64,000 nt of DNA, taken from NCBI GenBank assembly GCA_030141605.1, contig JAQGDQ010002387.1, positions 211,691-275,690 of the forward strand. Direction: 5' to 3'. Positions 1 to 64,000 of this stretch are shown here, piece by piece. A program made the position numbers and the translations under genes. The DNA is from Tubiluchus corallicola. Its lineage: Eukaryota; Animalia; Priapulida. The notes beneath the pieces are model-generated. The model made no database searches. It saw nothing but the letters and a program-made list of their open reading frames with translations, and had not been told where the DNA came from. Each line of letters opens with the position of its first letter. Position 1 is the stretch's first letter.

Positions 1-246
1 AGAGGGAAAATAAGAGAGGAAGAGAAGCTTAAACGAACGAAAAAGTATGAATCGGAAGTGGTATCAATTTACTATGCATGAGTTCTGTTTCATATACGCC
101 GTAGCAGCAACGGTATGTCATGCATTTTTAACATCATATAGGTTGCTTTATATTACTATCTCCTATAGTAATTAATAATGTACGAAATAGACGGTCAGTC
201 TTGATTCGATCGTCAGCGTTGCAATTTAGGATAACAGAGAAACGCA

Positions 247-585
247 ACAGCTTACCGGGCTTTCTACAGCTTACCTGACTTTGTACAGCTTACCCGGTTT
301 TCACAGCTTACTCAGCTTTCTACAGATTACCTGACTTTCTGAAGATTACCAGCCTTTCTGCAACTTACCTGGCTTTCTGCAACTTGCCTGGTTTTCTACA
401 GCTTACCCAGCTGTCGGCCACTTAGATGGCTTTCTACAGTTTACCTGCTCTCTACAGCTTACCCGGCTTTCTGCAACTTACATGGCTTTCTACAGTTTAC
501 CTGGCTTTCTACAGATTACCCGGTTTTCTGCAACTTACATGGCTTTCTACAGTTTACCTGCTTTCTACAGATTACCCGATTTTCT
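247..585. repeat. Degenerate 19-bp minisatellite (consensus ~ACAGCTTACCTGGCTTTCT)
   Basis: Head-to-tail units such as acagcttaccgggctttct / acagcttacctgactttgt / gcaacttacctggctttct, with no unique spacers. Explains the repetitive ORF 426-674. Confidence 0.85.
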
Positions 586-2076
586 TTATTGTACATAAAA
601 CGCTTCTGCCTAGTCGTAAATACATGCCACAGTCAATGAAATGTTTAGTGCACTCTATTGGAATAGAAATTTGAGGAAACACTGGTTACGTGGATTTCAA
701 CATTTTGATGACAAGTTATTGCGTTGCCTTCAAGTTCAATTTTTAACTTATTTCACGTTTTTGCGTCTTTCTGCCCATAAGTGTGGGCCACTAGGTTCAA
801 CAAATTATGCGGTTAACAGTTCTAATTTACGTGTGCTTTATTTTTGTATACTACTTATACACAGAAAACGATATATCAGAGTCACAATTAACAAAATAAT
901 AAATTTCACGAGAAATGATGTTGCAACAAGCTAAAAGTTTAAAAAGCCCGCCCAGTCTTACGACACTATGGGAATCCATCTTAGCAGTTATAGCTGAAGT
1001 TACAGTATTGAGATACATAGTGGTACTAATGAGCTATCACCTTGCTCAAAGTCGTTGATTTCTGCATACCATGTAGCGTACCCGTATGCCAATGATTCTA
1101 ACCCTGCAGGCCACGGCCTGTCAACCAGGACTTTTTCAATCTTAGCTTAATTTTATTCTGTGTAGGTTTGCAGTGTATGATGCGTTTTCTGATTTTGATT
1201 TTGAAGCACTGGCTAATGCACGACGTCAATGAGTGTGGTTTCATTGAATTCCCAAAATCCTTTAAGGTGAAATGCACAATAAGTTTAAAAAGAATAAAAA
1301 AGTAAGAAAGAATAATAAAAACTTTTATAAAGTCATATTAAAGGTAAAACAGCTCAACCTTGCAGGTATAAACATGTAAGTGTCCCTAAAGGGTAAATAC
1401 GAACTGAAGCTTTCCTTATAAAGGTCACATTGTCATTCAGTGATTAATCAATTGACTTAGTCTACAAAGCCAGTGGTCATTTTTCAATCGAATTTACGAT
1501 GTGTCACACGACAGTTTATCTACAGTTCGCTTTCACATATTTTACATATTATCCTTTCTCAAACTACATGCTAATGATTTACATTCTATGTTTGAGTAAT
1601 TACGGTATCATGCATATTACATGGCTAGCGTTGTTGTGAGAGTATTTGCAGCGTGATGTGGTTTTTATTGACCGTGCTACTCTCTGTACCTTACGAGAGC
1701 TTGTGCAGCGATATGTCATTGCGCCTGATCTGCATATTTATACAAGCCGAAGCTGAGTGCATGATATGTGTTTAGAATATAATATTGCATGAAATTATGC
1801 TCTCAGAGAGATGGTAAACGTTGAAGTGGACATTTGCTATGATTTATAAGCTATGGGCAGAAAGTTGGACGAACGCCGTTTGCCATGCTATTAATTTCAA
1901 GAAGAAAGTTTTGTTTTCACATTTTAAAGAAATTCCAATTACGTTTAACTGCTGAAAGGCCGCAACGTATACATAATGTGACCAGTTAATTAAAATAAGT
2001 GATGAAAATTCTGCTATCTATTCATTCCAGGCATACAATATGATATTAATATAAACGAGTGTTTAGGCAACAGGAA

Positions 2077-2168
2077 TGGCAGAATGGTTACTATATGTGG
2101 TTGATGACCGAAGTTAAGCAACAATTGCCATAGTCAATAAATGGATGGGTTACCACCGGGAGCAATAC
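2077..2168 (+). mobile_element. 5S rRNA-derived fragment (SINE3-like head or 5S pseudogene) preceded by a tRNA A-box-like motif
   Basis: 2101-2168 tgatgaccGAAGTTAAGCAacaattgccatagtcaataaaTGGATGGGTTACCaccgggagcaatac follows the 5S internal control region (GAAGYTAAGCA ... TGGATGGGwGACC). The 5' third of 5S is absent; TGGCAGAATGG sits at 2077-2087 instead. Confidence 0.6.
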
Positions 2169-5100
2169 TCATTTTAAGTGGTTAAGATTTCACCGCCGTC
2201 TTAGTGTCATCTTGAGGTTAATCCCAATAATTACCTAGATACAGGTCCTGCCACAATGTTAATTAGGCTCTTTCATTGAGTGCTGAATCCCAGTGTGTAA
2301 TGTCCTGAACTTTCTGAAGAATCATCCTACATGTAACATATTTCTTACACAAAAATAACAAGTTTTCCATAGTTTCATTCCTAACGTCGCGTAGCTAATA
2401 AACAAGTTTACAAATAATCAACCATTAACTTTCTCCACCAAATATTAAAAGGTGTATTTCCACACATATCTTAATCTAATTTAAAAAATATATAATAATT
2501 AAATTTTAAAGTTATTAAAGTTAATAAGTAAGTAAAGTTATAATAAGCGTATAGAGTAACATGCACACGCGCCCAAGCACGCACACGCTCATGCACACGC
2601 GGTTAATATGTCTTGGGGTTGTAGGATAACGAATAAATATTGGGCCAGAACCCGTTTTTTAAGTTCAGTTACAAAATGATTTGTCACATGGCTATGGCTA
2701 TGGCCTTGAGCCATGACTATTTGGCTATAGAGTGACTAAGGAGGTGTGTCATGACCCATAGACATCGACCTCGGGACATATAGGCCTCACCTTGTTATTA
2801 GTTAATGAAATTTTACATCTTTGTTGCAGTTCATCTTATTTTCAATAAACATAGCGCTTGTACAAGTCTATAATGTGTTTACTGCATTCTGATAATTACA
2901 CGTAAATTAATATTCCCTTAAACTCTAACTGAATTGTCGTCTGCTGAATTCTACGTACACAATCACATTGTGTGAAGATTGTGGGTTCAACTGTAGCAGC
3001 CTAATTCACTGGCTTCAGAGGAAGAGAAATTATAGTTGCAGCCAGCAAGTGTTATGCTAGTAATAATTAGCACAGCATCTGCCTACTAGTCTATAGTTTC
3101 ATACCTTTGTGCGCATGCGCACACGTACCGGAATTATAAATGCTGCGTGAATTGGAAATGAACGCATTAGACCTGTATAACACCTGTAGAATAAAGGCAC
3201 CAGAACGCCATTAAATGGTGATACTTCATATAACGTAATTGTTTATACTGCGGTGGAAAGTAAATCTGATGTGTAGTATTGGGTATTAGTATCAACACAA
3301 GCGAAATTGGGTTGCCATGTAGAGCGTGACTGCGTTTATCGAATGCAGTAGCCTGGAAGTGGATTTCTTGGCTTCAATTTAAGTGTAGGCATAGGGAGGC
3401 CAGGATAAACAAGATTTATGTGCTGAGGTTGAGAGGTTGACACCGGAACTGTGCAGTGTGAGACTCGCTGAGTCCGTTGCTGTTACCGTTACCTTGGTGA
3501 TTCTGGTATAAGGGCGATTGGATGCTGCAGCCATGGTTACCCCAGCTGATTAGCAGGTATTTGCCCATTGTACGTAATGTTAGGTAGGCATGCTGTACGT
3601 ATTCTCAATTAGCATAGTTATATCAGCCAAAAAATTTTATATAAAAACGCAATTAAAAATGGCTCAGTTGATATTTTGCTAGTGCAATTAAGTAACACAT
3701 TGTGTTGTCTACAAAGCGTTTTTACTGTACATTTACTTTACCTTCTCTTAAAAGGTTTACTTTTAAAGTTAGTTAACATGCAAGTACCGAATTTACTTGC
3801 ATATTAGTATAGTTGAATATACTTGTAGAATCTCAGTATTGTTTCTGAGATCAATGAGAAAGCCAGATCCTCGGAAAGAAAGAAGCCAGCCTGCAACCAA
3901 AAGGAACGCACTGTCATTTCAATTATGAGTTCTTGGTGTATTTTCGGTTGTGTAATTTTAGCTCTGCTAACTGCATGGTTGAAGGTTCTGTTGCTCGCGT
4001 AATGGTTTTCCACAGACCACACAGGAATTTCACGGGAAAAATGTTTGTCCGCGGCAACCAGCTACTATACATAGCCGTGTAGTCGCTTTTAGCTATTTAT
4101 TGTTTTATTCAACATTATAGCTTGCTAGAACTGACTTTTACGTTATTCACAGTATAAATTTTTGTAGCTTTATACTCAAATAAATTCAATTCAATTCAAT
4201 TCTACAAAACCAGTAACGAAATAGTAACAATTTTACACAGTTTTAGGTGAATATTATGCAAATAGAATATCTAAAAACTTTTATTACCTTGGTACTTGCC
4301 AGTAATATCTTTAAGCTGAATAGTAGGTTAGCTGAATAGAATGTAGAACTTTTCTGTATTTATGGTTTGGAGTGCGGAAATTTGAGCATGTAAATGTAAA
4401 TGTGTGGAAAAAATGGAAATGTGGCTTAACAAAAACGTAAAGTTGGATGACCTTTTCAAATTCGATTCGCGTTTTTGCTATGTTCTTGTCTTGGGCTTGT
4501 ACGTGTCGTATAGCAGTATATCTCAGCTTAACTGTGAGAAACCGCACTTTGCCATATTTCTGCTGGTTTTATAGTAACAGAACACCACCATAAATAATTG
4601 AAAAAGCTCACAGTCGGATGTTGATAGCAACTATACTGCGTTCATTCACGTGTGTGTGTTTAATTAGCCGATCAGCATCCCTAGAGAATCATATGAAGCC
4701 ATAATGATACTGCTTGAACTTCATTGTAACACCTAACAGTACTCTGTGTCTCTAGATGTTAGAGGATGCTGAATCTCAAGCGACTTATGGGCAGGTAATT
4801 GGTTCTAATCATCTGGTCGTGTAGATTGTATCCTTGGCTGATTGTGTGTCGCTAAAATTGTCTGAAATAACTGGAAAGATGACAGCCAAGATGGCCGTAA
4901 ATTGAATCAAATTGCAAGATTAGGTGGGTTTCGCTGCGATGTAGAATGTTTGAAAGATGTGCTTGCATGTTAGAAGAGCAAGTTGTAAAAATCATTCACC
5001 AAACTACACTAAGTAGATAAGATGAGAATTTAGACACTAGGGAAGTTGCAAATATGAAAGACGTGGAAGAGATTTAAATAATAACTGGTCACAGTGTTTC

Positions 5101-6049
5101 TGCGTTTCTCAGAATCCTGATATCTCAGCTTTGTATATACTAATTTATGTCATTGCACCTTTGCATGTATGTGTAAGTTACTTAACTTGGTCAAAATGTA
5201 TGCATATGCTGCATAACCCGTGTTCACAATAAGAAACGAATGATTATGATATTAAATATGTAATTAAAATTAATTACGCAATTAAAAATTTGAAAAAGGC
5301 GAAATGTGCTATTGATACGTGATGTGTGATGTGTTTTAATGGTAATGATAAATTTCTCATTTCAGTTAAAAATGGTTTATCAGTACATAAAAGCAACTTA
5401 TTTGTGAACTTTGTAACTAGATTTCGTGTTGAGCGGCTATTCAAAAACTAAATTTAATTTTTTTTATGTATTTCAGTAAACTCTATTATGGAAAGCCTTA
5501 GCGAGATGCTAATATGTAGTTAGATTCAACACACATCAGTAACCGATTTTATACCATACAGTAGCGCCATTAAGGCGTCAGTAAGCCTATTATAATTATT
5601 GAAGTTCATTTTTTATTAAATATTACCTATTTACCCACGCTCGCCTATAATTATATCGTAACTCAATATGTTAATCCATCATTTAGAATTAATCCAACCA
5701 TTTATTTTCAACCTCGTCTCATTTTATCCTTAACTTTCTATCTAGGCTCTACGTTTGTCACACATCCCAGCTTTCACTGTTGCTAAACCTTTCTGCGACT
5801 TAAATGCCATTTATAATAAATGTACTACAATAATGTACACTTGTAATTTTCTTATTAGATATGAATCACATCCGATAAGTTTTGGTATAGGGATTTCTTC
5901 CTGTTGGGAACATCAGTATAATTTATGTTTATGAAAGTATGTAATCTATCTACCATGGATAATCTTAAAACAAAAATACAGTCGAAACGAGTTGCCACCT
6001 TAAACTATAAGACTGGGAGAATGGAACCGAGTAAAACAAGAGGAACTTT

Positions 6050-6292
6050 TTAAACAATCAGAGAAGGTAATTACATTCCTAGTGCGATATTTCGACAATG
6101 ATAGTTTGTCGTGAGTTGTGAAACATTTGTTAGCTTACTGAAATGATTCCGAGTCAACTGATGGGGATAATTGAAAATTATCACTTGTTGCCCGGCAACT
6201 TCAGCTTCAGCAGCGGCGCCGCGCAATTTTCATCGCCTTTAGTCATCAACTCTACACAATTTCACGACAACAGATGAATTGATTATTATAAT
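6050..6292. mobile_element. Possible non-autonomous DNA element with internal inverted repeats (Crypton-like/MITE)
   Basis: ttgtcgtgagttgtg (6106-6120) is a near reverse complement of cacaatttcacgacaa (6255-6270). Ends read taaacaatc ... gattatta. Confidence 0.3.
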
Positions 6293-6771
6293 TCTTTAAA
6301 ATAAAACTTGTTTATAAAGTAATTTCTTAGCTTGAAACGAACGAATGTCAGAAATATTTTTAAGTATCCTTGGAGGCAAATTAGTTTAGATTAAGAATTT
6401 CATTTCACGTGAAGCGAAGTGAATATCTGCGTGATCACGACGTGTTCTTCGTGACGGAAGTTAAGAACAGGTGAAAAAATGCTCACGCAACCTCAAGCCG
6501 AGCAGTGATTGAGAACTACTTGCAGATATGTTCGACAGCAACAACAATAAGTGGTTTTTGGTACAACGTACCTCTTGCGGCAGCACTTCCTGAAGTTTGC
6601 CATTTTGGGGTTGATTTTATGCTTCCTGTGTAATTTGTTTAGTTCTTTTAATAACAGAGCCAGATTCTTAACGCATTCTACTAATTTCCTCATAAAACGT
6701 TAAAAAAGAGAATAACATTGGCGAAAAATGACGAAAAAAAAAATGATCAAGAAAAACAAACACCATCACTG

Positions 6772-6810
6772 CAACAACAACAACTACAACAACAACAACA
6801 ACAACAACAA
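6772..6810. repeat. (CAA)n microsatellite
   Basis: Seen directly. Confidence 0.9.
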
Positions 6811-7318
6811 GTACGTCGATCAAAAAATATCATACTAATTAACATTGCAGGCCTACAGGCTTCTTCTTTAAGCTTAATTTTTTTCCAATAAACATTGATA
6901 CTGCTGCTACTGCAGTGATGTTTTTCCACGATGGGTCGAAAGTTTATACACAATAATTACAAACCCCGCGGTTTATTGACAGTAATCTGTTGTCCAACGA
7001 GTGATTGTTAACCGTCTTTATCGTTCTGCATGGAAGATGCTCTCATGTCCAGCCGTTTCGAGAGGCGGTTGAATAACTTGAATACATGTGACAAAGAAAT
7101 TTCTGCGAATTTATGCTTAATGATGTAAAGTGATTTTATTACTGACACTTCTATATTAACTTGTGGTGTACCTTATAGGCGTTCTGAGCTTGTATGAAAT
7201 TTTAGTTATCTGACCGATCCACTTATGATTGTTTTTGGCTCATAATGGCAACACGAGAAAAGTTTTCACAGTTTATATGACCTGCTATAATTAAGTAAAC
7301 GCACAACAGATGTAACAT

Positions 7319-7321
<3 letters not shown>

Positions 7322-7356
<35 letters not shown>

Positions 7357-7367
7357 GATTATTATTA

Positions 7368-7434
<67 letters not shown>
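7322..7434. repeat. (ATT)n microsatellite
   Basis: Seen directly. Confidence 0.95.
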
Positions 7435-7435
<1 letters not shown>

Positions 7436-7805
7436 AGAGGCACAATTACTATAATTGTTATTTTGTGATAATAATAATAATCACCATACTAATGCTCTCC
7501 CAACTGCATAGTGACGCCTTCAACTAGTATTTGTTTCAGTAACTGGTAACATTTTCATAACTTTAGATATCTTGCTTTTAACTTTGTTTTTTTAAATTTT
7601 ATGCATAAACACAAAATAGACGCCAACCAATAAATTTCTTACACTTGCCGGCCAAAAACAGACACTGTTAATCAATAGCAAGTTAGTTTAAGATTTTGTT
7701 TTCTGGTGCTGTGTTTAAATTTTCACTTCTTAAGTGTAGTTAATTTGTTTAACTTCTTTGTGTAAAAACATATATTTGCAGGCCTAAATCAACATTTGGG
7801 TTAAT

Positions 7806-8000
7806 TGGCGTTTATGTAGCTTCCGGAATGCGCATGCGTTATGGGAGTGCGAAGTAGATGAAATCAGTTTATATTATTTTCAATGCACCCGTTCATATGA
7901 CCTGCGTTATGCGCTATTTTTTTCTGCAGTTATTTCTTATTAATTTTTTTATTCCGCAGGCGGAAACGCATAACGCGTTCCGGATGCTACATGAACACCA
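7806..8000. mobile_element. MITE-like element, copy 1
   Basis: Imperfect ~35-bp terminal inverted repeats (tggcgtttatgtagcttccggaatgcg ... cgcgttccggatgctacatgaacacca). The internal sequence recurs at 35293-35468. Confidence 0.7.
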
Positions 8001-8514
8001 CTAGTCTGCTGTTTAGGAATTCTCACCCGTAACATATTATACGGGTTTACAGATCCCGTCCGGCAAAGAGATTGGGGAATCTACTCGTATGAATATTTCA
8101 TGAGTCTTCAAATATTTCACGAGTGTTCACGGTAACTCCTGGAAAAGCGGGAAACAATATCAATTACTGTAGACTACTTTGATGGCATAAAAACATTTTG
8201 ATATCGCGTTTGCTGCATCAAACAGATATAAAGTAGCACTTTATTGGCCAAAACAACGCGCAAGCAAACACATCGAGAGCCTTGTAGGTGATTTTAACTT
8301 CTGGAAATATCAGTGTAACAAGTGCACAATACGCCAACAACTATTATTCTGATCATTTTTGCTACCGATAACTGCAGCCAAAAAAGAAGGTGCAGACATA
8401 GCACTACTATCATTATTTAATTTCAGCTTAAGTTGTTTAACCAACGATATCATCCCCTCCTCCAGAATCTTTGCACTGATCACGCAGTTAACTATTAGTC
8501 GCTTAATTTAAATA

Positions 8515-8645
8515 CTAGTGGTAGTGGTAGTAGTGTTGGTAGTGGCAGCGGTAGCGGTAGCGATAGTGTGCAGCAGCAGCAGTGGCAGTGGCAGCAGAAG
8601 CGGCAGCAGCAGTAGCAGTAGCAATAGCAGTACCAGTAATAGTAA
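8515..8645. repeat. Degenerate (GTA/GTG/GCA)n trinucleotide repeat
   Basis: Seen directly; generates spurious poly-V/S/C ORFs. Confidence 0.8.
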
Positions 8646-11600
8646 CTCAACCTTTTTGCAGAGACACTTAAATAGAACACTTAAATTTGTTTTGACTTCC
8701 TATCAGTCGAATACAATCGTATTGCAATAAAAATACATCATAACGTTTTAATTATATCCATTTGAAATTTCTTTAATTCAACTAATTGTTTGTTAGTGGC
8801 ACAAACTCTGTTATGATTTGTTATAAATCTGTTAATCATAGAATGAATAAAATTGGATCCAATTCCATAGATGATTGAAACTAATGTGATGTAACTGTAT
8901 TTCCATAGCCAAAGATTTTAGTATTGGCTGCAGGGAGCTGCTTAAAGGTGCACCTTAAATTCCGGTTAAATCCAAAACAAGATTTGTAAAACACTTTTCA
9001 GCGGAACACTAAACTGCATTACAATTCGATTAACAGGATGTGCATTCTGCCATCTTAAAGAACTTAGCTTCCCAAAAGTCACCGCGGGACGTCCCATAAT
9101 GCGCTGTTAAGAAAAACATCTCAGCGAGACTGGGCAAAGAAAGGTTTTTCGTACATCTATGTAGACGGTTTGAGATGCAGATGGATGCCACATGCTACGA
9201 AAAAACACATCTCGTTTTAGCTTATCCTTTCCTTATGTTCCTGTGGTGTGGAAGGGAGGTAAGGATGGTTCGGAAGATGTTCTTCGGTTAAATCCATTTT
9301 TAAAATCTTATGTAATAGTCGTTATTAATCGACCAATGTAACTGCGCAATAGCCTACACGATTTGCCGTCCGATAAGGGGTCGCTATCTTGAAAAGTTAT
9401 TATAATTAAAACGGGCTCTAGGCAGTTTGATGTCCTAGGCGAAAACTATTTGTAGCGTCGCCTCCTCAGCGGTCAACCCCCTTCCTTCATGGTTTTCATC
9501 CCACAGCCAAAATTGAATTTTGTTGCATGTATAAGTAGTACTTGTGTGTTAGGCTAATACATGTATTATAATGTGCTAATTAAGTGTAGTTAATTAACTA
9601 TCTACAGCATGTGTTGATTAAATGTAAAATTGAGTTTATGACCCAATTATACGTCCTGGATGTTCAGGAGCAATGAAAATTTCTTCTATTTTGCTAACAC
9701 TTTTCACGTACATGCTTTTGGCTAGATTTTTCCTGAATCTTTCCATCAATAAATTTTTGAAACACCAACTTCTCTTTTTATATCTATTTCACTAGTTTCA
9801 TCGTCTTTACAACCATAACTCTGGTCTGGTTGAAAATACTGACGTAGACATTCGATATAAGTAATTGTACTTCCAAGAGTGGAACTCATTTATTGTTTTA
9901 AACTAACTGTGTTCCTGTTGTATAGTTTTATCTTATGTGTATAGTTTTGTATTCTGCATTTCCTAATCGTTTTATATAGTACTCTACATATTGATTTAAA
10001 TCTAAAATGAAATAAAATAAAATAACATAAACATCTTTAGTGAATTTGTTTGTTGTTTAGTGTCCGCCTTTCGTTTCCTGTATTACGCTTCTGAAGGTAT
10101 ATTCGATTCTTATATGTTTTTCCGCTACAATTAGGCCAAGATTTTCCTATTGCGAAATCTTCTTGTTAGACAAACACTTTTTTATTAACAGGAGTAGATG
10201 CAATATGAACTGTAGGCAAAAGGAGGGAAATAACGTAATATTGGGAAACCAATTAAAACAAAAGTGGAAAGTGTTTTGCTGCAGGTCAGTGTCGATGAAT
10301 CATACATTTTCAAGAAATTTTTGACACAAATTAACACTTTGTACACAAAGAAATTTAGGCACAGTGACACGAGCTGAAGTTGAGTAGTGGTTATTTTGGA
10401 CATACAACACCTTGCAGATCACTCTGCCTGTGATTTTAGTACGAAGACATTTGACAAATAAGGCGAAAGTACAAAACGAGTTTTTTGGAGCTGCTTAAAT
10501 CACAAGAAGACACCCGTCATAAATAAAAAAATTGTCTTGAAATTTTTTGTCATTGTCTTATTGCATACAAACTTGCGCTAGCAGTAACACTGTATAAAAC
10601 TTTTAAATTAAAACTCCCGCGATGACTGTAGGTGTAGCAATTTTAACCATAAGTCGTTTGAAACAAATTTAGATAACATTGCATAAAGTTTGAAAAAATA
10701 ATAATCAGAATAGTTGTAGCACACTTTGTGCTAACTAAGCAAAAGTAAAAAATCACCTTATTTTGTTAGTAAGATCAATAATGTGTTTTGGTCTCGAAAT
10801 TTCCGAAAATTCAGAACGACTGTTCGTATTTCTACATATAAAATTGCAAAAACAGGTTTTTATCGCCGTATTTCAATTCCAATTCTTATATGTTAAATTT
10901 TAAACTTAAATTTACTGTATTTGTTGCTTGTCTATGATAGCACATTGCTGCTTTTTAAACGTTCTACATAAAAGTTTAAAAATTGATACTCAAATTGAAA
11001 ACTTTATCTTTTCCCAATTACTAGCTAAGCAGCATAAGCTAGAGGAAGTGTGTCTGACTCTAAAAGCTGATTATAATTTTGAAGCGGAAGTTTGTACCGA
11101 TGCTTCTTTCGTAATTACTGTGCAATGACCATGTTTCTTTGACGCGAACGTTGCCATATAAGTAATTTTGACTTTTGGAGCACAGTGTAACTTGGACGTC
11201 ACAAAAGCTCTCTGCAAGAATCATTTACAGTCATCCATCACAGCGCAGTCGTTAGTCTGCTGTGTGCTAGTTTAGAAGCCAGAGTTTTTATGGCTTCCCA
11301 AAGATAAATGAATGTTTTCAGCTGCAAGAGCGCGGCCTGACGCAAAAAAGCTAAAAACATCGTTGACCCGGTTTTAATGCCTTTGCGCATGCGGGGCGAA
11401 CATTTTACTTAACATGCAAAATTTGTAAACATATTTTCACTTGTTTTTTGGGTGATGTGACACCTACCATCGTGTATAAACGACTTTGGACTTGCTGAAT
11501 TGTAAAGAAGATTGAACGTTGTTCGGTAACACGGTTACACAGAAATTTAGGTACCTCTTAACTAGCGGATCTTGGTTTAATTACTGTTATTCGTATATCT

Positions 11601-14600
11601 GCCAAGCACTCAACTTCTGCGCAAATATTTGCTAGGTTTTGCTTAAGTTTTTGTTTAAGTTTTGACGTAAATCACTTACACTTGGCTATACATTTGCTTA
11701 CACTCCTTTCACCAGCTTATTTTTAAATCTGCTTAGGTTACTCATCTACTTTTACTTGCATTAGTTTTGTTAGTATACCTTGATTACATTTGTTTACATT
11801 ATTTACACTTGCCAACAGTTGCACACATTACTTCTGTTAGGTTATTTTGTTTACATTTGTTTATATAGTTACATTTACTTCAATTTGTTGGCATTGCTCC
11901 TATCGTCTTACTTCGTTTACACACGCCTACATCACTTACCTGCTCCACCATACCACTACATTATGTCTGCTAACTTACTTTGTTGAATTTGCTTAGATTA
12001 CTTACCTTAGATTATAATTCCTTTTCATAGTACAAGAAAAACATAGTATAAAACTTATTCATTTAAACTGTTACCTACGTTTTTATGCATCTTTTTGTGC
12101 AAAAATCGTTCTAATTTTAAAATAGATCAACCAAAAATTTCTAGACTTTGCACAACTCACTTATTGGCTTTCTTTGTTTGCAAAATGTTAAAATGGTTTT
12201 TAATTTGTACTATAATTCTGTAAATATTTATTGTGTTTTACATCCAGCTAATATTTACTAAATTTTTATAAACGTGAAACAATAAATTGAGTTTCAAATA
12301 AAAAAATGTAATAGGAAGTTAATTGTTTCCTAAGAATAAAGGCAGCTGCAGTTCTACTAGCATGAGAATACACGTAATAACATGACATGATCAGTCAAAC
12401 GTCTTGAGAATAATAAATTTCTCGTAAAAGCGTTATTGTCCAGAGTAGATTTATTGTATGTGCAGCTGAGCGTAGTTATACTGAGTATGTAGCCTTGGAC
12501 TATAGTGCGAGAGAGAGAAAGAGAGATTGAAATAATATTTCGAACAGTTAAGTTCATATATTTACAAATCCACGCAATTTCACACAAATACATACATGAA
12601 TAAATGTATACTTGAATAATTAAATAACTTGGTGTCAATATTGTAATGCTGGCGATGGTGTCGATTCACTGCAGTACACTTCATTGTAAAACGTGAATTA
12701 GCGAAAAAACAGAGAATTTTTGTAAAATGAACTGGCCAGAACCCAGTGTGCTCCATGTTAATTCTACGGAACAGGTGCTGAGATGTTAATCGCATCTGTC
12801 AGTCAGCCAGTGGAACCGATGAGACCACTCCATATCACCTACTCATAGCTGCTATTCAATGCCGATATGGAATGGCTTCGTAATGTATTAAACCATCACA
12901 ATGTGGTGGTAGGGGTGAAAAGAAATGTCATTTCGCCGCCGTAACTATTAGCTAAAAGTTTAAACACAATTGCTTTTTCGTTCTCAGCATTACAGACAGA
13001 CAGTTCTAAACAGATTGTGTTGCACTTTGTTGCCTATATAATAAAGTTCCCCACTTCTTTCTAATTATGCATGGTGAAACAGACATCACTTTTAAACATA
13101 CAAATTACATTTGAACTGCTGTTCGTACGGATTAGTAAGCTATTTACATATCTTCTGTGTATTACCACGAATTATTTTAAATTTAGTTGTATAGACATAG
13201 ATCTGCGAAATAGTCGATATAAAATTTTTCAAATCTTCTTTATTTGAATTTTTTCACAAATCTTTGCGTTTGTTTGTTAAAACATCTGTCAGATCATACA
13301 AATCACCAGATATGTTAATGGAATTAAACATAATTGTTATAATTATCACAAAAACGAGACAAAATAGAGATAATTTAAACTAATTTTTAACCTTAAGTAG
13401 CAATAGTTATCCAGAAGCTATGAAAGCAAGACACTGACAATAACTGTAGAGGCAAGCGAATTAAACTCTCTACCGGTACACGCCGAAAAGCCAAGATATG
13501 TATGGTTGTGGAAATGCGACTAACCCTTCTAGTCCTATCACCAGAGGCTCTGAAAGGGCAAATAAAATAACTTGAGTAATGGCTTAAACCGCTTGTTGAC
13601 TTATCGTCAAAAATCTAAATACACTGCACCCTGTAATGGTGCGAGTAATTAATTAGTCAAGCTATAAATAGTACAGCTGCGTCACCGTGCCAATAAGAGA
13701 CTTGAAATGACAGTATTTCTCAAGAATGATTAACATCTCAATGTGAACGCGTTACGAGCAGCTATCTTAAAAGGCGCTGTTATTGCTGAATAAGTCATTT
13801 TGACTTCGATGGTCGAAATGGAATGTCGGGTACCATATCTGACTTCATCATTTACAAATAAGGGAATGATGTGGTATTTTTGATTGATTAAATAAGAAGG
13901 AACGTTGGCTAAACAATGTTGGACGCCCCCTGGGTTTGTAAAACGTCATCTGAAGCTTTTAGTCCATTTCTAACTTTTACCCTGGCGACTGGCGTGCTGT
14001 CCATGCTTTTAGTGGGCTTCTAAGTTTTGTCCCAGTGAGATTTCAACGCTGAAATGTTCGTCTCAGCCTCTTACATCAGTTTATGATTAACGTCATTATC
14101 AAGGAAACGATGCCATGGCATATCGTTGTAGTTCTAAAACTGTGCAAGAAGATGTAATATTCCACAGGCTCTGAAATGCTCTAAAAGTTTTGTTATTGTA
14201 TGGCGAAAGAGGCGAATTCATACATTTAAGCCGCTAGACATAATTTACAGGATTTTTTAGACACGGTACAAGAGCAAAAACTACAGCGTCTATGACTTGA
14301 ATCAAATGAAGACTACACCCATTCAAATGAGTGTAACAAACCACAAGTTAAACTTTCTATCTTCTGTGTGTAAAGCCCCTACTGTGCTCTAGAGTCTAGA
14401 TAATCTGGATCCAGGCGGAAACGCATTTTAATTGATGTTATTAGTTTACTATCTGCTTATATCAAGTATGGCATGGCAACACACTGAACATCTGATAATT
14501 TACACTGACAAGCTGCTCAGTAGGGAAGCCTATACTCCTGTTTAGAATATACATGTCTTCCATGTTGTTTAACAAGCTGCAATCCACTTTTCTAGTTTAT

Positions 14601-15534
14601 ATTACTTTATAATTGCAGGGAATACGATATCAGCGGGGGGCATTTCCACCAAGGTAGTCCTGCCAACCTTGTCAACCAAAAAAAGGTTAAACCTTAAATT
14701 GTAAAAAATGTTTTGCAATAATGACGGTGTTGGTGTGAGTAATGTAGATCAGGATGGTGTATCATCTAAGATAATGATCATAGCGATGGTGGAAGCAATT
14801 GTGTTAGGGGTGGTAGTGAGAGCAGCGATGGTGACTGTTATGGTGTAAGAGGGAGTATTAGTGATGAGAATTCTGTAATTTATAAAGGAGACAAATCACT
14901 CAAATCGAACTTGTTGTTAAAGTTTGCAGGGGCAACCTCGCGAATATTCTTTTAGATTCGCCATGATACAAGATTTTTACATTATAGTCACATACGCGAT
15001 TAGTTGCCAATAGCCATTAGGTTCTCTATCGATAGGTATAAATTACACTGCAAACCATAGCTGCCCACAGCGGAAATAGAATCTAACCCATACCCACTAG
15101 CCTGGCTAATCTAGTTTCCAAAATAGCCACATACACATAAACAACCGCGTTCTGTTCTTGTCGTCCGCTAGGCCAAAATACAAACTATATCGCTCAGAGT
15201 AGACGTTTGTTAGGGTTGCCACTTAACAATGTAAGGGTCACTCATGCAATGCGCTGGAATGTATATTGTATTATCCTGTACTTGTATGTCAATTTAATTA
15301 GAAAAGAGTTGGTGACAACAACACGTGACCTGATGTAAAAATATTAAGTAGCTGCCAGGCCGTTGCGCCAAACTCTTTTCTCTGACGTGTGCCGTGATGT
15401 GATATGTAAAGGAATGCAATGCAATGTAGTGCAGTGCAACATATGGTGGAGTAATAGTATACGAACAAAATGATTTGTAATGGTAGTATAAATGGGGACA
15501 GCATTTTATTTCTGAAAATTTTAATTGTTGCTAA

Positions 15535-15855
15535 ATATGTAGCCGAAGCAGCACAAAAAATCAGAAAAACTATGATTTTTTATGTTTTTAACAAAAATTT
15601 AAGCGAAAAGTTTCATAATTCCTTGAATGAGTTATTCGATATGTGGTAAATTTCATCCGAGATTTTTACCAGTGTAACGTTAAACCATACAAAATATTCA
15701 ATATTTAAACTTTTATTATCAGAAAAACATTACTTTTCTTTTTACTATTAGAAAAATTTCGTGAGTTAAACTGATCTAATCTGGAGGACGTGTTTTAAAA
15801 ATGGGGACGCTGAATCCGCAAAAAATGGGCCTATAAATTTTTATCGGCTACATAT
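15535..15855. mobile_element. MITE-like element with perfect 12-bp terminal inverted repeat
   Basis: ATATGTAGCCGA (15535-15546) and TCGGCTACATAT (15844-15855). The outer ATAT could be a target-site duplication. Interior is AT-rich and non-coding. Confidence 0.5.
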
Positions 15856-18663
15856 CGTCAGATAAAATAAATTTGGCTACGGCCCATAAATCACCGTAGA
15901 CGTTGGAAAATCTCTTTAGGTCAAGGTCTGCTGTTGTGCCTGTTGAATCTCCTAGCAACATCTAAAGAACAAGGACATTTATTAAGATGAAAGTGCTATG
16001 ATTGATCGGTGTTAATTTTGGTTCTCCGCTCAGTAAACTTGCATTTGGTAAACCTGTACGGCTACTGCACTTCCTTCGGTTAGAATTTAATCGACTGATA
16101 AATGTGTGTAGTTGATAGACCTGCACTGCCACTCCATTTTCTGCTGATATCTCTTAGCTGACCTGCTAAAGCTGTTCTGGTAGTCTGCTACTGTATTCCT
16201 ACTGTTAACATTTAGCTGACGGCTAAAAGTGCGCTGCTGTTAAACCTAGAGCTTGCTTCTTAACAACAAGAAGTTCAATAACAATATAGGTTTACCTATT
16301 GAATTTCTTATTGTTAATGTTTAGTTGATTTGATAGTGCGTTGTTGGTAAATATGTACTGAACTTCCTAATATTAGCAAATACCTGACTGCTGTTAGTGT
16401 GTACTGCTCCTAAGTTGTGGTACTACTGCACTTCCGACAGTTAGGATTTACCTAACGTGCTAAGGGCGCATGAGCGACGTTTCATGGTACCCACACACCA
16501 TACTGGTACATGGTACCCACACTGTACCGCCTCTCTATACATTTCTCTTTGTGCGTATGACCTCAGCACCTATATAAAGAGGGGTTACAAATCTCTGCAT
16601 TCAATTCACGCTGTTTTTGGCTTTTTGGCTTGCTAGATCATGTCTGGTTTACTAACTCATCTTTGCTGGCTTGCTACAGCACAGATGAGCAGAGTTATGC
16701 ATCTGTTCAGGCTAGTTATGCATACGTTATGTTCAGCTATGCATAAGTTTAGTACAGCTAGTTCAATCCAGCCTATAAAATTAATAAATTATTATTGGTC
16801 TACCGGCGACAGTTTGGAGGCTTCCTCAACGTGTCGTCCGGAAAAAGTGAAGTCAAATAAATTAGCTATTGATATGATGAACAGCGACATAAGCCACTTA
16901 TCATGCTAATTAATGTAGCGAGAGATGTTTGCAGCCTGGATACGCTTACATAATGTAATTGCTGTGCTTGACTTCATGTAGATAATTATGTGATAATCTA
17001 TATTGGGTAATTTTCATGTAATCTGCATTAACAGATGATTCTTACAAATCGACAGCAGTGATAGAAAGGGTCGGTATCTTTAATACCACAATAGTAAGCA
17101 GTTTTTAACCAGCCTTTCTTCTTAACTTTTTTCACGCCGACAATTTGGTGTGTTTCTTCCATTTTTTTCCTTTTCATCCCGCTTACTTGGTCTGTATGTT
17201 TGCCTATTCTATGGGAACAAAGCCCTGCTGTAGTCTGCTGCTAGAGTGATTAAGCGAAGTTGTGAATTACAGCAAAAAGCTAATGAAAACAAAAAACAAA
17301 AACTGAAGTGTACGATTGTTCAGTATGACATCTTGTTGTACACGCTGTTAACTTAAGAGACAGTAAGGCTGTTTCTTGGCATATAGAAAAAAGTGATTAA
17401 TAGAGTAGTCTTAGTTGCTGCATGAACACCAGAGCTTTTACGTTTCATTATGATTATTACATAAAATTGTTTTTCTAAATTCTCTTATAAGTATGAGGCA
17501 CTTGGTGCTAGCAGTTAAACTGTCCCACAAGTATTTGGTTTATTTAGTGGCATTTTGTGTGTTTTCCCTTCGTGGCGTTTTCTGTGCAAGATTAATGATT
17601 GCGTTTATTGATTTTTTGTCTTTTTCTCATGTGGCTTCTATGTAATCCATGAAAAATTACTGCTGGTGTTATCATTATAAAATTTTCAAAAACAAAATGG
17701 TTACATTTTTTATCCTTTTAACTTTTACATAAAGATAGTTCACAGCGTGAATTGACACGCCGCGTCTTAATTTTCATTTTTTCAACGTGTGTCTTTATCA
17801 ATGACGAGTAAATTACAAAACTAATAGTGCCAAATAAGTAATATTAAAATAAATTTAATGAATACCCAAAAGTCCCATTAGTAGGGAAAAGACTGAGAAT
17901 ATGAAAGTAGCAAAATCATTGGTAGAAGAGTGGCAGCTACTTCTACTGTACATAATGCTGAAAGGACATTAAGTTAGCTGTGGTTAGCAAACCACGCTGA
18001 TTGAATTTGCCCATGTAATCTATAAACTGCTGATAGTTAATTAGAGCTGCGAGGCTGAACACCATGCATAGTTAAAACCAATCGGTCACGTGATCAGTCA
18101 CGTGGTCACTGCTTGGTTTCTCCTGTAGCTGACTCCTTAAATCTGCACAAGCTGCTAAATCCAAATGACAAGCGAATTGCGTCATTTTGCAATTACCGAG
18201 TGTTAAAACAAAATGTTGTTTTTGTACGCTGTTGACAAATTGTTCAAATTTGTGGAAACTGAAAGCAGTTAAGATAACGCATATTTGCCTGTGAAAGGTT
18301 CCTGTTTTGTTACTAAATAGCAAGATTGAAATGAACAATAGAGTAGAAAAAATTTCAAGAAATCGTGAACAAAAACACTTAGAAATGACAAAAAGAGCCA
18401 GAACTGGACTTTTCACAATTTTTGATTATCCTATGATCTAAGTACTGATAACTTCAACTGTATATAGGTCAATAATATAATCACCGATTGTGCCAATTAA
18501 TCACCTTATTACTTATTAGTGATTGGATTTTGTTCTCATAGATTTGTAAATACGCAGGGGAAGAAAGAGGGATGAAAAGAGAAAAAATGTGGGAGGAACA
18601 AATCGAAGTTTCGACGTGAAAAGAGTTAAGAAGAAAAAAATAGGAAAAGAATAAAAACTCGAC

Positions 18664-18897
18664 AACTAGAAAGCCACTCTGTAGAGTTCACTCAGCTCAG
18701 ACTTTTCCATTACAAGAATACACTTAATAAATAAAATAGATTTCCTTTAGTAATTCTTGATCGATAATTAACAAAAATGAAAATCATACCACTCCACAAA
18801 ATTTCAAGGAAATCGGTTAAGTAGTTTTTACGTAATCCTGCTAACAGACAAACCAACAAACCAACGGCTATGAAAGCATACCCTCCATGGCAGTAGT
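18664..18897 (-). mobile_element. Short non-autonomous Helitron/Helentron-like (HINE/DINE-1-type) element
   Basis: The minus strand begins ctactgccatggagggtatgctttc, carries a (GTTT/GTTG)n microsatellite, then agcaggattacgtaaaaactact, and ends ...gagtggctttCTAGtt. This layout is typical of non-autonomous rolling-circle elements. A related copy lies at ~20625. Confidence 0.55.
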
Positions 18898-20624
18898 TGG
18901 GGTGTCAGATTTGTGGAAGGTCGAAAATGTCGGAAAGAAAGCTTGTCCAGAAAAAAGAAAGCTAATATAAAAAGAAATTCAAAAAATGTATAATTTTGTA
19001 TTAATGTTCTGATATTGATAACAGAACGATTTTGAATTTGAAAAATCAGATTTAAAACGGCTATCAGCTTATAAAGCTTCTTCATTCTTGACAACAGAAT
19101 TCACCACGTCATGTCTAATACCAACACTCTTTTCATAATAAAAACAACAAAATCATTGTTGAAAAATTAATTCAGAGTTAATAGATGTTTAATATTTGAA
19201 TTCGGTCTGATTGCAGAGGCGTGTGGACTACTTCACACTGTGAAATAAGCCAGGAAGCTTCTTGTCCTTACCAGGCTTGAAAAAAATTGAAACAAAAAAA
19301 AAGCTGTAGAGGTCGTACGTTACGTACACTGTGACGTTTTCTAGCATCTTTTTAGCATTATTATTTGCTCAGAAAAGAAGCCCACCGGTTTACTGCTACA
19401 TAGCAACAGCGGCATCAGCAGCAACTGCAACAACCGTCTTCGCAATTTTACTTTATTTCTTCAAAAGTCCGTTTTAATTAATTAGGTAAATTTGCTTGTT
19501 ACAGCTTGTAAACAGCTGTGCGCAATTAATTAGTCAAGTCGTTTGCTGAACATGTAAAACTGATCAACCATTACATCTGTTTATTACGTTTATGTAGGGT
19601 GACGTATTCTAATGAATTCCTGTTGGGATTCAACAACAATAATTAAAATTTTATTGCTATGATTTGTGGAAAACCACTATTCATTTCATGTATTTAGTAA
19701 AGTAGATCTGAGATTAAAGTCATGGAGACGGTTTAACCAAATCGGTTTTGAATTTGTTGTGAATTGGGTGGGTGGAATTATGGTATAGAAGTCAAAGAAA
19801 TTCAGTTCATTTCTGGGGTTTATTAAACAAAAATCAATCAAAATTTAAAAGAAGCATTAATCTATATTCAGGAATTTTACGCCGAGGACGCTTCAGTTCT
19901 GATATCAAGATCGAAGACTAATACTGTTAAAGATTTTGTCGGAAAGATAATATGATATCTGCCAAGCTTGATAGAATTACATTATATAGTTAAGTTGGAA
20001 AGTTTAGTTAGCTAAAGCCAGAAATGAGTTGGAGTCAAGCCTTAAGTTACTGAATATTTTTCATTTTTATAGTACAAAAATTCAGAATAGTTTAGTAGTA
20101 TTATTTGATGTACAAATAATTGTAATCTATAGGTTATAGTCTATAATCCATTATTGTAATCTCTCCTGCTTTTACTAAATTTGAAAATATCTAGTGACTT
20201 TAAAAGTGAAATCAAACAAAAATATGGAAACTGTGTCAGAAACACTTAATTCTAATAGTTATGGGTCTTGGCCAGAATAGAATTGAATCACACAGCACGC
20301 ATTTTTGCACCTAGTCCATAGGTTTTGTGAATTTACATGGCAAATAGCCTTAGCAAACATGCGATATTACGATATTATCGATACAACTTTTCGATATTAA
20401 AACGGGTGCTAATGATCAAGGTTTTAGCTAAATGTCAGAAATTTAGATTGATTAGATTAATCGTAATTCTAGACACGTGAAACACGATTTTTTTTGTAAT
20501 TTTAAGATATGCATTTGACAAACAAGTGCTAACAAATGTAAATAAATTGGCACAGGAAAATGTCACACTTAGTAAATATGTGTTTATGGTTAGCGTTACA
20601 GTGGGTGATAATTATTTTAGTTAT

Positions 20625-20760
20625 TTTTATCTTTGCCAAGGAAGTTGCGCTTCAACAAAGTTTGTTTGTCTGTTTGTTTGGTTGCCCTTTGTCAGTTATG
20701 GCAGTAAGCCTACTACGCCAGAACTTGACGACCGAACACTTTGTACAAAAAGCATTCGTG
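20625..20760 (+). mobile_element. Second, more decayed copy of the Helitron/HINE-like family
   Basis: tatctttgccaaggaagttg followed by gtttgtttgtctgtttgtttg, matching the 5' layout of the 18664-18897 copy in the opposite orientation. Confidence 0.4.
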
Positions 20761-21666
20761 AAGCACTTCGTGGGGGTCTCAGAGGAAATATCTAGTACAT
20801 CTTTTTTGCTATCTCCGCTTAGGCAAACAACTACGAGTTAGTTGCAGTTCCATTCTCGCTTGTATATTAAAACTGTGTAACGCTGCATATAACCTTCACT
20901 TATTAAGGTGTATAACCTAATAAGGTGAGTTACTATATATATATGCTGTCTATGTGTAGAGACACGTATATATTTGTCAGTCTATTAATGCGCCAAAATT
21001 AATGGCTAAAAAGTAGATAAACACTGTGTGGAACGTTCGTGCATTATTGATTATAAATCTATTTAATGAACAAATATTATAAGTCTTTTGCTAGTCTATA
21101 TAACACCAATGCAGGTATATTTTTGTATTACTGCCTGTTTACCTTTGTGTTAAAATTTTTTAATCACCAAAATCAGACGAATAAGTTTACGATTGTTCGG
21201 CTTTGCTAGAGATCTGTTTCTTACTGAGCGCATTCTAGTTTTATTACAGAAATCAAGTACATTAAAATAGCATACATGCCATTTTTCCTGTGTCATTTTT
21301 ACCGCGCACCTGCTAACACGTGTTGAACTTCACCTGCGTGTACCATCATCGTCATCATCGGGCTTCTTATCTTGTAATTCTTAACGGGAAATTTTTTTGT
21401 CTTGATAAACAGAGCCTTGCCAGCTTTCTGAAGGAGATTAATGTAAACCTAATCAAAATAAACTAAGAATTCTAGTTTTGTAGACCGGAATTCATATTTT
21501 CACCCTTCTAATAACCTTCTTACGTTAAGTAGCTACTAGCTTTGTTTGGAGCTAAATTTGTATAGAAAATAAAAATGTAAATTTTAGATTCTTTTGAAGA
21601 AAAATTATTTTAACAGCAATTTACTCTGGGAAAACTTAGAAATTTGGAATGGAAGTACTAACGTGC

Positions 21667-22228
21667 TTGGATCCGGCACGTCATATTTGTAGCTCGTTTC
21701 TTGTAAATTTAATGGTTTCTTTAAGCTTTTATTTTTGCCATGGCCCGTTTTATTCGTGAAAATCTACAATTTTGCTACGATGACGAAATGCGTTTGTTTT
21801 TATCAGCACTGTCTATCAGGTATAAAACCGCAGATACATAATGGCCTCGTCGGTTCAGTGGATAGGCAGAAGGTGTTTTTAACAACTCAGCACTTGTTCT
21901 TGTCAGCCAACATGTAGACCTCGAAGTAGATTCCTGGCTAGTCTCTGTTTAAATTCGTGTTTCGAGTTCAATGTGTATCAGCATCATCGTTATAATATAT
22001 TAGAATGACAGAAGCCCAACAATATAATTAATGCCTAGGTCAGATCCATTTAACGGGCATATTTGAGGGCATATTGGGAAAGTGAAAAGTCGGCGTTCGT
22101 TAGGGTCTGCGCAATGGTTTCTATAATGAAATCCGTGGCCTGTGATAGCCTTCAAAGTTAAATGCGACGCAAACACCTTCAATAACATGACCAAGCTTTC
22201 GGTATTTCGTGCTTCGTGCCGGATCCAA
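21667..22228. mobile_element. MITE-like element bounded by a perfect 14-bp inverted repeat
   Basis: TTGGATCCGGCACG (21667-21680) and CGTGCCGGATCCAA (22215-22228). The left end recurs at ~31551-31620 (taacgtgcttggatccagcacgtc...ttaatggttt). Confidence 0.55.
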
Positions 22229-23855
22229 TAACTAGTGCATTGTCACACATTTGTTACTTATTCAACGAAGGTCACTTGCTAACCTCTTTTATTGCTACTT
22301 CCATAAAAGTTTCTTCTAATGTAGATGGTGGCTTCGTTGGTCGTCTCATGTTCTTTTACAAGTAGAGTACCTGAAGTAAAGCAAGTCAAATACATAATTT
22401 ATTAGCAACCGATGTGAACTAAAATTTGTAAAAGTTTGTATTTCATCATTAATTCAGTACAAGATTCGGTTTGTATTAGAGCGATCTTATAGTATTCGGT
22501 TCTAATTTTTATTAATTTAACCGCTACAAAATAGTAAATATCTGTATATCAAAAGTTTATGAATAGTTTTTAAAATCCTCATTATCAGTTGTCGATGGAA
22601 AAACACATTATGAATTTCATTTTACTTTTGTAAGTGCAAGTTTACATACTTAAAATAACAACAGTTTGACAAAATCTGTTTATTTCTTCGGTTCTGGCCT
22701 ATAAGTTACTAATGAGAGTCGAATACATTTCCCAATAACAGAGAAATGAGGCAAACGCGCAAAGGCAAATTTGAACGTTTGCCGTAAGAAGCCGCGACCA
22801 TTAGAAATTTGAAGCTGGGAGTGAACAAATATACAGACTACATTAATAATTTAAATCTGTGGAAATCGCTAGTTTTAAAATGATAAAGTTTTGAACATTA
22901 TTAGGCTTCATTCATTAGCAGAAACGTCGCACAGTTAATTCTTATTTTTAACAAGGCATGCGCCATTCTATTCCCTTTATATTAATCTGCAAATTATGTG
23001 GATGAACTAGGTTTATTTATTACATTTTGACACAAAGAACAGCGCACACCAATGATGCAGTGTAAGAATCACACAAACGCATACAATTAGACTAGAAATG
23101 TACACCAAAATATAAAGTACGCATAAAAAGTAATATAAGTCGACGTGTTTATCTGCAAATGTCTACAACTGTAATACGTTTCATGTTGTTTATCAGCCAC
23201 TGCTGTCTACGAAATTGAATGTGGTAAAAACACATTTGTAGAAATTCCTGAAACAGTAGCTACAGGCACTTTTCTAAGAATGTAAATTATGCTCTCAGTA
23301 AAAACTGACATTTTTTGATATTGTTACACGAAGGTCCACTGGCTTCCAGATAAATTTTTCGTAAACTAAGATATTTGTATAATCTTTATATTGTCTCGCT
23401 GTAAGAATGCCACTGAAGCTTGACACGCGCTGCAAAGGGAGGTAGAATATTGTAATTATTATAGACCACTGTTTCACTGAATAATTGATCACGTGATAAC
23501 ATATATACGTCTCTCTCGCTGCTTTCTATCGCTGGGGAGTTAAAACATAATGGAAATTGTATCAAGCTAACCGTAATGGCACATGGGTAGTAAGACTATG
23601 TAGACTTGCTTCAGTGTAACATATTTTAAATGTCTATAGTAAATAGACCTTTAGGCGGTAGTCGACACACGGCTACGGCAATTGTTACTAGTCGTAAAGT
23701 ATAAGATGTGAGGTGTTTATCACCCAAATTAACATATCACGTATTTTATTCATAAATAATTTGAACAACAGTTCAGGACATGTGATGATAGCAAAAGTAC
23801 GTTAAATGAATAAAATTGCCCAGTTTGAGCAGGATAATACATATAAAACATCACT

Positions 23856-23962
23856 TTAAAAAAATTACAATATATAAAACTTAGGTTTAAAACAATTACT
23901 ATATATAAAACACAGGTTTCAAACAATTACATTATATAAATATACGTTTAGAACGATTACAA
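23856..23962. repeat. ~31-bp degenerate tandem repeat (about 3 units)
   Basis: Repeating ggtttaaaacaattactatatataaaac-like units. Confidence 0.6.
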
Positions 23963-24632
23963 TCTAACATTTACACAATTGCATTTATTTATCTATTTAT
24001 TTATTTATTTATTTATTATTAACAATTGCGTTTAACAGTAATGCACAAAAAACAATTAAGAAACTAACCAAGTAATAATTACACAGAGAGATGATCTGAA
24101 AATTTGAAATTAGTTAAAAGATAAATGAGATTCTTTTAAAGCTTGGTAAAACACATCGGCAAAATTGAAAGTTTACATTTCGATGTCAAGATGGACTGAG
24201 TCATTCCAACTCGGGTATGCTGTTGAATAGAGAATATGTGGGTAATGTTGTAATCTTTCTTATTTTCTTGAATATTTTTGATGAAAGACTGGTTATAGAT
24301 CTTACCTTGTGTGGTCATTAGTCTTGTTTGGGAGCGTATGTGCACCTTTTATCCTTATTTTACACTTACTTACATTGATTTTCCTGACTTTATTTCATTG
24401 ATCTTAATTAACCTGGTTTGACTTGCTTACGTTGAATTTGTTGTGACATTTGGAGGCTGCTATCGCTACGTTCTTTCGCCAAAATTACAGGCTTCTGTAA
24501 TTTAATTTATAGTTCAAAAAGTCTGTAGTCTTCTAATGAATTTTTTTTAAACTAACAACAAACTGTTATAATTAAGAATTGGGGTAAATTTCTGCATTTC
24601 ACGTTATTTATTGTTTATCTGAATAAAAACTA

Positions 24633-25585
24633 CCGTAAAACGGGGTGAGTTCGCCACTTTTTAAGGGTATTTTTTTACATTTCCTGCCTTAGCAAGAGAA
24701 TTAGCCAACCGATTTTCTTAGTTCAAGCTTTATATTGCCCTTCGAATAAAACACTATCGTGGGGTGAATTCGCCGCTAACAATTTAACACTGTTTAATGC
24801 CATTCTAGGCAGCTGAAGTTAACTGGTTGTGATTGGCTGGTTGGGGGTGAGTTCGCCACCCTATGAAAAAATTATAAAAAATGTCTAGTTTTAGTTTTCA
24901 AATATAAACTTCTACGTTGGCAAGGAAGGCTTGAACGTCTTGTGCACTGATCTTATCGCGGTCGCCCTTGATGTTGCCAGCCACTCTGAAAACCAGATTG
25001 TTCCTTCGGGCGAATGATTTGACAAAGTCTATTCCAGGGGTGTTTGCCTTGAATCGTCGTTCCTGGATTCCCTTCGCGTCAAGAACACTCTTAATCAGTA
25101 GTCGGAGATCGATGGCAGTCATTGGGAACCCCCACTCAGCGGCCACTGGGAGTGTACTGGCGATTTCGTGCTCCTCGGCGGCGGAGAACACTGGCTGACT
25201 TCCGGTCTTCTGCGGATGACTTCCGGAGAGTTTGTCAGAAAGGTCTTTCTTGGAACTCCGAATTGCCTCGCCGCTGGGCTGATTGTCCTGTTGGTATTCT
25301 TGACGGCATGTAGGGCAGCTTCCAGAGCTTCTGGGGTATAATTTTGGTATCTATGACCCGGTACAGTGGTGCAGGTGCGTGGCATGTTAAGTAGCCAGAA
25401 ATAGTAGACAAATAATATGTAGCGCAGAATGGAATACTTCTAGTGCGAATTGAAAGAAGATAACTGTCGCAAACTGTTTATAATGACGGTGATCATGATA
25501 TCTGTTCATTAAATACTGAACAATAGTTACAGCAAACCTACAATGGCCATTATGTAAGGGGTGGCGAACTCACCCCGTTTTACGG
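24633..25585 (-). mobile_element. Internally deleted pogo/Tigger-like (Tc1/mariner superfamily) DNA transposon
   Basis: Perfect 25-bp TIRs CCGTAAAACGGGGTGAGTTCGCCAC (24633-24657 and 25561-25585) are flanked by TA on both sides. Subterminal copies of GGGGTGA(G/A)TTCGCC lie at ~24760 and ~24844. A transposase remnant lies inside. Confidence 0.92.
24898..25385 (-). pseudogene. Truncated pogo-family transposase (HTH_psq + CENP-B-type HTH; DDE domain absent)
   Basis: YQNYTPEALEAALHAVK..ISPAARQFGVPRKT (psq-like HTH). A 1-nt frameshift near 25242 restores LSDKLSG..GSQPVFSAAEEHEI..WGFPMT..PGIDFVKSFARRN (CENP-B-like HTH). The ORF ends before any catalytic domain. Confidence 0.85.
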
Positions 25586-26537
25586 TAGTTATTTATTTAT
25601 TCACTTGCTAGTACTATGCTGAAATTGATGGAGCAAAATTAGCCAGGATTTGTACTGAAATATGGTCGAGTAAAAGTACAGCGGCTAGCCGTCTCTGGCG
25701 TTGATTAATGCTCTTTCTCGCCTAGATCTCAATGGTCTTTGTTATTTCAGGTTCACACTGTAAATATTGGATGATCAGTCGAGTGGACAAGGGAAAATCC
25801 TTGACCGATCAATACGTGATTGCCAAACCTAATTGATATCGATTACGCTAATCGATGCTGTGACCGTAGTTGTGTTTGCATCTGCCGATGGCTGTTCCCA
25901 CTCAAGAAGACCTTCAGAAAAAGCGGAGCCCTTTTAGTGGGAAGCCCTTTTATTTATAATGAAGCGAGAAGAGCTGTACACGTTCTTGAAGAACCGCATT
26001 TCTTCGGGAAAAACCGAAACGTGATACAATGTAATGGTGCAAAAATAGAAACCTCTATAAACTCACAAGAAAACACGAGCCAACGCTGCGGCAGCTTAAT
26101 TAGTTTTATTGGTGCTAACTCACCTCATTGTGTTGGCGGTAGCGTGATGGATATGAGAGTACGCATGAACATTTTCACGCACCCACCACGGACATGTCGG
26201 TAGTGATTAACATCAGCTGTGCGGACGTAAGTGGTTTCAGTCCTTCGATGTTGACGTAATTAGCAATAACAGCTTCGTGCTAGATTAGATATTAGTGAGC
26301 TTAATCGAGGAAGGTCTACTAACACATGAGACTTGCTGCAGCCACTAATATACTAAAGACTTATTAGTTTATTATAGTGGCACTTGCGTAGTGAGAACGT
26401 AAATTTTTGTGTCTTTCTTTATGTTGCATGACATAGACAAGTCTGTGGTCACATTTGAAGGTAACAAGACTTGGCCCATTGGTTGACAAAATGCATGATA
26501 GTAGTGTAGTGCTAATCAACTACACACATTGATTCTA

Positions 26538-28034
26538 ATGGCATTTAATTTTATTCTTGGTAAGCGCCTGGAATCTGTAGCTGAAGGATGCGTTGAACCA
26601 CGGTACGAAAAAGAAAAACGAGAAAAGAGCATGGCAGCCGAGAAAAGGAGAGCAGCACAGGAGTGCCTTTTATTGGAGGAGGATGACAGCAGGGCAGATC
26701 CATCAAAATCCTCGCAGCAGTCAGACACAAACAGACAGAGCAGCGATCTGAACAAGAATGGCGTCATCTGTTCAGATCATCCTAACACACGCATAATGAT
26801 CAACATCAGTGGTTTAAGGTTCGAGACCCGGGTAAAGACGTTACGTCGGTACCCTGATTCTTTGTTGGGTAATCCAGCCAAACGTTGCAAGTACTTCGAC
26901 ACTTTGAGGAACGAGTATTATTTTGACCGACATCGACCTAGCTTTGATGCAATTCTCCATTATTACCAGAGTAAAGGGCGACTGCAGCGACCTGCCAATG
27001 TTCCTATGGACGTATTCATCAGTGAAATCAAATTTTTCCAATTAGGCGAGAAGGTGCTTGAGCAATACTTGGAAGGAGAAGGCATCGTGAAGGAGAAACC
27101 AAGAGCTTTACCAAAAAACCCCACTTTGAGGACAATCTGGAAATTGTTTGAGCACCCAGATGCCGGATGGCCATCACGTATTGTGGCAGTTATATCAATA
27201 TCAGTCATAGTGTTATCTGTGATCACATTCTGTGTGGAAACGTTACCAGAATTTTCTCAAAATAAAACTGTTTTGTTTCAAAATGCCACAAGAGATGAGA
27301 TTGGGGCCTTTCTTTTTAGCGATCCTTTCTTTGTCATTGAGACATTGTGTGTGTGCTGGTTTACATTTGAGTTAATCATGCGTTTTGTGTCGTCGCCAAA
27401 TAAATTTAAGTTCTGGAAAAGTTTTATGAATATTATAGATTTGACTGCCATCGTGCCATACTTCATAGGTCTATCAGTGACATACATCAACAAGTCTGGA
27501 GATATGGGATCGATGAGCTTAGCTGTACTCAGGGTTCTTCGTCTAGTCAGGGTGTTTAGAATATTTAAACTGTCACGACATTACAAAGGTTTGCAAGTCA
27601 TTGGTCAAACTTTACGAGCAAGTATTCCAGAATTAGGATTACTTACTTTCTTTCTCATCATTGGCATGATTCTTTTTGCTAGTGCTGTCTACTTTGCCGA
27701 ACTCGACAAAAGTGACTCTCACTTCACTAGTATTCCAGCCGCATTTTGGTGGGTGGTTGTCACCATGACCACAGTTGGATATGGTGACATGTTTCCACAA
27801 ACAGGTTGGGGAAAGTTGGTGGGATCTCTCTGTGTGATATCCGGTGTTCTGACAATAGCACTTCCTGTGCCTATCATTGTGTCAAATTTTGATTATTATT
27901 ACCACCGTCATTGTGACACTGAAGCTTATACGACAGAAGAGGAGGATCCTCAAGCTGATGGCGATATAGGTACCAGAATAGATTTGGAAGCAGCTGGTAG
28001 CAAAAATGATGATTACGATGAAACACATTGCTGA
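26538..28034 (+). CDS. Shaker/Kv1-family voltage-gated potassium channel alpha subunit, intronless CDS (start may be ATG 26631)
   Basis: T1 domain [42 protein letters not shown]; S4 [18 protein letters not shown]; pore [18 protein letters not shown]; S6 [14 protein letters not shown]. First in-frame ATG is 26538; 26631 has a better context (agcATGG). Confidence 0.97.
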
Positions 28035-29011
28035 GATACAGAACGGATTCGTGGTGGATATCTTACAAGCGTACGTTATTTATGTTTAATAATTGTTTCT
28101 CTGTAATACTCATTTCTGGAATGTCTACGATCTGGAATTTTTTCGTTTTGCAGTGTATTTTAAATTTGTTAACAGTTTTAACTAAGTAAAGAAGTTTTTC
28201 AACTTGATTATTAGAGCCCTAATATAGGCATGTACCCCATTTTCATTCCATATTAGAATGCCTTGTATACATTCTGTATGTATAGTCATGAGAAATGTGA
28301 CCTTGTCTTTTACTGTGATACATATAAAGACGGTCAGGTGAACTATAATCATACCTAGGTTTACCGCAATACATGATGTTGGTCTCACATTTCAAGTATG
28401 CTCGTCTTTATTATAATGTGTAATGTTTTGCTAAGTCTGGACTTTAAATGTTCTGCATTTTGTTCGAATTATTCCTATTTTAACAAATTGTAAAAGTAGT
28501 AAGTCTTGATTAAGTTGCTGCAACGCTGCTTTAAATTAGGACTGGTGCCGTAAAATCATTTTGTTCATTCAAATGTACTGAACTTCATAATATACTTAGA
28601 TATCGTTTACTACAGTAACTCTGTTTAATTCGTATCTTTGAGGATGGATGAAATTCTTCGTATTATGCGAAATATGGGTTCTGTGACAATTTGTACATGC
28701 GCATAGAAGCTCATTTGAGTTGTCAGAGTTAATCAGGTCTGTCGTTAGCTGATTTGATTGTATAAAATGATGGAAAGCAATGTGGTCTATTAATAAACAT
28801 GGATGTTTATGAAACAAACATGTTATTTGCTTAAGGCTATGCGATATAATGCCTACCTTCAAAGTAGATGTTGTTTTCTTATACGGATTGTTTGCCATTT
28901 TTATCTTGCTATAACGTTGATAACATTTGTTGTTTCCAGTACCATTTCAAAACTATATTGTGTATTTCTTTCTATTAATTTTTTTGTTATGTCATGCTCA
29001 GTTTTGCAGCC

Positions 29012-29128
<117 letters not shown>

Positions 29129-31307
29129 TTATTGTATTATTCACGTTCGTATTTAAAAGACTCACTTGACAATCAAATACCGTATGATAACAATCATGAG
29201 CTAAATTATTGTTTTTACAATGGCCTGTTGCTTGAATCTCGTTCCATGCTTATGTCATAATTTAAAAAAATATTTTCACTAATTAACTATTAAATGAGCT
29301 AAGCATGTTCTCTAAATAGTAATAATACATGTAATTGTTGTTTCAACAGAAATCTTTGCTGAAGTCTTTTTTATGCTGATTTCAATAAAACTAAAGACTT
29401 AGGAATCACTTCAGTACATTTCTAATTCAGTAAGCCGTTTTTCATAGAATTATAACTTTATATGTACCTAATTACAGACCCCTTATAAGTACAATTATTA
29501 AACTTTGCATTAAAATTTATACTAAAGTGGAAAGTTGTGCCTCATTAATAATAATTGCAGATTTGCAAGCGTATTTGATTGTCAGGGGATAAAACGATTT
29601 TAATCTAAATGAGAGAAGCAAGTAACAAATCATTGTTTTCCAGTAAACAGGTTCGATTGGTGATTGGACAAATGAGGCTGGGAAATACAAATTTTAAGGC
29701 TTTTCTGCATTTTATAGTATTTTTGAATTCCTTTTTCAGTTTCAATTTAAGAGGATCTCGTGTTGGATCTATTAACTTTTGTTAATGTTTGATAATTTTT
29801 CTTTGAGATTTTTTTGTAGACAAACGTCCCATAATACCACATAATTATAGCTTGAACCATATGTCAATAACGTACTTGCTAATCCTTGGGTTTACGCCGC
29901 TTGACCAGTATTTGCTACTGATAGGAATCGCAGGTATTTACCATTTGTGTATATAGAAATCATAATTACATTACTATGATGTTATTAAAATTAGCTTGTT
30001 GTTTGTTATTGTTATTTCAAGTTTTCAAATTGCTTTGTAACCGCCTGATTCCTCGTGTTGAAAGCACTAATTTTAACTTGTTGCTATTATTGGTTGGTAC
30101 GTAAACGTGCCAGGACTAATATCCATTGTATTATTATTAAAATTTTTACATTAAATATTACCATTCTACCTATGCCATTTTTGTCACTTTTGTAGCCTAC
30201 TGTTCGTATGTTGTAAAAACAGTTTGAAATTACCCGTTTAATTTTTTCTTGTAAAATAATAACGAGATCTTTTAAATTACCTTCTTCTTGATGATAGAAT
30301 CGTTACTGTTTGGTACATAATTTCTATGTATTGTGCAATTCTAACATCCCGGTTTTAAATCAGTATTCCCAATAAACGATTTTTTGTTATAACGTTGAGA
30401 AGTTAAGTGATCATTATACTTTCTGTTGTTATTGTAGCAGTGCACACAATAATTTCCAATCTTTCAACAGTATTTTTTAACAATATTTCAAAGTCAGTTA
30501 TTAATAAAATTTGATTGTTAGACCATCATCGTCGTACGTCCATCACGTTACATCTATTATAGCGCTGGGCATGCAGAATTTTAAAATAAAAAAATCCGCC
30601 CTCGAGATAGCTAAACAAAGCAGTAATCCAGAAAAAACTAGTCACTGCTATTGTGGTGTCTGGTCAGCACCATTTCCGTTCTCTTGAGCATCATTGAAAC
30701 ACTAAAATCTTGTTGGAGAACGCCGTTTACTAGTTGCGACATGCGTGCTGCCATCTAGGGCCTACAAAAAATGTTATTAAGCAAGACAGAAGCTAGTGTT
30801 GTCCTTCCGCGGGTGTAAACGATGTGGTAGAGAAATGAGGTATTTAGGAAATTAAGTTAGATCCGGAATTTGAACGCAAGATCTTTGTCATTCAAAATGC
30901 ACATGCTTCACCGACCAGACAAATGATTGACAACTGTCTCACTGAATGTTATTGAGCTGCTTTGTTTAGAAATATTATGCTTATTTTTTAATTTATTTTT
31001 TATTTTAAATTTGTTTCATACATGTATACATAGCATTGTATAAAAATTAAAAATACTCAACTATACTACAAAATAGCGGTAGAAATAAATAAAATATTTA
31101 CATATGCATACATACACACCCAGACACAAAACATAAAATCACAAGACAGATCACTAAAAATACAATACACAGAGGCATGAAACTCAATAAAACTCACCTT
31201 AAAATGGTAAAAGATGTTGATTTCATAATGCAAAATATAGTTTGTAGTTTGTACCAGTTCGTCCATATAACTGTATTGTGATATGCAGAGTAAACATACA
31301 ATTTATC

Positions 31308-31435
31308 AATAATATTATTAGGTATTTCTGCCAGCCCTTATATAAAGAATCCTGTTATTTTTCGTGTAATAATATTATTAGGTATTTCTGCCAGCCCTTA
31401 TATAAAGAATCCTGTTATCTTTCGTGTAATAATAT
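31308..31435. repeat. 60-bp tandem duplication
   Basis: Two near-identical consecutive 60-nt units (aataatattattaggtatttctgccagcccttatataaagaatcctgttat[t/c]tttcgtgt). Confidence 0.9.
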
Positions 31436-33229
31436 CATAGTTTGGCTTAAATAAAACACAAGCCCAGTGATATTTGGTTACTTTCATATGTTAAGTTTGT
31501 CCATTACCTTTCATCAGTACTAAACACTGTATAAACTAGAATGCAAGCACTAACGTGCTTGGATCCAGCACGTCCAATTTGCTCGTTTGATCTTTTTGTA
31601 AAGACAAAGTTAATGGTTTTCACAAGAAAGTCGCGGGAAGCATTTAGCACAGCATAGAATATGTTTTCCATACTGTTGGGCAAACTGTTTGTTAGACTCA
31701 CGGTTAACAGAATCAGTCGCTTAATTGACTAATAAACGTCTGGTTCGTGCCGCTCCTATTCAAATGTGTATAAAAACTGTCGGCAGTTGATTCAATAACT
31801 CCGCATAACTAGCTCAATTTTTGTAGTTAAAATAAGACACTTGCGATCAAAGAGCGTTTACTACAGCGCGCCTTTGCAAACCATTATTTTCCGTGTTTGT
31901 CGTTTCCACTGCTTCCGCACAGAAAGCCACGTAAACACACGGATACGTACTCTAATAGTCAAACCATTTTTTCTGCGGAGGGACAAGTTCATTTTTATAA
32001 TGGAGAGACTCACACGATGTAGAGATTAAACCTGGTTTGACGACAAGTTAATCCCAAATATAGTCACAGAGATTTTACAAAGGAGCTGTACGTCGAAGTG
32101 CCTATGATGCCTATGAAGTCAATAGTGATTTTAGAATATATCTTGTTTTTGTTATTAAGTTAGCGTTCCCGTAAATTTAGATCTGATTTTGCGATTGCAT
32201 TTTTTAATTCATAGTATATATTTACACGCGCTTTTGCAACAATAGATCTACTTTGCCCTGAAAATGTTCTTTCATAGTTATGTTGTTACAATGAAAAAAA
32301 CTTGTAAGCTTCAAAACATTGTTACCTATATGATAAAAACCGCTTTTTAATTTTCAGTGAAAACAATCGGTCCATTTGAATTCTACTGGAAAGCACGCTG
32401 TAAAATTGCGACTTCTCGGTACGCTTCACGACGAAATGCTTGTGATAACTTTTAAAGATATATTTGACAACAACACCACTAGACAATCTAACCAAGCTTT
32501 AGGGATTACAAAGACAAATGCGTGCCATAGGAAATGACATTAAGTCATTTCGCATCAAATAATAAAATACTATAAACAATAACTGGCAATCGGCCTGTGC
32601 TTAATTTCCAACGTGCTGAAGTATAACTCTACATAACTAATTGGTTTACTTGTCAGATGAATTTAAATTAAATCATATTGTTGATAAGTTCTTAAGGCTT
32701 TAAAACCAGTATTTATTTCCCAGTATTTATTTCACGAAGCTGTTTGTTGTGTTTGTTTTTCTTTTTTCTTTAGCGTTACTACAGCTATTCTTGTTTCTTG
32801 ACTATCACTCACTCACACTGGGCAAATTTTTATGGTGAAAAAAATCGCAAGTAGCGTATCATGTACACACGGAAACATCTGTTGACGCATGCGCGGTATG
32901 CGTGTGTGTCCAATTCGTGCTTTTTTTTTAGAAAATTAGCTGGATCAAGGGCGTATAGACCATTAAGCAAGGGCAAAGAAAACAAACGAAACTGATCCCT
33001 GAAAATCTAGAACAAACACAAAGCTGCCTGATATTGTTTACAAAAAGAAACATGCAAACGTTGTAAACTAACAACCTGTACCACTGTCTGTATTTCAGTC
33101 AAAATATGAAAAGATAAAACGTATATGCAGCACAGAATTAAATTTTAGAGATGAAAAGGGCTAGTTAGAAGATTATGGATAAAAGCACAAAGAGCCAAAG
33201 ATACTTACCGGTGCCTATTAAAAGATAAA

Positions 33230-33590
33230 TGATTATTCAGATTTACATCTTTTAAACGGTTTTTAACAAGTTTGCTACCCTGAGCACACAGCAAAGCAGC
33301 ATCGTCGACAGACCCAGGGAGTTCATTCCAGATTTAATTATTCTATTTGAAAAACTTTTTTGAAATAACCAAGTTGGCGGTGAGTAGGCTGCAACTTTAA
33401 GCGGTGACCCCAGGTTACATCAGATACAAGTGCTTTGCTAAAAATACATATTTGTCTATAGCACTGTCTCCATTTAATATAGGATATGTTGACCAAACAT
33501 ACATCGTTAGATCATACAATGAGATTTGTCAGACTTTACAACGCTCACCAAACGAGATAATGCTACGTACATTTTATATAAAATAAACTA
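33230..33590 (-). mobile_element. Decayed CR1-clade LINE ORF2 3' fragment
   Basis: The minus strand gives YPILNGDSAIDKYVF ... TWGHRLKL ... SFSNRII ... WNELP across frameshifts, matching the CR1 C-terminal pattern (YKILNG..TRGH..KL..FFSNRVV..WN.LP). Confidence 0.6.
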
Positions 33591-34468
33591 AAGATTGACC
33601 GATTGATTAAAGATAAAGACAAATTAAGTTATTTTGTATTTTTGGTAAAATGCACACTCGCAGGTTTTTTTAGTAAACAGGTATACACTAAACATAAATC
33701 ATTTACTCCGCCAACCCATTGTACGTCGAATCACATCTGATAATAGCTGACTTTAATCAAATTATGCAATTCAGCTAAACTTTGCCAAAATTTTGATTTT
33801 TCAAGGCACTAGCGTCCTCTCCTCACTGCTACAGTTACTACATGTTTACAGCGTGACAGAGACTACACACTACAAGTTGCTCGCGCCATCTGTTGCAAAT
33901 AAATAAAATTTCGCATGGGTGCGATAAGTATAGTACAATCTCTCTTATTGCTACGCACAACATGCATTATTACAGAATTGTACAGTTTTGCAGTTTTGAG
34001 TTACTCGCTTGCGAAGTAATTCTACAGAAAGGTTTGTTTCGCAGTGATGCTGCTATCGTTCTCGATTTTGCATTATCTTTTAATATTGTGACGTCAGAGT
34101 TGACCAACTCCCCACTTCTAAATTTTTACGAAAGAATCGGATTCCATCACATCAGTAAATGGTGTTCTAAATGAGTATTCAGGCAGTTTGGCAGAAAAAC
34201 TCAATAAGCGATTAACACAATGCTTTGCGTTCCAGATTGTTTACATACCACATGTTTATTTGAGCTGATTAAATTTTATCGTTTATTTCTAACGTAATAC
34301 ATAACACAACTACAACTAGCATGAAATTATTGCTGAAATAAGCGCCTCAAAATGTCTCTAAATTGTTCATGTTATTCTTCTCTCTTTTTATTTCACTCTT
34401 TTCGTCCTTTTTTGTCGTTCTCATCATTTCTCATCCTCTCTCCTCTCGTTTCTCTCTTCCATCTCTCT

Positions 34469-34472
<4 letters not shown>

Positions 34473-34523
<51 letters not shown>
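34473..34523. repeat. (CT)n microsatellite in a pyrimidine-rich tract
   Basis: Seen directly. Confidence 0.95.
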
Positions 34524-34526
<3 letters not shown>

Positions 34527-35292
34527 CCCACCTCTCTCTCGTTCCCCGTTCTCTGTGTCTTTTCTTATCTCTTTATCTGTTCACTCAACTCGCCTTTTTT
34601 CTCTGCTTCAGATGGGGTCTTGAAAATTAGCTCTTATGAATGCATAGGAGTGAACGTGTGAACGTAATGACAGAAACTTATGCTTTTGTACACACCTCTA
34701 CAAACTGTTTTTACCACATCTTGGCCATATTTTATATAAGTTGATTGCCGGTGCAGATGATGAAATCCGATGTTGTTAAAGTCAATAATTTTCAGTTTTA
34801 AAAATCTACAAATTAAAAAGTGGTTGATTATTCGTTTATTTTTCTTTTCTACCAACAGGCACGGGGACGTATCAATAGCTTAAACAATATAAACAATAAT
34901 TTCAAAATCAGAATTTTTTCCGTGTAATTAGACTGCGTTGAGCATTTCAGGGTATGTATATTTTTTGCTGGCTGACAAAATTGGCAGATCATATCAATTT
35001 GTAAAGTAGCCGCGATTAAGGGGTTCAAAATCTTGAAACCTATTAACTTAACTTTCTATTAACTTGTGCGACTTTTTTTGGGGAAGATATTTTTCTGGGA
35101 AATGGTTTTTTCATCATTTGATCGGTACCCGAAGAATTTTGTGATTGTCCGAAAATTTTTTGCCGAATTGGGGGGGGGGGGTGAGGGCTGCAGCTCCCTT
35201 CCCCTTCACTGGTTCGTATGCCTGTACCGTGATCTATATGCACTAAAGTGACCCATGCCTTAAGTGAGGTCATCCATATTGAACCAGTTTTA

Positions 35293-35468
35293 GGTGACGT
35301 TTAGCATCCAGAATGCGTATGCTGTTTATCTTTTTTTCAATGCGCCCGTTTATCAGACCTGCGTTATGCATTATTTCTTTCTGCAGCTATTTTCTATTGA
35401 TTTTTATTCCGGAACTATTCCGCAGATGGATAACGCATAACGCATTCCGGATGTCTGGTAAACGCCAC
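35293..35468. mobile_element. MITE-like element, copy 2 (same family as 7806-8000)
   Basis: Shares ttttcaatgc.cccgtt.at..gacctgcgttatgc...ttctgcag.tattt...attccgcag..gga.aacgcataacgc.ttccggatg with copy 1. Confidence 0.7.
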
Positions 35469-35629
35469 TTTAATGCCATTTGATTATCCGAAGCTCTTTT
35501 AAAAATAATTCTACGTTCCTCCTTGCGAAAGAATGTTAGAATATGCAGGCATAAAAGATTTGTAGGTCTACCATGTCGTCGTGTATAAGAAGACTGAACG
35601 GTGTACTACTGTAAATTAAGATACTTTAG

Positions 35630-38390
35630 ATATTTATTAGTGTCAAAAATACATACAATGCAAGAAAAAACAAGGCATACATACAATTTCGATTTTGAAA
35701 TATACAAGAAAAAACAAGACACACATACAATTTCGATTTTGAAATATAATGATACTATATACAAACAAAACAATTACTAATAAAACAAATATTATTAAAT
35801 CTGCTTGTTAGTTGTATTAGTTACTTAAATGAAACGTTCAATGATTAGTATTTAAAATAAATTGTCATTCCTTAGGCCTCATTTTCAATGGTATGATTAT
35901 TACATAGTATATTGTTCTTCATGTCTTAAAAACGCTTTTTCAACATAATCAATAAATGCCTTAATTACTTCCAAATCATTACTTCTCATCAGGAATAAAA
36001 ATTTATCAGCATCGCTCATAAGGAAAAATTCTGGTATAATTACATTGATGCGATTATATAATTTCTTTCTAAAATCATTGTAATATGGGTTTTTATAACA
36101 AAGTGTAATTGGTCTTCGATTTCATTTCTTAAATAGTATGAGCGTATACCATTTCCAGCTGGGATTTTTCAAGGTTTAACGTACCTCCCTCTTTCAATAC
36201 ACAAAGTATGAGAGCTGATTCTCAGTTTTGTAAATTTTGTTATAGCATATTTGGAATAACCAGAAAGTAAATAGTTTCCTAGTTGATATTGTTTTTTGAA
36301 GGTACGATACGTTCGCAGTTTGTTTTGTCCATCAGGTTTGTTATTATTATGGATTTCTTCTTCCCAAAACAAAGTATAATCAGTTTTTATGAAGTAGTCG
36401 CTTAGGTGAAAACGTTGTCTGGTTATTCCACACGTGTTCAAAGCTAAATACACATAATGTATACTTAACAAAAGTAGTCCAACAAAAACAGCTAAGTTTC
36501 GGTTTTCGTTATAAGCAGTGGCGGATTGTATACTTAATTATTTTAATAAAAATGGGGGAAACGGCCACGTTCTGCCCTAGTCGCACATTTGCTTGATTTG
36601 TTATCGACATTCAAAAGAAATCTGCATAATTTAATATTGGCATCTTCGCTTGGCGCACTATCAAATTTAGTTTGAATAAGCGGAGAATTGGTTTTAATTT
36701 TAGTAATGCTAGGTCCCCATACACAAGAGCCATACAGCATGATAGGTACTACAGTATGTTCAAATAATTTGATAATAGTAAGTGGATTTGAGATGTACTT
36801 TTTCATGCAGTAAAAAGCTTTTAGGCATTTGTCTTTTAGTTTGGTGCAGCTTTGCCTGAAAGCACCGACCACTAAGTATTCAGAGGATTGGACTATTTTC
36901 AGCTTATCAGACCCATAGGTAAAGTTCAAGTCTTTTAGACTTCTACTTCTGCCTGCTTTGTTAAAAACAATAATTTCTGTCTTTTTAGTGTTAACTTCTA
37001 GAGCCCATTCGCTACAATAATTATTAAGCTTATTTAAGGCATTGTTGCAATCCTGACTGGGAACAAGAAAGTAAGACATATCATCTGCATAGAGAAGACA
37101 TTTGGTTTCAAAATTGCCTAGACTGACGGGATCGCATTCATTAGATGTGAAAACTGTTGGTAAGTCATTGATATACAAGGAAAAGAGAACTGAGCTCAAC
37201 GTACATCCTTGCTTAACACCTAAGGAGGATGCTATATCTATATACCGCCAGCGATTTTAACGGAGTAATTAGCTTTAGAGTAAATATTTTGCAGAATCTT
37301 AAGAAAATAACCACCTATATTATTTTATAGCAATTTATAGTACAATCCAATTCGCCAAACTGCGTCAAAGGCTTTGCGCAAATCAACGAAATAACAACAA
37401 AGTTTATGATTTGGTTTCAAAAATTTATCAATAAGTGTTTTTAATGTAAACATATGGTCACTGGTACGACAGCCTTTTTTAAATCCTATTTAAAATGCAG
37501 AATGTTATTATTAGGAATTTTCTAACCTGTTATTAAGAATGCTCGCAAATAATTTGCTTAAGCTGCTTGAAATGGCAATTCCGCTATAATTGTTTGGATC
37601 TGTTGCATTTCCACTTTTGTATATTGGGATGATGTGGCTTTGCTTCCACTGGGTAGGATAGCAGGAACCAGAAAAGACCAAATTTATTAATTTACGAAGA
37701 TAGGGAACCATAACTTCGCTTGAAGCATTTCCTTTATTAACCGTCTGTACCAGCAGTTTTGTTATTAAAACTGTTTAATGACAATCAGGATTTCCGTATC
37801 AGTCATTCTATAATCTAACTGAGAAAAAGAAGTGTAATTTTCTTCAATATACTCTGACAATTTTTTAGTTTTTCTCCAATGGCTGTCATTACTATTCAAT
37901 GAACTTCGAAAATGTTCTACCCAAACTATTGGGTCAATGTCATCGCCCTTGTTTAAGGTTTTTTTCTGGGTTCTGATTATCTTTCAAGTGTTTGATTAGG
38001 TTCCAAAAGACCTTCGGATTTTTAGTTTCCAGTTCAGTTAGTTGTTTCATAACACGGGCTTGATATTCCCTGTGTGCTTGCTGCTTGATCTTTTTATAAT
38101 ACCTCTGTTCTTTAAAGTACAGTTCTCGTAAGTTTCTATTATAAGGGGCGCTTTGCAATTTAAAATGCAAGTATTTTAGTCGGTTGTGGGCTGCTTTCCA
38201 TTGACTGTTAAACCATTTCTTATCTGGCCAGTGTTTTTGCTGGGCTACGCGTTTATTATTATTTAGAGTATTTCGTTCTTTAATTATCTTAGATGCAGCT
38301 ATAAAGCAAAATGGAATTAATGTTATTTACAGCCGCTTCAATCTCGTTCTCGTTTACATTATAATTAAAGCAATGTAGTATAGTGCATTA
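35630..38390 (-). mobile_element. Decayed, 5'-truncated non-LTR retrotransposon (RTEX-like)
   Basis: Broken RT frames: WKQSHIIPIYKSG..DPNNY.GIAISS.LSKLF, GFKKGCRTSDHMF, FVDLRKAFDAV, GVKQGCTLS..LFSLYINDL, LLYADD. The C-terminus reads KLRTYRTFK..KLRISSHTLCIERGRY..EIEDQLHF. Many stops and frameshifts. A 44-bp tandem duplication (35661-35748) lies in its 3' region. Confidence 0.88.
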
Positions 38391-39252
38391 AGGCCTTTTT
38401 ATAAATAATCTCTGGATTGTGGCACGTCAAGCTTCGCTAGCGGTTTCTTTACTTGCGTAAACTACATGAAAGTGCGCACATCATTGTCTATTGTTGAGCA
38501 GATGAAACCACAAAATACTATAATTTGTTAAAATCAAACCTGTTGTAGTTTGCCATTTTTTATGAAAGATGAAGTGTAGCCAACCTAAAAGGAGAGAAAG
38601 TAGGTAAATTAGTAAAATTATGGTATTGTGTGCTTTCATTCGCATACATTACCCATCAACTATAGTGAATGATGAAAGCAATTTACCTGTAGCATAAGAC
38701 TTCACCGCCACACTCAACAAAAATTAGAACAACGTCCATACTAACTGAACACAACAGAGTAGCGCCACCTATCAATACTGGCCTTCATTCACTTTGTTAA
38801 ACGAATGCGATTCGCAATGTCTACACAATTATATTACTAGAATTTAATAACCAAGATTTAATAGACAAAATAAGCAACAGAGGAAATGAATTAAAGCAAC
38901 AAGGTTTCTCTCAAAAGCAAGTTTTGAACAACGTGTACGTTGATGACACATCACATCATGCCAGTGATTCCACGTCAGCAGCGCCGCGTCACGTTTTTGC
39001 AGCCATGTGTAAATTTTTACAGACATGTACGAATCTTGATAAGGCAGTTGTAAAGCTGCATGAGTGCATTTCTATTTACGTACTTACGCACCTCATATCT
39101 ATTTATACATTATTATATGAGGTGCATCTAGTTACGTAGGCCTATTCTATTAGTCAAAATAATGCTTAGATGCGCAGTCAAGATTCGTGTTTTCTAAGCT
39201 GAAAGAGTTAGACGGAATTTGCCAACTTTATAAGGCCTTGCTAATTTTTGTA

Positions 39253-40590
39253 ATGGCCTGTTCATCGTCCAAAGACTACTCCATAGATATGGCGGCAATA
39301 TGGAAAAGAGCAAACTGGTCTGAAAGATTGTCCAGCCTGTTTGATAGTGGTACGTTGCAAGACGTTGAGTTCATCGTAGGTGAAAAACGCATCACAATAA
39401 GAGCAAATAAACTCGTCTTGTCGTTGGTAAGTCGAGTATTTTTTACAATGTTTTATGGATCACTACCAGAGGTCACTAACACACCTATTGAAGTTCCAGA
39501 TATCAGAGTGAAAGTGTTCAACATTTTTCTCGAATTTGTTTATACCGACAGGATTCCCATAACTGATTGTAGTGTGTTATGTCATGATGGGGTTCCTTCA
39601 GCATTTGAACTAATTTATGTGGCCAAGAAATATGACGTGAGAAGGTTGGAAAGCATTGCGGCTAAGTACATTATGTCACATCTGACAGTTGATAATGTGT
39701 GTGATGTCATTAGAGAAAACTATTTGTACGAAAACCGGGACGTGCACGAACAGTGCTATCAACTAATTGATTTGTACCCGCTGGATGTGTTTACGTCTAA
39801 GAGTTTCACAAAGCTAGCCTACACAGAATTGCTGGAAATAGTTAAGAAAATAAACAACAAAATTTCTGAATTATCAATTTATGAATCAGTTGTTGGATGG
39901 GCGCGGGCTCAATGCGCCCGGAAAACACTGGCGACTTCTACTGGTAACATTCGCAACGAAATGAGCGACGTACTGTACGAAATTCGTTTTCCCTTGATGG
40001 ATCTGCAAGAGTTTGCGGATGGACCCGCTCAGTCCGGCATATTAACCGATAGTGAAGTAGCTAACATTTTCTTAAACAGGCATGGATCATTAAACAAAGT
40101 ACAGCTGATTTTTCCCGGAGAAAATAGGTGCGATTTTATGCTAAACTCACAAGACTTTAGGGGTAGGCCTACGCTTGTCTTTAGAGTGCCAGTACAGCAC
40201 ATTGATGGACTTCAACGCGGAAAAGGAAAGTGGTTTTCCTCTAAACCATGTTATCCTATTGCGGGAGTGTCCTGGGCGCTAGAACTTAGGAAGTGTGGCC
40301 CACTTACCTGTAATTCTGAGACTGAAAAAGGCCAAAGTTGTTGTTTTCATTTCCGGTTTGAACCCCATTGTGCAGCAGAAGAACGAAGAACTAGAACATT
40401 GTTCAGGGAATCCAGGATAGTGCTGGTGAATCTTGATCCACAAAAAAGCATCGAAAAAAAGCTGGCTGAGGACAAAACACCAGCTATTTGGTGGGAAGAC
40501 AACTTCATTTCGTCACGTGACTTGCTGACATTTGAAAGTGGCTTTATTATTGCTGACGTGATTACAGTTTACTTTATACCATGTGTTTAA
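39253..40590 (+). CDS. BTB/POZ-BACK protein (BTBD1/2/3/6-like N-terminal part) with C-terminal MATH-like domain; single-exon ORF
   Basis: BTB: DVEFIVG..IRANKLVLSLVSRVFFTMFYGSL..IEVPDI..F..FLEFVYTD. BACK: SELSIYESVVGWARAQC.R..IRFPLMDLQEFADGPAQSGILT. C-terminus: FSSKPCY.IAGVSWALEL..WWEDNFISSRDLL..ESGFI..DVITV. First ATG is 39253. Confidence 0.88.
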   Translation: MACSSSKDYSIDMAAIWKRANWSERLSSLFDSGTLQDVEFIVGEKRITIRANKLVLSLVSRVFFTMFYGSLPEVTNTPIEVPDIRVKVFNIFLEFVYTDRIPITDCSVLCHDGVPSAFELIYVAKKYDVRRLESIAAKYIMSHLTVDNVCDVIRENYLYENRDVHEQCYQLIDLYPLDVFTSKSFTKLAYTELLEIVKKINNKISELSIYESVVGWARAQCARKTLATSTGNIRNEMSDVLYEIRFPLMDLQEFADGPAQSGILTDSEVANIFLNRHGSLNKVQLIFPGENRCDFMLNSQDFRGRPTLVFRVPVQHIDGLQRGKGKWFSSKPCYPIAGVSWALELRKCGPLTCNSETEKGQSCCFHFRFEPHCAAEERRTRTLFRESRIVLVNLDPQKSIEKKLAEDKTPAIWWEDNFISSRDLLTFESGFIIADVITVYFIPCV

Positions 40591-41051
40591 CTAAGACACT
40601 TCAAGCAAATAATCATGCTAGTGTAATTATAAGAATCCACGCGAAAATAATATTGTAATTTGCATAAAATGAGACAAACTAATAAAGATTAACCGCATGG
40701 CAGCCATTCTAGTGCATGAGACAAAATTTTCATGTTGCGTATTTGTGCAAAATCGTAATGGCTAAAATCTGAAAATCTGAATGTAATGTTTTATTTTTAT
40801 AATGCAACTCAGTTGTGCTGTTTTATAGCCTATTAACTGTTACCGCTGCTGCTGCTGTTGTTGTTACTAAGACTGATAGAATTTTTTTATAACGACGAAT
40901 AAAAACGAACAGTCTTAAATTTTATTATTCTTATTAATACTTAGTCATTCTTTATCTAATTTAAAATTTCAACTTGCTGATTTATGTAGAAATGTAGCGA
41001 GATTAGATTAATTAAATTATGCTCTCAAAACAGAAAGTCCAATGGAAGTGG

Positions 41052-41156
41052 AAGTGTTTTATTAACTAACACTGATTGATTATCTCTGTAAAGTTTTTAT
41101 CGGTGATTATCAATGTATTTTAATGGCAAATAAAGATTATTATATATACATATATA
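41052..41156 (+). mobile_element. ~105-bp 5'-truncated copy of the 3' end of the LINE at 60369-64000
   Basis: Near-exact reverse complement of 60369-60477 (ttttattaactaacactgattgattatctct.taaagtttttatc.gtgattatcaatg...taatggcaaataaagattat), including the (TA)n tail. Confidence 0.88.
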
Positions 41157-41810
41157 AGCAGAATAAAGTTGGAAACAGGTGTTTTGCAGCACATTGATTC
41201 ATTGAATGAATATCTGCACCCTGACATAAAATACTGACTTTCAACACAGCCAATGTAATATCAGTTAGTATTCAATGACTTAAAGTTGATTTTTCTTGAC
41301 CTGTCCGTTAAGAAAAGCAAGCATATGACGGGTGCGGAAATTCATTCAACATATTACAAAAAAAGGGCCGATTCCACGTTTATTCAACATCAAGTTCCAT
41401 CGGTCTTTCAAAGTTAACCTAATATCGCGAAATTTCAACATAATTCAAAACGTGAATTGAAGCGATAACTAAATTTTGACTACCCTGTAGTTCCTTATAA
41501 TAAAATTTACTGCACAGTTTCATATCCAAAAGCATCTGTGTGATTACGTATCATTTAGATCAAGCAGGCAGCAGGTGTGTTTGTATAAGATTTTGTTTGA
41601 GATATCTTTGTTTACCATTGATGCAATAGAGTTGATGTATTTCAGTGTGTAAATAAATTTGATTGTCATCAAACTACATTGTGAAAAATCGATTTGAGCT
41701 GCAAATAAGTAGTTTTTGCAAATGAAAAAGCTACACAAATACAACAATTTCCCACTACGAAACTCATGTTGTAGTGTTCAGACGTGGAAACATCAGACAA
41801 TGTTCCTAAA

Positions 41811-42995
41811 ATGATACCAAGGAAAGTTCATGTCAGAGATATTGATGCAGCATTACACACTGGTTTAAAAAATCAGCAATCAGTTGATAAAGTCAAGAGA
41901 AATGCAAAAAGGTGGTTGCATCCGAAGGTATACACCATCCAGGAAATAGAAAATAAAAGTACAGTGAAACCTGGCGATAACAACTACTATCGTGATTGTT
42001 CAGTAACAAGCAATGAGTTGTATTACAAATTGCACCCACTTTTGAATTCTGCAAGGATTTTCGGTCTCTTTCACCTTCCGAAACATCGGCCCGAAAATGC
42101 TTCTCTGCTTGCCTCTTTTTCTGGAGCCACCTGGTGGTCGCTCGTGACACTGCTGTGTGTTACAGCAATATGTGCAAAGTCATTGAAATCTGACACTGGC
42201 AAAGCTGACCTGACGACAGCCACCGGCATTGCACAGTCGTTTGTCTTGTTCTTGGAGGTAATTCTGGTTTTGGTTAGATGGTTCACATTTGTTGCCGGAT
42301 TCAAAATGGCGAATGTTTTCTCAGAATTTGAGAAACAACTTCCTCGTTATATCAATCACAGTAAAGTTACTAACATCAAATCACTTACACAAACTCTCAG
42401 AGAAAATCGGCTTTCATGGGGATTAACCTTGATGGGCTGGGCGGTGATTATAAGTACTTTTTTGTATGCAACAATAAACAAGGTTTTCGAGAACCTGAAT
42501 TCAACTATAACTCTACGTTTGGTATTTATAAATACGGTTTATGTTATCTATGACAAGTTTCAGTTGGCAACTGTCATTTTTGCTGCATACATCGTCGTCT
42601 CGTTGTGCAAAATATTAAATTCTAAATTTAGTTTTCAACACGATGGCCTACGATTGGATACTGACGAAAAGGTGAATAATTTCTTGGACAAGCAAAGAGG
42701 ATTCATTCTTCTAATTGAAGTTGTGGATGAGACAATATCACCAATGCTTTTGATGATTTGTCTCGGAAGTTTCATGGTGATCGTTGTTCAAATTTATCTT
42801 TACAGCCATAATTATCACTCCGGTATTCCACCAGGTTATTTACAGGAATTTGTCCACGTGTTTTCTACTCTACAAAGTTTCTCATTCCTACTGATTCTTA
42901 TCAGCTGTACAGCTCTGCACGAAAAAGTCATGCAAGTTGAAAGAATTTTACATTCTATAAAACGAAGTCAATTGGGAGAAATGGCCAGATATGAG
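41811..42995 (+). CDS. GR/GRL-like chemoreceptor variable first exon A (TM1-TM6); predicted to splice to 50166
   Basis: 395 codons from ATG 41811. LHPLLNSARIFGLFH (GR-type pre-TM1 motif) and six hydrophobic segments. Ends ARYE at a phase-0 donor GAG|gtaaat; paralogous to B-E. Confidence 0.85.
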
Positions 42996-44128
42996 GTAAA
43001 TACATGAAATAATTCTCAGACCTGGCACTCTTCATATGCTATGTAGATTTTTTTTATTTCAGGAAATATAAAGAATAAAAGCAAGCATGTAGTGATGGAA
43101 AGTTAAACAGCTTCTAAGAAAATAAAACAAATTAGAACTGTTTGGAAATTTGCAGCAAGAGTTAGTTGTACAAGTGTACAAGCCACTAGAGCTCTAACAA
43201 TAAGAAAACAAAGGTAACACCTTGCCAAAACACACTCGATGGCTTGAAACACTTTATACGTGAGTGAAGTGCAACAGATAAAAGAAAAATATATATTTTA
43301 CATTAACTGTTGTTCAAAACAATTCATGTGCAGGTATTATTGCCTAAAAGGATGATGTTCTTCTATTCTTAGCCCTTAGCAGTTCCAGTGTTGGAAATTT
43401 TTTTCAAGTTTCTTTCCAGGTCTTTGCATCCGAAAACTGATTACACGTTCAAACTAATAATTAGTTGTCTTTAATTAAGTTACTGCACACTTGATAATTA
43501 ATAATAAAACCATTGCCTCCATACTCAACCAAGATCAGTCTCTGAATCATGTGAGATGCAATTTAAAAACTTTAAGATAGAGTTAATTGCTTACAACAGA
43601 TGTAGAGACGATTGCTGCTTTAATCTGGTACTTTAAGTTAAAAAAGTAAGCGTCTTATATCCAACGCTTATCACATCTTGTTGATTCCTAATATTCCAAT
43701 GCCACCTTCCTGGTGGGTCAATAACTAGATATAGTTGCTGTGCTGCAAATATTAGCAGTGTGACCTGCTAATTTTATTCTATCTGTGAATTATTCCATCC
43801 ATTACATCACTGAGGCACTTATTGCAGTATGCTATTATTTAACAATAAACGCCAACAATAAATGTGTGCAAGGCTGTTATGCATTTGTCTAGCAAATGGT
43901 AAATAGATTGAAATTAAAAGCATTTGTGTTTACACTACTTTGTTCTGCACAACATTAGCAAGCAACAGAAAAACCACCTTATTTATAGCAAAAACAATTC
44001 AGGACTTTTAGATCACGTTCAGAATTATTGCAATCGAGAAGTACTCCTCGTATGCTAGTTCAAGAAAAGGAAATAAATATTACTCAAAGTTAAACAAGAC
44101 AGGTGTTTTCGATTTTTCTACAAATGAT

Positions 44129-45241
44129 ATGAAGAAATCTAAAGACGTTTCAAAGCAAGTTGTGAGTACCATAAGTTGCATAGCTTGGAAATCATGTGAT
44201 GACGATCCTTCAATGCCCATCAACCGTGAAATGGAAGAAAAGAATTTCACAGAAATTTTGATGATGAATGATATGTATAAAAGCTTAAAACCTTTGCTGC
44301 AATCTGCCAAAGTTTTTGGATTATTTCACGTACCAAATCAATACCAGGAGAGTTTTCGCATGCTGTCATATTTTTCTAGAAGCACCACTTGGTCGTTCAT
44401 TGTTTTTCTTGGTGTAGTGTCAATTTGCATAAAGTCTTTGGTTGCAGATGTACAACATGCTAACCTTACTACAGCCAGTGGTATTGCACAATCATTCGTC
44501 TTACTGTTGGAAGTAATTCTCACACTTGTGAGATTTTTTGCATTCATTGTTGGGTTCAAGATGAGAAAGGTGTTCATCGAGTTTGACAAGATGGCATGCA
44601 AGAGGAAATCATATTTTGCTAAATCTGATTCAACTACAACCAAAATTTCTGTAACTTTTATATCCTATTTCCTGGCAGTAATTGGATGGGTTACAATGAT
44701 TGTGACATTTGTTTATGCAGCAATTCATAAAGTAAAAGTTCATATCGGCAACGACAATAATACTATGGGCAACATAATTATATCAGCAGCATATCTCATT
44801 TACGACAAATTTCAACTCGCAGTGGTAATATTTCCTGCCTATATCACTACTTGTCTGTGTATCACCTTGATACAAAAATTTAAAAATGCAAAACTTGGTG
44901 AAACCACAGACCAGAATCTTCACGTCTTCTTAGAAAAGCAAACCAAATTCATTCATTTAATCAAAGTTATTGATGAGACAATGTCACCAATGCTTTTGAT
45001 GATTTGTTTCGGAAGCTTCATAGTGGTCGTTGTTCAAATTTATCTTTACAGCCATAATTATCACTGTGACATTCCACCAGGTTATCTACAGGAATTTGTC
45101 CACGTGTTTTCTACTCTGCAAAGTTTTTCATTCCTACTGATTCTTATCAGCTGCACAGCACTTCACGAAAAAGTCATGCAAGCTGAAAAAATTTTACATT
45201 CTATAAAGCGAAGTCAATTGGGAGAAATGGCCAGATATGAG
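44129..45241 (+). CDS. GR/GRL-like variable first exon B; predicted to splice to 50166
   Basis: 371 codons; LKPLLQSAKVFGLFH; ends ARYE, donor GAG|gtaatt, phase 0. Confidence 0.85.
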
Positions 45242-46893
45242 GTAATTACATTAAATAGTATCTTATGCTTATAAGGGACAGTTGTAGATGACGGAATGCT
45301 CAAAAAATCAAATCTCAAGTTCTGTTTTTGCTTGCTAATGGCATTCTAACAAAATATTATAAAGCACCTTTGCAAATACAGTTGCAATTATAAGACCATA
45401 ATAAAATAATTAACTGATCAAATGAATTAATAATTTACGTGTGAATGTTAAAATGTTACAAACTACAACAAAATTGCAAATGCAATGTTGCAAAGGCTAT
45501 AAAGGCTACAAAGGTAGTTTTACAGTCTATTGTTCTGCTGGATTCTGCATATAAACAGATTGAATCACTTGAGCATGTATGTATAGGCTAACAAATTTAA
45601 ATGTAAGCTTCATCCAAGGCTTGAAGGCCTGAAAGGTGGCTGCACATGACAGTATATCAGTTTATCCCCAACAATTATAGTTCTTTGTATTTTAGCCAGT
45701 GCAGTTCATTACACAAGTTGGGGTAATCCAGGTATGAAACTGTCTACACCATTGAGACTTTGCCAGTGGTGTAAATCGTGCCATCAGCTGCAAGTGAAAA
45801 CAGAGGCAATAAGCACATTTACCCGTGACATCACGTAGTGTCACCTTTAAACGCACAAGATTCTTGTACAGATTTTGTAACTTAAAATTAACATTTATTA
45901 TCACGTAAAGTAAAATTTTGCATTTTAGCACACTATATTTCTTTTATAAATTACTCCTAGAGTCACGTCTGAGGACTTCACGTATTTGAAATTGAAAAAT
46001 TACAAAATCGTGTTTATCTTATTTGCAGTTAACTGTGCAAGGTCTGTGAAGACCTTTTTATTGCTAATTTGAAAGAATATGCTTTCGCTCATTGAATCAT
46101 AAATGTTGACAATGCGTTTGTTTGCCGCTCCTCATATTTTTGCTATGGACGTCTCCGAATGCCTAATGTTTGCTTATAAACTCTGCTTTTAACAGAGGCT
46201 TGTTATCTCACTAGTTTTTACCAAAAATTGTTTCCTGTCAACTACAGTTTTACTTGCTTCAAGAAGGTCGACCTATCACTACCAAGTTATTAATAAAAAA
46301 AATTTCTCGCCCTGTTTTTAAACCTGTTTTTTACTGTGGGAATGCCTCAGCATATTACCATAATTCAACGCTGTCAGTTCTTTAGAACTTCTGTCTTTCA
46401 GATTTTATGACATTTCTGACTTAAAAAATGACGAAGAACATGGACATTCAATCGCACACACACATTGTGCATTGCGCCAAAAAAAATTAAAGGGGCAAAT
46501 GCTTTTTTTAATGATTTATTGGCTCTTTGTGTTGCCAACTGATCTATGTTCATCCAGCAGAGGATTAGTGTTGCCTAGTTCAGCTTTAACTCATCCACCA
46601 TAGAAGCCGAGAATAATCGATTAATACGTTCACAAGACTTTGAGTTTTTTCTTAGTTATAGTTTTAGCTGGTAATGAAATACTATTTTTTGAGACATGTC
46701 GAGGACAATCGTGTGAAAGTAACTTCTACAAAGCTCACAACTATTTAAGTATAGTCTTTTTTAATCTGAGTTCAGGGACTATTAGCGATCACCCTGACGA
46801 TTATAAAATTAGTCATGGTAATATGAACACATAATTAATTAGTTAATTAAATTTCGATACCAAACTTGCAAGACAGGCGTGTAAAATATTAGA

Positions 46894-46966
46894 AATACTG
46901 TCTGTATTTGAACCACTGCCCTTCTGCTTACAAGGCAGATGCTTCAGATCAATAAGCTACTTTATT
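46894..46966 (-). pseudogene. Degenerate tRNA-Thr(TGT)-like sequence (tRNA pseudogene or SINE head)
   Basis: Minus strand: TAGCTTATTGATCTGAAGC (D arm), TCTGC-CTTGTAA-GCAGA (perfect anticodon stem, TGT), GGTTCAAAT (B box); 73 nt. Acceptor and T stems are mismatched. Confidence 0.6.
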
Positions 46967-47540
46967 ACTCAGCGAAAAGTTTTAACATTTCCTGTCTATA
47001 AACTTTGGTATCAAAATTTAGTTATATGTGTTTTTGTAATATCTTTCATAACAATCTTGACATTACGATTATAATAATTAAAAGTGGTCTTGTTTACTCA
47101 AAACAAAGGCACAGTTAATAAACTTGGTACAACCAAAACAGGTTTAACTGCGAAGGTATAATAGTAGAAAGTACAATTTTAGTGTTTTTCATTCATGCAA
47201 TAATAATTTCTAAAATGAATGCCTTTTTATAATGAATGCTCATTATATAAGTCAGTTTCTTTTTTGACTTCGATCATGGTGTATAGCGTAGGAATTCTAA
47301 AGGAGAGAAGAAATCGCTGCAATTATGGGCAAACTGACTATTTACCCAATTATAAATGTATCAAAAGAAAATGTTCTCCAATGTTTCTTTGTTTGGCATG
47401 CAGCACTCAACCACATTTCCTTTGGCTATTGTGATCTGTTAATGCATCAGCTTGAGGCTTCTACGAAGGAACCTAGGTCACCAGAGTGCTTCAAACACTT
47501 ATACTTGAACGAAGTGATGTTTTTGTTAAATTGTTTCATA

Positions 47541-48677
47541 ATGGGCACCAGAATACCTTCTGCTCCAACAAATACTTTTAAGAACTCAGTAATAAAAAGT
47601 CCAACGAAATGGACACCAATTCAGACAATGGTTGGTGATGGAAAGCTTGCAAATAACGTGATTTCAGAGTCTGGCGACTTCATATTGTTGGACACAGTGA
47701 GTTTTTATAAAAGCTTGCATCCACTTCTAACGTTAGCTAAAGTATTTGGCCTATTTCACATTCCAAGTAGAAAAAACACGCAAAGGAGATTCCAAGCTCT
47801 TCTATGTGGCAGTACGACGTGGTCATTAGCAATGGCTGTTGGAGTCACAATAGTGTGTACCTACGACTTAATTACGGACTTGAGAGCTGCAGACTTGATT
47901 ACTCCAGCTGGTATAGCACAATCATTTGTACTTTTTCTCGAGGTTGTGAATACTATCATTAGATGGTTTGCTTTTGTTTCAGCTTTTAAAGTGACCAAGT
48001 TGTTTTCCAAGTTTGAGTGTACTACAGAAAACAGTGCCGAACGGACAAAACTACTTAGGCTCAAATTGTTTAAACGAGAGCTAAAAGACAGCACTGTCAG
48101 CTGGACATTAGCCTTTGTAGGATGGATTGCGATGAGCTGCACATTTTTAAACGCTTTAGTAGAGAAAGTGAAATATATCTACGAAGATACATCCATTAGG
48201 AGTTGCGTTTTAAATATCGTATTTTTATTCTACGATAAATTACAACTTTCCACGATCATGTTTCCAGCCTTTATTATAGTTGGTGTTTGTTGCACTCTGC
48301 TCTCCTACTTTGAAACTCAAAAGGAACCCCCGAAAGTCAATACCGATAAAAATGTGTTAAGTTATCTGAAGGGACAGTCAGCAATTATAGAAGTTATTGA
48401 AGTCATCGATGCAGCTATATCACCCTCGCTTTTCATGATTTGTTTCGTGAGTTTCATGGTAACTGGATTGCAAGTATATCTCTACAGTCACAACTATCAC
48501 TTTGGTGTACCAAAAGGTTTTATGCAAGAGTTTATATTCGTCTATTCTACTCTGCAAACTGTCTCGTTCTTATTAATTCTGATCGGCTGCACAGCTGTGC
48601 ATGAAAAGATTTTGCAAGCGGAAAGAGCGTTACGCAAAGTTGAACTTTATCAACTGGGTGACGTGGCACGCTATGAG
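47541..48677 (+). CDS. GR/GRL-like variable first exon C; predicted to splice to 50166 (ORF is open from 47325)
   Basis: LHPLLTLAKVFGLFH; ends ARYE, donor GAG|gtataa, phase 0. ATG 47541 gives a length comparable to the paralogs (379 codons). Confidence 0.83.
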
Positions 48678-48746
48678 GTATAATATTGGGCCTATACCAA
48701 ATTAATTCTTTTTTTAAGGCATGTCGCCTCTGAAGTGAGGAAAATT

Positions 48747-49056
<310 letters not shown>

Positions 49057-50165
49057 AATTCTTTATTGCTATAAAATTTAGTAGTTTACTACCCATTCAA
49101 AAATTGACAGCATAACCAGTGTTTCCACTGCTGTGAGTATTAGTGTCAGGATAAAATAAAATTATGAGTAAAAACATGAGTGAAGCTATGATCATTACAT
49201 CGATTGCACAAAAGTCTACATTCATTTGACACGGTTCAGCGAGTACTTAACACAATTTACAATATTTGCAAGTAATAGTTTTGTCTAAGATATTAAAATT
49301 GTGTAAATATGAAATTGCATGAGTGGTTTTGATTTTTTTTGAGTTGGTGACACTACAAGTTGAATGTTGATAATAATAAAAAGGTGTGATTTGATATTTT
49401 GTATTAGGTCTTTTTGATGGCTAGCATGTTTTTAGTTCATTTTTGAATCCTTTTAGCGTCACTGCAGATTTTACATTAAATAGCTGAATACTCTTGCTTT
49501 TGTGTTAGTAACGGAAACAACACAGTAAAATTAAATAAAGCAAAAATAAAACAAAGCAAGAATAAAGCTCAGCGAAACAAAGCATAGACATAAAATATTA
49601 CAGCTTCTGAAACACACTGAGACTTGTAAAATCTGCATGTTACGATCAAAATAGAGTTTTGAAAATAATTTGTGTTGCCACTACTCAATGTTTAACGCCT
49701 TCATGCCGATTTTTATTTAGAATAATAGGTAAACAAGCAGAATGAAGCGAAGTATAAAATACACGACAATGTTTAGAGCGGCAAAATAATGTAAAATGGT
49801 CAGAAAAAAGAAAAAAATGCGACATGAAACAATAGTTATAACGAGGCAGCAGTACAATAATCATTATCGTTTATTAATATTATGACGACCAAATACTTAG
49901 CGCCAGTTTATCGATGAACATCACGTTTGTCAAACTGCTTGCCTTTGAATATTAATAAAATTAGGATGCAAATGCAGCTAAGAATTCAAGTTTATTGCAG
50001 CAAAATGTTTATGTTCACGGGTAAAGTCATTGGGTGAACGTAATTATCCGATGAGATTGAAAATGACGATGATGGTGGTGATAATGATTGTGATTGTTAC
50101 TCTGGTAATGACGAAAATGATAGTGATGGTGATAAATGAGAGCCATAATTGAATTGCTTTTGCAG

Positions 50166-50255
50166 GTACTTATTCATCTCCAACAACTATCATCAAGATC
50201 TATTGGCCTCACAATCTGGAAATTCTACGTCATCAATCGAAACTTTGCTTTTATC
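50166..50255 (+). CDS. GR/GRL constant exon 2 (90 nt, phase 0/0; intracellular loop 3/TM7a)
   Basis: ttgcttttgcag|GTA CTT ATT CAT...TTT ATC|gtgagt. Encodes VLIHLQQLSSRSIGLTIWKFYVINRNFAFI, resembling the GR 'F..QL....I.hT..gfF.in' segment. Confidence 0.88.
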
Positions 50256-50372
50256 GTGAGTTCAGTTTGTTGCTATTTTGGAAATATAGCTTCGCCCAGT
50301 TTAATTTTTAAAGTGGAGATTAGATTTTTGATCTTTTCACTGATGAACTCAATAAACAGTTTTGTAACGTGA

Positions 50373-50530
50373 GGCGAGTTGAGTAGCGGAGTGGTCATGG
50401 CATGCGTTTGTCAGTGAATGGCTCGTAAGTGCCCGGGTTTGATGCTCCCTGAGGGAAATTTCATTCGCCATGCTAATTTCTTGTTGCGCATATTATACCC
50501 ATCTTCCGTACATATACATATATATGAATG
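50373..50530 (+). mobile_element. Possible tRNA-derived SINE remnant in GRL intron 2
   Basis: A-box-like TAGCGGAGTGG (50384-50394), B-box-like GGTTTGATGC (~50436-50445), and a TA-rich tail near 50510-50525. Confidence 0.35.
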
Positions 50531-50883
50531 TGATTAAAACAGCTCTACCAGCTCAGTGGTTCATCTTAATGGCTATTCATGATAACGAGTTTGGCATTGA
50601 TCTCCCCAAAAAACAGTGGACCTATTATTAAGAGCTGGATTTTGGGTTGCAATACATTTGCAATGTATTTTATAAAGATTAAAAATAAAAACGTGCTTTA
50701 CCTAAAGCACCTTCATCACAAAACAAATTCATATTTTGCTTTGAGTTCTTGTTGTCAAATAAACTCTTGAATAAAAGTTACCAAGCTAGTTTGTTACTAT
50801 TGCATGATAAATTTATAACTGTTATAACGTTTATAACTGTTGTTGAGTTGCTTAGTTTAACAATAAATGTTGTTGTTTTGCAG

Positions 50884-51045
50884 ATTGTCAGTGGTATCTG
50901 CACGTTTTTCATCGTGATAGTACAATTTCATCAGACAATTATTGGAAAGCAACAGACAAACGTGACACTCCTTATGGACGCCTTTGCCAATGAAGCTTGT
51001 CATATCTGCAGACGATTTCTCAACAACCTTAGTGATCCTGATTAG
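50884..51045 (+). CDS. GR/GRL constant terminal exon 3 (TM7b pore helix + C-tail)
   Basis: tgttgttgttttgcag|ATT GTC AGT GGT.... Encodes IVSGICTFFIVIVQFHQT...SDPD*. TFFIVIVQF matches the GR family signature TYhhhhhQF with Y->F. Confidence 0.88.
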   Translation: MVSGICTFFIVIVQFHQTIIGKQQTNVTLLMDAFANEACHICRRFLNNLSDPD

Positions 51046-52800
51046 AAGCTTCGAGCTTGTCAACTTGCTGCTATAGCTTGACAAAACGCATCTAACTATG
51101 GTGCAAATTCTGCAAATTAAACAATATATGTCACTTTAATATTAACCGAGCAACAAAACGAAGAAAAATGAGATTTTTCTAAGCCCAGGGACAGATTGTA
51201 TATTTTTATCCACTCATATAAGAATGTGTAGGTTTTTTACCTACTCATTTTGCTAATTTGAAATTTGAACCTAATATTCAGACGCATAAGCTTTAGCCAA
51301 ACAAAGACAGCAGAGTTTTATGTTGTGTGTTGTTTTTTATATAAAAATTTATTTCTTTTTTTGAATAATTCAGAAGGACCGAATTTTAGGGTTAAATTAA
51401 AATATCAGTAGGTGGACTACTCTTACCCTGACTGGTATCAAATTGGTATATGGCTAGTGTTTTAAGTAAACTGCATTCTTATTTTTTTTTTATAAAATTC
51501 CATGCATTGCAAGCCAAAATCCAACTTTTAAAAGCAGGTTCATTGTTTTTATGGCGAGAATCACAGCTCAATTCATTACCTGTACTTTTGATAACATTTA
51601 AATTACACTTAATCAAACTACGGTTCTCTTGTTTAAGAATAATCTGAGGATGCGTTCGAAAGCTTTTACATGGAAATTGAGAAACAAGAAGCGAGTTGCT
51701 GTTTTAACTTGCCTATATTCTTGCCTCTACTGAATTGTTATTACCACTTTAGAACTTTAAAAATTTATAGTTTTCAGAATGTTTAGTGTATGTAAAATGA
51801 ATGTATGTATGTATGAATTATTTACGTAAGCCTTCCTTTTACTTATTTGAACTGAATCGAAACTAAAATTTGTAGTGATTTAAAACTTCTTGATTTGATA
51901 GCAAATATCGTATTATGACTATTAGCAGAACGCAGTAGAAATAGCTCGTTTCTATCAGCTCCGGTATCTAAAGTCAAATTAACAATGTTCATATTGTTAG
52001 TGCTACTAATCTTTATTAACACTTATGTTTATTATAATTACATATTTCTTTAGAGAACACGTCTTTGTGCGTTGTGATGTGCACATAACAAATAAAAGTC
52101 CGTTTCTGTATTTGTGGCAGTAGCTGCATTATTGTATTTTGAGTGTGCAGTGGCGATAATGGCATCTCTGTCGAGCAATGCCGAAACGTGCCGATTTATG
52201 ACTAATCAAGTGAATAAGTCTTTAAAATTACGTCTTCATTGGCTTTTAAGCTAACATTAAGCTTTCCAAATCTAAATCACCCATTATTAGAGTCCCTGTA
52301 TATTTAAATATATAGTTGTAAATATATAGTAATTCTATCCATTATTACAGTATGCTGCTATCTTCTGGTGGGAAAAACGCAAAAACAAGACAGGCTAGGG
52401 GATGAAAATAACAGATGACAGAATGAGAATGGCCATTTCGTTTTTGTTGTAAACCGTGACATTTACAAGATTGACATGCTCAAACAAATATGATCACGCA
52501 TAGGCAAATCACATTTATTACATTAAAACGTGCCTGTAATTGTTTGCGATGAATAAACGGTAGCTCGCGTGGATGTCATTGACAATTTAGCTTAATGTTG
52601 GTGTTGGAAATACTTGATTGCTCCTTCTTTCTGGCTAAAGCTGTGAGTTAAACTAAACGTTGTGTCTTCTAATTAATACCGCAGGAACTCATACGACTTA
52701 GACAACTTCATTTGTAGCTACCGAAAAAGTTATCTAGACGTGTTTAGTCATCTTGCTTCGCTAGAAGTGACCTGTTGGTGACACAGTTTTTAAATCCAAA

Positions 52801-53901
52801 ATGAAAGCACATCATAACACATGGACCATCGGACTGACTGGTTCACTTAAAGTCACGAAGGAGCACGTTAAAACACTATCTCCTAGAAAACTCAATACAG
52901 GTTCCCATAATGATTCCAACTGCCAATTTTACCAGAAATTACGTCCACTATTGATTTTTGCCACAATTTTTGGCTTGTTTCACATGCCTAACAGAAAGAC
53001 GCAGAAACGGTTTGGGTTGGTGGTATTGTCCTACAGTACCATGTGGTCTTTGACTATTCAGATTTTCGTCACAGTTCCAACTATATGGTCCCTTATGCGT
53101 GATACCAGTAAAATTGATCTCACAGCAGCAGAAGGAATTGCCCGGTTATTTGTCATGTTTATGGAAGTAACACTCACATGTATAAGATGGTTGGTATTCT
53201 TTGCTGGATTTAAACTGGTAGATGTCTTAGCAGAATGCAGAGAAGTCAGCAAAATTCAATATCCAAATATGCTGGTTACAGTCATCTCTGGGAAACAGAA
53301 GTACTTGGAGAAAGGAATATCATGGATATTTGCCACGTTAGGAGGGATCATAATTGTCTTTTCGATTATTACAGAATCTCACACTTTGTGGAAGCGGTTT
53401 AAAAGCGGAGAAGAAGAAATTTCATTTCTGCCGATTCTGATTATGTATTTGGTTTCTGACAAGCTGCTGTTGGCAACTGTGATGTTTCCTGCTTATATTA
53501 TAACTTGCTTTTCCTACGTGCTAATATCCCATCAAAGATCATTTCAGAAAACAGAAGAAAATCTTTCAGCTGAAGAAGTCATGTTGTTTTTGAAAAGACA
53601 TTCAAAGTACATTCGCGTTGTCAAGGTCATAGACAACGCTATATCTTCTACACTGCTGATGATCTGTCTGGCAAGTTTTATGGTAGTTGTAGTACAAATT
53701 TATCTTTTCAGTCACAATTTCTATGCTAACATTTCCCACGGATATCTGCAACAATATTTGTATGTCTACTCTACCATGCAGTCTGTGTCATTTCTGCTGA
53801 TTCTTGTTAGCTGTACAGCAGTACATGAAAGCGTTATGGAGGCTGAAAATAAGTTACATGCGTTGAACAAAGAGAGCCTGGGGGAGACAGCACGTTATGA
53901 G
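52801..53901 (+). CDS. GR/GRL-like variable first exon D (constant exons not in window downstream)
   Basis: 367 codons; LRPLLIFATIFGLFH; ends ARYE, donor GAG|gtaaat, phase 0. Confidence 0.83.
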
Positions 53902-55919
53902 GTAAATTTATTGTATTGCATTTGTCTATCAGCAATATTTCACTAATTTCTGTTTTAAATCACTCATGTTTTGTGTGTAGGTTTGTATGTATTTATATAT
54001 TCTCTCCATTATCTATCGTAGTTTTTCGTACTTAGTATTTCTTTGTGTTGTCTTACAAAGAGATGATCTTGCTTACATGATTGCCTCCTGTTCTGAAAGT
54101 AGGGTGGGAGTTTAGCAGCCAAAACCTGAAATTGCTCAAAATATGGATTCCTCCATGGTGACCTTATTTTTGTGTTGGTTTTAGTATTGTTTTTTGTTGA
54201 ATTCTTTTATTCAGATAATAATGCAACACAGCTATCTTGTTGACTTTCATCATTTACACGAAATTTGATGATTATAATCAATTCCAAGCGATAAAGCGGC
54301 TAATGTGGAATTGTACTGTCTAGACATCCTATACCGCAGATCTTCTATTAATTAAATCAAAGCTGATTAAGATTAAATTATTTTTCATTATTGGTCTGCA
54401 GGGTGTAATTAGATTTCACGAAATCTGATCTTGATAAAATCTTTCCGAAATTTTAGTAACTCAGTAAACCGACTCACGTTCTAACTCCTTATTTTAACAG
54501 CTGCAAGAAAACAACAGAAAATAAACACTAGAGGCATTTACCTTTACCAACCCAACTATGAGAAAAATCGCGAATTTCGGATAGTATCTGCTACATAGGC
54601 CCCTGGGTCTATTTGCTCTTAAACCCAAAACATTGAGATCGAATGTTGTACAAGCCAACCGAGGCTATACAACCATAAGTCGTGCTTTAATATGGTGTGC
54701 GGTAAAACCGCACAAGTAAAAATGACACAAGAAAAAAACATGGTAAAAGTGGCACAGGAAAAATGGCACAAATGGAAATCGCACAATTGAAAATGGCATA
54801 TATGTTATTTTGATGCAATTAATTTCTATAAAAAAAACTAGAATGCGCCCAGTAGGAAGCAAATCTCTGCCAAAGGCGAACAATCCTAAACTTATTCGTC
54901 TGATTCCTTTGATTAAAAAAATTTACCCCAAAGATAAACCAAGCAAACATACAAAAATACACCTGTATTGGTATTATATAGACTAGACTCACAAAATATT
55001 TGTTCATTAAACAGATTTATAATCAATAATGCACGAATGTCCCACATACAATTTGAACTAGCCTTCTACACGTATTTTTTCTTCCTTATTGTTTCTTTTT
55101 ATGCATTTTGAATCATGTATTGGTAGTATTGCTGCTGGCACTGCTACCTCTTGTGCTCCAAAAATGTTATAGTCCCAAGTTATTTTTAGTATGCTTTATG
55201 ACTGCCATATAATAATCGTTTTGTTACTTTGTTGTAACACGACAATTAGACTAATACTTTGAGTGACAGATATGAAATTAAATGTGTTGTAGCACAAAGG
55301 GTCAGCAAACAAGAACGTTATCAGCAAATTGGCAAATAACCCGATAGCATGCAGGACAACTTATTGTAACTACAAAGGACAATTATGCTGTGGTGTCTGT
55401 TTGTAGCAGTTGTTTTGAATTGCGATTGTGTTTTGCAACAATATACGATGATGTAAAATAGCCTGTCTCATCAAAAACGCGATAAAGCATTTCTAAAACT
55501 CAATGTAATGAAACAAGAAGTCAAGTTATAATTATTTTGTGCGGACTTCAAGGTTTCCATTGTGATTTGGCCAGTTTAAAAGAAACACCTACCTAATCAG
55601 TCAGAGACGATCATTGGCAAAATTTAGCAATTATTAAAAAGCTTGCTTGCCACTGTCCAGCTTAAGTAAGTTTATGTGTTGACTGTCCTACATTATGTGG
55701 TTCTGTGACACTTGACATTTCTGTTGTTCCATTTAACAAATTGAGCCATAAAAACTGCAGTCTTTTAATCCCGGTCATATTACCAACACCAATTGTATAA
55801 GTACCAAATTTATTGGCAAATAAGCCAATTAAGGAAGCACATAGATTTCTAATATGAACGTGTCTTACTAGTAGCCAAATATAGATCAAGCTCCATTTTG
55901 TCGTCTGAAGATAAGTAAA

Positions 55920-57047
55920 ATGGAGAAGTCTCGTGATGCAAGGTCCGTTGACTTGGACAATAATCCTAAACATCTAAAGCAAGAAGAGGAGATAAACACT
56001 GAGTCACCTCCCACAAGTGGCAATAACTTCAATGTTATTTTTGAAACTGGTTTGTATCAGCAACTAAGGCCACTGTTGACAAGCGCAATGTTTTTTGGTC
56101 TCTTTCATATTCCTAACTGCAGAAAGAAAAATGCACTATTTGGACTTGTATTGTTGTGCTCTCGTAGCACCATTTGGTCATTAATTAATCTGATCTTTGT
56201 CACTTCAACAACTGTGCTCTTGTTTCTGATTGATTATGAGGATATTGAGACAGTGATACTCACAACGCCAACAGGAATTGCAAAAATGTTTGTCATTTTA
56301 ATGCAGGCAACATTATCTTTGATAAGATGGCTGATCTTCTTTGCTGGTCTCAGAATGGCACACATTATGGAAAAATCATATGAGGTTCAAGAAGCAGAAA
56401 AAATCTATTCTTCTCTTATTCCTACAAAAAAGAACAAGAAGAAAAATTTCGAGAAAAGAATGGTATGGAGCCTGACTGTATTTGGATGGATTGTTATTTT
56501 TTACTCGTCTGTCAAGGAAGTTTTTGTTTTCTGTGAGATATTTGTGGAAGATCTGGAAAAGGGAGCCATTTTTGACATTGTGGCGATAATCATACTTTTC
56601 CTGTATGACAAATTTCTGTTGGCAACCGTCATGTTTCCCGCATTTACCATAACGAGTTTATCTTTTATATTAAAGACTAATCAAAATTTGGCACTGAAAA
56701 TGGAAAATCTCTCAGATGAAGAGATTATGTTATTTTTGAAAAGGCAAACGAAGTATGTTCATCTGGTCAAGGCCATAGACAACGTCATATCTCCGACATT
56801 GTTGATGATCTGTCTGGCAAGTTTTATGGTAGTTGTGGTACAAATTTATCTTTTCAGTCACAATTTCTATTCTGGCATTCCCCCAGGTCATCTGCAGCAA
56901 TATTTGTATGTCTACTCTACCATGCAGTCTGTATCATTTCTGATGATTCTGGTTAGCTGTACAGCAGTACATGAAAGCGTTATGGAGGCTGAAACAAAGT
57001 TACATGAGTTGAATAAAGAAAGTCTGGGGGACACAGTACGTTATGAA
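55920..57047 (+). CDS. GR/GRL-like variable first exon E (constant exons not in window downstream)
   Basis: 376 codons; LRPLLTSAMFFGLFH; ends VRYE, donor GAA|gtaagt, phase 0. Confidence 0.83.
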
Positions 57048-57929
57048 GTAAGTTTTTATCATTACCTTGCTGAAGACATTTATAAATGTCCCTCTTGTTT
57101 ACAAGTATGAAGACGATAGTCTAAATGGTAGATTATCTTAAAGAAACGGCCCCAAATGATGGTAATCGTGAACAGAAAGATGTTTTCTTAAAAATGTTTA
57201 TTTATTTTTCACATTATGCGTGCAATCCAACAGTAACAAAACAAAATTCATGCTTGTGAAGCAGCAGTGAGCTAAGGTAATTACGAAAATGTATGAAGAA
57301 ATATCAAGATTAGCAAAGAAAATAAGCAAACAGATTGATTAAACTGTCATATTCCAAATTACTCAAAACAAGCGTTCTAGAGTTATCGAAAGTCAGCACC
57401 AACGAGGTGCATCAGTGGCTTTGTATGAAATGCACAATAGTTAAATGTTTAGAAATTTTGATAGTGTACCACGTGAACACCCAGAATCTCCCATTCTCCC
57501 AGGAAGCTTTAAAAATTCCCCCACGTACATCAGTTTTGGACCACATAAGCAACGCTATACAGCAACTAAATAATAATAACTTCAGCATAGACGTGTTACG
57601 TGATGACACCAGCAAAGGTGTTGATATATATTTTTGAGCTGATCGTTTTGCCCAACTGCTACAATGTGTTAAATTGTTAGGGTACTCTAAACTTGCTGAA
57701 CTATCTTCGTGTGACATCTTCAGCTCAGGTACCCTCAGCGAGTACTTCGTGACCGTGTTCAATACTCTCTCTTGGAGGTTTCATTTAGTATACTATTTTA
57801 AGCTGCCTACTTTGCTGGTTGAGGATAGTTCACCTCTGCCAGCTTAGTGACTTATCTCTGAGAGTTAACATTGAAATAAATTAGGCTCTGGTCTCTTACC
57901 ACAAATATAACAACGAATAGGCCCTGATC

Positions 57930-58830
57930 TATTCGATGTTTATTCGTTTTCCTACAAAGAGAATCATCTATAAAGCAGCTTATCCAAAGATTTTCTGAAC
58001 TTATTACGCGATAGTATGCCAGCTGACCACCCATCGGTGGACAAGTTAAATAAGATACTGTTATTGTTTCGCCTAGCTAAGATGCTTACAATGACAAGCA
58101 AGAGAGAATATGGTCTTACGTATTTACAGAAATATGATGATAAAGGCTTGAAATCTTAAATTACCCAACTATATTTGCCTGTTAGTCTTAATAATGTGCA
58201 CTTGTGTTAATAGAGTTTGGCAACTAAAAGTTTAGCTTTATCGACCATCAGAAAGTTTTGAAATTAACATATGGGGCTAGTAATTCAATTACTTTACTCA
58301 TGTAAGGTAATCTTATAGCATTGTAAAATGGACATGTTAATAAATAAAACAACTCATCTCTACTTTCTTAAAACTACTGATTAAAGATTTGTTTCTAGTA
58401 TCAATGGAAAGCTTATTGCATTCATTTATATAAGACAGGAAGAAACTTGATTGAAAGTAGTTAGAATTGCAAGACATTAACGACAAATTTTCACTATTAT
58501 GCAAATTATAATAAGTTCTATCATAAACATGTAGCACAAGTAGAGAAGTAAGGTAACACGGAGAAGCTCCTTTAACTATTTTATAAAATAAAAGCATTTT
58601 ATGAATGTATCTTTTGTGTGACATGTTTTCCCAAGAAAGATCTTTCAGCAATTTCTCACCGTATGTAACAAAAACAGCCCCTGTCACTACTAACGAAGCA
58701 TGGTACTGAATTTGCTCAACAACTAGAACACTTGCTTCTGAACAATATTTTAGCAATCACAGTATTCAAATGAGAGGATGAGGAAAAATAACTATAATAT
58801 AATATGTTGGGATTTAACGCTGGATATCAG
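57930..58830 (-). mobile_element. Decayed CR1-group LINE 3' fragment
   Basis: ORF 58337-58756 reads EQIQYHASLVVTGA..LLKDLSWENMSHKR..HKMLLFYKIV.G.SP.YL..YNL..FQSSFF, the post-RT region of CR1-type ORF2. Boundaries are approximate. Confidence 0.75.
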
Positions 58831-59635
58831 CTCTGAAAAGAAGTCGAGTTAATTACTCTTAGGCGCAGTTTGCAGTTGCACTCAAAGGGATAGACGGCAG
58901 CACATGTCCATTGAGTAAATGAAGCCAGTATTAAGGAATCAGAATCAGAATCAGTGTAAGTTAAGGAAGAATCAGAATCAGTATTAAGTTAAGGGGCGAG
59001 GTCGACTTGTGCGAGCATCAAGTGAAAAATAGTCAAGTTAAAGTCGACCAATACTTTGGTGCTGTCAAGGCACTGAGTCAGTAGGAGAATAAAGAAGTGA
59101 AGTGCGAAAGAATAAAGTATTCAAATATTGGGTGTACCCAAAAACGATGTTGTCACTTCCTGTATCGCCTACTTTCTTCTAGAATTTTGCAGTATAATTT
59201 TGGCGGACAGAAAAGTTAATAATCTGTGCAGAGGATTGTTAATAATCGGTTTTAGTGGTTTTACGTAGTGCGCTCTTCAGTGAAAAACTGTATCATTTAA
59301 ATTTGCTAATCCATGGTTAAAACCTAAGTAACAAATTGTCAATTATTCTTTTTCGAAAATTAAAGACATCGCATCCTTGAATTTTTTTAAATATGTATTC
59401 GATTCAAGATTTTCGTATTTAAGTTTGTGTAAATTTGTTTTTTATAATTATTATTTCTATAGTTACTCAATTGGACCCAAATACCTGCTAGACCCCAAAG
59501 TCATTCAGTACGATTCCGGCTCCTAAACGCAACCATACGAATGGCAAGACTATAATTGTTTGATTGGCCAGATATTAGTAACCGTGTCATTCTGGTATCG
59601 TTCACGTTGCTAGTAAAACAGCAAAGAAGCGAAAT

Positions 59636-60360
59636 TAATAATAATAATAATAAAAAAATAAAAAATAAAATAATTATTATAATTATAATAATAATAATAG
59701 TAACCTTTATTTAAAGTCAGCATTAAATTCAAAAGACAACACAAGTCTGCCACGACGCTTTTGTGGTTTCTATCTCTAATGACCAGTGTTGAAATGCTCA
59801 AATCTTTCTGTGCAAAATCTAAATATGCTAACGTTTGTCCGCCTGCTGTCCTTTCTGGCTGGTTCTATCGTTTGCTGAAGACCTTTAATGAATTAGTTTC
59901 AGGTAGTCAAAGCATATGACCATAGTACCTGGAATATTAATGGTGCATTTTATAGAGTTGGGAATAACACTGTCTCAAAATTTAATGAAGATGGCTTTGT
60001 GGCCTATTTGCCAGTGACATTATTTGTCTAATTGAAGCACATTCTAATTCTAGTCCACAGATTATGCTTAAAATCTATACATGTGTACAAAATTGTCATC
60101 CCAATTCAGATAAGCGCCATTTTGGAGATTGTTCTAGTGAAGAATTCAATTCGCCGCGGTGCAAAATCCATTGACAGTAAATGTTCCGAATATATTTCGT
60201 TAAAATGTTAAAAGATTTCTTTGATCTTGAAAGAGATGTGTATATCAGTGCAACATATGGTATCACCAAGGGATGCGTCTTTTAATTTGCGAAATAATTT
60301 GGATGTTTTTACTTTATTAAAAAATGATATTATTAAATTTAGAATGCAAGATGAACCTGA
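59636..60360 (-). mobile_element. Highly decayed RTE-like LINE 3' fragment with (TAT)n tail
   Basis: Minus-strand pieces RYYGHML*LPETNSLK ... GGQTLAYLDFAQKDL ... RDRN resemble the RTE C-terminus (RWFGHV.RM..GRP..W.D.V..DL..DR). The trinucleotide tail is at 59636-59700. Confidence 0.5.
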
Positions 60361-60368
60361 TTTCATTT

Positions 60369-63300
60369 TATATATATATATATATATATAATAATCTTTA
60401 TTTGCCATTAAAAACATTGATAATCACTGATAAAAACTTTATAGAGATAATCAATCAGTGTTAGTTAATAAAAACTTACACTGCTGAAGGCAAATGCGTC
60501 AGTGCAATCTAAACTACTGTGCAGTAATGACGAATAAAAGCAAACATATTTACAACTATACACAAAAAAATATAAAAAAAACTATGATTTAATTAATATG
60601 GCCGTGGGTATATGAATTCGGAATTAGTGTGTATGTTGTCGTACTGGTGTGATGGTATTTCATATCTGGTTAATATTAGTGATTTTAATTTTGTTTTAAA
60701 TGCTGATAGGGACTTGATTTGTTTAACCTGTAATGGTAGAGAATTCCAAAGTAAAATTGCTTGTTTGATTACAGAGTTCGTTCCATAGTGGGTATTTGTC
60801 CTAATTTGTTTTAGATTGCTTGTTCTGGAATTAACGATAGGATTTGGAAAAAAGATAAATCTGTTATTCTGGAATGGTTTGCTGATGTTGTTAATATATT
60901 TATATATAAAAAGCAGAGTAAAATATTCTTTGTGTGCTTCAATGATTGGGAATTTTAAAGTTTTTCTCAGGTTAGTTGTTGAAGCTTTGAATTTTTGTCT
61001 ACTTGCCTTGTGTTTGTATGAGTACCCAGCTATCAATCTCAACGCATAGTTTTGAAGGAGATTTAATTTTAAGTAATTTTCTCTTTTGGTTTTTTGAAGT
61101 AGCGTACATCCATATAAGAAGTGTGGTAGAACTAAAGTTTTATATATTAGTGTTTTAGTTTCCTTTGTTAGTTGCCCTTTAACTTGTCGGAGATATGATG
61201 TGCTAGATGCCATTTTTGTGTATATGTTATTAAAGTGATCATCCCATGAAAGATTATTGTCTACTTGTATGCCCAGGAATTTAACATTGTTAGTTTTTTT
61301 TGATTACAGCATTATCTATTGTCAAAGTGGTTGATGATGCATCATTAGTATTTAATGAGGGTGACAGTATCATGAATTCTGTTTTGTCATTATTCATTTT
61401 TAGCTTGTAATGACTAAATGCCATATTTATATTTTTTATATCTTCTTCTAAATAATTTTTTGCAGTTTGGACATTTTCATGGGCTATGTAGATTGTAGTG
61501 TCATCAGCGTATTGCGTTATTTGTGAGTGTTTTAATACACTGGATATGTTGTTTATATATAGGCAAAATAATAACGGACCTAGTAGTGTTCCTTGCGGTA
61601 TACCTCTGTTTAACGTGGCCCAGTCAGAAAAGTTGGTTGTATCTAACTTTACTCGTTGTTGTCTATCTTTGAGATAATTTTGTATCAGTTTTAACGATAT
61701 CGAATCTAATCCGATTTGTTTTAAATTATCGTAAAGTAGTTCGTGATTAATGCTATCGAAAGCTTTACTTAAATCCAAAAATGCTGCTAAAATGTATTGC
61801 TTGTTGTCTAAACTATGTCTCCAATTTTCTGTTGTGTGTATTAGGGCGTCAATGGTTGAATGATGTTTACGGAAGCCAAACTGATGTTTTGATAAAAGTT
61901 CATGTTTATTTACATATGAATTTATCTGATCATAAATTACCCTTTCCCAAACTTTGCCGAAACAATGGATTACGGAAATTGGGCGATAATTCATGGGATC
62001 ACATTTTGGATCTTTTTTATGGATTGGAGTCACATTTGCCATTTTACATACCGTTGGAAATTTGCCTCTCATAATTATCTGATTAGCAATGTAAGTCATA
62101 TGCGGGGCTATTACAGATGCGCTATCTTTTAGAATTTTGATAGGAATATCTGATGGTCCACTCCCTTTGTTGGAACTTAGGTTATTTAATATGTCGTTAA
62201 TTTCTCCTACTGTGACGCTTTTGAATGAGAATACTGTGTTAGACGATTTGTTTTTTAATTTATTAATTATATTATTGCTAATATGAGAAGCCACTCCCTT
62301 AAAATTTCCAAGATTCAGGAATATTGCATTTAACGCGTTGGCAATATCTTTGGGTTTTGTAATAACAGTGTTGTTGATCTTAATTTCGTCAACACGCGTT
62401 AGTTTGTTACGGCATTTATTTATTACATTGTTAATAATTTTCCATTTTTCTTTGGTATTTGTTGCGTTTTTACATTGTTGTTGTATATGTTTATTTTTCA
62501 AGCATTTATTAAGATTATTAAATTGATTTCTCTTTTTTTTATAATTGTTATGATTGTTTTTAGTTTTGTTCTTTTCCCATATATTATACATTCTGTTTTT
62601 CGCTATTCTTAGTTTGCCAAGTTCAGGTGTTGTCCAGGTACTTTCGTTATTGAGTTTGCTTTGTTGTGGGATTTGCTTTACGTTTTTATATGGTGCATGT
62701 ACATTAAGGCAATATTCGACATTATATGTCAGAATATTAACTTGTGTATCTATTTTATCAGTCATATATATGGAGGTCCAGTTCATTTTTGCTAAGTCGA
62801 TTAAGTATGAATGTTTGTTGTATTGGGCGTAGTCTCTCATTAAATGCCAGACTGAATTTTGGTTATTATTATGCTGTGGGGTCATTTATCTACTAATATT
62901 GTGAAATGATGATCTGAATAATCACACGGGAAAGTATCATATGCTACGAAATTATTGTTACTATTCGAAATGAAATGGTCGATTACTGTAGCTGATGTTT
63001 TAGAAATTCGAGTAGGTTTATTGTTGTTAAGTATGTGGACATTATATTGTTTTAAAAGCTCTGTGTATGTTTTGTATGCCAGTGTGTTTGTAGCTAAAAT
63101 ATCAAGGTTGAAATCGCCCATTATAAGAACTTTTTTATTTTCGAAAACACTGCGTTCTAGTTCTTCACTAAAGTATTTGAAAAATGTTTTGTGTTTGAGA
63201 TTGGGTGGTCTATATATGGTTCCTATTACATAGTTCTCAATGCTGCACCAAACAGATTCAATCTTGCCGGTTCTGATGCCTTTCATTTCTTGTGGTCTCA

Positions 63301-64000
63301 GGTGTGAAGGTATATACATTGCAACCCCTCCACCTTTCTTATTTTTACATCTATCTCTTCTTATTAATGTGTGATTAGGTAATTCTATAGTGTTGCTAAG
63401 TATTTGTTTATGTAGCCAAGTTTCTGTTGTGCCTACAATCAGATTTTCGGTGGCGTGAATTGTATCTTTCAGCAGCCAGTGTTTTTTGACGAGACTTTGA
63501 ATATTTATATTTAGAAATTTGATGTTCTTTTTATAAGTAATCATGCATTTTTTTAGCTCATCACTGGTATTATTATTGTTGGTGTTATTATTATTATTAT
63601 TTGGCAAAATGGGTCCAGGGTTAGTTGCGATACCACCAAGTATAAGTAGTAAACGAATTATGGTTAAAATGTAAGCCAGTTCAGAACATGAGTATAGAGT
63701 GCTTTCAAATTTAGATGAAATCTGTAATTTTTCCAATTTTTTTAGAGCTACGTATTTTAGATTGACATGACGCATTTGTCTTATAGCACTGAGGTACACA
63801 ACTTTTAAGATGGATACAAATCTTTTTAAAATAAATTGCATAGAGTGTCTTATTCTATCGCTATTTACAGGAAAAGCAATGAAAAAGTTGTTTAAATTAC
63901 CTTTAGTCATTACATTACAAATTACTGTTACGTAGATCATTTTCAGTTTTAGTATGGATAGTAATGTACGTAGAATAACTAAGACGTAAGCATAGTTACA
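60369..64000 (-). mobile_element. Nearly intact CR1/L2-group non-LTR retrotransposon (APE endonuclease + RT), running off the window edge
   Basis: APE: NINIQSL..GTTETWL..RRDR..GGGVAMY..GTIYRPP..MGDFN..PTR..IDHF..SDH (62882-63940). RT: NYRPIS..QFGFRK..FLDLSKAFD..GIPQGTLLGPLLF..YADD (61290-62885). C-terminus 60593-61213. Only two frameshifts (~62884, and an 8-nt A run at ~61294-61301). 3' UTR with (TA)n tail. Confidence 0.95.

Follow-up and report, generated by a model that had tools for sequence, protein, structure and literature searches.

In Drosophila Gr39a, and also in Gr23a and Gr28b, large exons stand in tandem, and every one of them carries a start codon, encodes six TM helices and ends at a donor; in Gr39a TM7 and the C-terminus come from three small exons that are used in common (PMC2204066, in the sections drawn on here, as for all papers cited below). 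The same account mentions purifying selection and possible copy-to-copy conversion in Gr39a. Splicing of variable to constant GR exons is supported by RNA in the cockroach (PMC6175461) and for Gr39a (PMC2204066), and alternatively spliced GRs are reported among hexapods as Blattella Gr60a-m (PMC6175461), as Tribolium TcasGr214 and Dendroctonus DponGr38a-d (PMC6720082), and from a firebrat and a dipluran (PMC13388675). We conclude from these sections that the variable/constant GR design is routine across hexapods.

The locus described here lies in a window of 64 kb, which is the whole stretch of DNA that was analysed. It follows the Gr39a plan, with tandem long first exons that have a start codon, a donor and six TM helices apiece but no private tail, and with TM7 and the C-terminus probably supplied by shared exons; purifying selection and conversion are seen here too (PMC2204066). 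As in the hexapod loci, multiple long first exons precede shared phase-0 C-terminal exons. DponGr38a-d likewise has exactly two of these (PMC6720082), and the penultimate one has the same 90 bp as in hexapod GRs, which is the ancestral GR/GRL size (PMC13388675). The present locus differs from Gr39a in sharing two small exons rather than three, the first ancestral intron being absent (PMC2204066), and in its host, likely a priapulid-like worm, in the lack of detectable sequence kinship and in that its splices are predicted ones. The alternatively spliced loci compared are all from hexapods, whereas the present receptors have no sequence relative in the collections searched. The preliminary description had named Gr28b and Gr39a as precedent; the design does match, but it is hexapod-wide rather than limited to these two genes. 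Orthology to insect Gr39a/Gr28b was rejected on the non-insect placement of the neighbouring Shaker and on the 7-13% identity to solved insect GR/ORs, and the likeness is one of working only. What is new is the host, the divergence of the family and the conversion; the design itself is textbook for insects.

UGT1A, with variable first exons and a constant tail, works alike. The clustered protocadherins of fugu also join variable first exons to a constant tail and show, as here, sharp regional 3' conversion of variable exons within subclusters (PMC1852091); however, the proteins are unrelated and no shared promoter element was found at the present locus. GRLs of Nematostella, Trichoplax and spionid annelids resemble the present receptors in their 7TMIC type, phase-0 C-terminal introns and TM7 motif, but they are described as a few separate genes, and no variable/constant cassette is described in the relevant sections of PMC5850775 and PMC11730519. 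A centipede supplement (PMC4244043 file 57) has the same exon plan, and the words 'alternatively spliced' do not occur in the part of it that was covered. Among the literature entries listed there was no account of priapulid GRs or of this design outside hexapods; Robertson 2003, 2015 and 2019, Saina 2015, 10.1093/molbev/msaa197 and further supplements may bear on this.

The features of the locus are listed in Table 1. As previously described, the paralogous exons A, B and C have intact open reading frames that run without internal stops to a common phase-0 donor, all ending in RYE immediately before the GT, and the coordinates given earlier for these exons and for the tail exons proved exact. 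Exon B is 54%, exon C 40% and exon D 38% identical to exon A. The start of exon C is uncertain because the open frame runs upstream to 47301 with further ATGs, and its donor is the weakest among the long exons. Read-through past the donor meets a stop after 3 (A), 10 (B) and 1 (C) codons. It can be seen that GTA falls at the same codon boundary in all five long exons (A-E), while the read-through tails are unrelated; this common donor position is no chance effect. Exons A and B are separated by a spacer of 1,133 nt.

Table 1. Positions of the exons and conversion tracts, in window coordinates.
Feature	Position	Strand	Details
Variable exon A (long first coding exon)	41811-42995	+	Intact, 395 codons; phase-0 donor GTAAAT
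Variable exon B	44129-45241	+	Intact, 371 codons; phase-0 donor GTAATT
Variable exon C, closest to tail	47541-48677	+	Intact, 379 codons; donor GTATAA
Constant exon 2, 90 nt	50166-50255	+	Phase 0/0; acceptor TTTTGCAG, donor GTGAGT; single copy in window
Constant terminal exon	50884-51045	+	Acceptor TTTTGCAG, phase 0; TFFIVIVQF, 38-residue tail, stop; single copy in window
Variable exon D	52801-53901	+	Intact; donor GTAAAT
Variable exon E	55920-57047	+	Pfam 7tm_7; donor GTAAGT
A/B conversion tract	42663-43012 in A, about 44909-45258 in B	+	S5, S6, donor, 17 nt of intron
D/E conversion tract	53620-53910 in D, about 56766-57056 in E	+	pS and breakpoint test

All 64 kb were scanned for copies of the tail exons in six frames, without gaps and with BLOSUM62. 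The 90-nt exon scored 152 against itself and at best 27 elsewhere, its best scores being 4 in the A-B interval and 12 in the B-C interval. For a core of 15 residues from the terminal exon the self-score was 75 and the best score elsewhere 34. Neither exon had a second copy. A blastn search for further copies returned short chance matches only, and the pattern [TS][YF]x5QF occurs once above position 38000, at 50902. The claim that the only tail is one 90-nt and one terminal exon, with no copy between A and B or between B and C, is thus upheld, and private tail exons for A or B were rejected. Joined to this tail in silico, exons A, B and C give stop-free frames of 478, 454 and about 462 amino acids, the lengths predicted before; these lengths, and a hydrophobic peak near the C-terminus, would fit a seven-helix fold.

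The terminal exon encodes the pore helix S7b, its TFFIVIVQF being a Y-to-F variant of the S7b motif TYhhhhhQF, and constant exon 2 is likely, by its inferred helix assignment, to supply most of S7a and a beta-hairpin. Measured against a reference ancestral plan of 69-72 bp, 90 bp and terminal exons, the second and third phase-0 C-terminal introns are present around the 90-nt exon and the first is absent; the criteria for homology of the tail exons were their size, their phase and where they stand ahead of the motif, rather than an alignment to a named GR. Centipede Gr52 is likewise recorded, in the part of the source covered, with loss of the first C-terminal intron. The products had been said to share an identical TM7 pore and anchor. 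S7b and most of S7a are indeed shared, but the anchor domain also uses cytosolic S4-S6, that is, the variable-exon part (PMC12635824).

Exon A codes for part of a GR/GRL (7TMIC) channel, from S0 through S6 into the first part of S7a. When the exons were scanned separately against Pfam, 7tm_7 (curated cut-off 26.6 bits) matched two of the five long exons, B (E 1.2e-8, 35.1 bits, model 1-311 of 370) and E (E 6.8e-7, 29.4 bits, model 1-314 of 370), both matches ending about 57 positions before the model end; A, C and D had no Pfam hit at any E value up to 1. The AF2 model of exon A was of moderate confidence (pLDDT 63.8), the other four models reaching 42-47. Compared with 48,161 chains, the exon A model matched eight at Z 16.8-19.9, all of them GR, OR or Orco (rmsd 4.0-4.8 over 264-307 residues), the next match having Z 8.5. 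In Foldseek its 19 best listed rows were all insect GR/OR/Orco (probability 0.96-1.00), with a best E of 1.2e-3, none reaching E 0.001, and the next rows had a probability of at most 0.15. The model terminates near Gr43a 384 and BmGr9 406, where S7 begins. We conclude that exon A, as modelled, has the GR/OR fold with its S0-S6 bundle; a reading as a GPCR-type chemoreceptor was rejected.

Sequence searches for homologs were blank. None of 3,786 candidates from 5.8 billion proteins reached E 0.001 with exon A, none of 6,573 reached E 10 with a five-exon profile, a search of 1.84 billion representatives gave none at E 0.001, and PDB sequences gave no match to the five-exon profile or to the 90-nt exon. 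These blanks reflect divergence at the given sensitivity and not an absence of relatives.

That exons A, B and C share the tail by splicing, whatever the route, is highly probable, and that they do so from separate promoters is probable. The best overall explanation, and a likely one, is that alternative long first exons are spliced to a shared pore tail; we infer the splices, the promoters and the channel function alike. Each of the three exons would be transcribed from its own start, and the cap-proximal donor of the A transcript would jump 7.2 kb, and that of B 4.9 kb, to the first tail acceptor, the downstream long exons being taken out as intron. The outcome would be three receptors that differ in their sensing parts but have one pore helix in common, predicted from their family to assemble as tetrameric ligand-gated cation channels; the tetramers are possibly mixed, since S7a/S7b are identical across the products. 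The earlier claim of several receptors from one locus gains indirect support from the anatomy, fold, motif, intron positions and selection.

The same three proteins would arise if one upstream non-coding or trans-spliced leader joined A, B and C as mutually exclusive internal exons, with splicing rather than promoter as the switch. Pyrimidine-rich AG sites, which would also fit a spliced leader, do occur in the 400 nt preceding the ATG of four of the five long exons (A, B, D and E), a crude motif scan found no motif shared among the five upstream regions (a TATA-like word stands upstream of C only), and one account presents Gr39a as a case of mutually exclusive splicing (PMC2204066). However, the long exons have separate ATGs and mutually unrelated N-termini, and the AG sites lie at unconserved distances, are weaker than the tail acceptors' TTTTGCAG and are missing before C at the threshold used. 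In Gr39a, moreover, the first acceptor is found solely at the shared block (PMC2204066). We regard a common leader as unlikely.

Gene conversion has homogenised the final ~270 nt of exons A and B, and likewise those of D and E, and amino-acid changes there have since been purged. Between A and B, pS is 0.77 in the 5' part and 0.18 in the last 91 codons; between D and E it is 0.68 in the 5' part and 0.24 in the 3' tract. Breakpoint permutation gave p values of 0.0005 (A/B and D/E), 0.0055 (A/C) and 0.046 (B/C) within cassettes, and of 0.10-0.57 for all six cross-cassette pairs, a pattern that could be explained by proximity or kinship alone. The A/B tract holds 10 silent differences at 54 sites and 7 replacement differences at 204 sites (p 7e-4), and dN/dS is 0.21-0.24 in the converted tracts and 0.15-0.32 overall where estimable. 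We conclude that the variable exons are under purifying selection, and the purging after conversion suggests that the tail-less exons are alive. A model in which one copy has been dead since conversion is disfavoured for A/B (p 0.036) and gave no significant result for D/E (p 0.097). Conversion maintains the likeness of S5-S6 between sister exons, probably since both helices must pack on one shared S7, while S1-S4 are free to diverge. The converted tracts show no consistent rise in GC3, which in A falls from 0.41 to 0.33, unlike in fugu protocadherins (PMC1852091).

These data also bear on the idea that only C and the tail form a gene, with A and B as partial first-exon duplicates that are recently dead or yield truncated six-helix proteins via intronic polyadenylation. 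Past the donors of A and B there are AATAAA/ATTAAA words at 43074, 43121, 45250 and 45400, an estimated one per 400 nt being expected in such AT-rich DNA, and pseudo-exons do occur in insect cassettes (PMC2204066, PMC6175461). The variants of run X1 listed inside A are three replacement and one silent, a neutral ratio but too few to weigh. Nevertheless, A and B are old duplicates, saturated at silent sites in their 5' parts, yet their frames of 1.1-1.2 kb are stop-free, when only 8% of simulated neutral copies of A remained so at 0.05 substitutions per site and fewer than 1% at 0.1. Purifying selection since a recent conversion, and a donor kept at the same codon before unrelated read-through tails, also speak against dead or truncated copies, and a protein lacking S7 would have no pore helix (PMC12635824). 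Reducing the gene to C and the tail thus seems distinctly improbable.

Downstream of the terminal exon lie the paralogous long exons D and E, which the preliminary description had missed.

No tail was found between D and E, the best tail-like scores in 53902-55919 being 13 and 22, and the tail scan found none for E in the 6,953 nt that follow it up to the window's end, a stretch made up largely of LINE debris. D is again without its own tail and so probably belongs to a second cassette; D and E likely form this cassette, with a tail beyond the window. Run X1, searched at 80% likeness with the tail and D/E region, gave no paralogous tail among the rows listed, in which a repeat predominated. 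Trans-splicing is known from Drosophila mod(mdg4) and lola, and D and E, being intact and under selection with no tail-like exon in the stretch past E, might borrow the upstream tail in that way. We find this scarcely credible: a long intron is the simple reading of the LINE debris, and D and E are homogenised with each other and not with A, B or C, as expected for a separate tail.

In a tree the neighbouring Shaker falls in with two Priapulus paralogs, at support values of 0.99/1.0, with about 54% identity to insect Shakers and 71% to the Priapulus type; this placement draws on one gene, on the 120 best of 3,085 hits and on long branches. The host is therefore likely a priapulid or close relative and not an insect, as the earlier remark on this gene had hinted, and an insect host was rejected. 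We give about even chances to the wider proposal that a priapulid-type worm has its own sequence-orphan GRL family, with at least two cassettes and protocadherin-style conversion that fits S5-S6 to a shared pore helix. In its widest form this proposal would make the design a recurrent means of enlarging these receptor sets across protostomes, made possible by the ancient C-terminal introns, and repertoires outside arthropods would be undercounted. Should the splices prove real and the host a priapulid, a design regarded as an insect speciality operates in an early-branching marine ecdysozoan, with receptors divergent enough to escape searches of billions of proteins. This would bear on the timing and number of origins of the design, and GRL counts outside arthropods would perhaps be too low. 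The locus would also offer a natural test of channel modularity, with three sensing modules on one pore helix, in which conversion marks S5-S6, the helices needing compatibility with that helix.

Run X1 behaves as DNA, its contigs spanning introns and spacers; run X2 gave no records on the first stretch and two short repeat-like pieces on the second. A and B could each be a normal gene in its own right that lost its tail exons through collapse or omission in assembly, since near-identical tails could collapse; one X1 contig shows the full set of 13 A-type letters within B's 3' end, A's own 3' end is uncovered in X1, and such repeats can confuse an assembler. Reading this contig as a segregating conversion allele was set aside, because the flanking shared stretches are over 31 nt and an assembly chimera explains it equally. 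We hold an assembly artefact at A and B to be very improbable: the window contains no N, A and B are kept distinct at 13 places in the tract, X1 contigs lie over positions 43056-43797 and 43935-44161 in the spacer between A and B, where the listing has no joint (X1 cover being partial, unbridged in places and perhaps not an independent sample), and the same tail-less layout is seen again between D and E.

The preliminary description held that A, B and C, the tandem paralogous long first exons of a putative GR/GRL (7TMIC) chemoreceptor locus, all break off at a phase-0 donor, RYE then GT, beyond which a stop codon soon follows; this was seen in all three, read-through past the donor ending after 3, 10 and 1 codons, respectively. 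Joined to the tail, the 90-nt and terminal exons proposed as their common 3' end, they give 478, 454 and 462 aa without internal stops, again as described. Scanned in all six frames, the whole window yielded each tail exon only once, the 90-nt exon scoring 152 against itself and at best 27 elsewhere, and the terminal-exon core 75 and 34. No tail copy was present in the A-B spacer (top scores 4 for the 90-nt exon and 16 for the terminal core) or in the B-C spacer (12 and 21), and blastn within the window likewise gave no further copy. The window contains no N. It is extremely unlikely that an assembly error accounts for the tail-less A and B: contigs of X1, a sequencing run that behaves as DNA, span 43056-43797 and 43935-44161 within the A-B spacer and show no joint there, although they leave parts of it unbridged and X1 is possibly not independent of the window.

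A long-exon profile found exactly five copies in the window, including two, D and E, that were missing from the earlier account. The tail scan gave no tail exon between D and E or in the 6,953 nt from E to the window end, which are largely LINE debris. The simplest reading is that D and E belong to a second cassette, with its tail past the end of the window.

Features of the locus and its surroundings (positions in the window)
Feature	Position	Strand	Remarks
HTH_psq match with overlapping frame	24898-25439	-	
Intronless Shaker/Kv1 channel	26538-28031	+	Pfam Ion_trans, BTB_2
Broken LINE retrotransposon copy	36169-38326	-	RVT_1 match 36546-37256
BTB-BACK gene	39253-40587	+	single frame; ends ~1.2 kb upstream of exon A
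Exon A, long first exon	41811-42995	+	stop-free frame, 395 codons
Exon B, long first exon	44129-45241	+	stop-free frame, 371 codons
Exon C, long first exon	47541-48677	+	stop-free frame, 379 codons
90-nt tail exon	50166-50255	+	TTTTGCAG acceptor, phase 0
Terminal tail exon	50884-51045	+	TTTTGCAG acceptor, phase 0
Exon D	52801-53901	+	intact; same RYE then GT end; downstream of terminal exon
Exon E	55920-57047	+	intact; same RYE then GT end; downstream of terminal exon
Broken LINE retrotransposon copy	58337-62885	-	RVT_1 match 61293-62885

Pfam 7tm_7 scored above its cut-off of 26.6 bits in two of the five long exons, B (35.1 bits, scanned from the second codon) and E (29.4 bits), both matches breaking off at position 311-314 of the 370 in the Pfam model. 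The structure of A was modelled with AlphaFold2 from the five-exon alignment, at moderate quality (pLDDT 63.8). The 19 best matches listed by Foldseek were all insect GRs, ORs or Orco, with none of the matches listed reaching E 0.001; in a comparison with 48,161 chains, eight at Z 16.8-19.9 were all of the GR/OR/Orco family and the next scored 8.5. The final residue of the A model aligns near Gr43a 384 and BmGr9 406, and A therefore lacks the C-terminal S7 region, the last of the helices S0-S7. TFFIVIVQF, present in the tail, is a variant of TYhhhhhQF, which passages of two sources give as the GR signature of the pore helix S7b (bioRxiv 10.1101/2022.12.13.519744; PMC12635824). Identity of the long exons to A is 38-54%, and to solved insect receptors 7-13%. 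We conclude that the locus is a genuine GR/GRL one, of the same type as Gr39a, and a member of the 7TMIC family; it is not an ortholog of the insect alternatively spliced GR genes, though predicted to work like them. The terminal-exon frame (50929-51045, + strand) continues for 38 residues beyond QF, with a CxxC word within, an extension unusually long for a GR; all predicted isoforms would carry it, on the extracellular side.

Silent sites of A and B are saturated over the 5' 230 codons (pS 0.77), making them old duplicates, and both exons are nonetheless intact. In 2,000 simulated trials with point changes only, neutral copies of A were still stop-free in 33%, 8%, <1% and 0% of cases at 0.02, 0.05, 0.1 and 0.2 substitutions per site. 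Over the last 91 codons pS is lower in both pairs, at 0.18 in A/B and 0.24 in D/E, the latter pair having 0.68 in its 5' part. When only codons of identical amino acids were counted, breakpoints were found in A/B (38/97 identical codons before, 77/88 after) and D/E (52/94 and 66/77), each with a permutation p of 0.0005. Weaker ones in A/C (p 0.0055) and B/C (p 0.046) did not survive correction for 10 pairs, and none was detected in the six cross-cassette pairs (p 0.10-0.57). Judged from sequence, the 3' likeness of A and B, and of D and E, is regional gene conversion, its tract reaching past the donor by 17 nt of intron in A/B and 9 nt in D/E; a point on the contrary side is that GC3 was not consistently raised in the tracts.

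It is very unlikely that A and B are dead or give truncated products. Differences since conversion comprise 10 silent over 54 sites and 7 replacement over 204 in A/B (p 7e-4), and 13 of each kind in D/E (p 1.4e-3); a model in which one copy has been dead since conversion is disfavoured for A/B (p 0.036) and not for D/E (p 0.097). The four X1 variants listed in A (three replacement, one silent) were counted against A being alive, and D has at least three, one replacement and two silent among those listed. One X1 contig shows all 13 exon-A letters within exon B at 45066-45208, and reflects a more recent conversion in one haplotype or else a chimeric assembly.

Given the anatomy and phases, the fold of A, the QF motif, conversion and selection, A, B and C are very probably spliced to the shared tail by one route or another. 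That each does so from its own promoter is likely; a shared leader joining these exons instead is unlikely. With separate promoters, each long exon would have its own start, the donors of A, B and C would be joined to the first tail acceptor across 7,170, 4,924 and 1,488 nt, downstream long exons would be skipped because they have no used acceptor, and removal of a 628-nt intron would then add the terminal exon. By analogy with the family, as set out in part of PMC12635824, the proteins would assemble into tetrameric ligand-gated cation channels, with the pore lined by S7b, the anchor made up of S7a and the cytosolic S4-S6, and the pocket situated within S1-S6. Conversion starts at A residue 285-302, where the fifth long helix of the model begins; its tract therefore takes in S5, S6 and the first part of S7a (helices named by order), the parts predicted to contact the shared S7. 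A need for sister exons to stay compatible with their one tail may be why conversion is tolerated, or favoured, in this part, with ligand preference then left to S1-S4, although proximity or kinship alone could produce the same pattern.

The shared-tail design is itself already known and is common in hexapods: in Drosophila Gr39a, three small exons are shared by four large ones that each code for six TM helices (PMC2204066), the cockroach has 26 such GR genes, often RNA-supported, with up to 13 isoforms (PMC6175461), and beetle loci reach 30 isoforms, DponGr38a-d having two C-terminal exons in common as here (PMC6720082). By this analogy the locus would work like the insect genes, with splices that are predicted; annotators of early hexapods, in the portion cited, take splicing as given wherever the pattern appears (PMC13388675). 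Regional 3' conversion of variable exons, as in A/B and D/E, is described for fugu protocadherins in part of PMC1852091, and was raised as a possibility for Gr39a copies in part of PMC2204066. Unlike this cassette locus, non-arthropod GRLs appear in the cited portions of PMC5850775 and PMC11730519 as few separate genes. Our search of the open-access literature found no paper on priapulid GRs, nor on this design outside hexapods. In C. elegans, egl-47 reportedly has N-terminal isoforms. The value of the locus lies in its likely priapulid host, orphan sequences, second cassette and conversion pattern.

The suggestion that the intronless Shaker hints at a non-insect host was supported. From this single gene, with its long branches, a non-insect host is very probable and a priapulid or close scalidophoran likely. 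Among the best 120 of 3,085 hits its closest named match was Priapulus caudatus, and the clade of four that it forms with two P. caudatus paralogs and one Logan protein had support 1.0; in a tree built from 29 selected hits it nests between two Priapulus paralogs. Over trimmed columns it is 71% identical to one Priapulus paralog (71-73% within the clade), at most 56% to all proteins outside the Priapulus clade and ~54% to insect Shakers. On sequence, the clade is apparently a divergent, priapulid-type Kv1 subfamily. The HTH_psq element, which we take to be of the pogo/tigger kind, is likely a decayed DNA transposon. A compound AAT/AGT/AAT/AAG microsatellite of ~300 nt (48740-49050) occupies the intron directly 3' of the C donor. 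Between D and E, a high-copy interspersed repeat (54700-55050) has a summed X1 contig depth >2,000, against ~10 around it, and X1 contigs mark a smaller one near 46840-47080.

Follow-up and report, generated by a model that had tools for sequence, protein, structure and literature searches.

A divergent gustatory receptor-like exon array in the priapulid Tubiluchus corallicola, with two long exons that probably use a second, downstream tail

Introduction

In the 64,000-nucleotide stretch of Tubiluchus corallicola DNA analysed here (the window), five long coding exons, A to E, are accompanied by two short constant exons, C1 and C2. Exons A, B and C lie upstream of this pair and exons D and E lie 3' of it, which raises the question of the tail to which D and E are spliced. 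As the preliminary description of this DNA had pointed out, C1 and C2 (50166-50255 and 50884-51045) are the sole constant exons in the window, and we found no paralogue of either downstream, over 51046-64000. In agreement with the reading preferred in that description, we propose that D and E are most likely used as alternatives, each being spliced in cis to a further pair of tail exons predicted beyond position 64000. Most simply, the missing tail is an effect of the window edge.

Results and discussion

Organization of the locus

The exons of the array are the following:

Variable long exon A, 41811..42995, plus strand: putative TM1-6 of a gustatory receptor (GR)-like channel, with a phase-0 donor; start ATG chosen among in-frame ATGs.
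Variable long exon B, 44129..45241, plus strand: Pfam 7tm_7 above the cut-off.
Variable long exon C, 47541..48677, plus strand: start ATG uncertain.
Constant exon C1, 50166..50255, plus strand: exactly 90 nt, phase 0-0, the size of the canonical 90-bp penultimate GR exon.
Constant last exon C2, 50884..51045, plus strand: TM7 motif TFFIVIVQF and stop.
Variable long exon D, 52801..53901, plus strand: 367 codons, intact, donor GAG|GTAAAT.
Variable long exon E, 55920..57047, plus strand: 376 codons, intact, donor GAA|GTAAGT.

In all five long exons the coding sequence closes with RYE, after which comes a GT donor in phase 0, and the donors of D and E are in register with those of A, B and C. The preliminary description of D and E as intact exons with this same phase-0 donor is borne out: both are open, without a stop, from the ATGs at 52801 and 55920 through 367 and 376 codons to 53901|GTAAAT and 57047|GTAAGT. 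For A, B and C together with C1/C2, the window displays the complete arrangement of several long first exons, each with an ATG and an in-phase donor, upstream of one common tail. A search for promoter or leader motifs common to the regions upstream of the five long exons gave a best E value of only 0.19.

Reading through the donors extends the open frame by a tail of 14 residues in D and 20 in E, and poly(A)-like hexamers occur within 700 nt. These features could indicate that D and E transcripts remain unspliced and yield six-helix proteins without TM7, which would act as non-conducting or modulatory subunits; in this regard, the account available for bee Gr13 describes it as having no conserved C-terminus while being otherwise intact in two genomes. 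However, the tails and hexamers of D and E are not special, because comparable ones are found in A, B and C, and no relationship exists between the D tail and the E tail. In addition, the D and E donors are kept at the exact ancestral position, that of E being the consensus GTAAGT. We consider unspliced expression highly improbable.

Protein family

Two of the five long exons pass the cut-off of 26.6 bits for Pfam 7tm_7 (PF08395). Exon B scores 34.5 bits (E 1.9e-8, profile positions 1-311 of 370) and exon E 28-29 bits (1-314 of 370, the C-terminal part lacking). The matches of both exons stop at profile positions 311-321 of 370, and the remainder corresponds approximately to C1 plus the start of C2. 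Exons A, C and D alone stay below the cut-off, yet they are 36-59% identical to B and E. In the ESM Atlas, the top matches of E (0.95-0.96) carry 7tm_7, Trehalose_recp or DUF267. For D, a low-confidence AlphaFold model (mean pLDDT 55.9) was compared with the PDB by Foldseek; the 16 best rows listed are all insect GR, OR or Orco structures, with a best E of 6.3e-4, TM scores of about 0.45-0.53 and a single match at E <= 0.001. At a common threshold, hydropathy profiles contain six segments in A, B, C and E and five in D; C2 has one.

The TM7 motif of the family has been defined as (T/S)Yhhhhh(Q/K/E)(F/L/M), with Y->F tolerated (PMC9998090; PMC7746228), and TFFIVIVQF in the upstream tail C1/C2 fits this definition with Y->F. 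In the canonical GR/GRL gene, as described (PMC13388675), the long first exon is followed by one of 69-72 bp, one of 90 bp and a short last one, all introns being in phase 0. The locus has two phase-0 introns and the 90-nt exon but lacks the first of the ancestral introns; conservation of the 3' introns of GR genes is reported as general and not universal (PMC9998090). On account of the 7tm_7 matches, the fold matches, the exon anatomy and the TM7 motif, the locus is, by its sequence, a divergent GR/GRL (7TMIC)-like array, to which an ion-channel role can be assigned by analogy.

Searches for relatives of this array gave no homologue of D at E <= 0.001 among 5156 candidates, and none for a profile of the five exons at the same threshold among 1.84 billion protein representatives. 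Likewise, PDB sequences gave no match, a D/E motif had no exact match, and a pattern search of metagenome contigs gave 311 matches, of which none was confirmed. As judged by sequence, the lineage is very divergent and independent of its insect counterparts. Since the homologue searches gave no relatives, neither an outgroup nor a C-terminal profile could be built.

Selection and gene conversion

Exons D and E are 52% identical to each other, and D is 36-39% identical to A, B and C. Over 324 codons the D/E comparison gives dN 0.33 and dS 0.91 (Fisher p 1e-12 over the core), and over the last 91 codons dN 0.07 and dS 0.26 (dN/dS 0.27, Fisher p 1.4e-3). Relaxed dN/dS, together with a lack of expression, had been named in the preliminary description as the mark of pseudo-exons. 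The values found, 0.27-0.36, contradict old pseudo-exons: because D and E have been under purifying selection, with dN/dS about 0.3, this possibility is ruled out.

The 3' ends of two pairs of exons are unusually alike:

D/E homogenised tract, 53620..53921 (partner 56766-57067), plus strand: last ~280 nt of the exon and ~20 nt of the intron, putative gene conversion.
A/B homogenised tract, 42714..43015 (partner 44960-45261), plus strand: last ~280 nt of the exon and ~20 nt of the intron, putative gene conversion.

Synonymous divergence in the D/E tract is 0.26 versus 1.52 in the rest of the exons (p 4e-9), and in the A/B tract 0.20 versus about 3 (p 6e-14); the 5' sensor parts of both pairs are near saturation at synonymous sites. 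No such homogenisation was found in the A/C and A/D comparisons, nor any between the groups ABC and DE, and C shows a 3' dS of 1.3-1.7 with A and B. We read the tracts as the result of gene conversion between like neighbours, a process by which the sensor half would diverge while the half facing the common tail is kept alike. Conversion appears to follow similarity and not module membership, since C, which belongs to the first module, is not homogenised with A or B; the tracts are therefore weak evidence for the existence of two modules.

The preliminary description had also assigned D and E to a sequence subgroup of their own. The subgroup stands: in a tree of the five exons, built without outgroup and with a root between ABC and DE that is a midpoint estimate only, a long branch leads to a D/E clade, with bootstrap 100 for the unconverted 5' part alone. 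The motif quoted for it is indeed present in D and E and absent from A, B and C, but it overstates their closeness, because it lies inside the apparently converted tract.

Within the D/E tract, nonsynonymous change is depleted (p 1.4e-3), which implies that selection acted after the last exchange between these exons. We simulated neutral evolution at 0.13 substitutions per site, half the tract dS, and the reading frame, ATG and GT were kept in 7/2000 copies of D and 14/2000 of E; at 0.02 substitutions per site, 779/2000 and 789/2000 copies, about 39%, stayed intact.

Search for a second tail

A tblastn search with C1 in the window returned C1 itself at 63 bits and matches of at most 19.6 bits elsewhere. 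A splice-aware scan of 57048-64000 gave 70 C1-sized AG..GT/GC candidates and 131 C2-type candidates with best scores of 13 and 23, respectively; the minus strand, taken as background, reached 20 and 25, and the self scores are 152 for C1 and 93 for C2. No tail exon was recognised in the 6953 nt after the E donor, in a search queried with C1 and C2 alone that a very diverged tail could escape. A pair of a C1-like segment at 57822 and a TM7-like motif at 57981-58025, considered as a decayed second tail, was rejected as being at chance level; its joint score of 56 was reached by 14/35 control tiles and 48/300 simulations.

Beyond E, the window contains two features:

Non-coding stretch, 57048..60374, no strand assigned: two multi-copy repeats, no recognisable constant exon.
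Young APE-RT LINE, 60375..64000, minus strand: continues past the edge of the window, with a (TA)n tail and an ORF2 split over three frames.

The interval 57048-64000 had been described as mostly LINE. A LINE is present, but it accounts for only 52% of the interval (60375-64000), the rest being 3.3 kb of repeats and low-copy DNA, with at least two repeats (summed contig depths 70 and 1180) in 57048-60374. Elsewhere in the locus the exon-to-exon spacing is 1134-2300 nt, whereas 3328 nt separate E from the end of the LINE. This gap is somewhat long and not out of range, because it includes the two multi-copy repeats; nevertheless, even with the LINE left out, 3328 nt is more than any of the other spacings (2300 at most), which, like the lack of a tail exon in the 6953 nt after E, speaks against a second module.

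The empty 6953 nt could also mean that D and E were recently orphaned, with their tail exons lost through a deletion or cut off by the young LINE too recently for the long exons to decay. The LINE is indeed young, its ORF2 being nearly open, the intact fraction at 0.02 substitutions per site would suit so recent an event, and loss and decay of long exons are reported as common at the Drosophila locus Gr39a (PMC2204066). On the other hand, selection went on after the last D/E exchange (tract dN/dS 0.27), and the apparent decayed cassette at 57822/57981 does not rise above chance. Moreover, an antisense LINE within an intron does not by itself delete exons. Very recent orphaning is, in our view, unlikely.

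Assembly and sequencing-run contigs

Thirteen contigs of the sequencing run X1 matched 50120-53990 at 80% likeness. This run behaves as DNA, one contig crossing the intron/C2 boundary unspliced, while run X2, presumed to be RNA, gave 4 matching contigs, all partial and on repeats. Neither a second C1/C2 nor a third D/E-type exon appeared among the matches listed (8 of the 13), which leave C1 and much of C2 and D uncovered. The differences listed in D are two synonymous changes (53685, 53031) and one R->K (52886), with no indel listed, and one X1 contig with three differences matches the letters of E.

These contigs bear on whether the order of exons is an artefact of assembly, such that D and E would truly lie upstream of C1/C2, or that a downstream tail was collapsed or misplaced. 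The region is repeat-rich, both breaks of the LINE ORF2 (~62885 and ~61295) fall at A-runs and may be read errors, and no single X1 contig bridges C2 to D. However, the window contains no N, and X1 contigs cover large parts of 51369-53119 and of 54417-55997, arranged as in the window and with no joint in 50120-53990. The D/E clade is, in turn, distinct, as expected of a separate module. We give this explanation very little credence.

Splicing of D and E

The proposal of a second downstream tail can be formulated as a model, drawn from insect GR loci. Each long exon would have its own promoter and ATG and encode the TM1-6 ligand-sensing body, and the 90-bp exon and the last exon would add the TM7 end with the pore and the subunit contacts; such a division between N-terminal (sensing) and C-terminal (pore and subunit contact) halves has been described (PMC7746228). 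The donor of a long exon would join the next tail acceptor downstream, so that A, B and C would use C1/C2 while D and E would use the second tail beyond 64000. As for its history, an ancestral unit of one long exon, C1 and C2 would have been duplicated in tandem, and further duplications of the long exons would then have given A, B and C in one copy and D and E in the other. Gene conversion would have exchanged 3' ends between neighbours, and the insertion of a young LINE would have made the intron after E longer.

The preliminary description had alternatively invoked trans-splicing of D and E to the upstream constant exons, with mod(mdg4) and, reportedly, lola as cases known from Drosophila. 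A D or E exon without a tail of its own, trans-spliced or spliced out of order to C1/C2, would be consistent with donors in phase with the C1 acceptor and with exons that are under selection although no tail is in view. The comparison with mod(mdg4) holds in that exons are common to many isoforms; its geometry, however, is the opposite, with common 5' exons and variable 3' exons (PMC13490949), whereas the variable exons here are 5'. By analogy of layout, a better geometric precedent is the sDscam-beta of the mite Tetranychus, a different protein family in which adjoining modules likewise comprise variable 5' cassettes and constant 3' exons, and in which trans-splicing of 5' cassettes to the constant exons of adjoining clusters is reported for about 60% of isoforms (PMC9258826). 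A further precedent, bee Or140/BtOr161-163, was deduced from an inverted first exon (PMC4414376); unlike that case, all exons here are on one strand.

If such splicing depended on pairing between introns, complementarity to the intron before C1 might be expected, but the antisense matches are unconvincing: 13 nt after D (E 0.037, in one of five blastn comparisons with G-U pairing left out) and 11 nt after E (E 0.95), neither better than the A/B controls. This negative result is itself weak, because mod(mdg4) is reported to need no pairing (PMC13490949). The window edge accounts for the missing tail with no new mechanism, and we regard D and E exons that have no tail of their own and borrow C1/C2 as very unlikely.

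It had further been held that trans-splicing could be dismissed once a constant cassette is present downstream. This is too strong, since the sDscam-beta clusters each own constant exons and still trans-splice (PMC9258826); a second tail alone would thus not exclude some trans-splicing here. The broader case, in which the D/E sensor exons, whether or not they also possess a tail, are trans-spliced back to C1/C2 between two tandem modules, is decidedly unlikely. If true, trans-splicing would represent a novel means of combining the sensor part of one chemoreceptor module with the pore part of another, and the first case of the sDscam-beta style in a GR/GRL array, in a non-arthropod ecdysozoan.

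Comparison with known gene arrays

Splicing in cis to a second tail would place the locus close to well-described insect genes. In Gr39a, tandem long exons with their own start codon and donor encode six TM segments and undergo mutually exclusive splicing to small common TM7 exons (PMC2204066). According to the published description, it resembles the present locus in its long-exon/short-tail layout, purifying selection, exon duplication and gene conversion and, by analogy, splicing; it differs in having three common tail exons instead of two. Gr39a is, besides, an insect locus, while the present one is priapulid and would be followed directly by a second module.

Several long first exons with common short 3' exons and phase-0 introns, as found here, are also reported for Blattella Gr60a-m and 25 further Gr genes, Dendroctonus DponGr38a-d and Tribolium Gr214 (PMC6175461; PMC6720082). 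Of these, DponGr38a-d is described as having exactly one unique N-terminal exon and two common C-terminal exons (PMC6720082), the arrangement seen here. Genes with multiple first exons are common among GRs, with 26 counted in Blattella (PMC6175461), and annotators are said to allow for overlooked 'conserved cores' in GR genes (PMC13388675). In contrast to this shared anatomy, none of these insect genes emerged as a sequence relative of the array at E <= 0.001. With regard to non-insect examples, the sections consulted of the Strigamia paper contain nothing on spliced GRs.

Both the family and the layout are already known. If the second module is true, the locus would be a divergent GR-like array with the insect layout of swappable first exons in a priapulid, which suggests that this layout emerges wherever GR genes retain their long-exon/short-tail structure. 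A literature search, judged by titles, found no paper on priapulid gustatory receptors; because of this, and because no relative was found among the 1.84 billion representatives, such priapulid GR-like genes are probably missed by annotation.

Other features of the window

In the LINE after E, a 2A-like motif, GGIATNPGP, precedes the endonuclease (near 63610-63640). At that site, low-activity 2A-like sequences of Crack/CR1 elements are reported to have a change of E to A (PMC3708506). Just upstream of exon A, a segment of 110 nt (41047-41156, plus strand) is 94.5% identical to the 3' end of the LINE, in opposite orientation. A second, decayed RT-type LINE (Pfam RVT_1) lies at 36543-37256 on the minus strand. 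Two overlapping ORFs at 24898-25439 (minus strand), with no Pfam support, are presumably a broken N-terminus of a pogo/CENP-B-type transposase. About 300 nt of the C-C1 intron (48740-49050) are a compound (AAT)n/(AGT)n microsatellite, and a high-copy repeat between D and E (54700-55050; summed X1 contig depth about 1900) has an 83% inverted copy at 21027-21285.

Two intronless genes on the plus strand precede the array. The first (26505-28034) is a Shaker-type Kv1 gene whose closest named relative is from Priapulus caudatus (66% over 90%). It nests in a clade of Priapulus paralogues (SH-aLRT 98 and 100, with long branches flagged), in a tree of 32 rows made up of the query and 31 of the 120 matches listed, among which no kinorhynch, nematode or tardigrade row could be named. 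The second (39163-40590), a BTB-BACK gene, lies 1.2 kb upstream of exon A and can be used as a synteny anchor.
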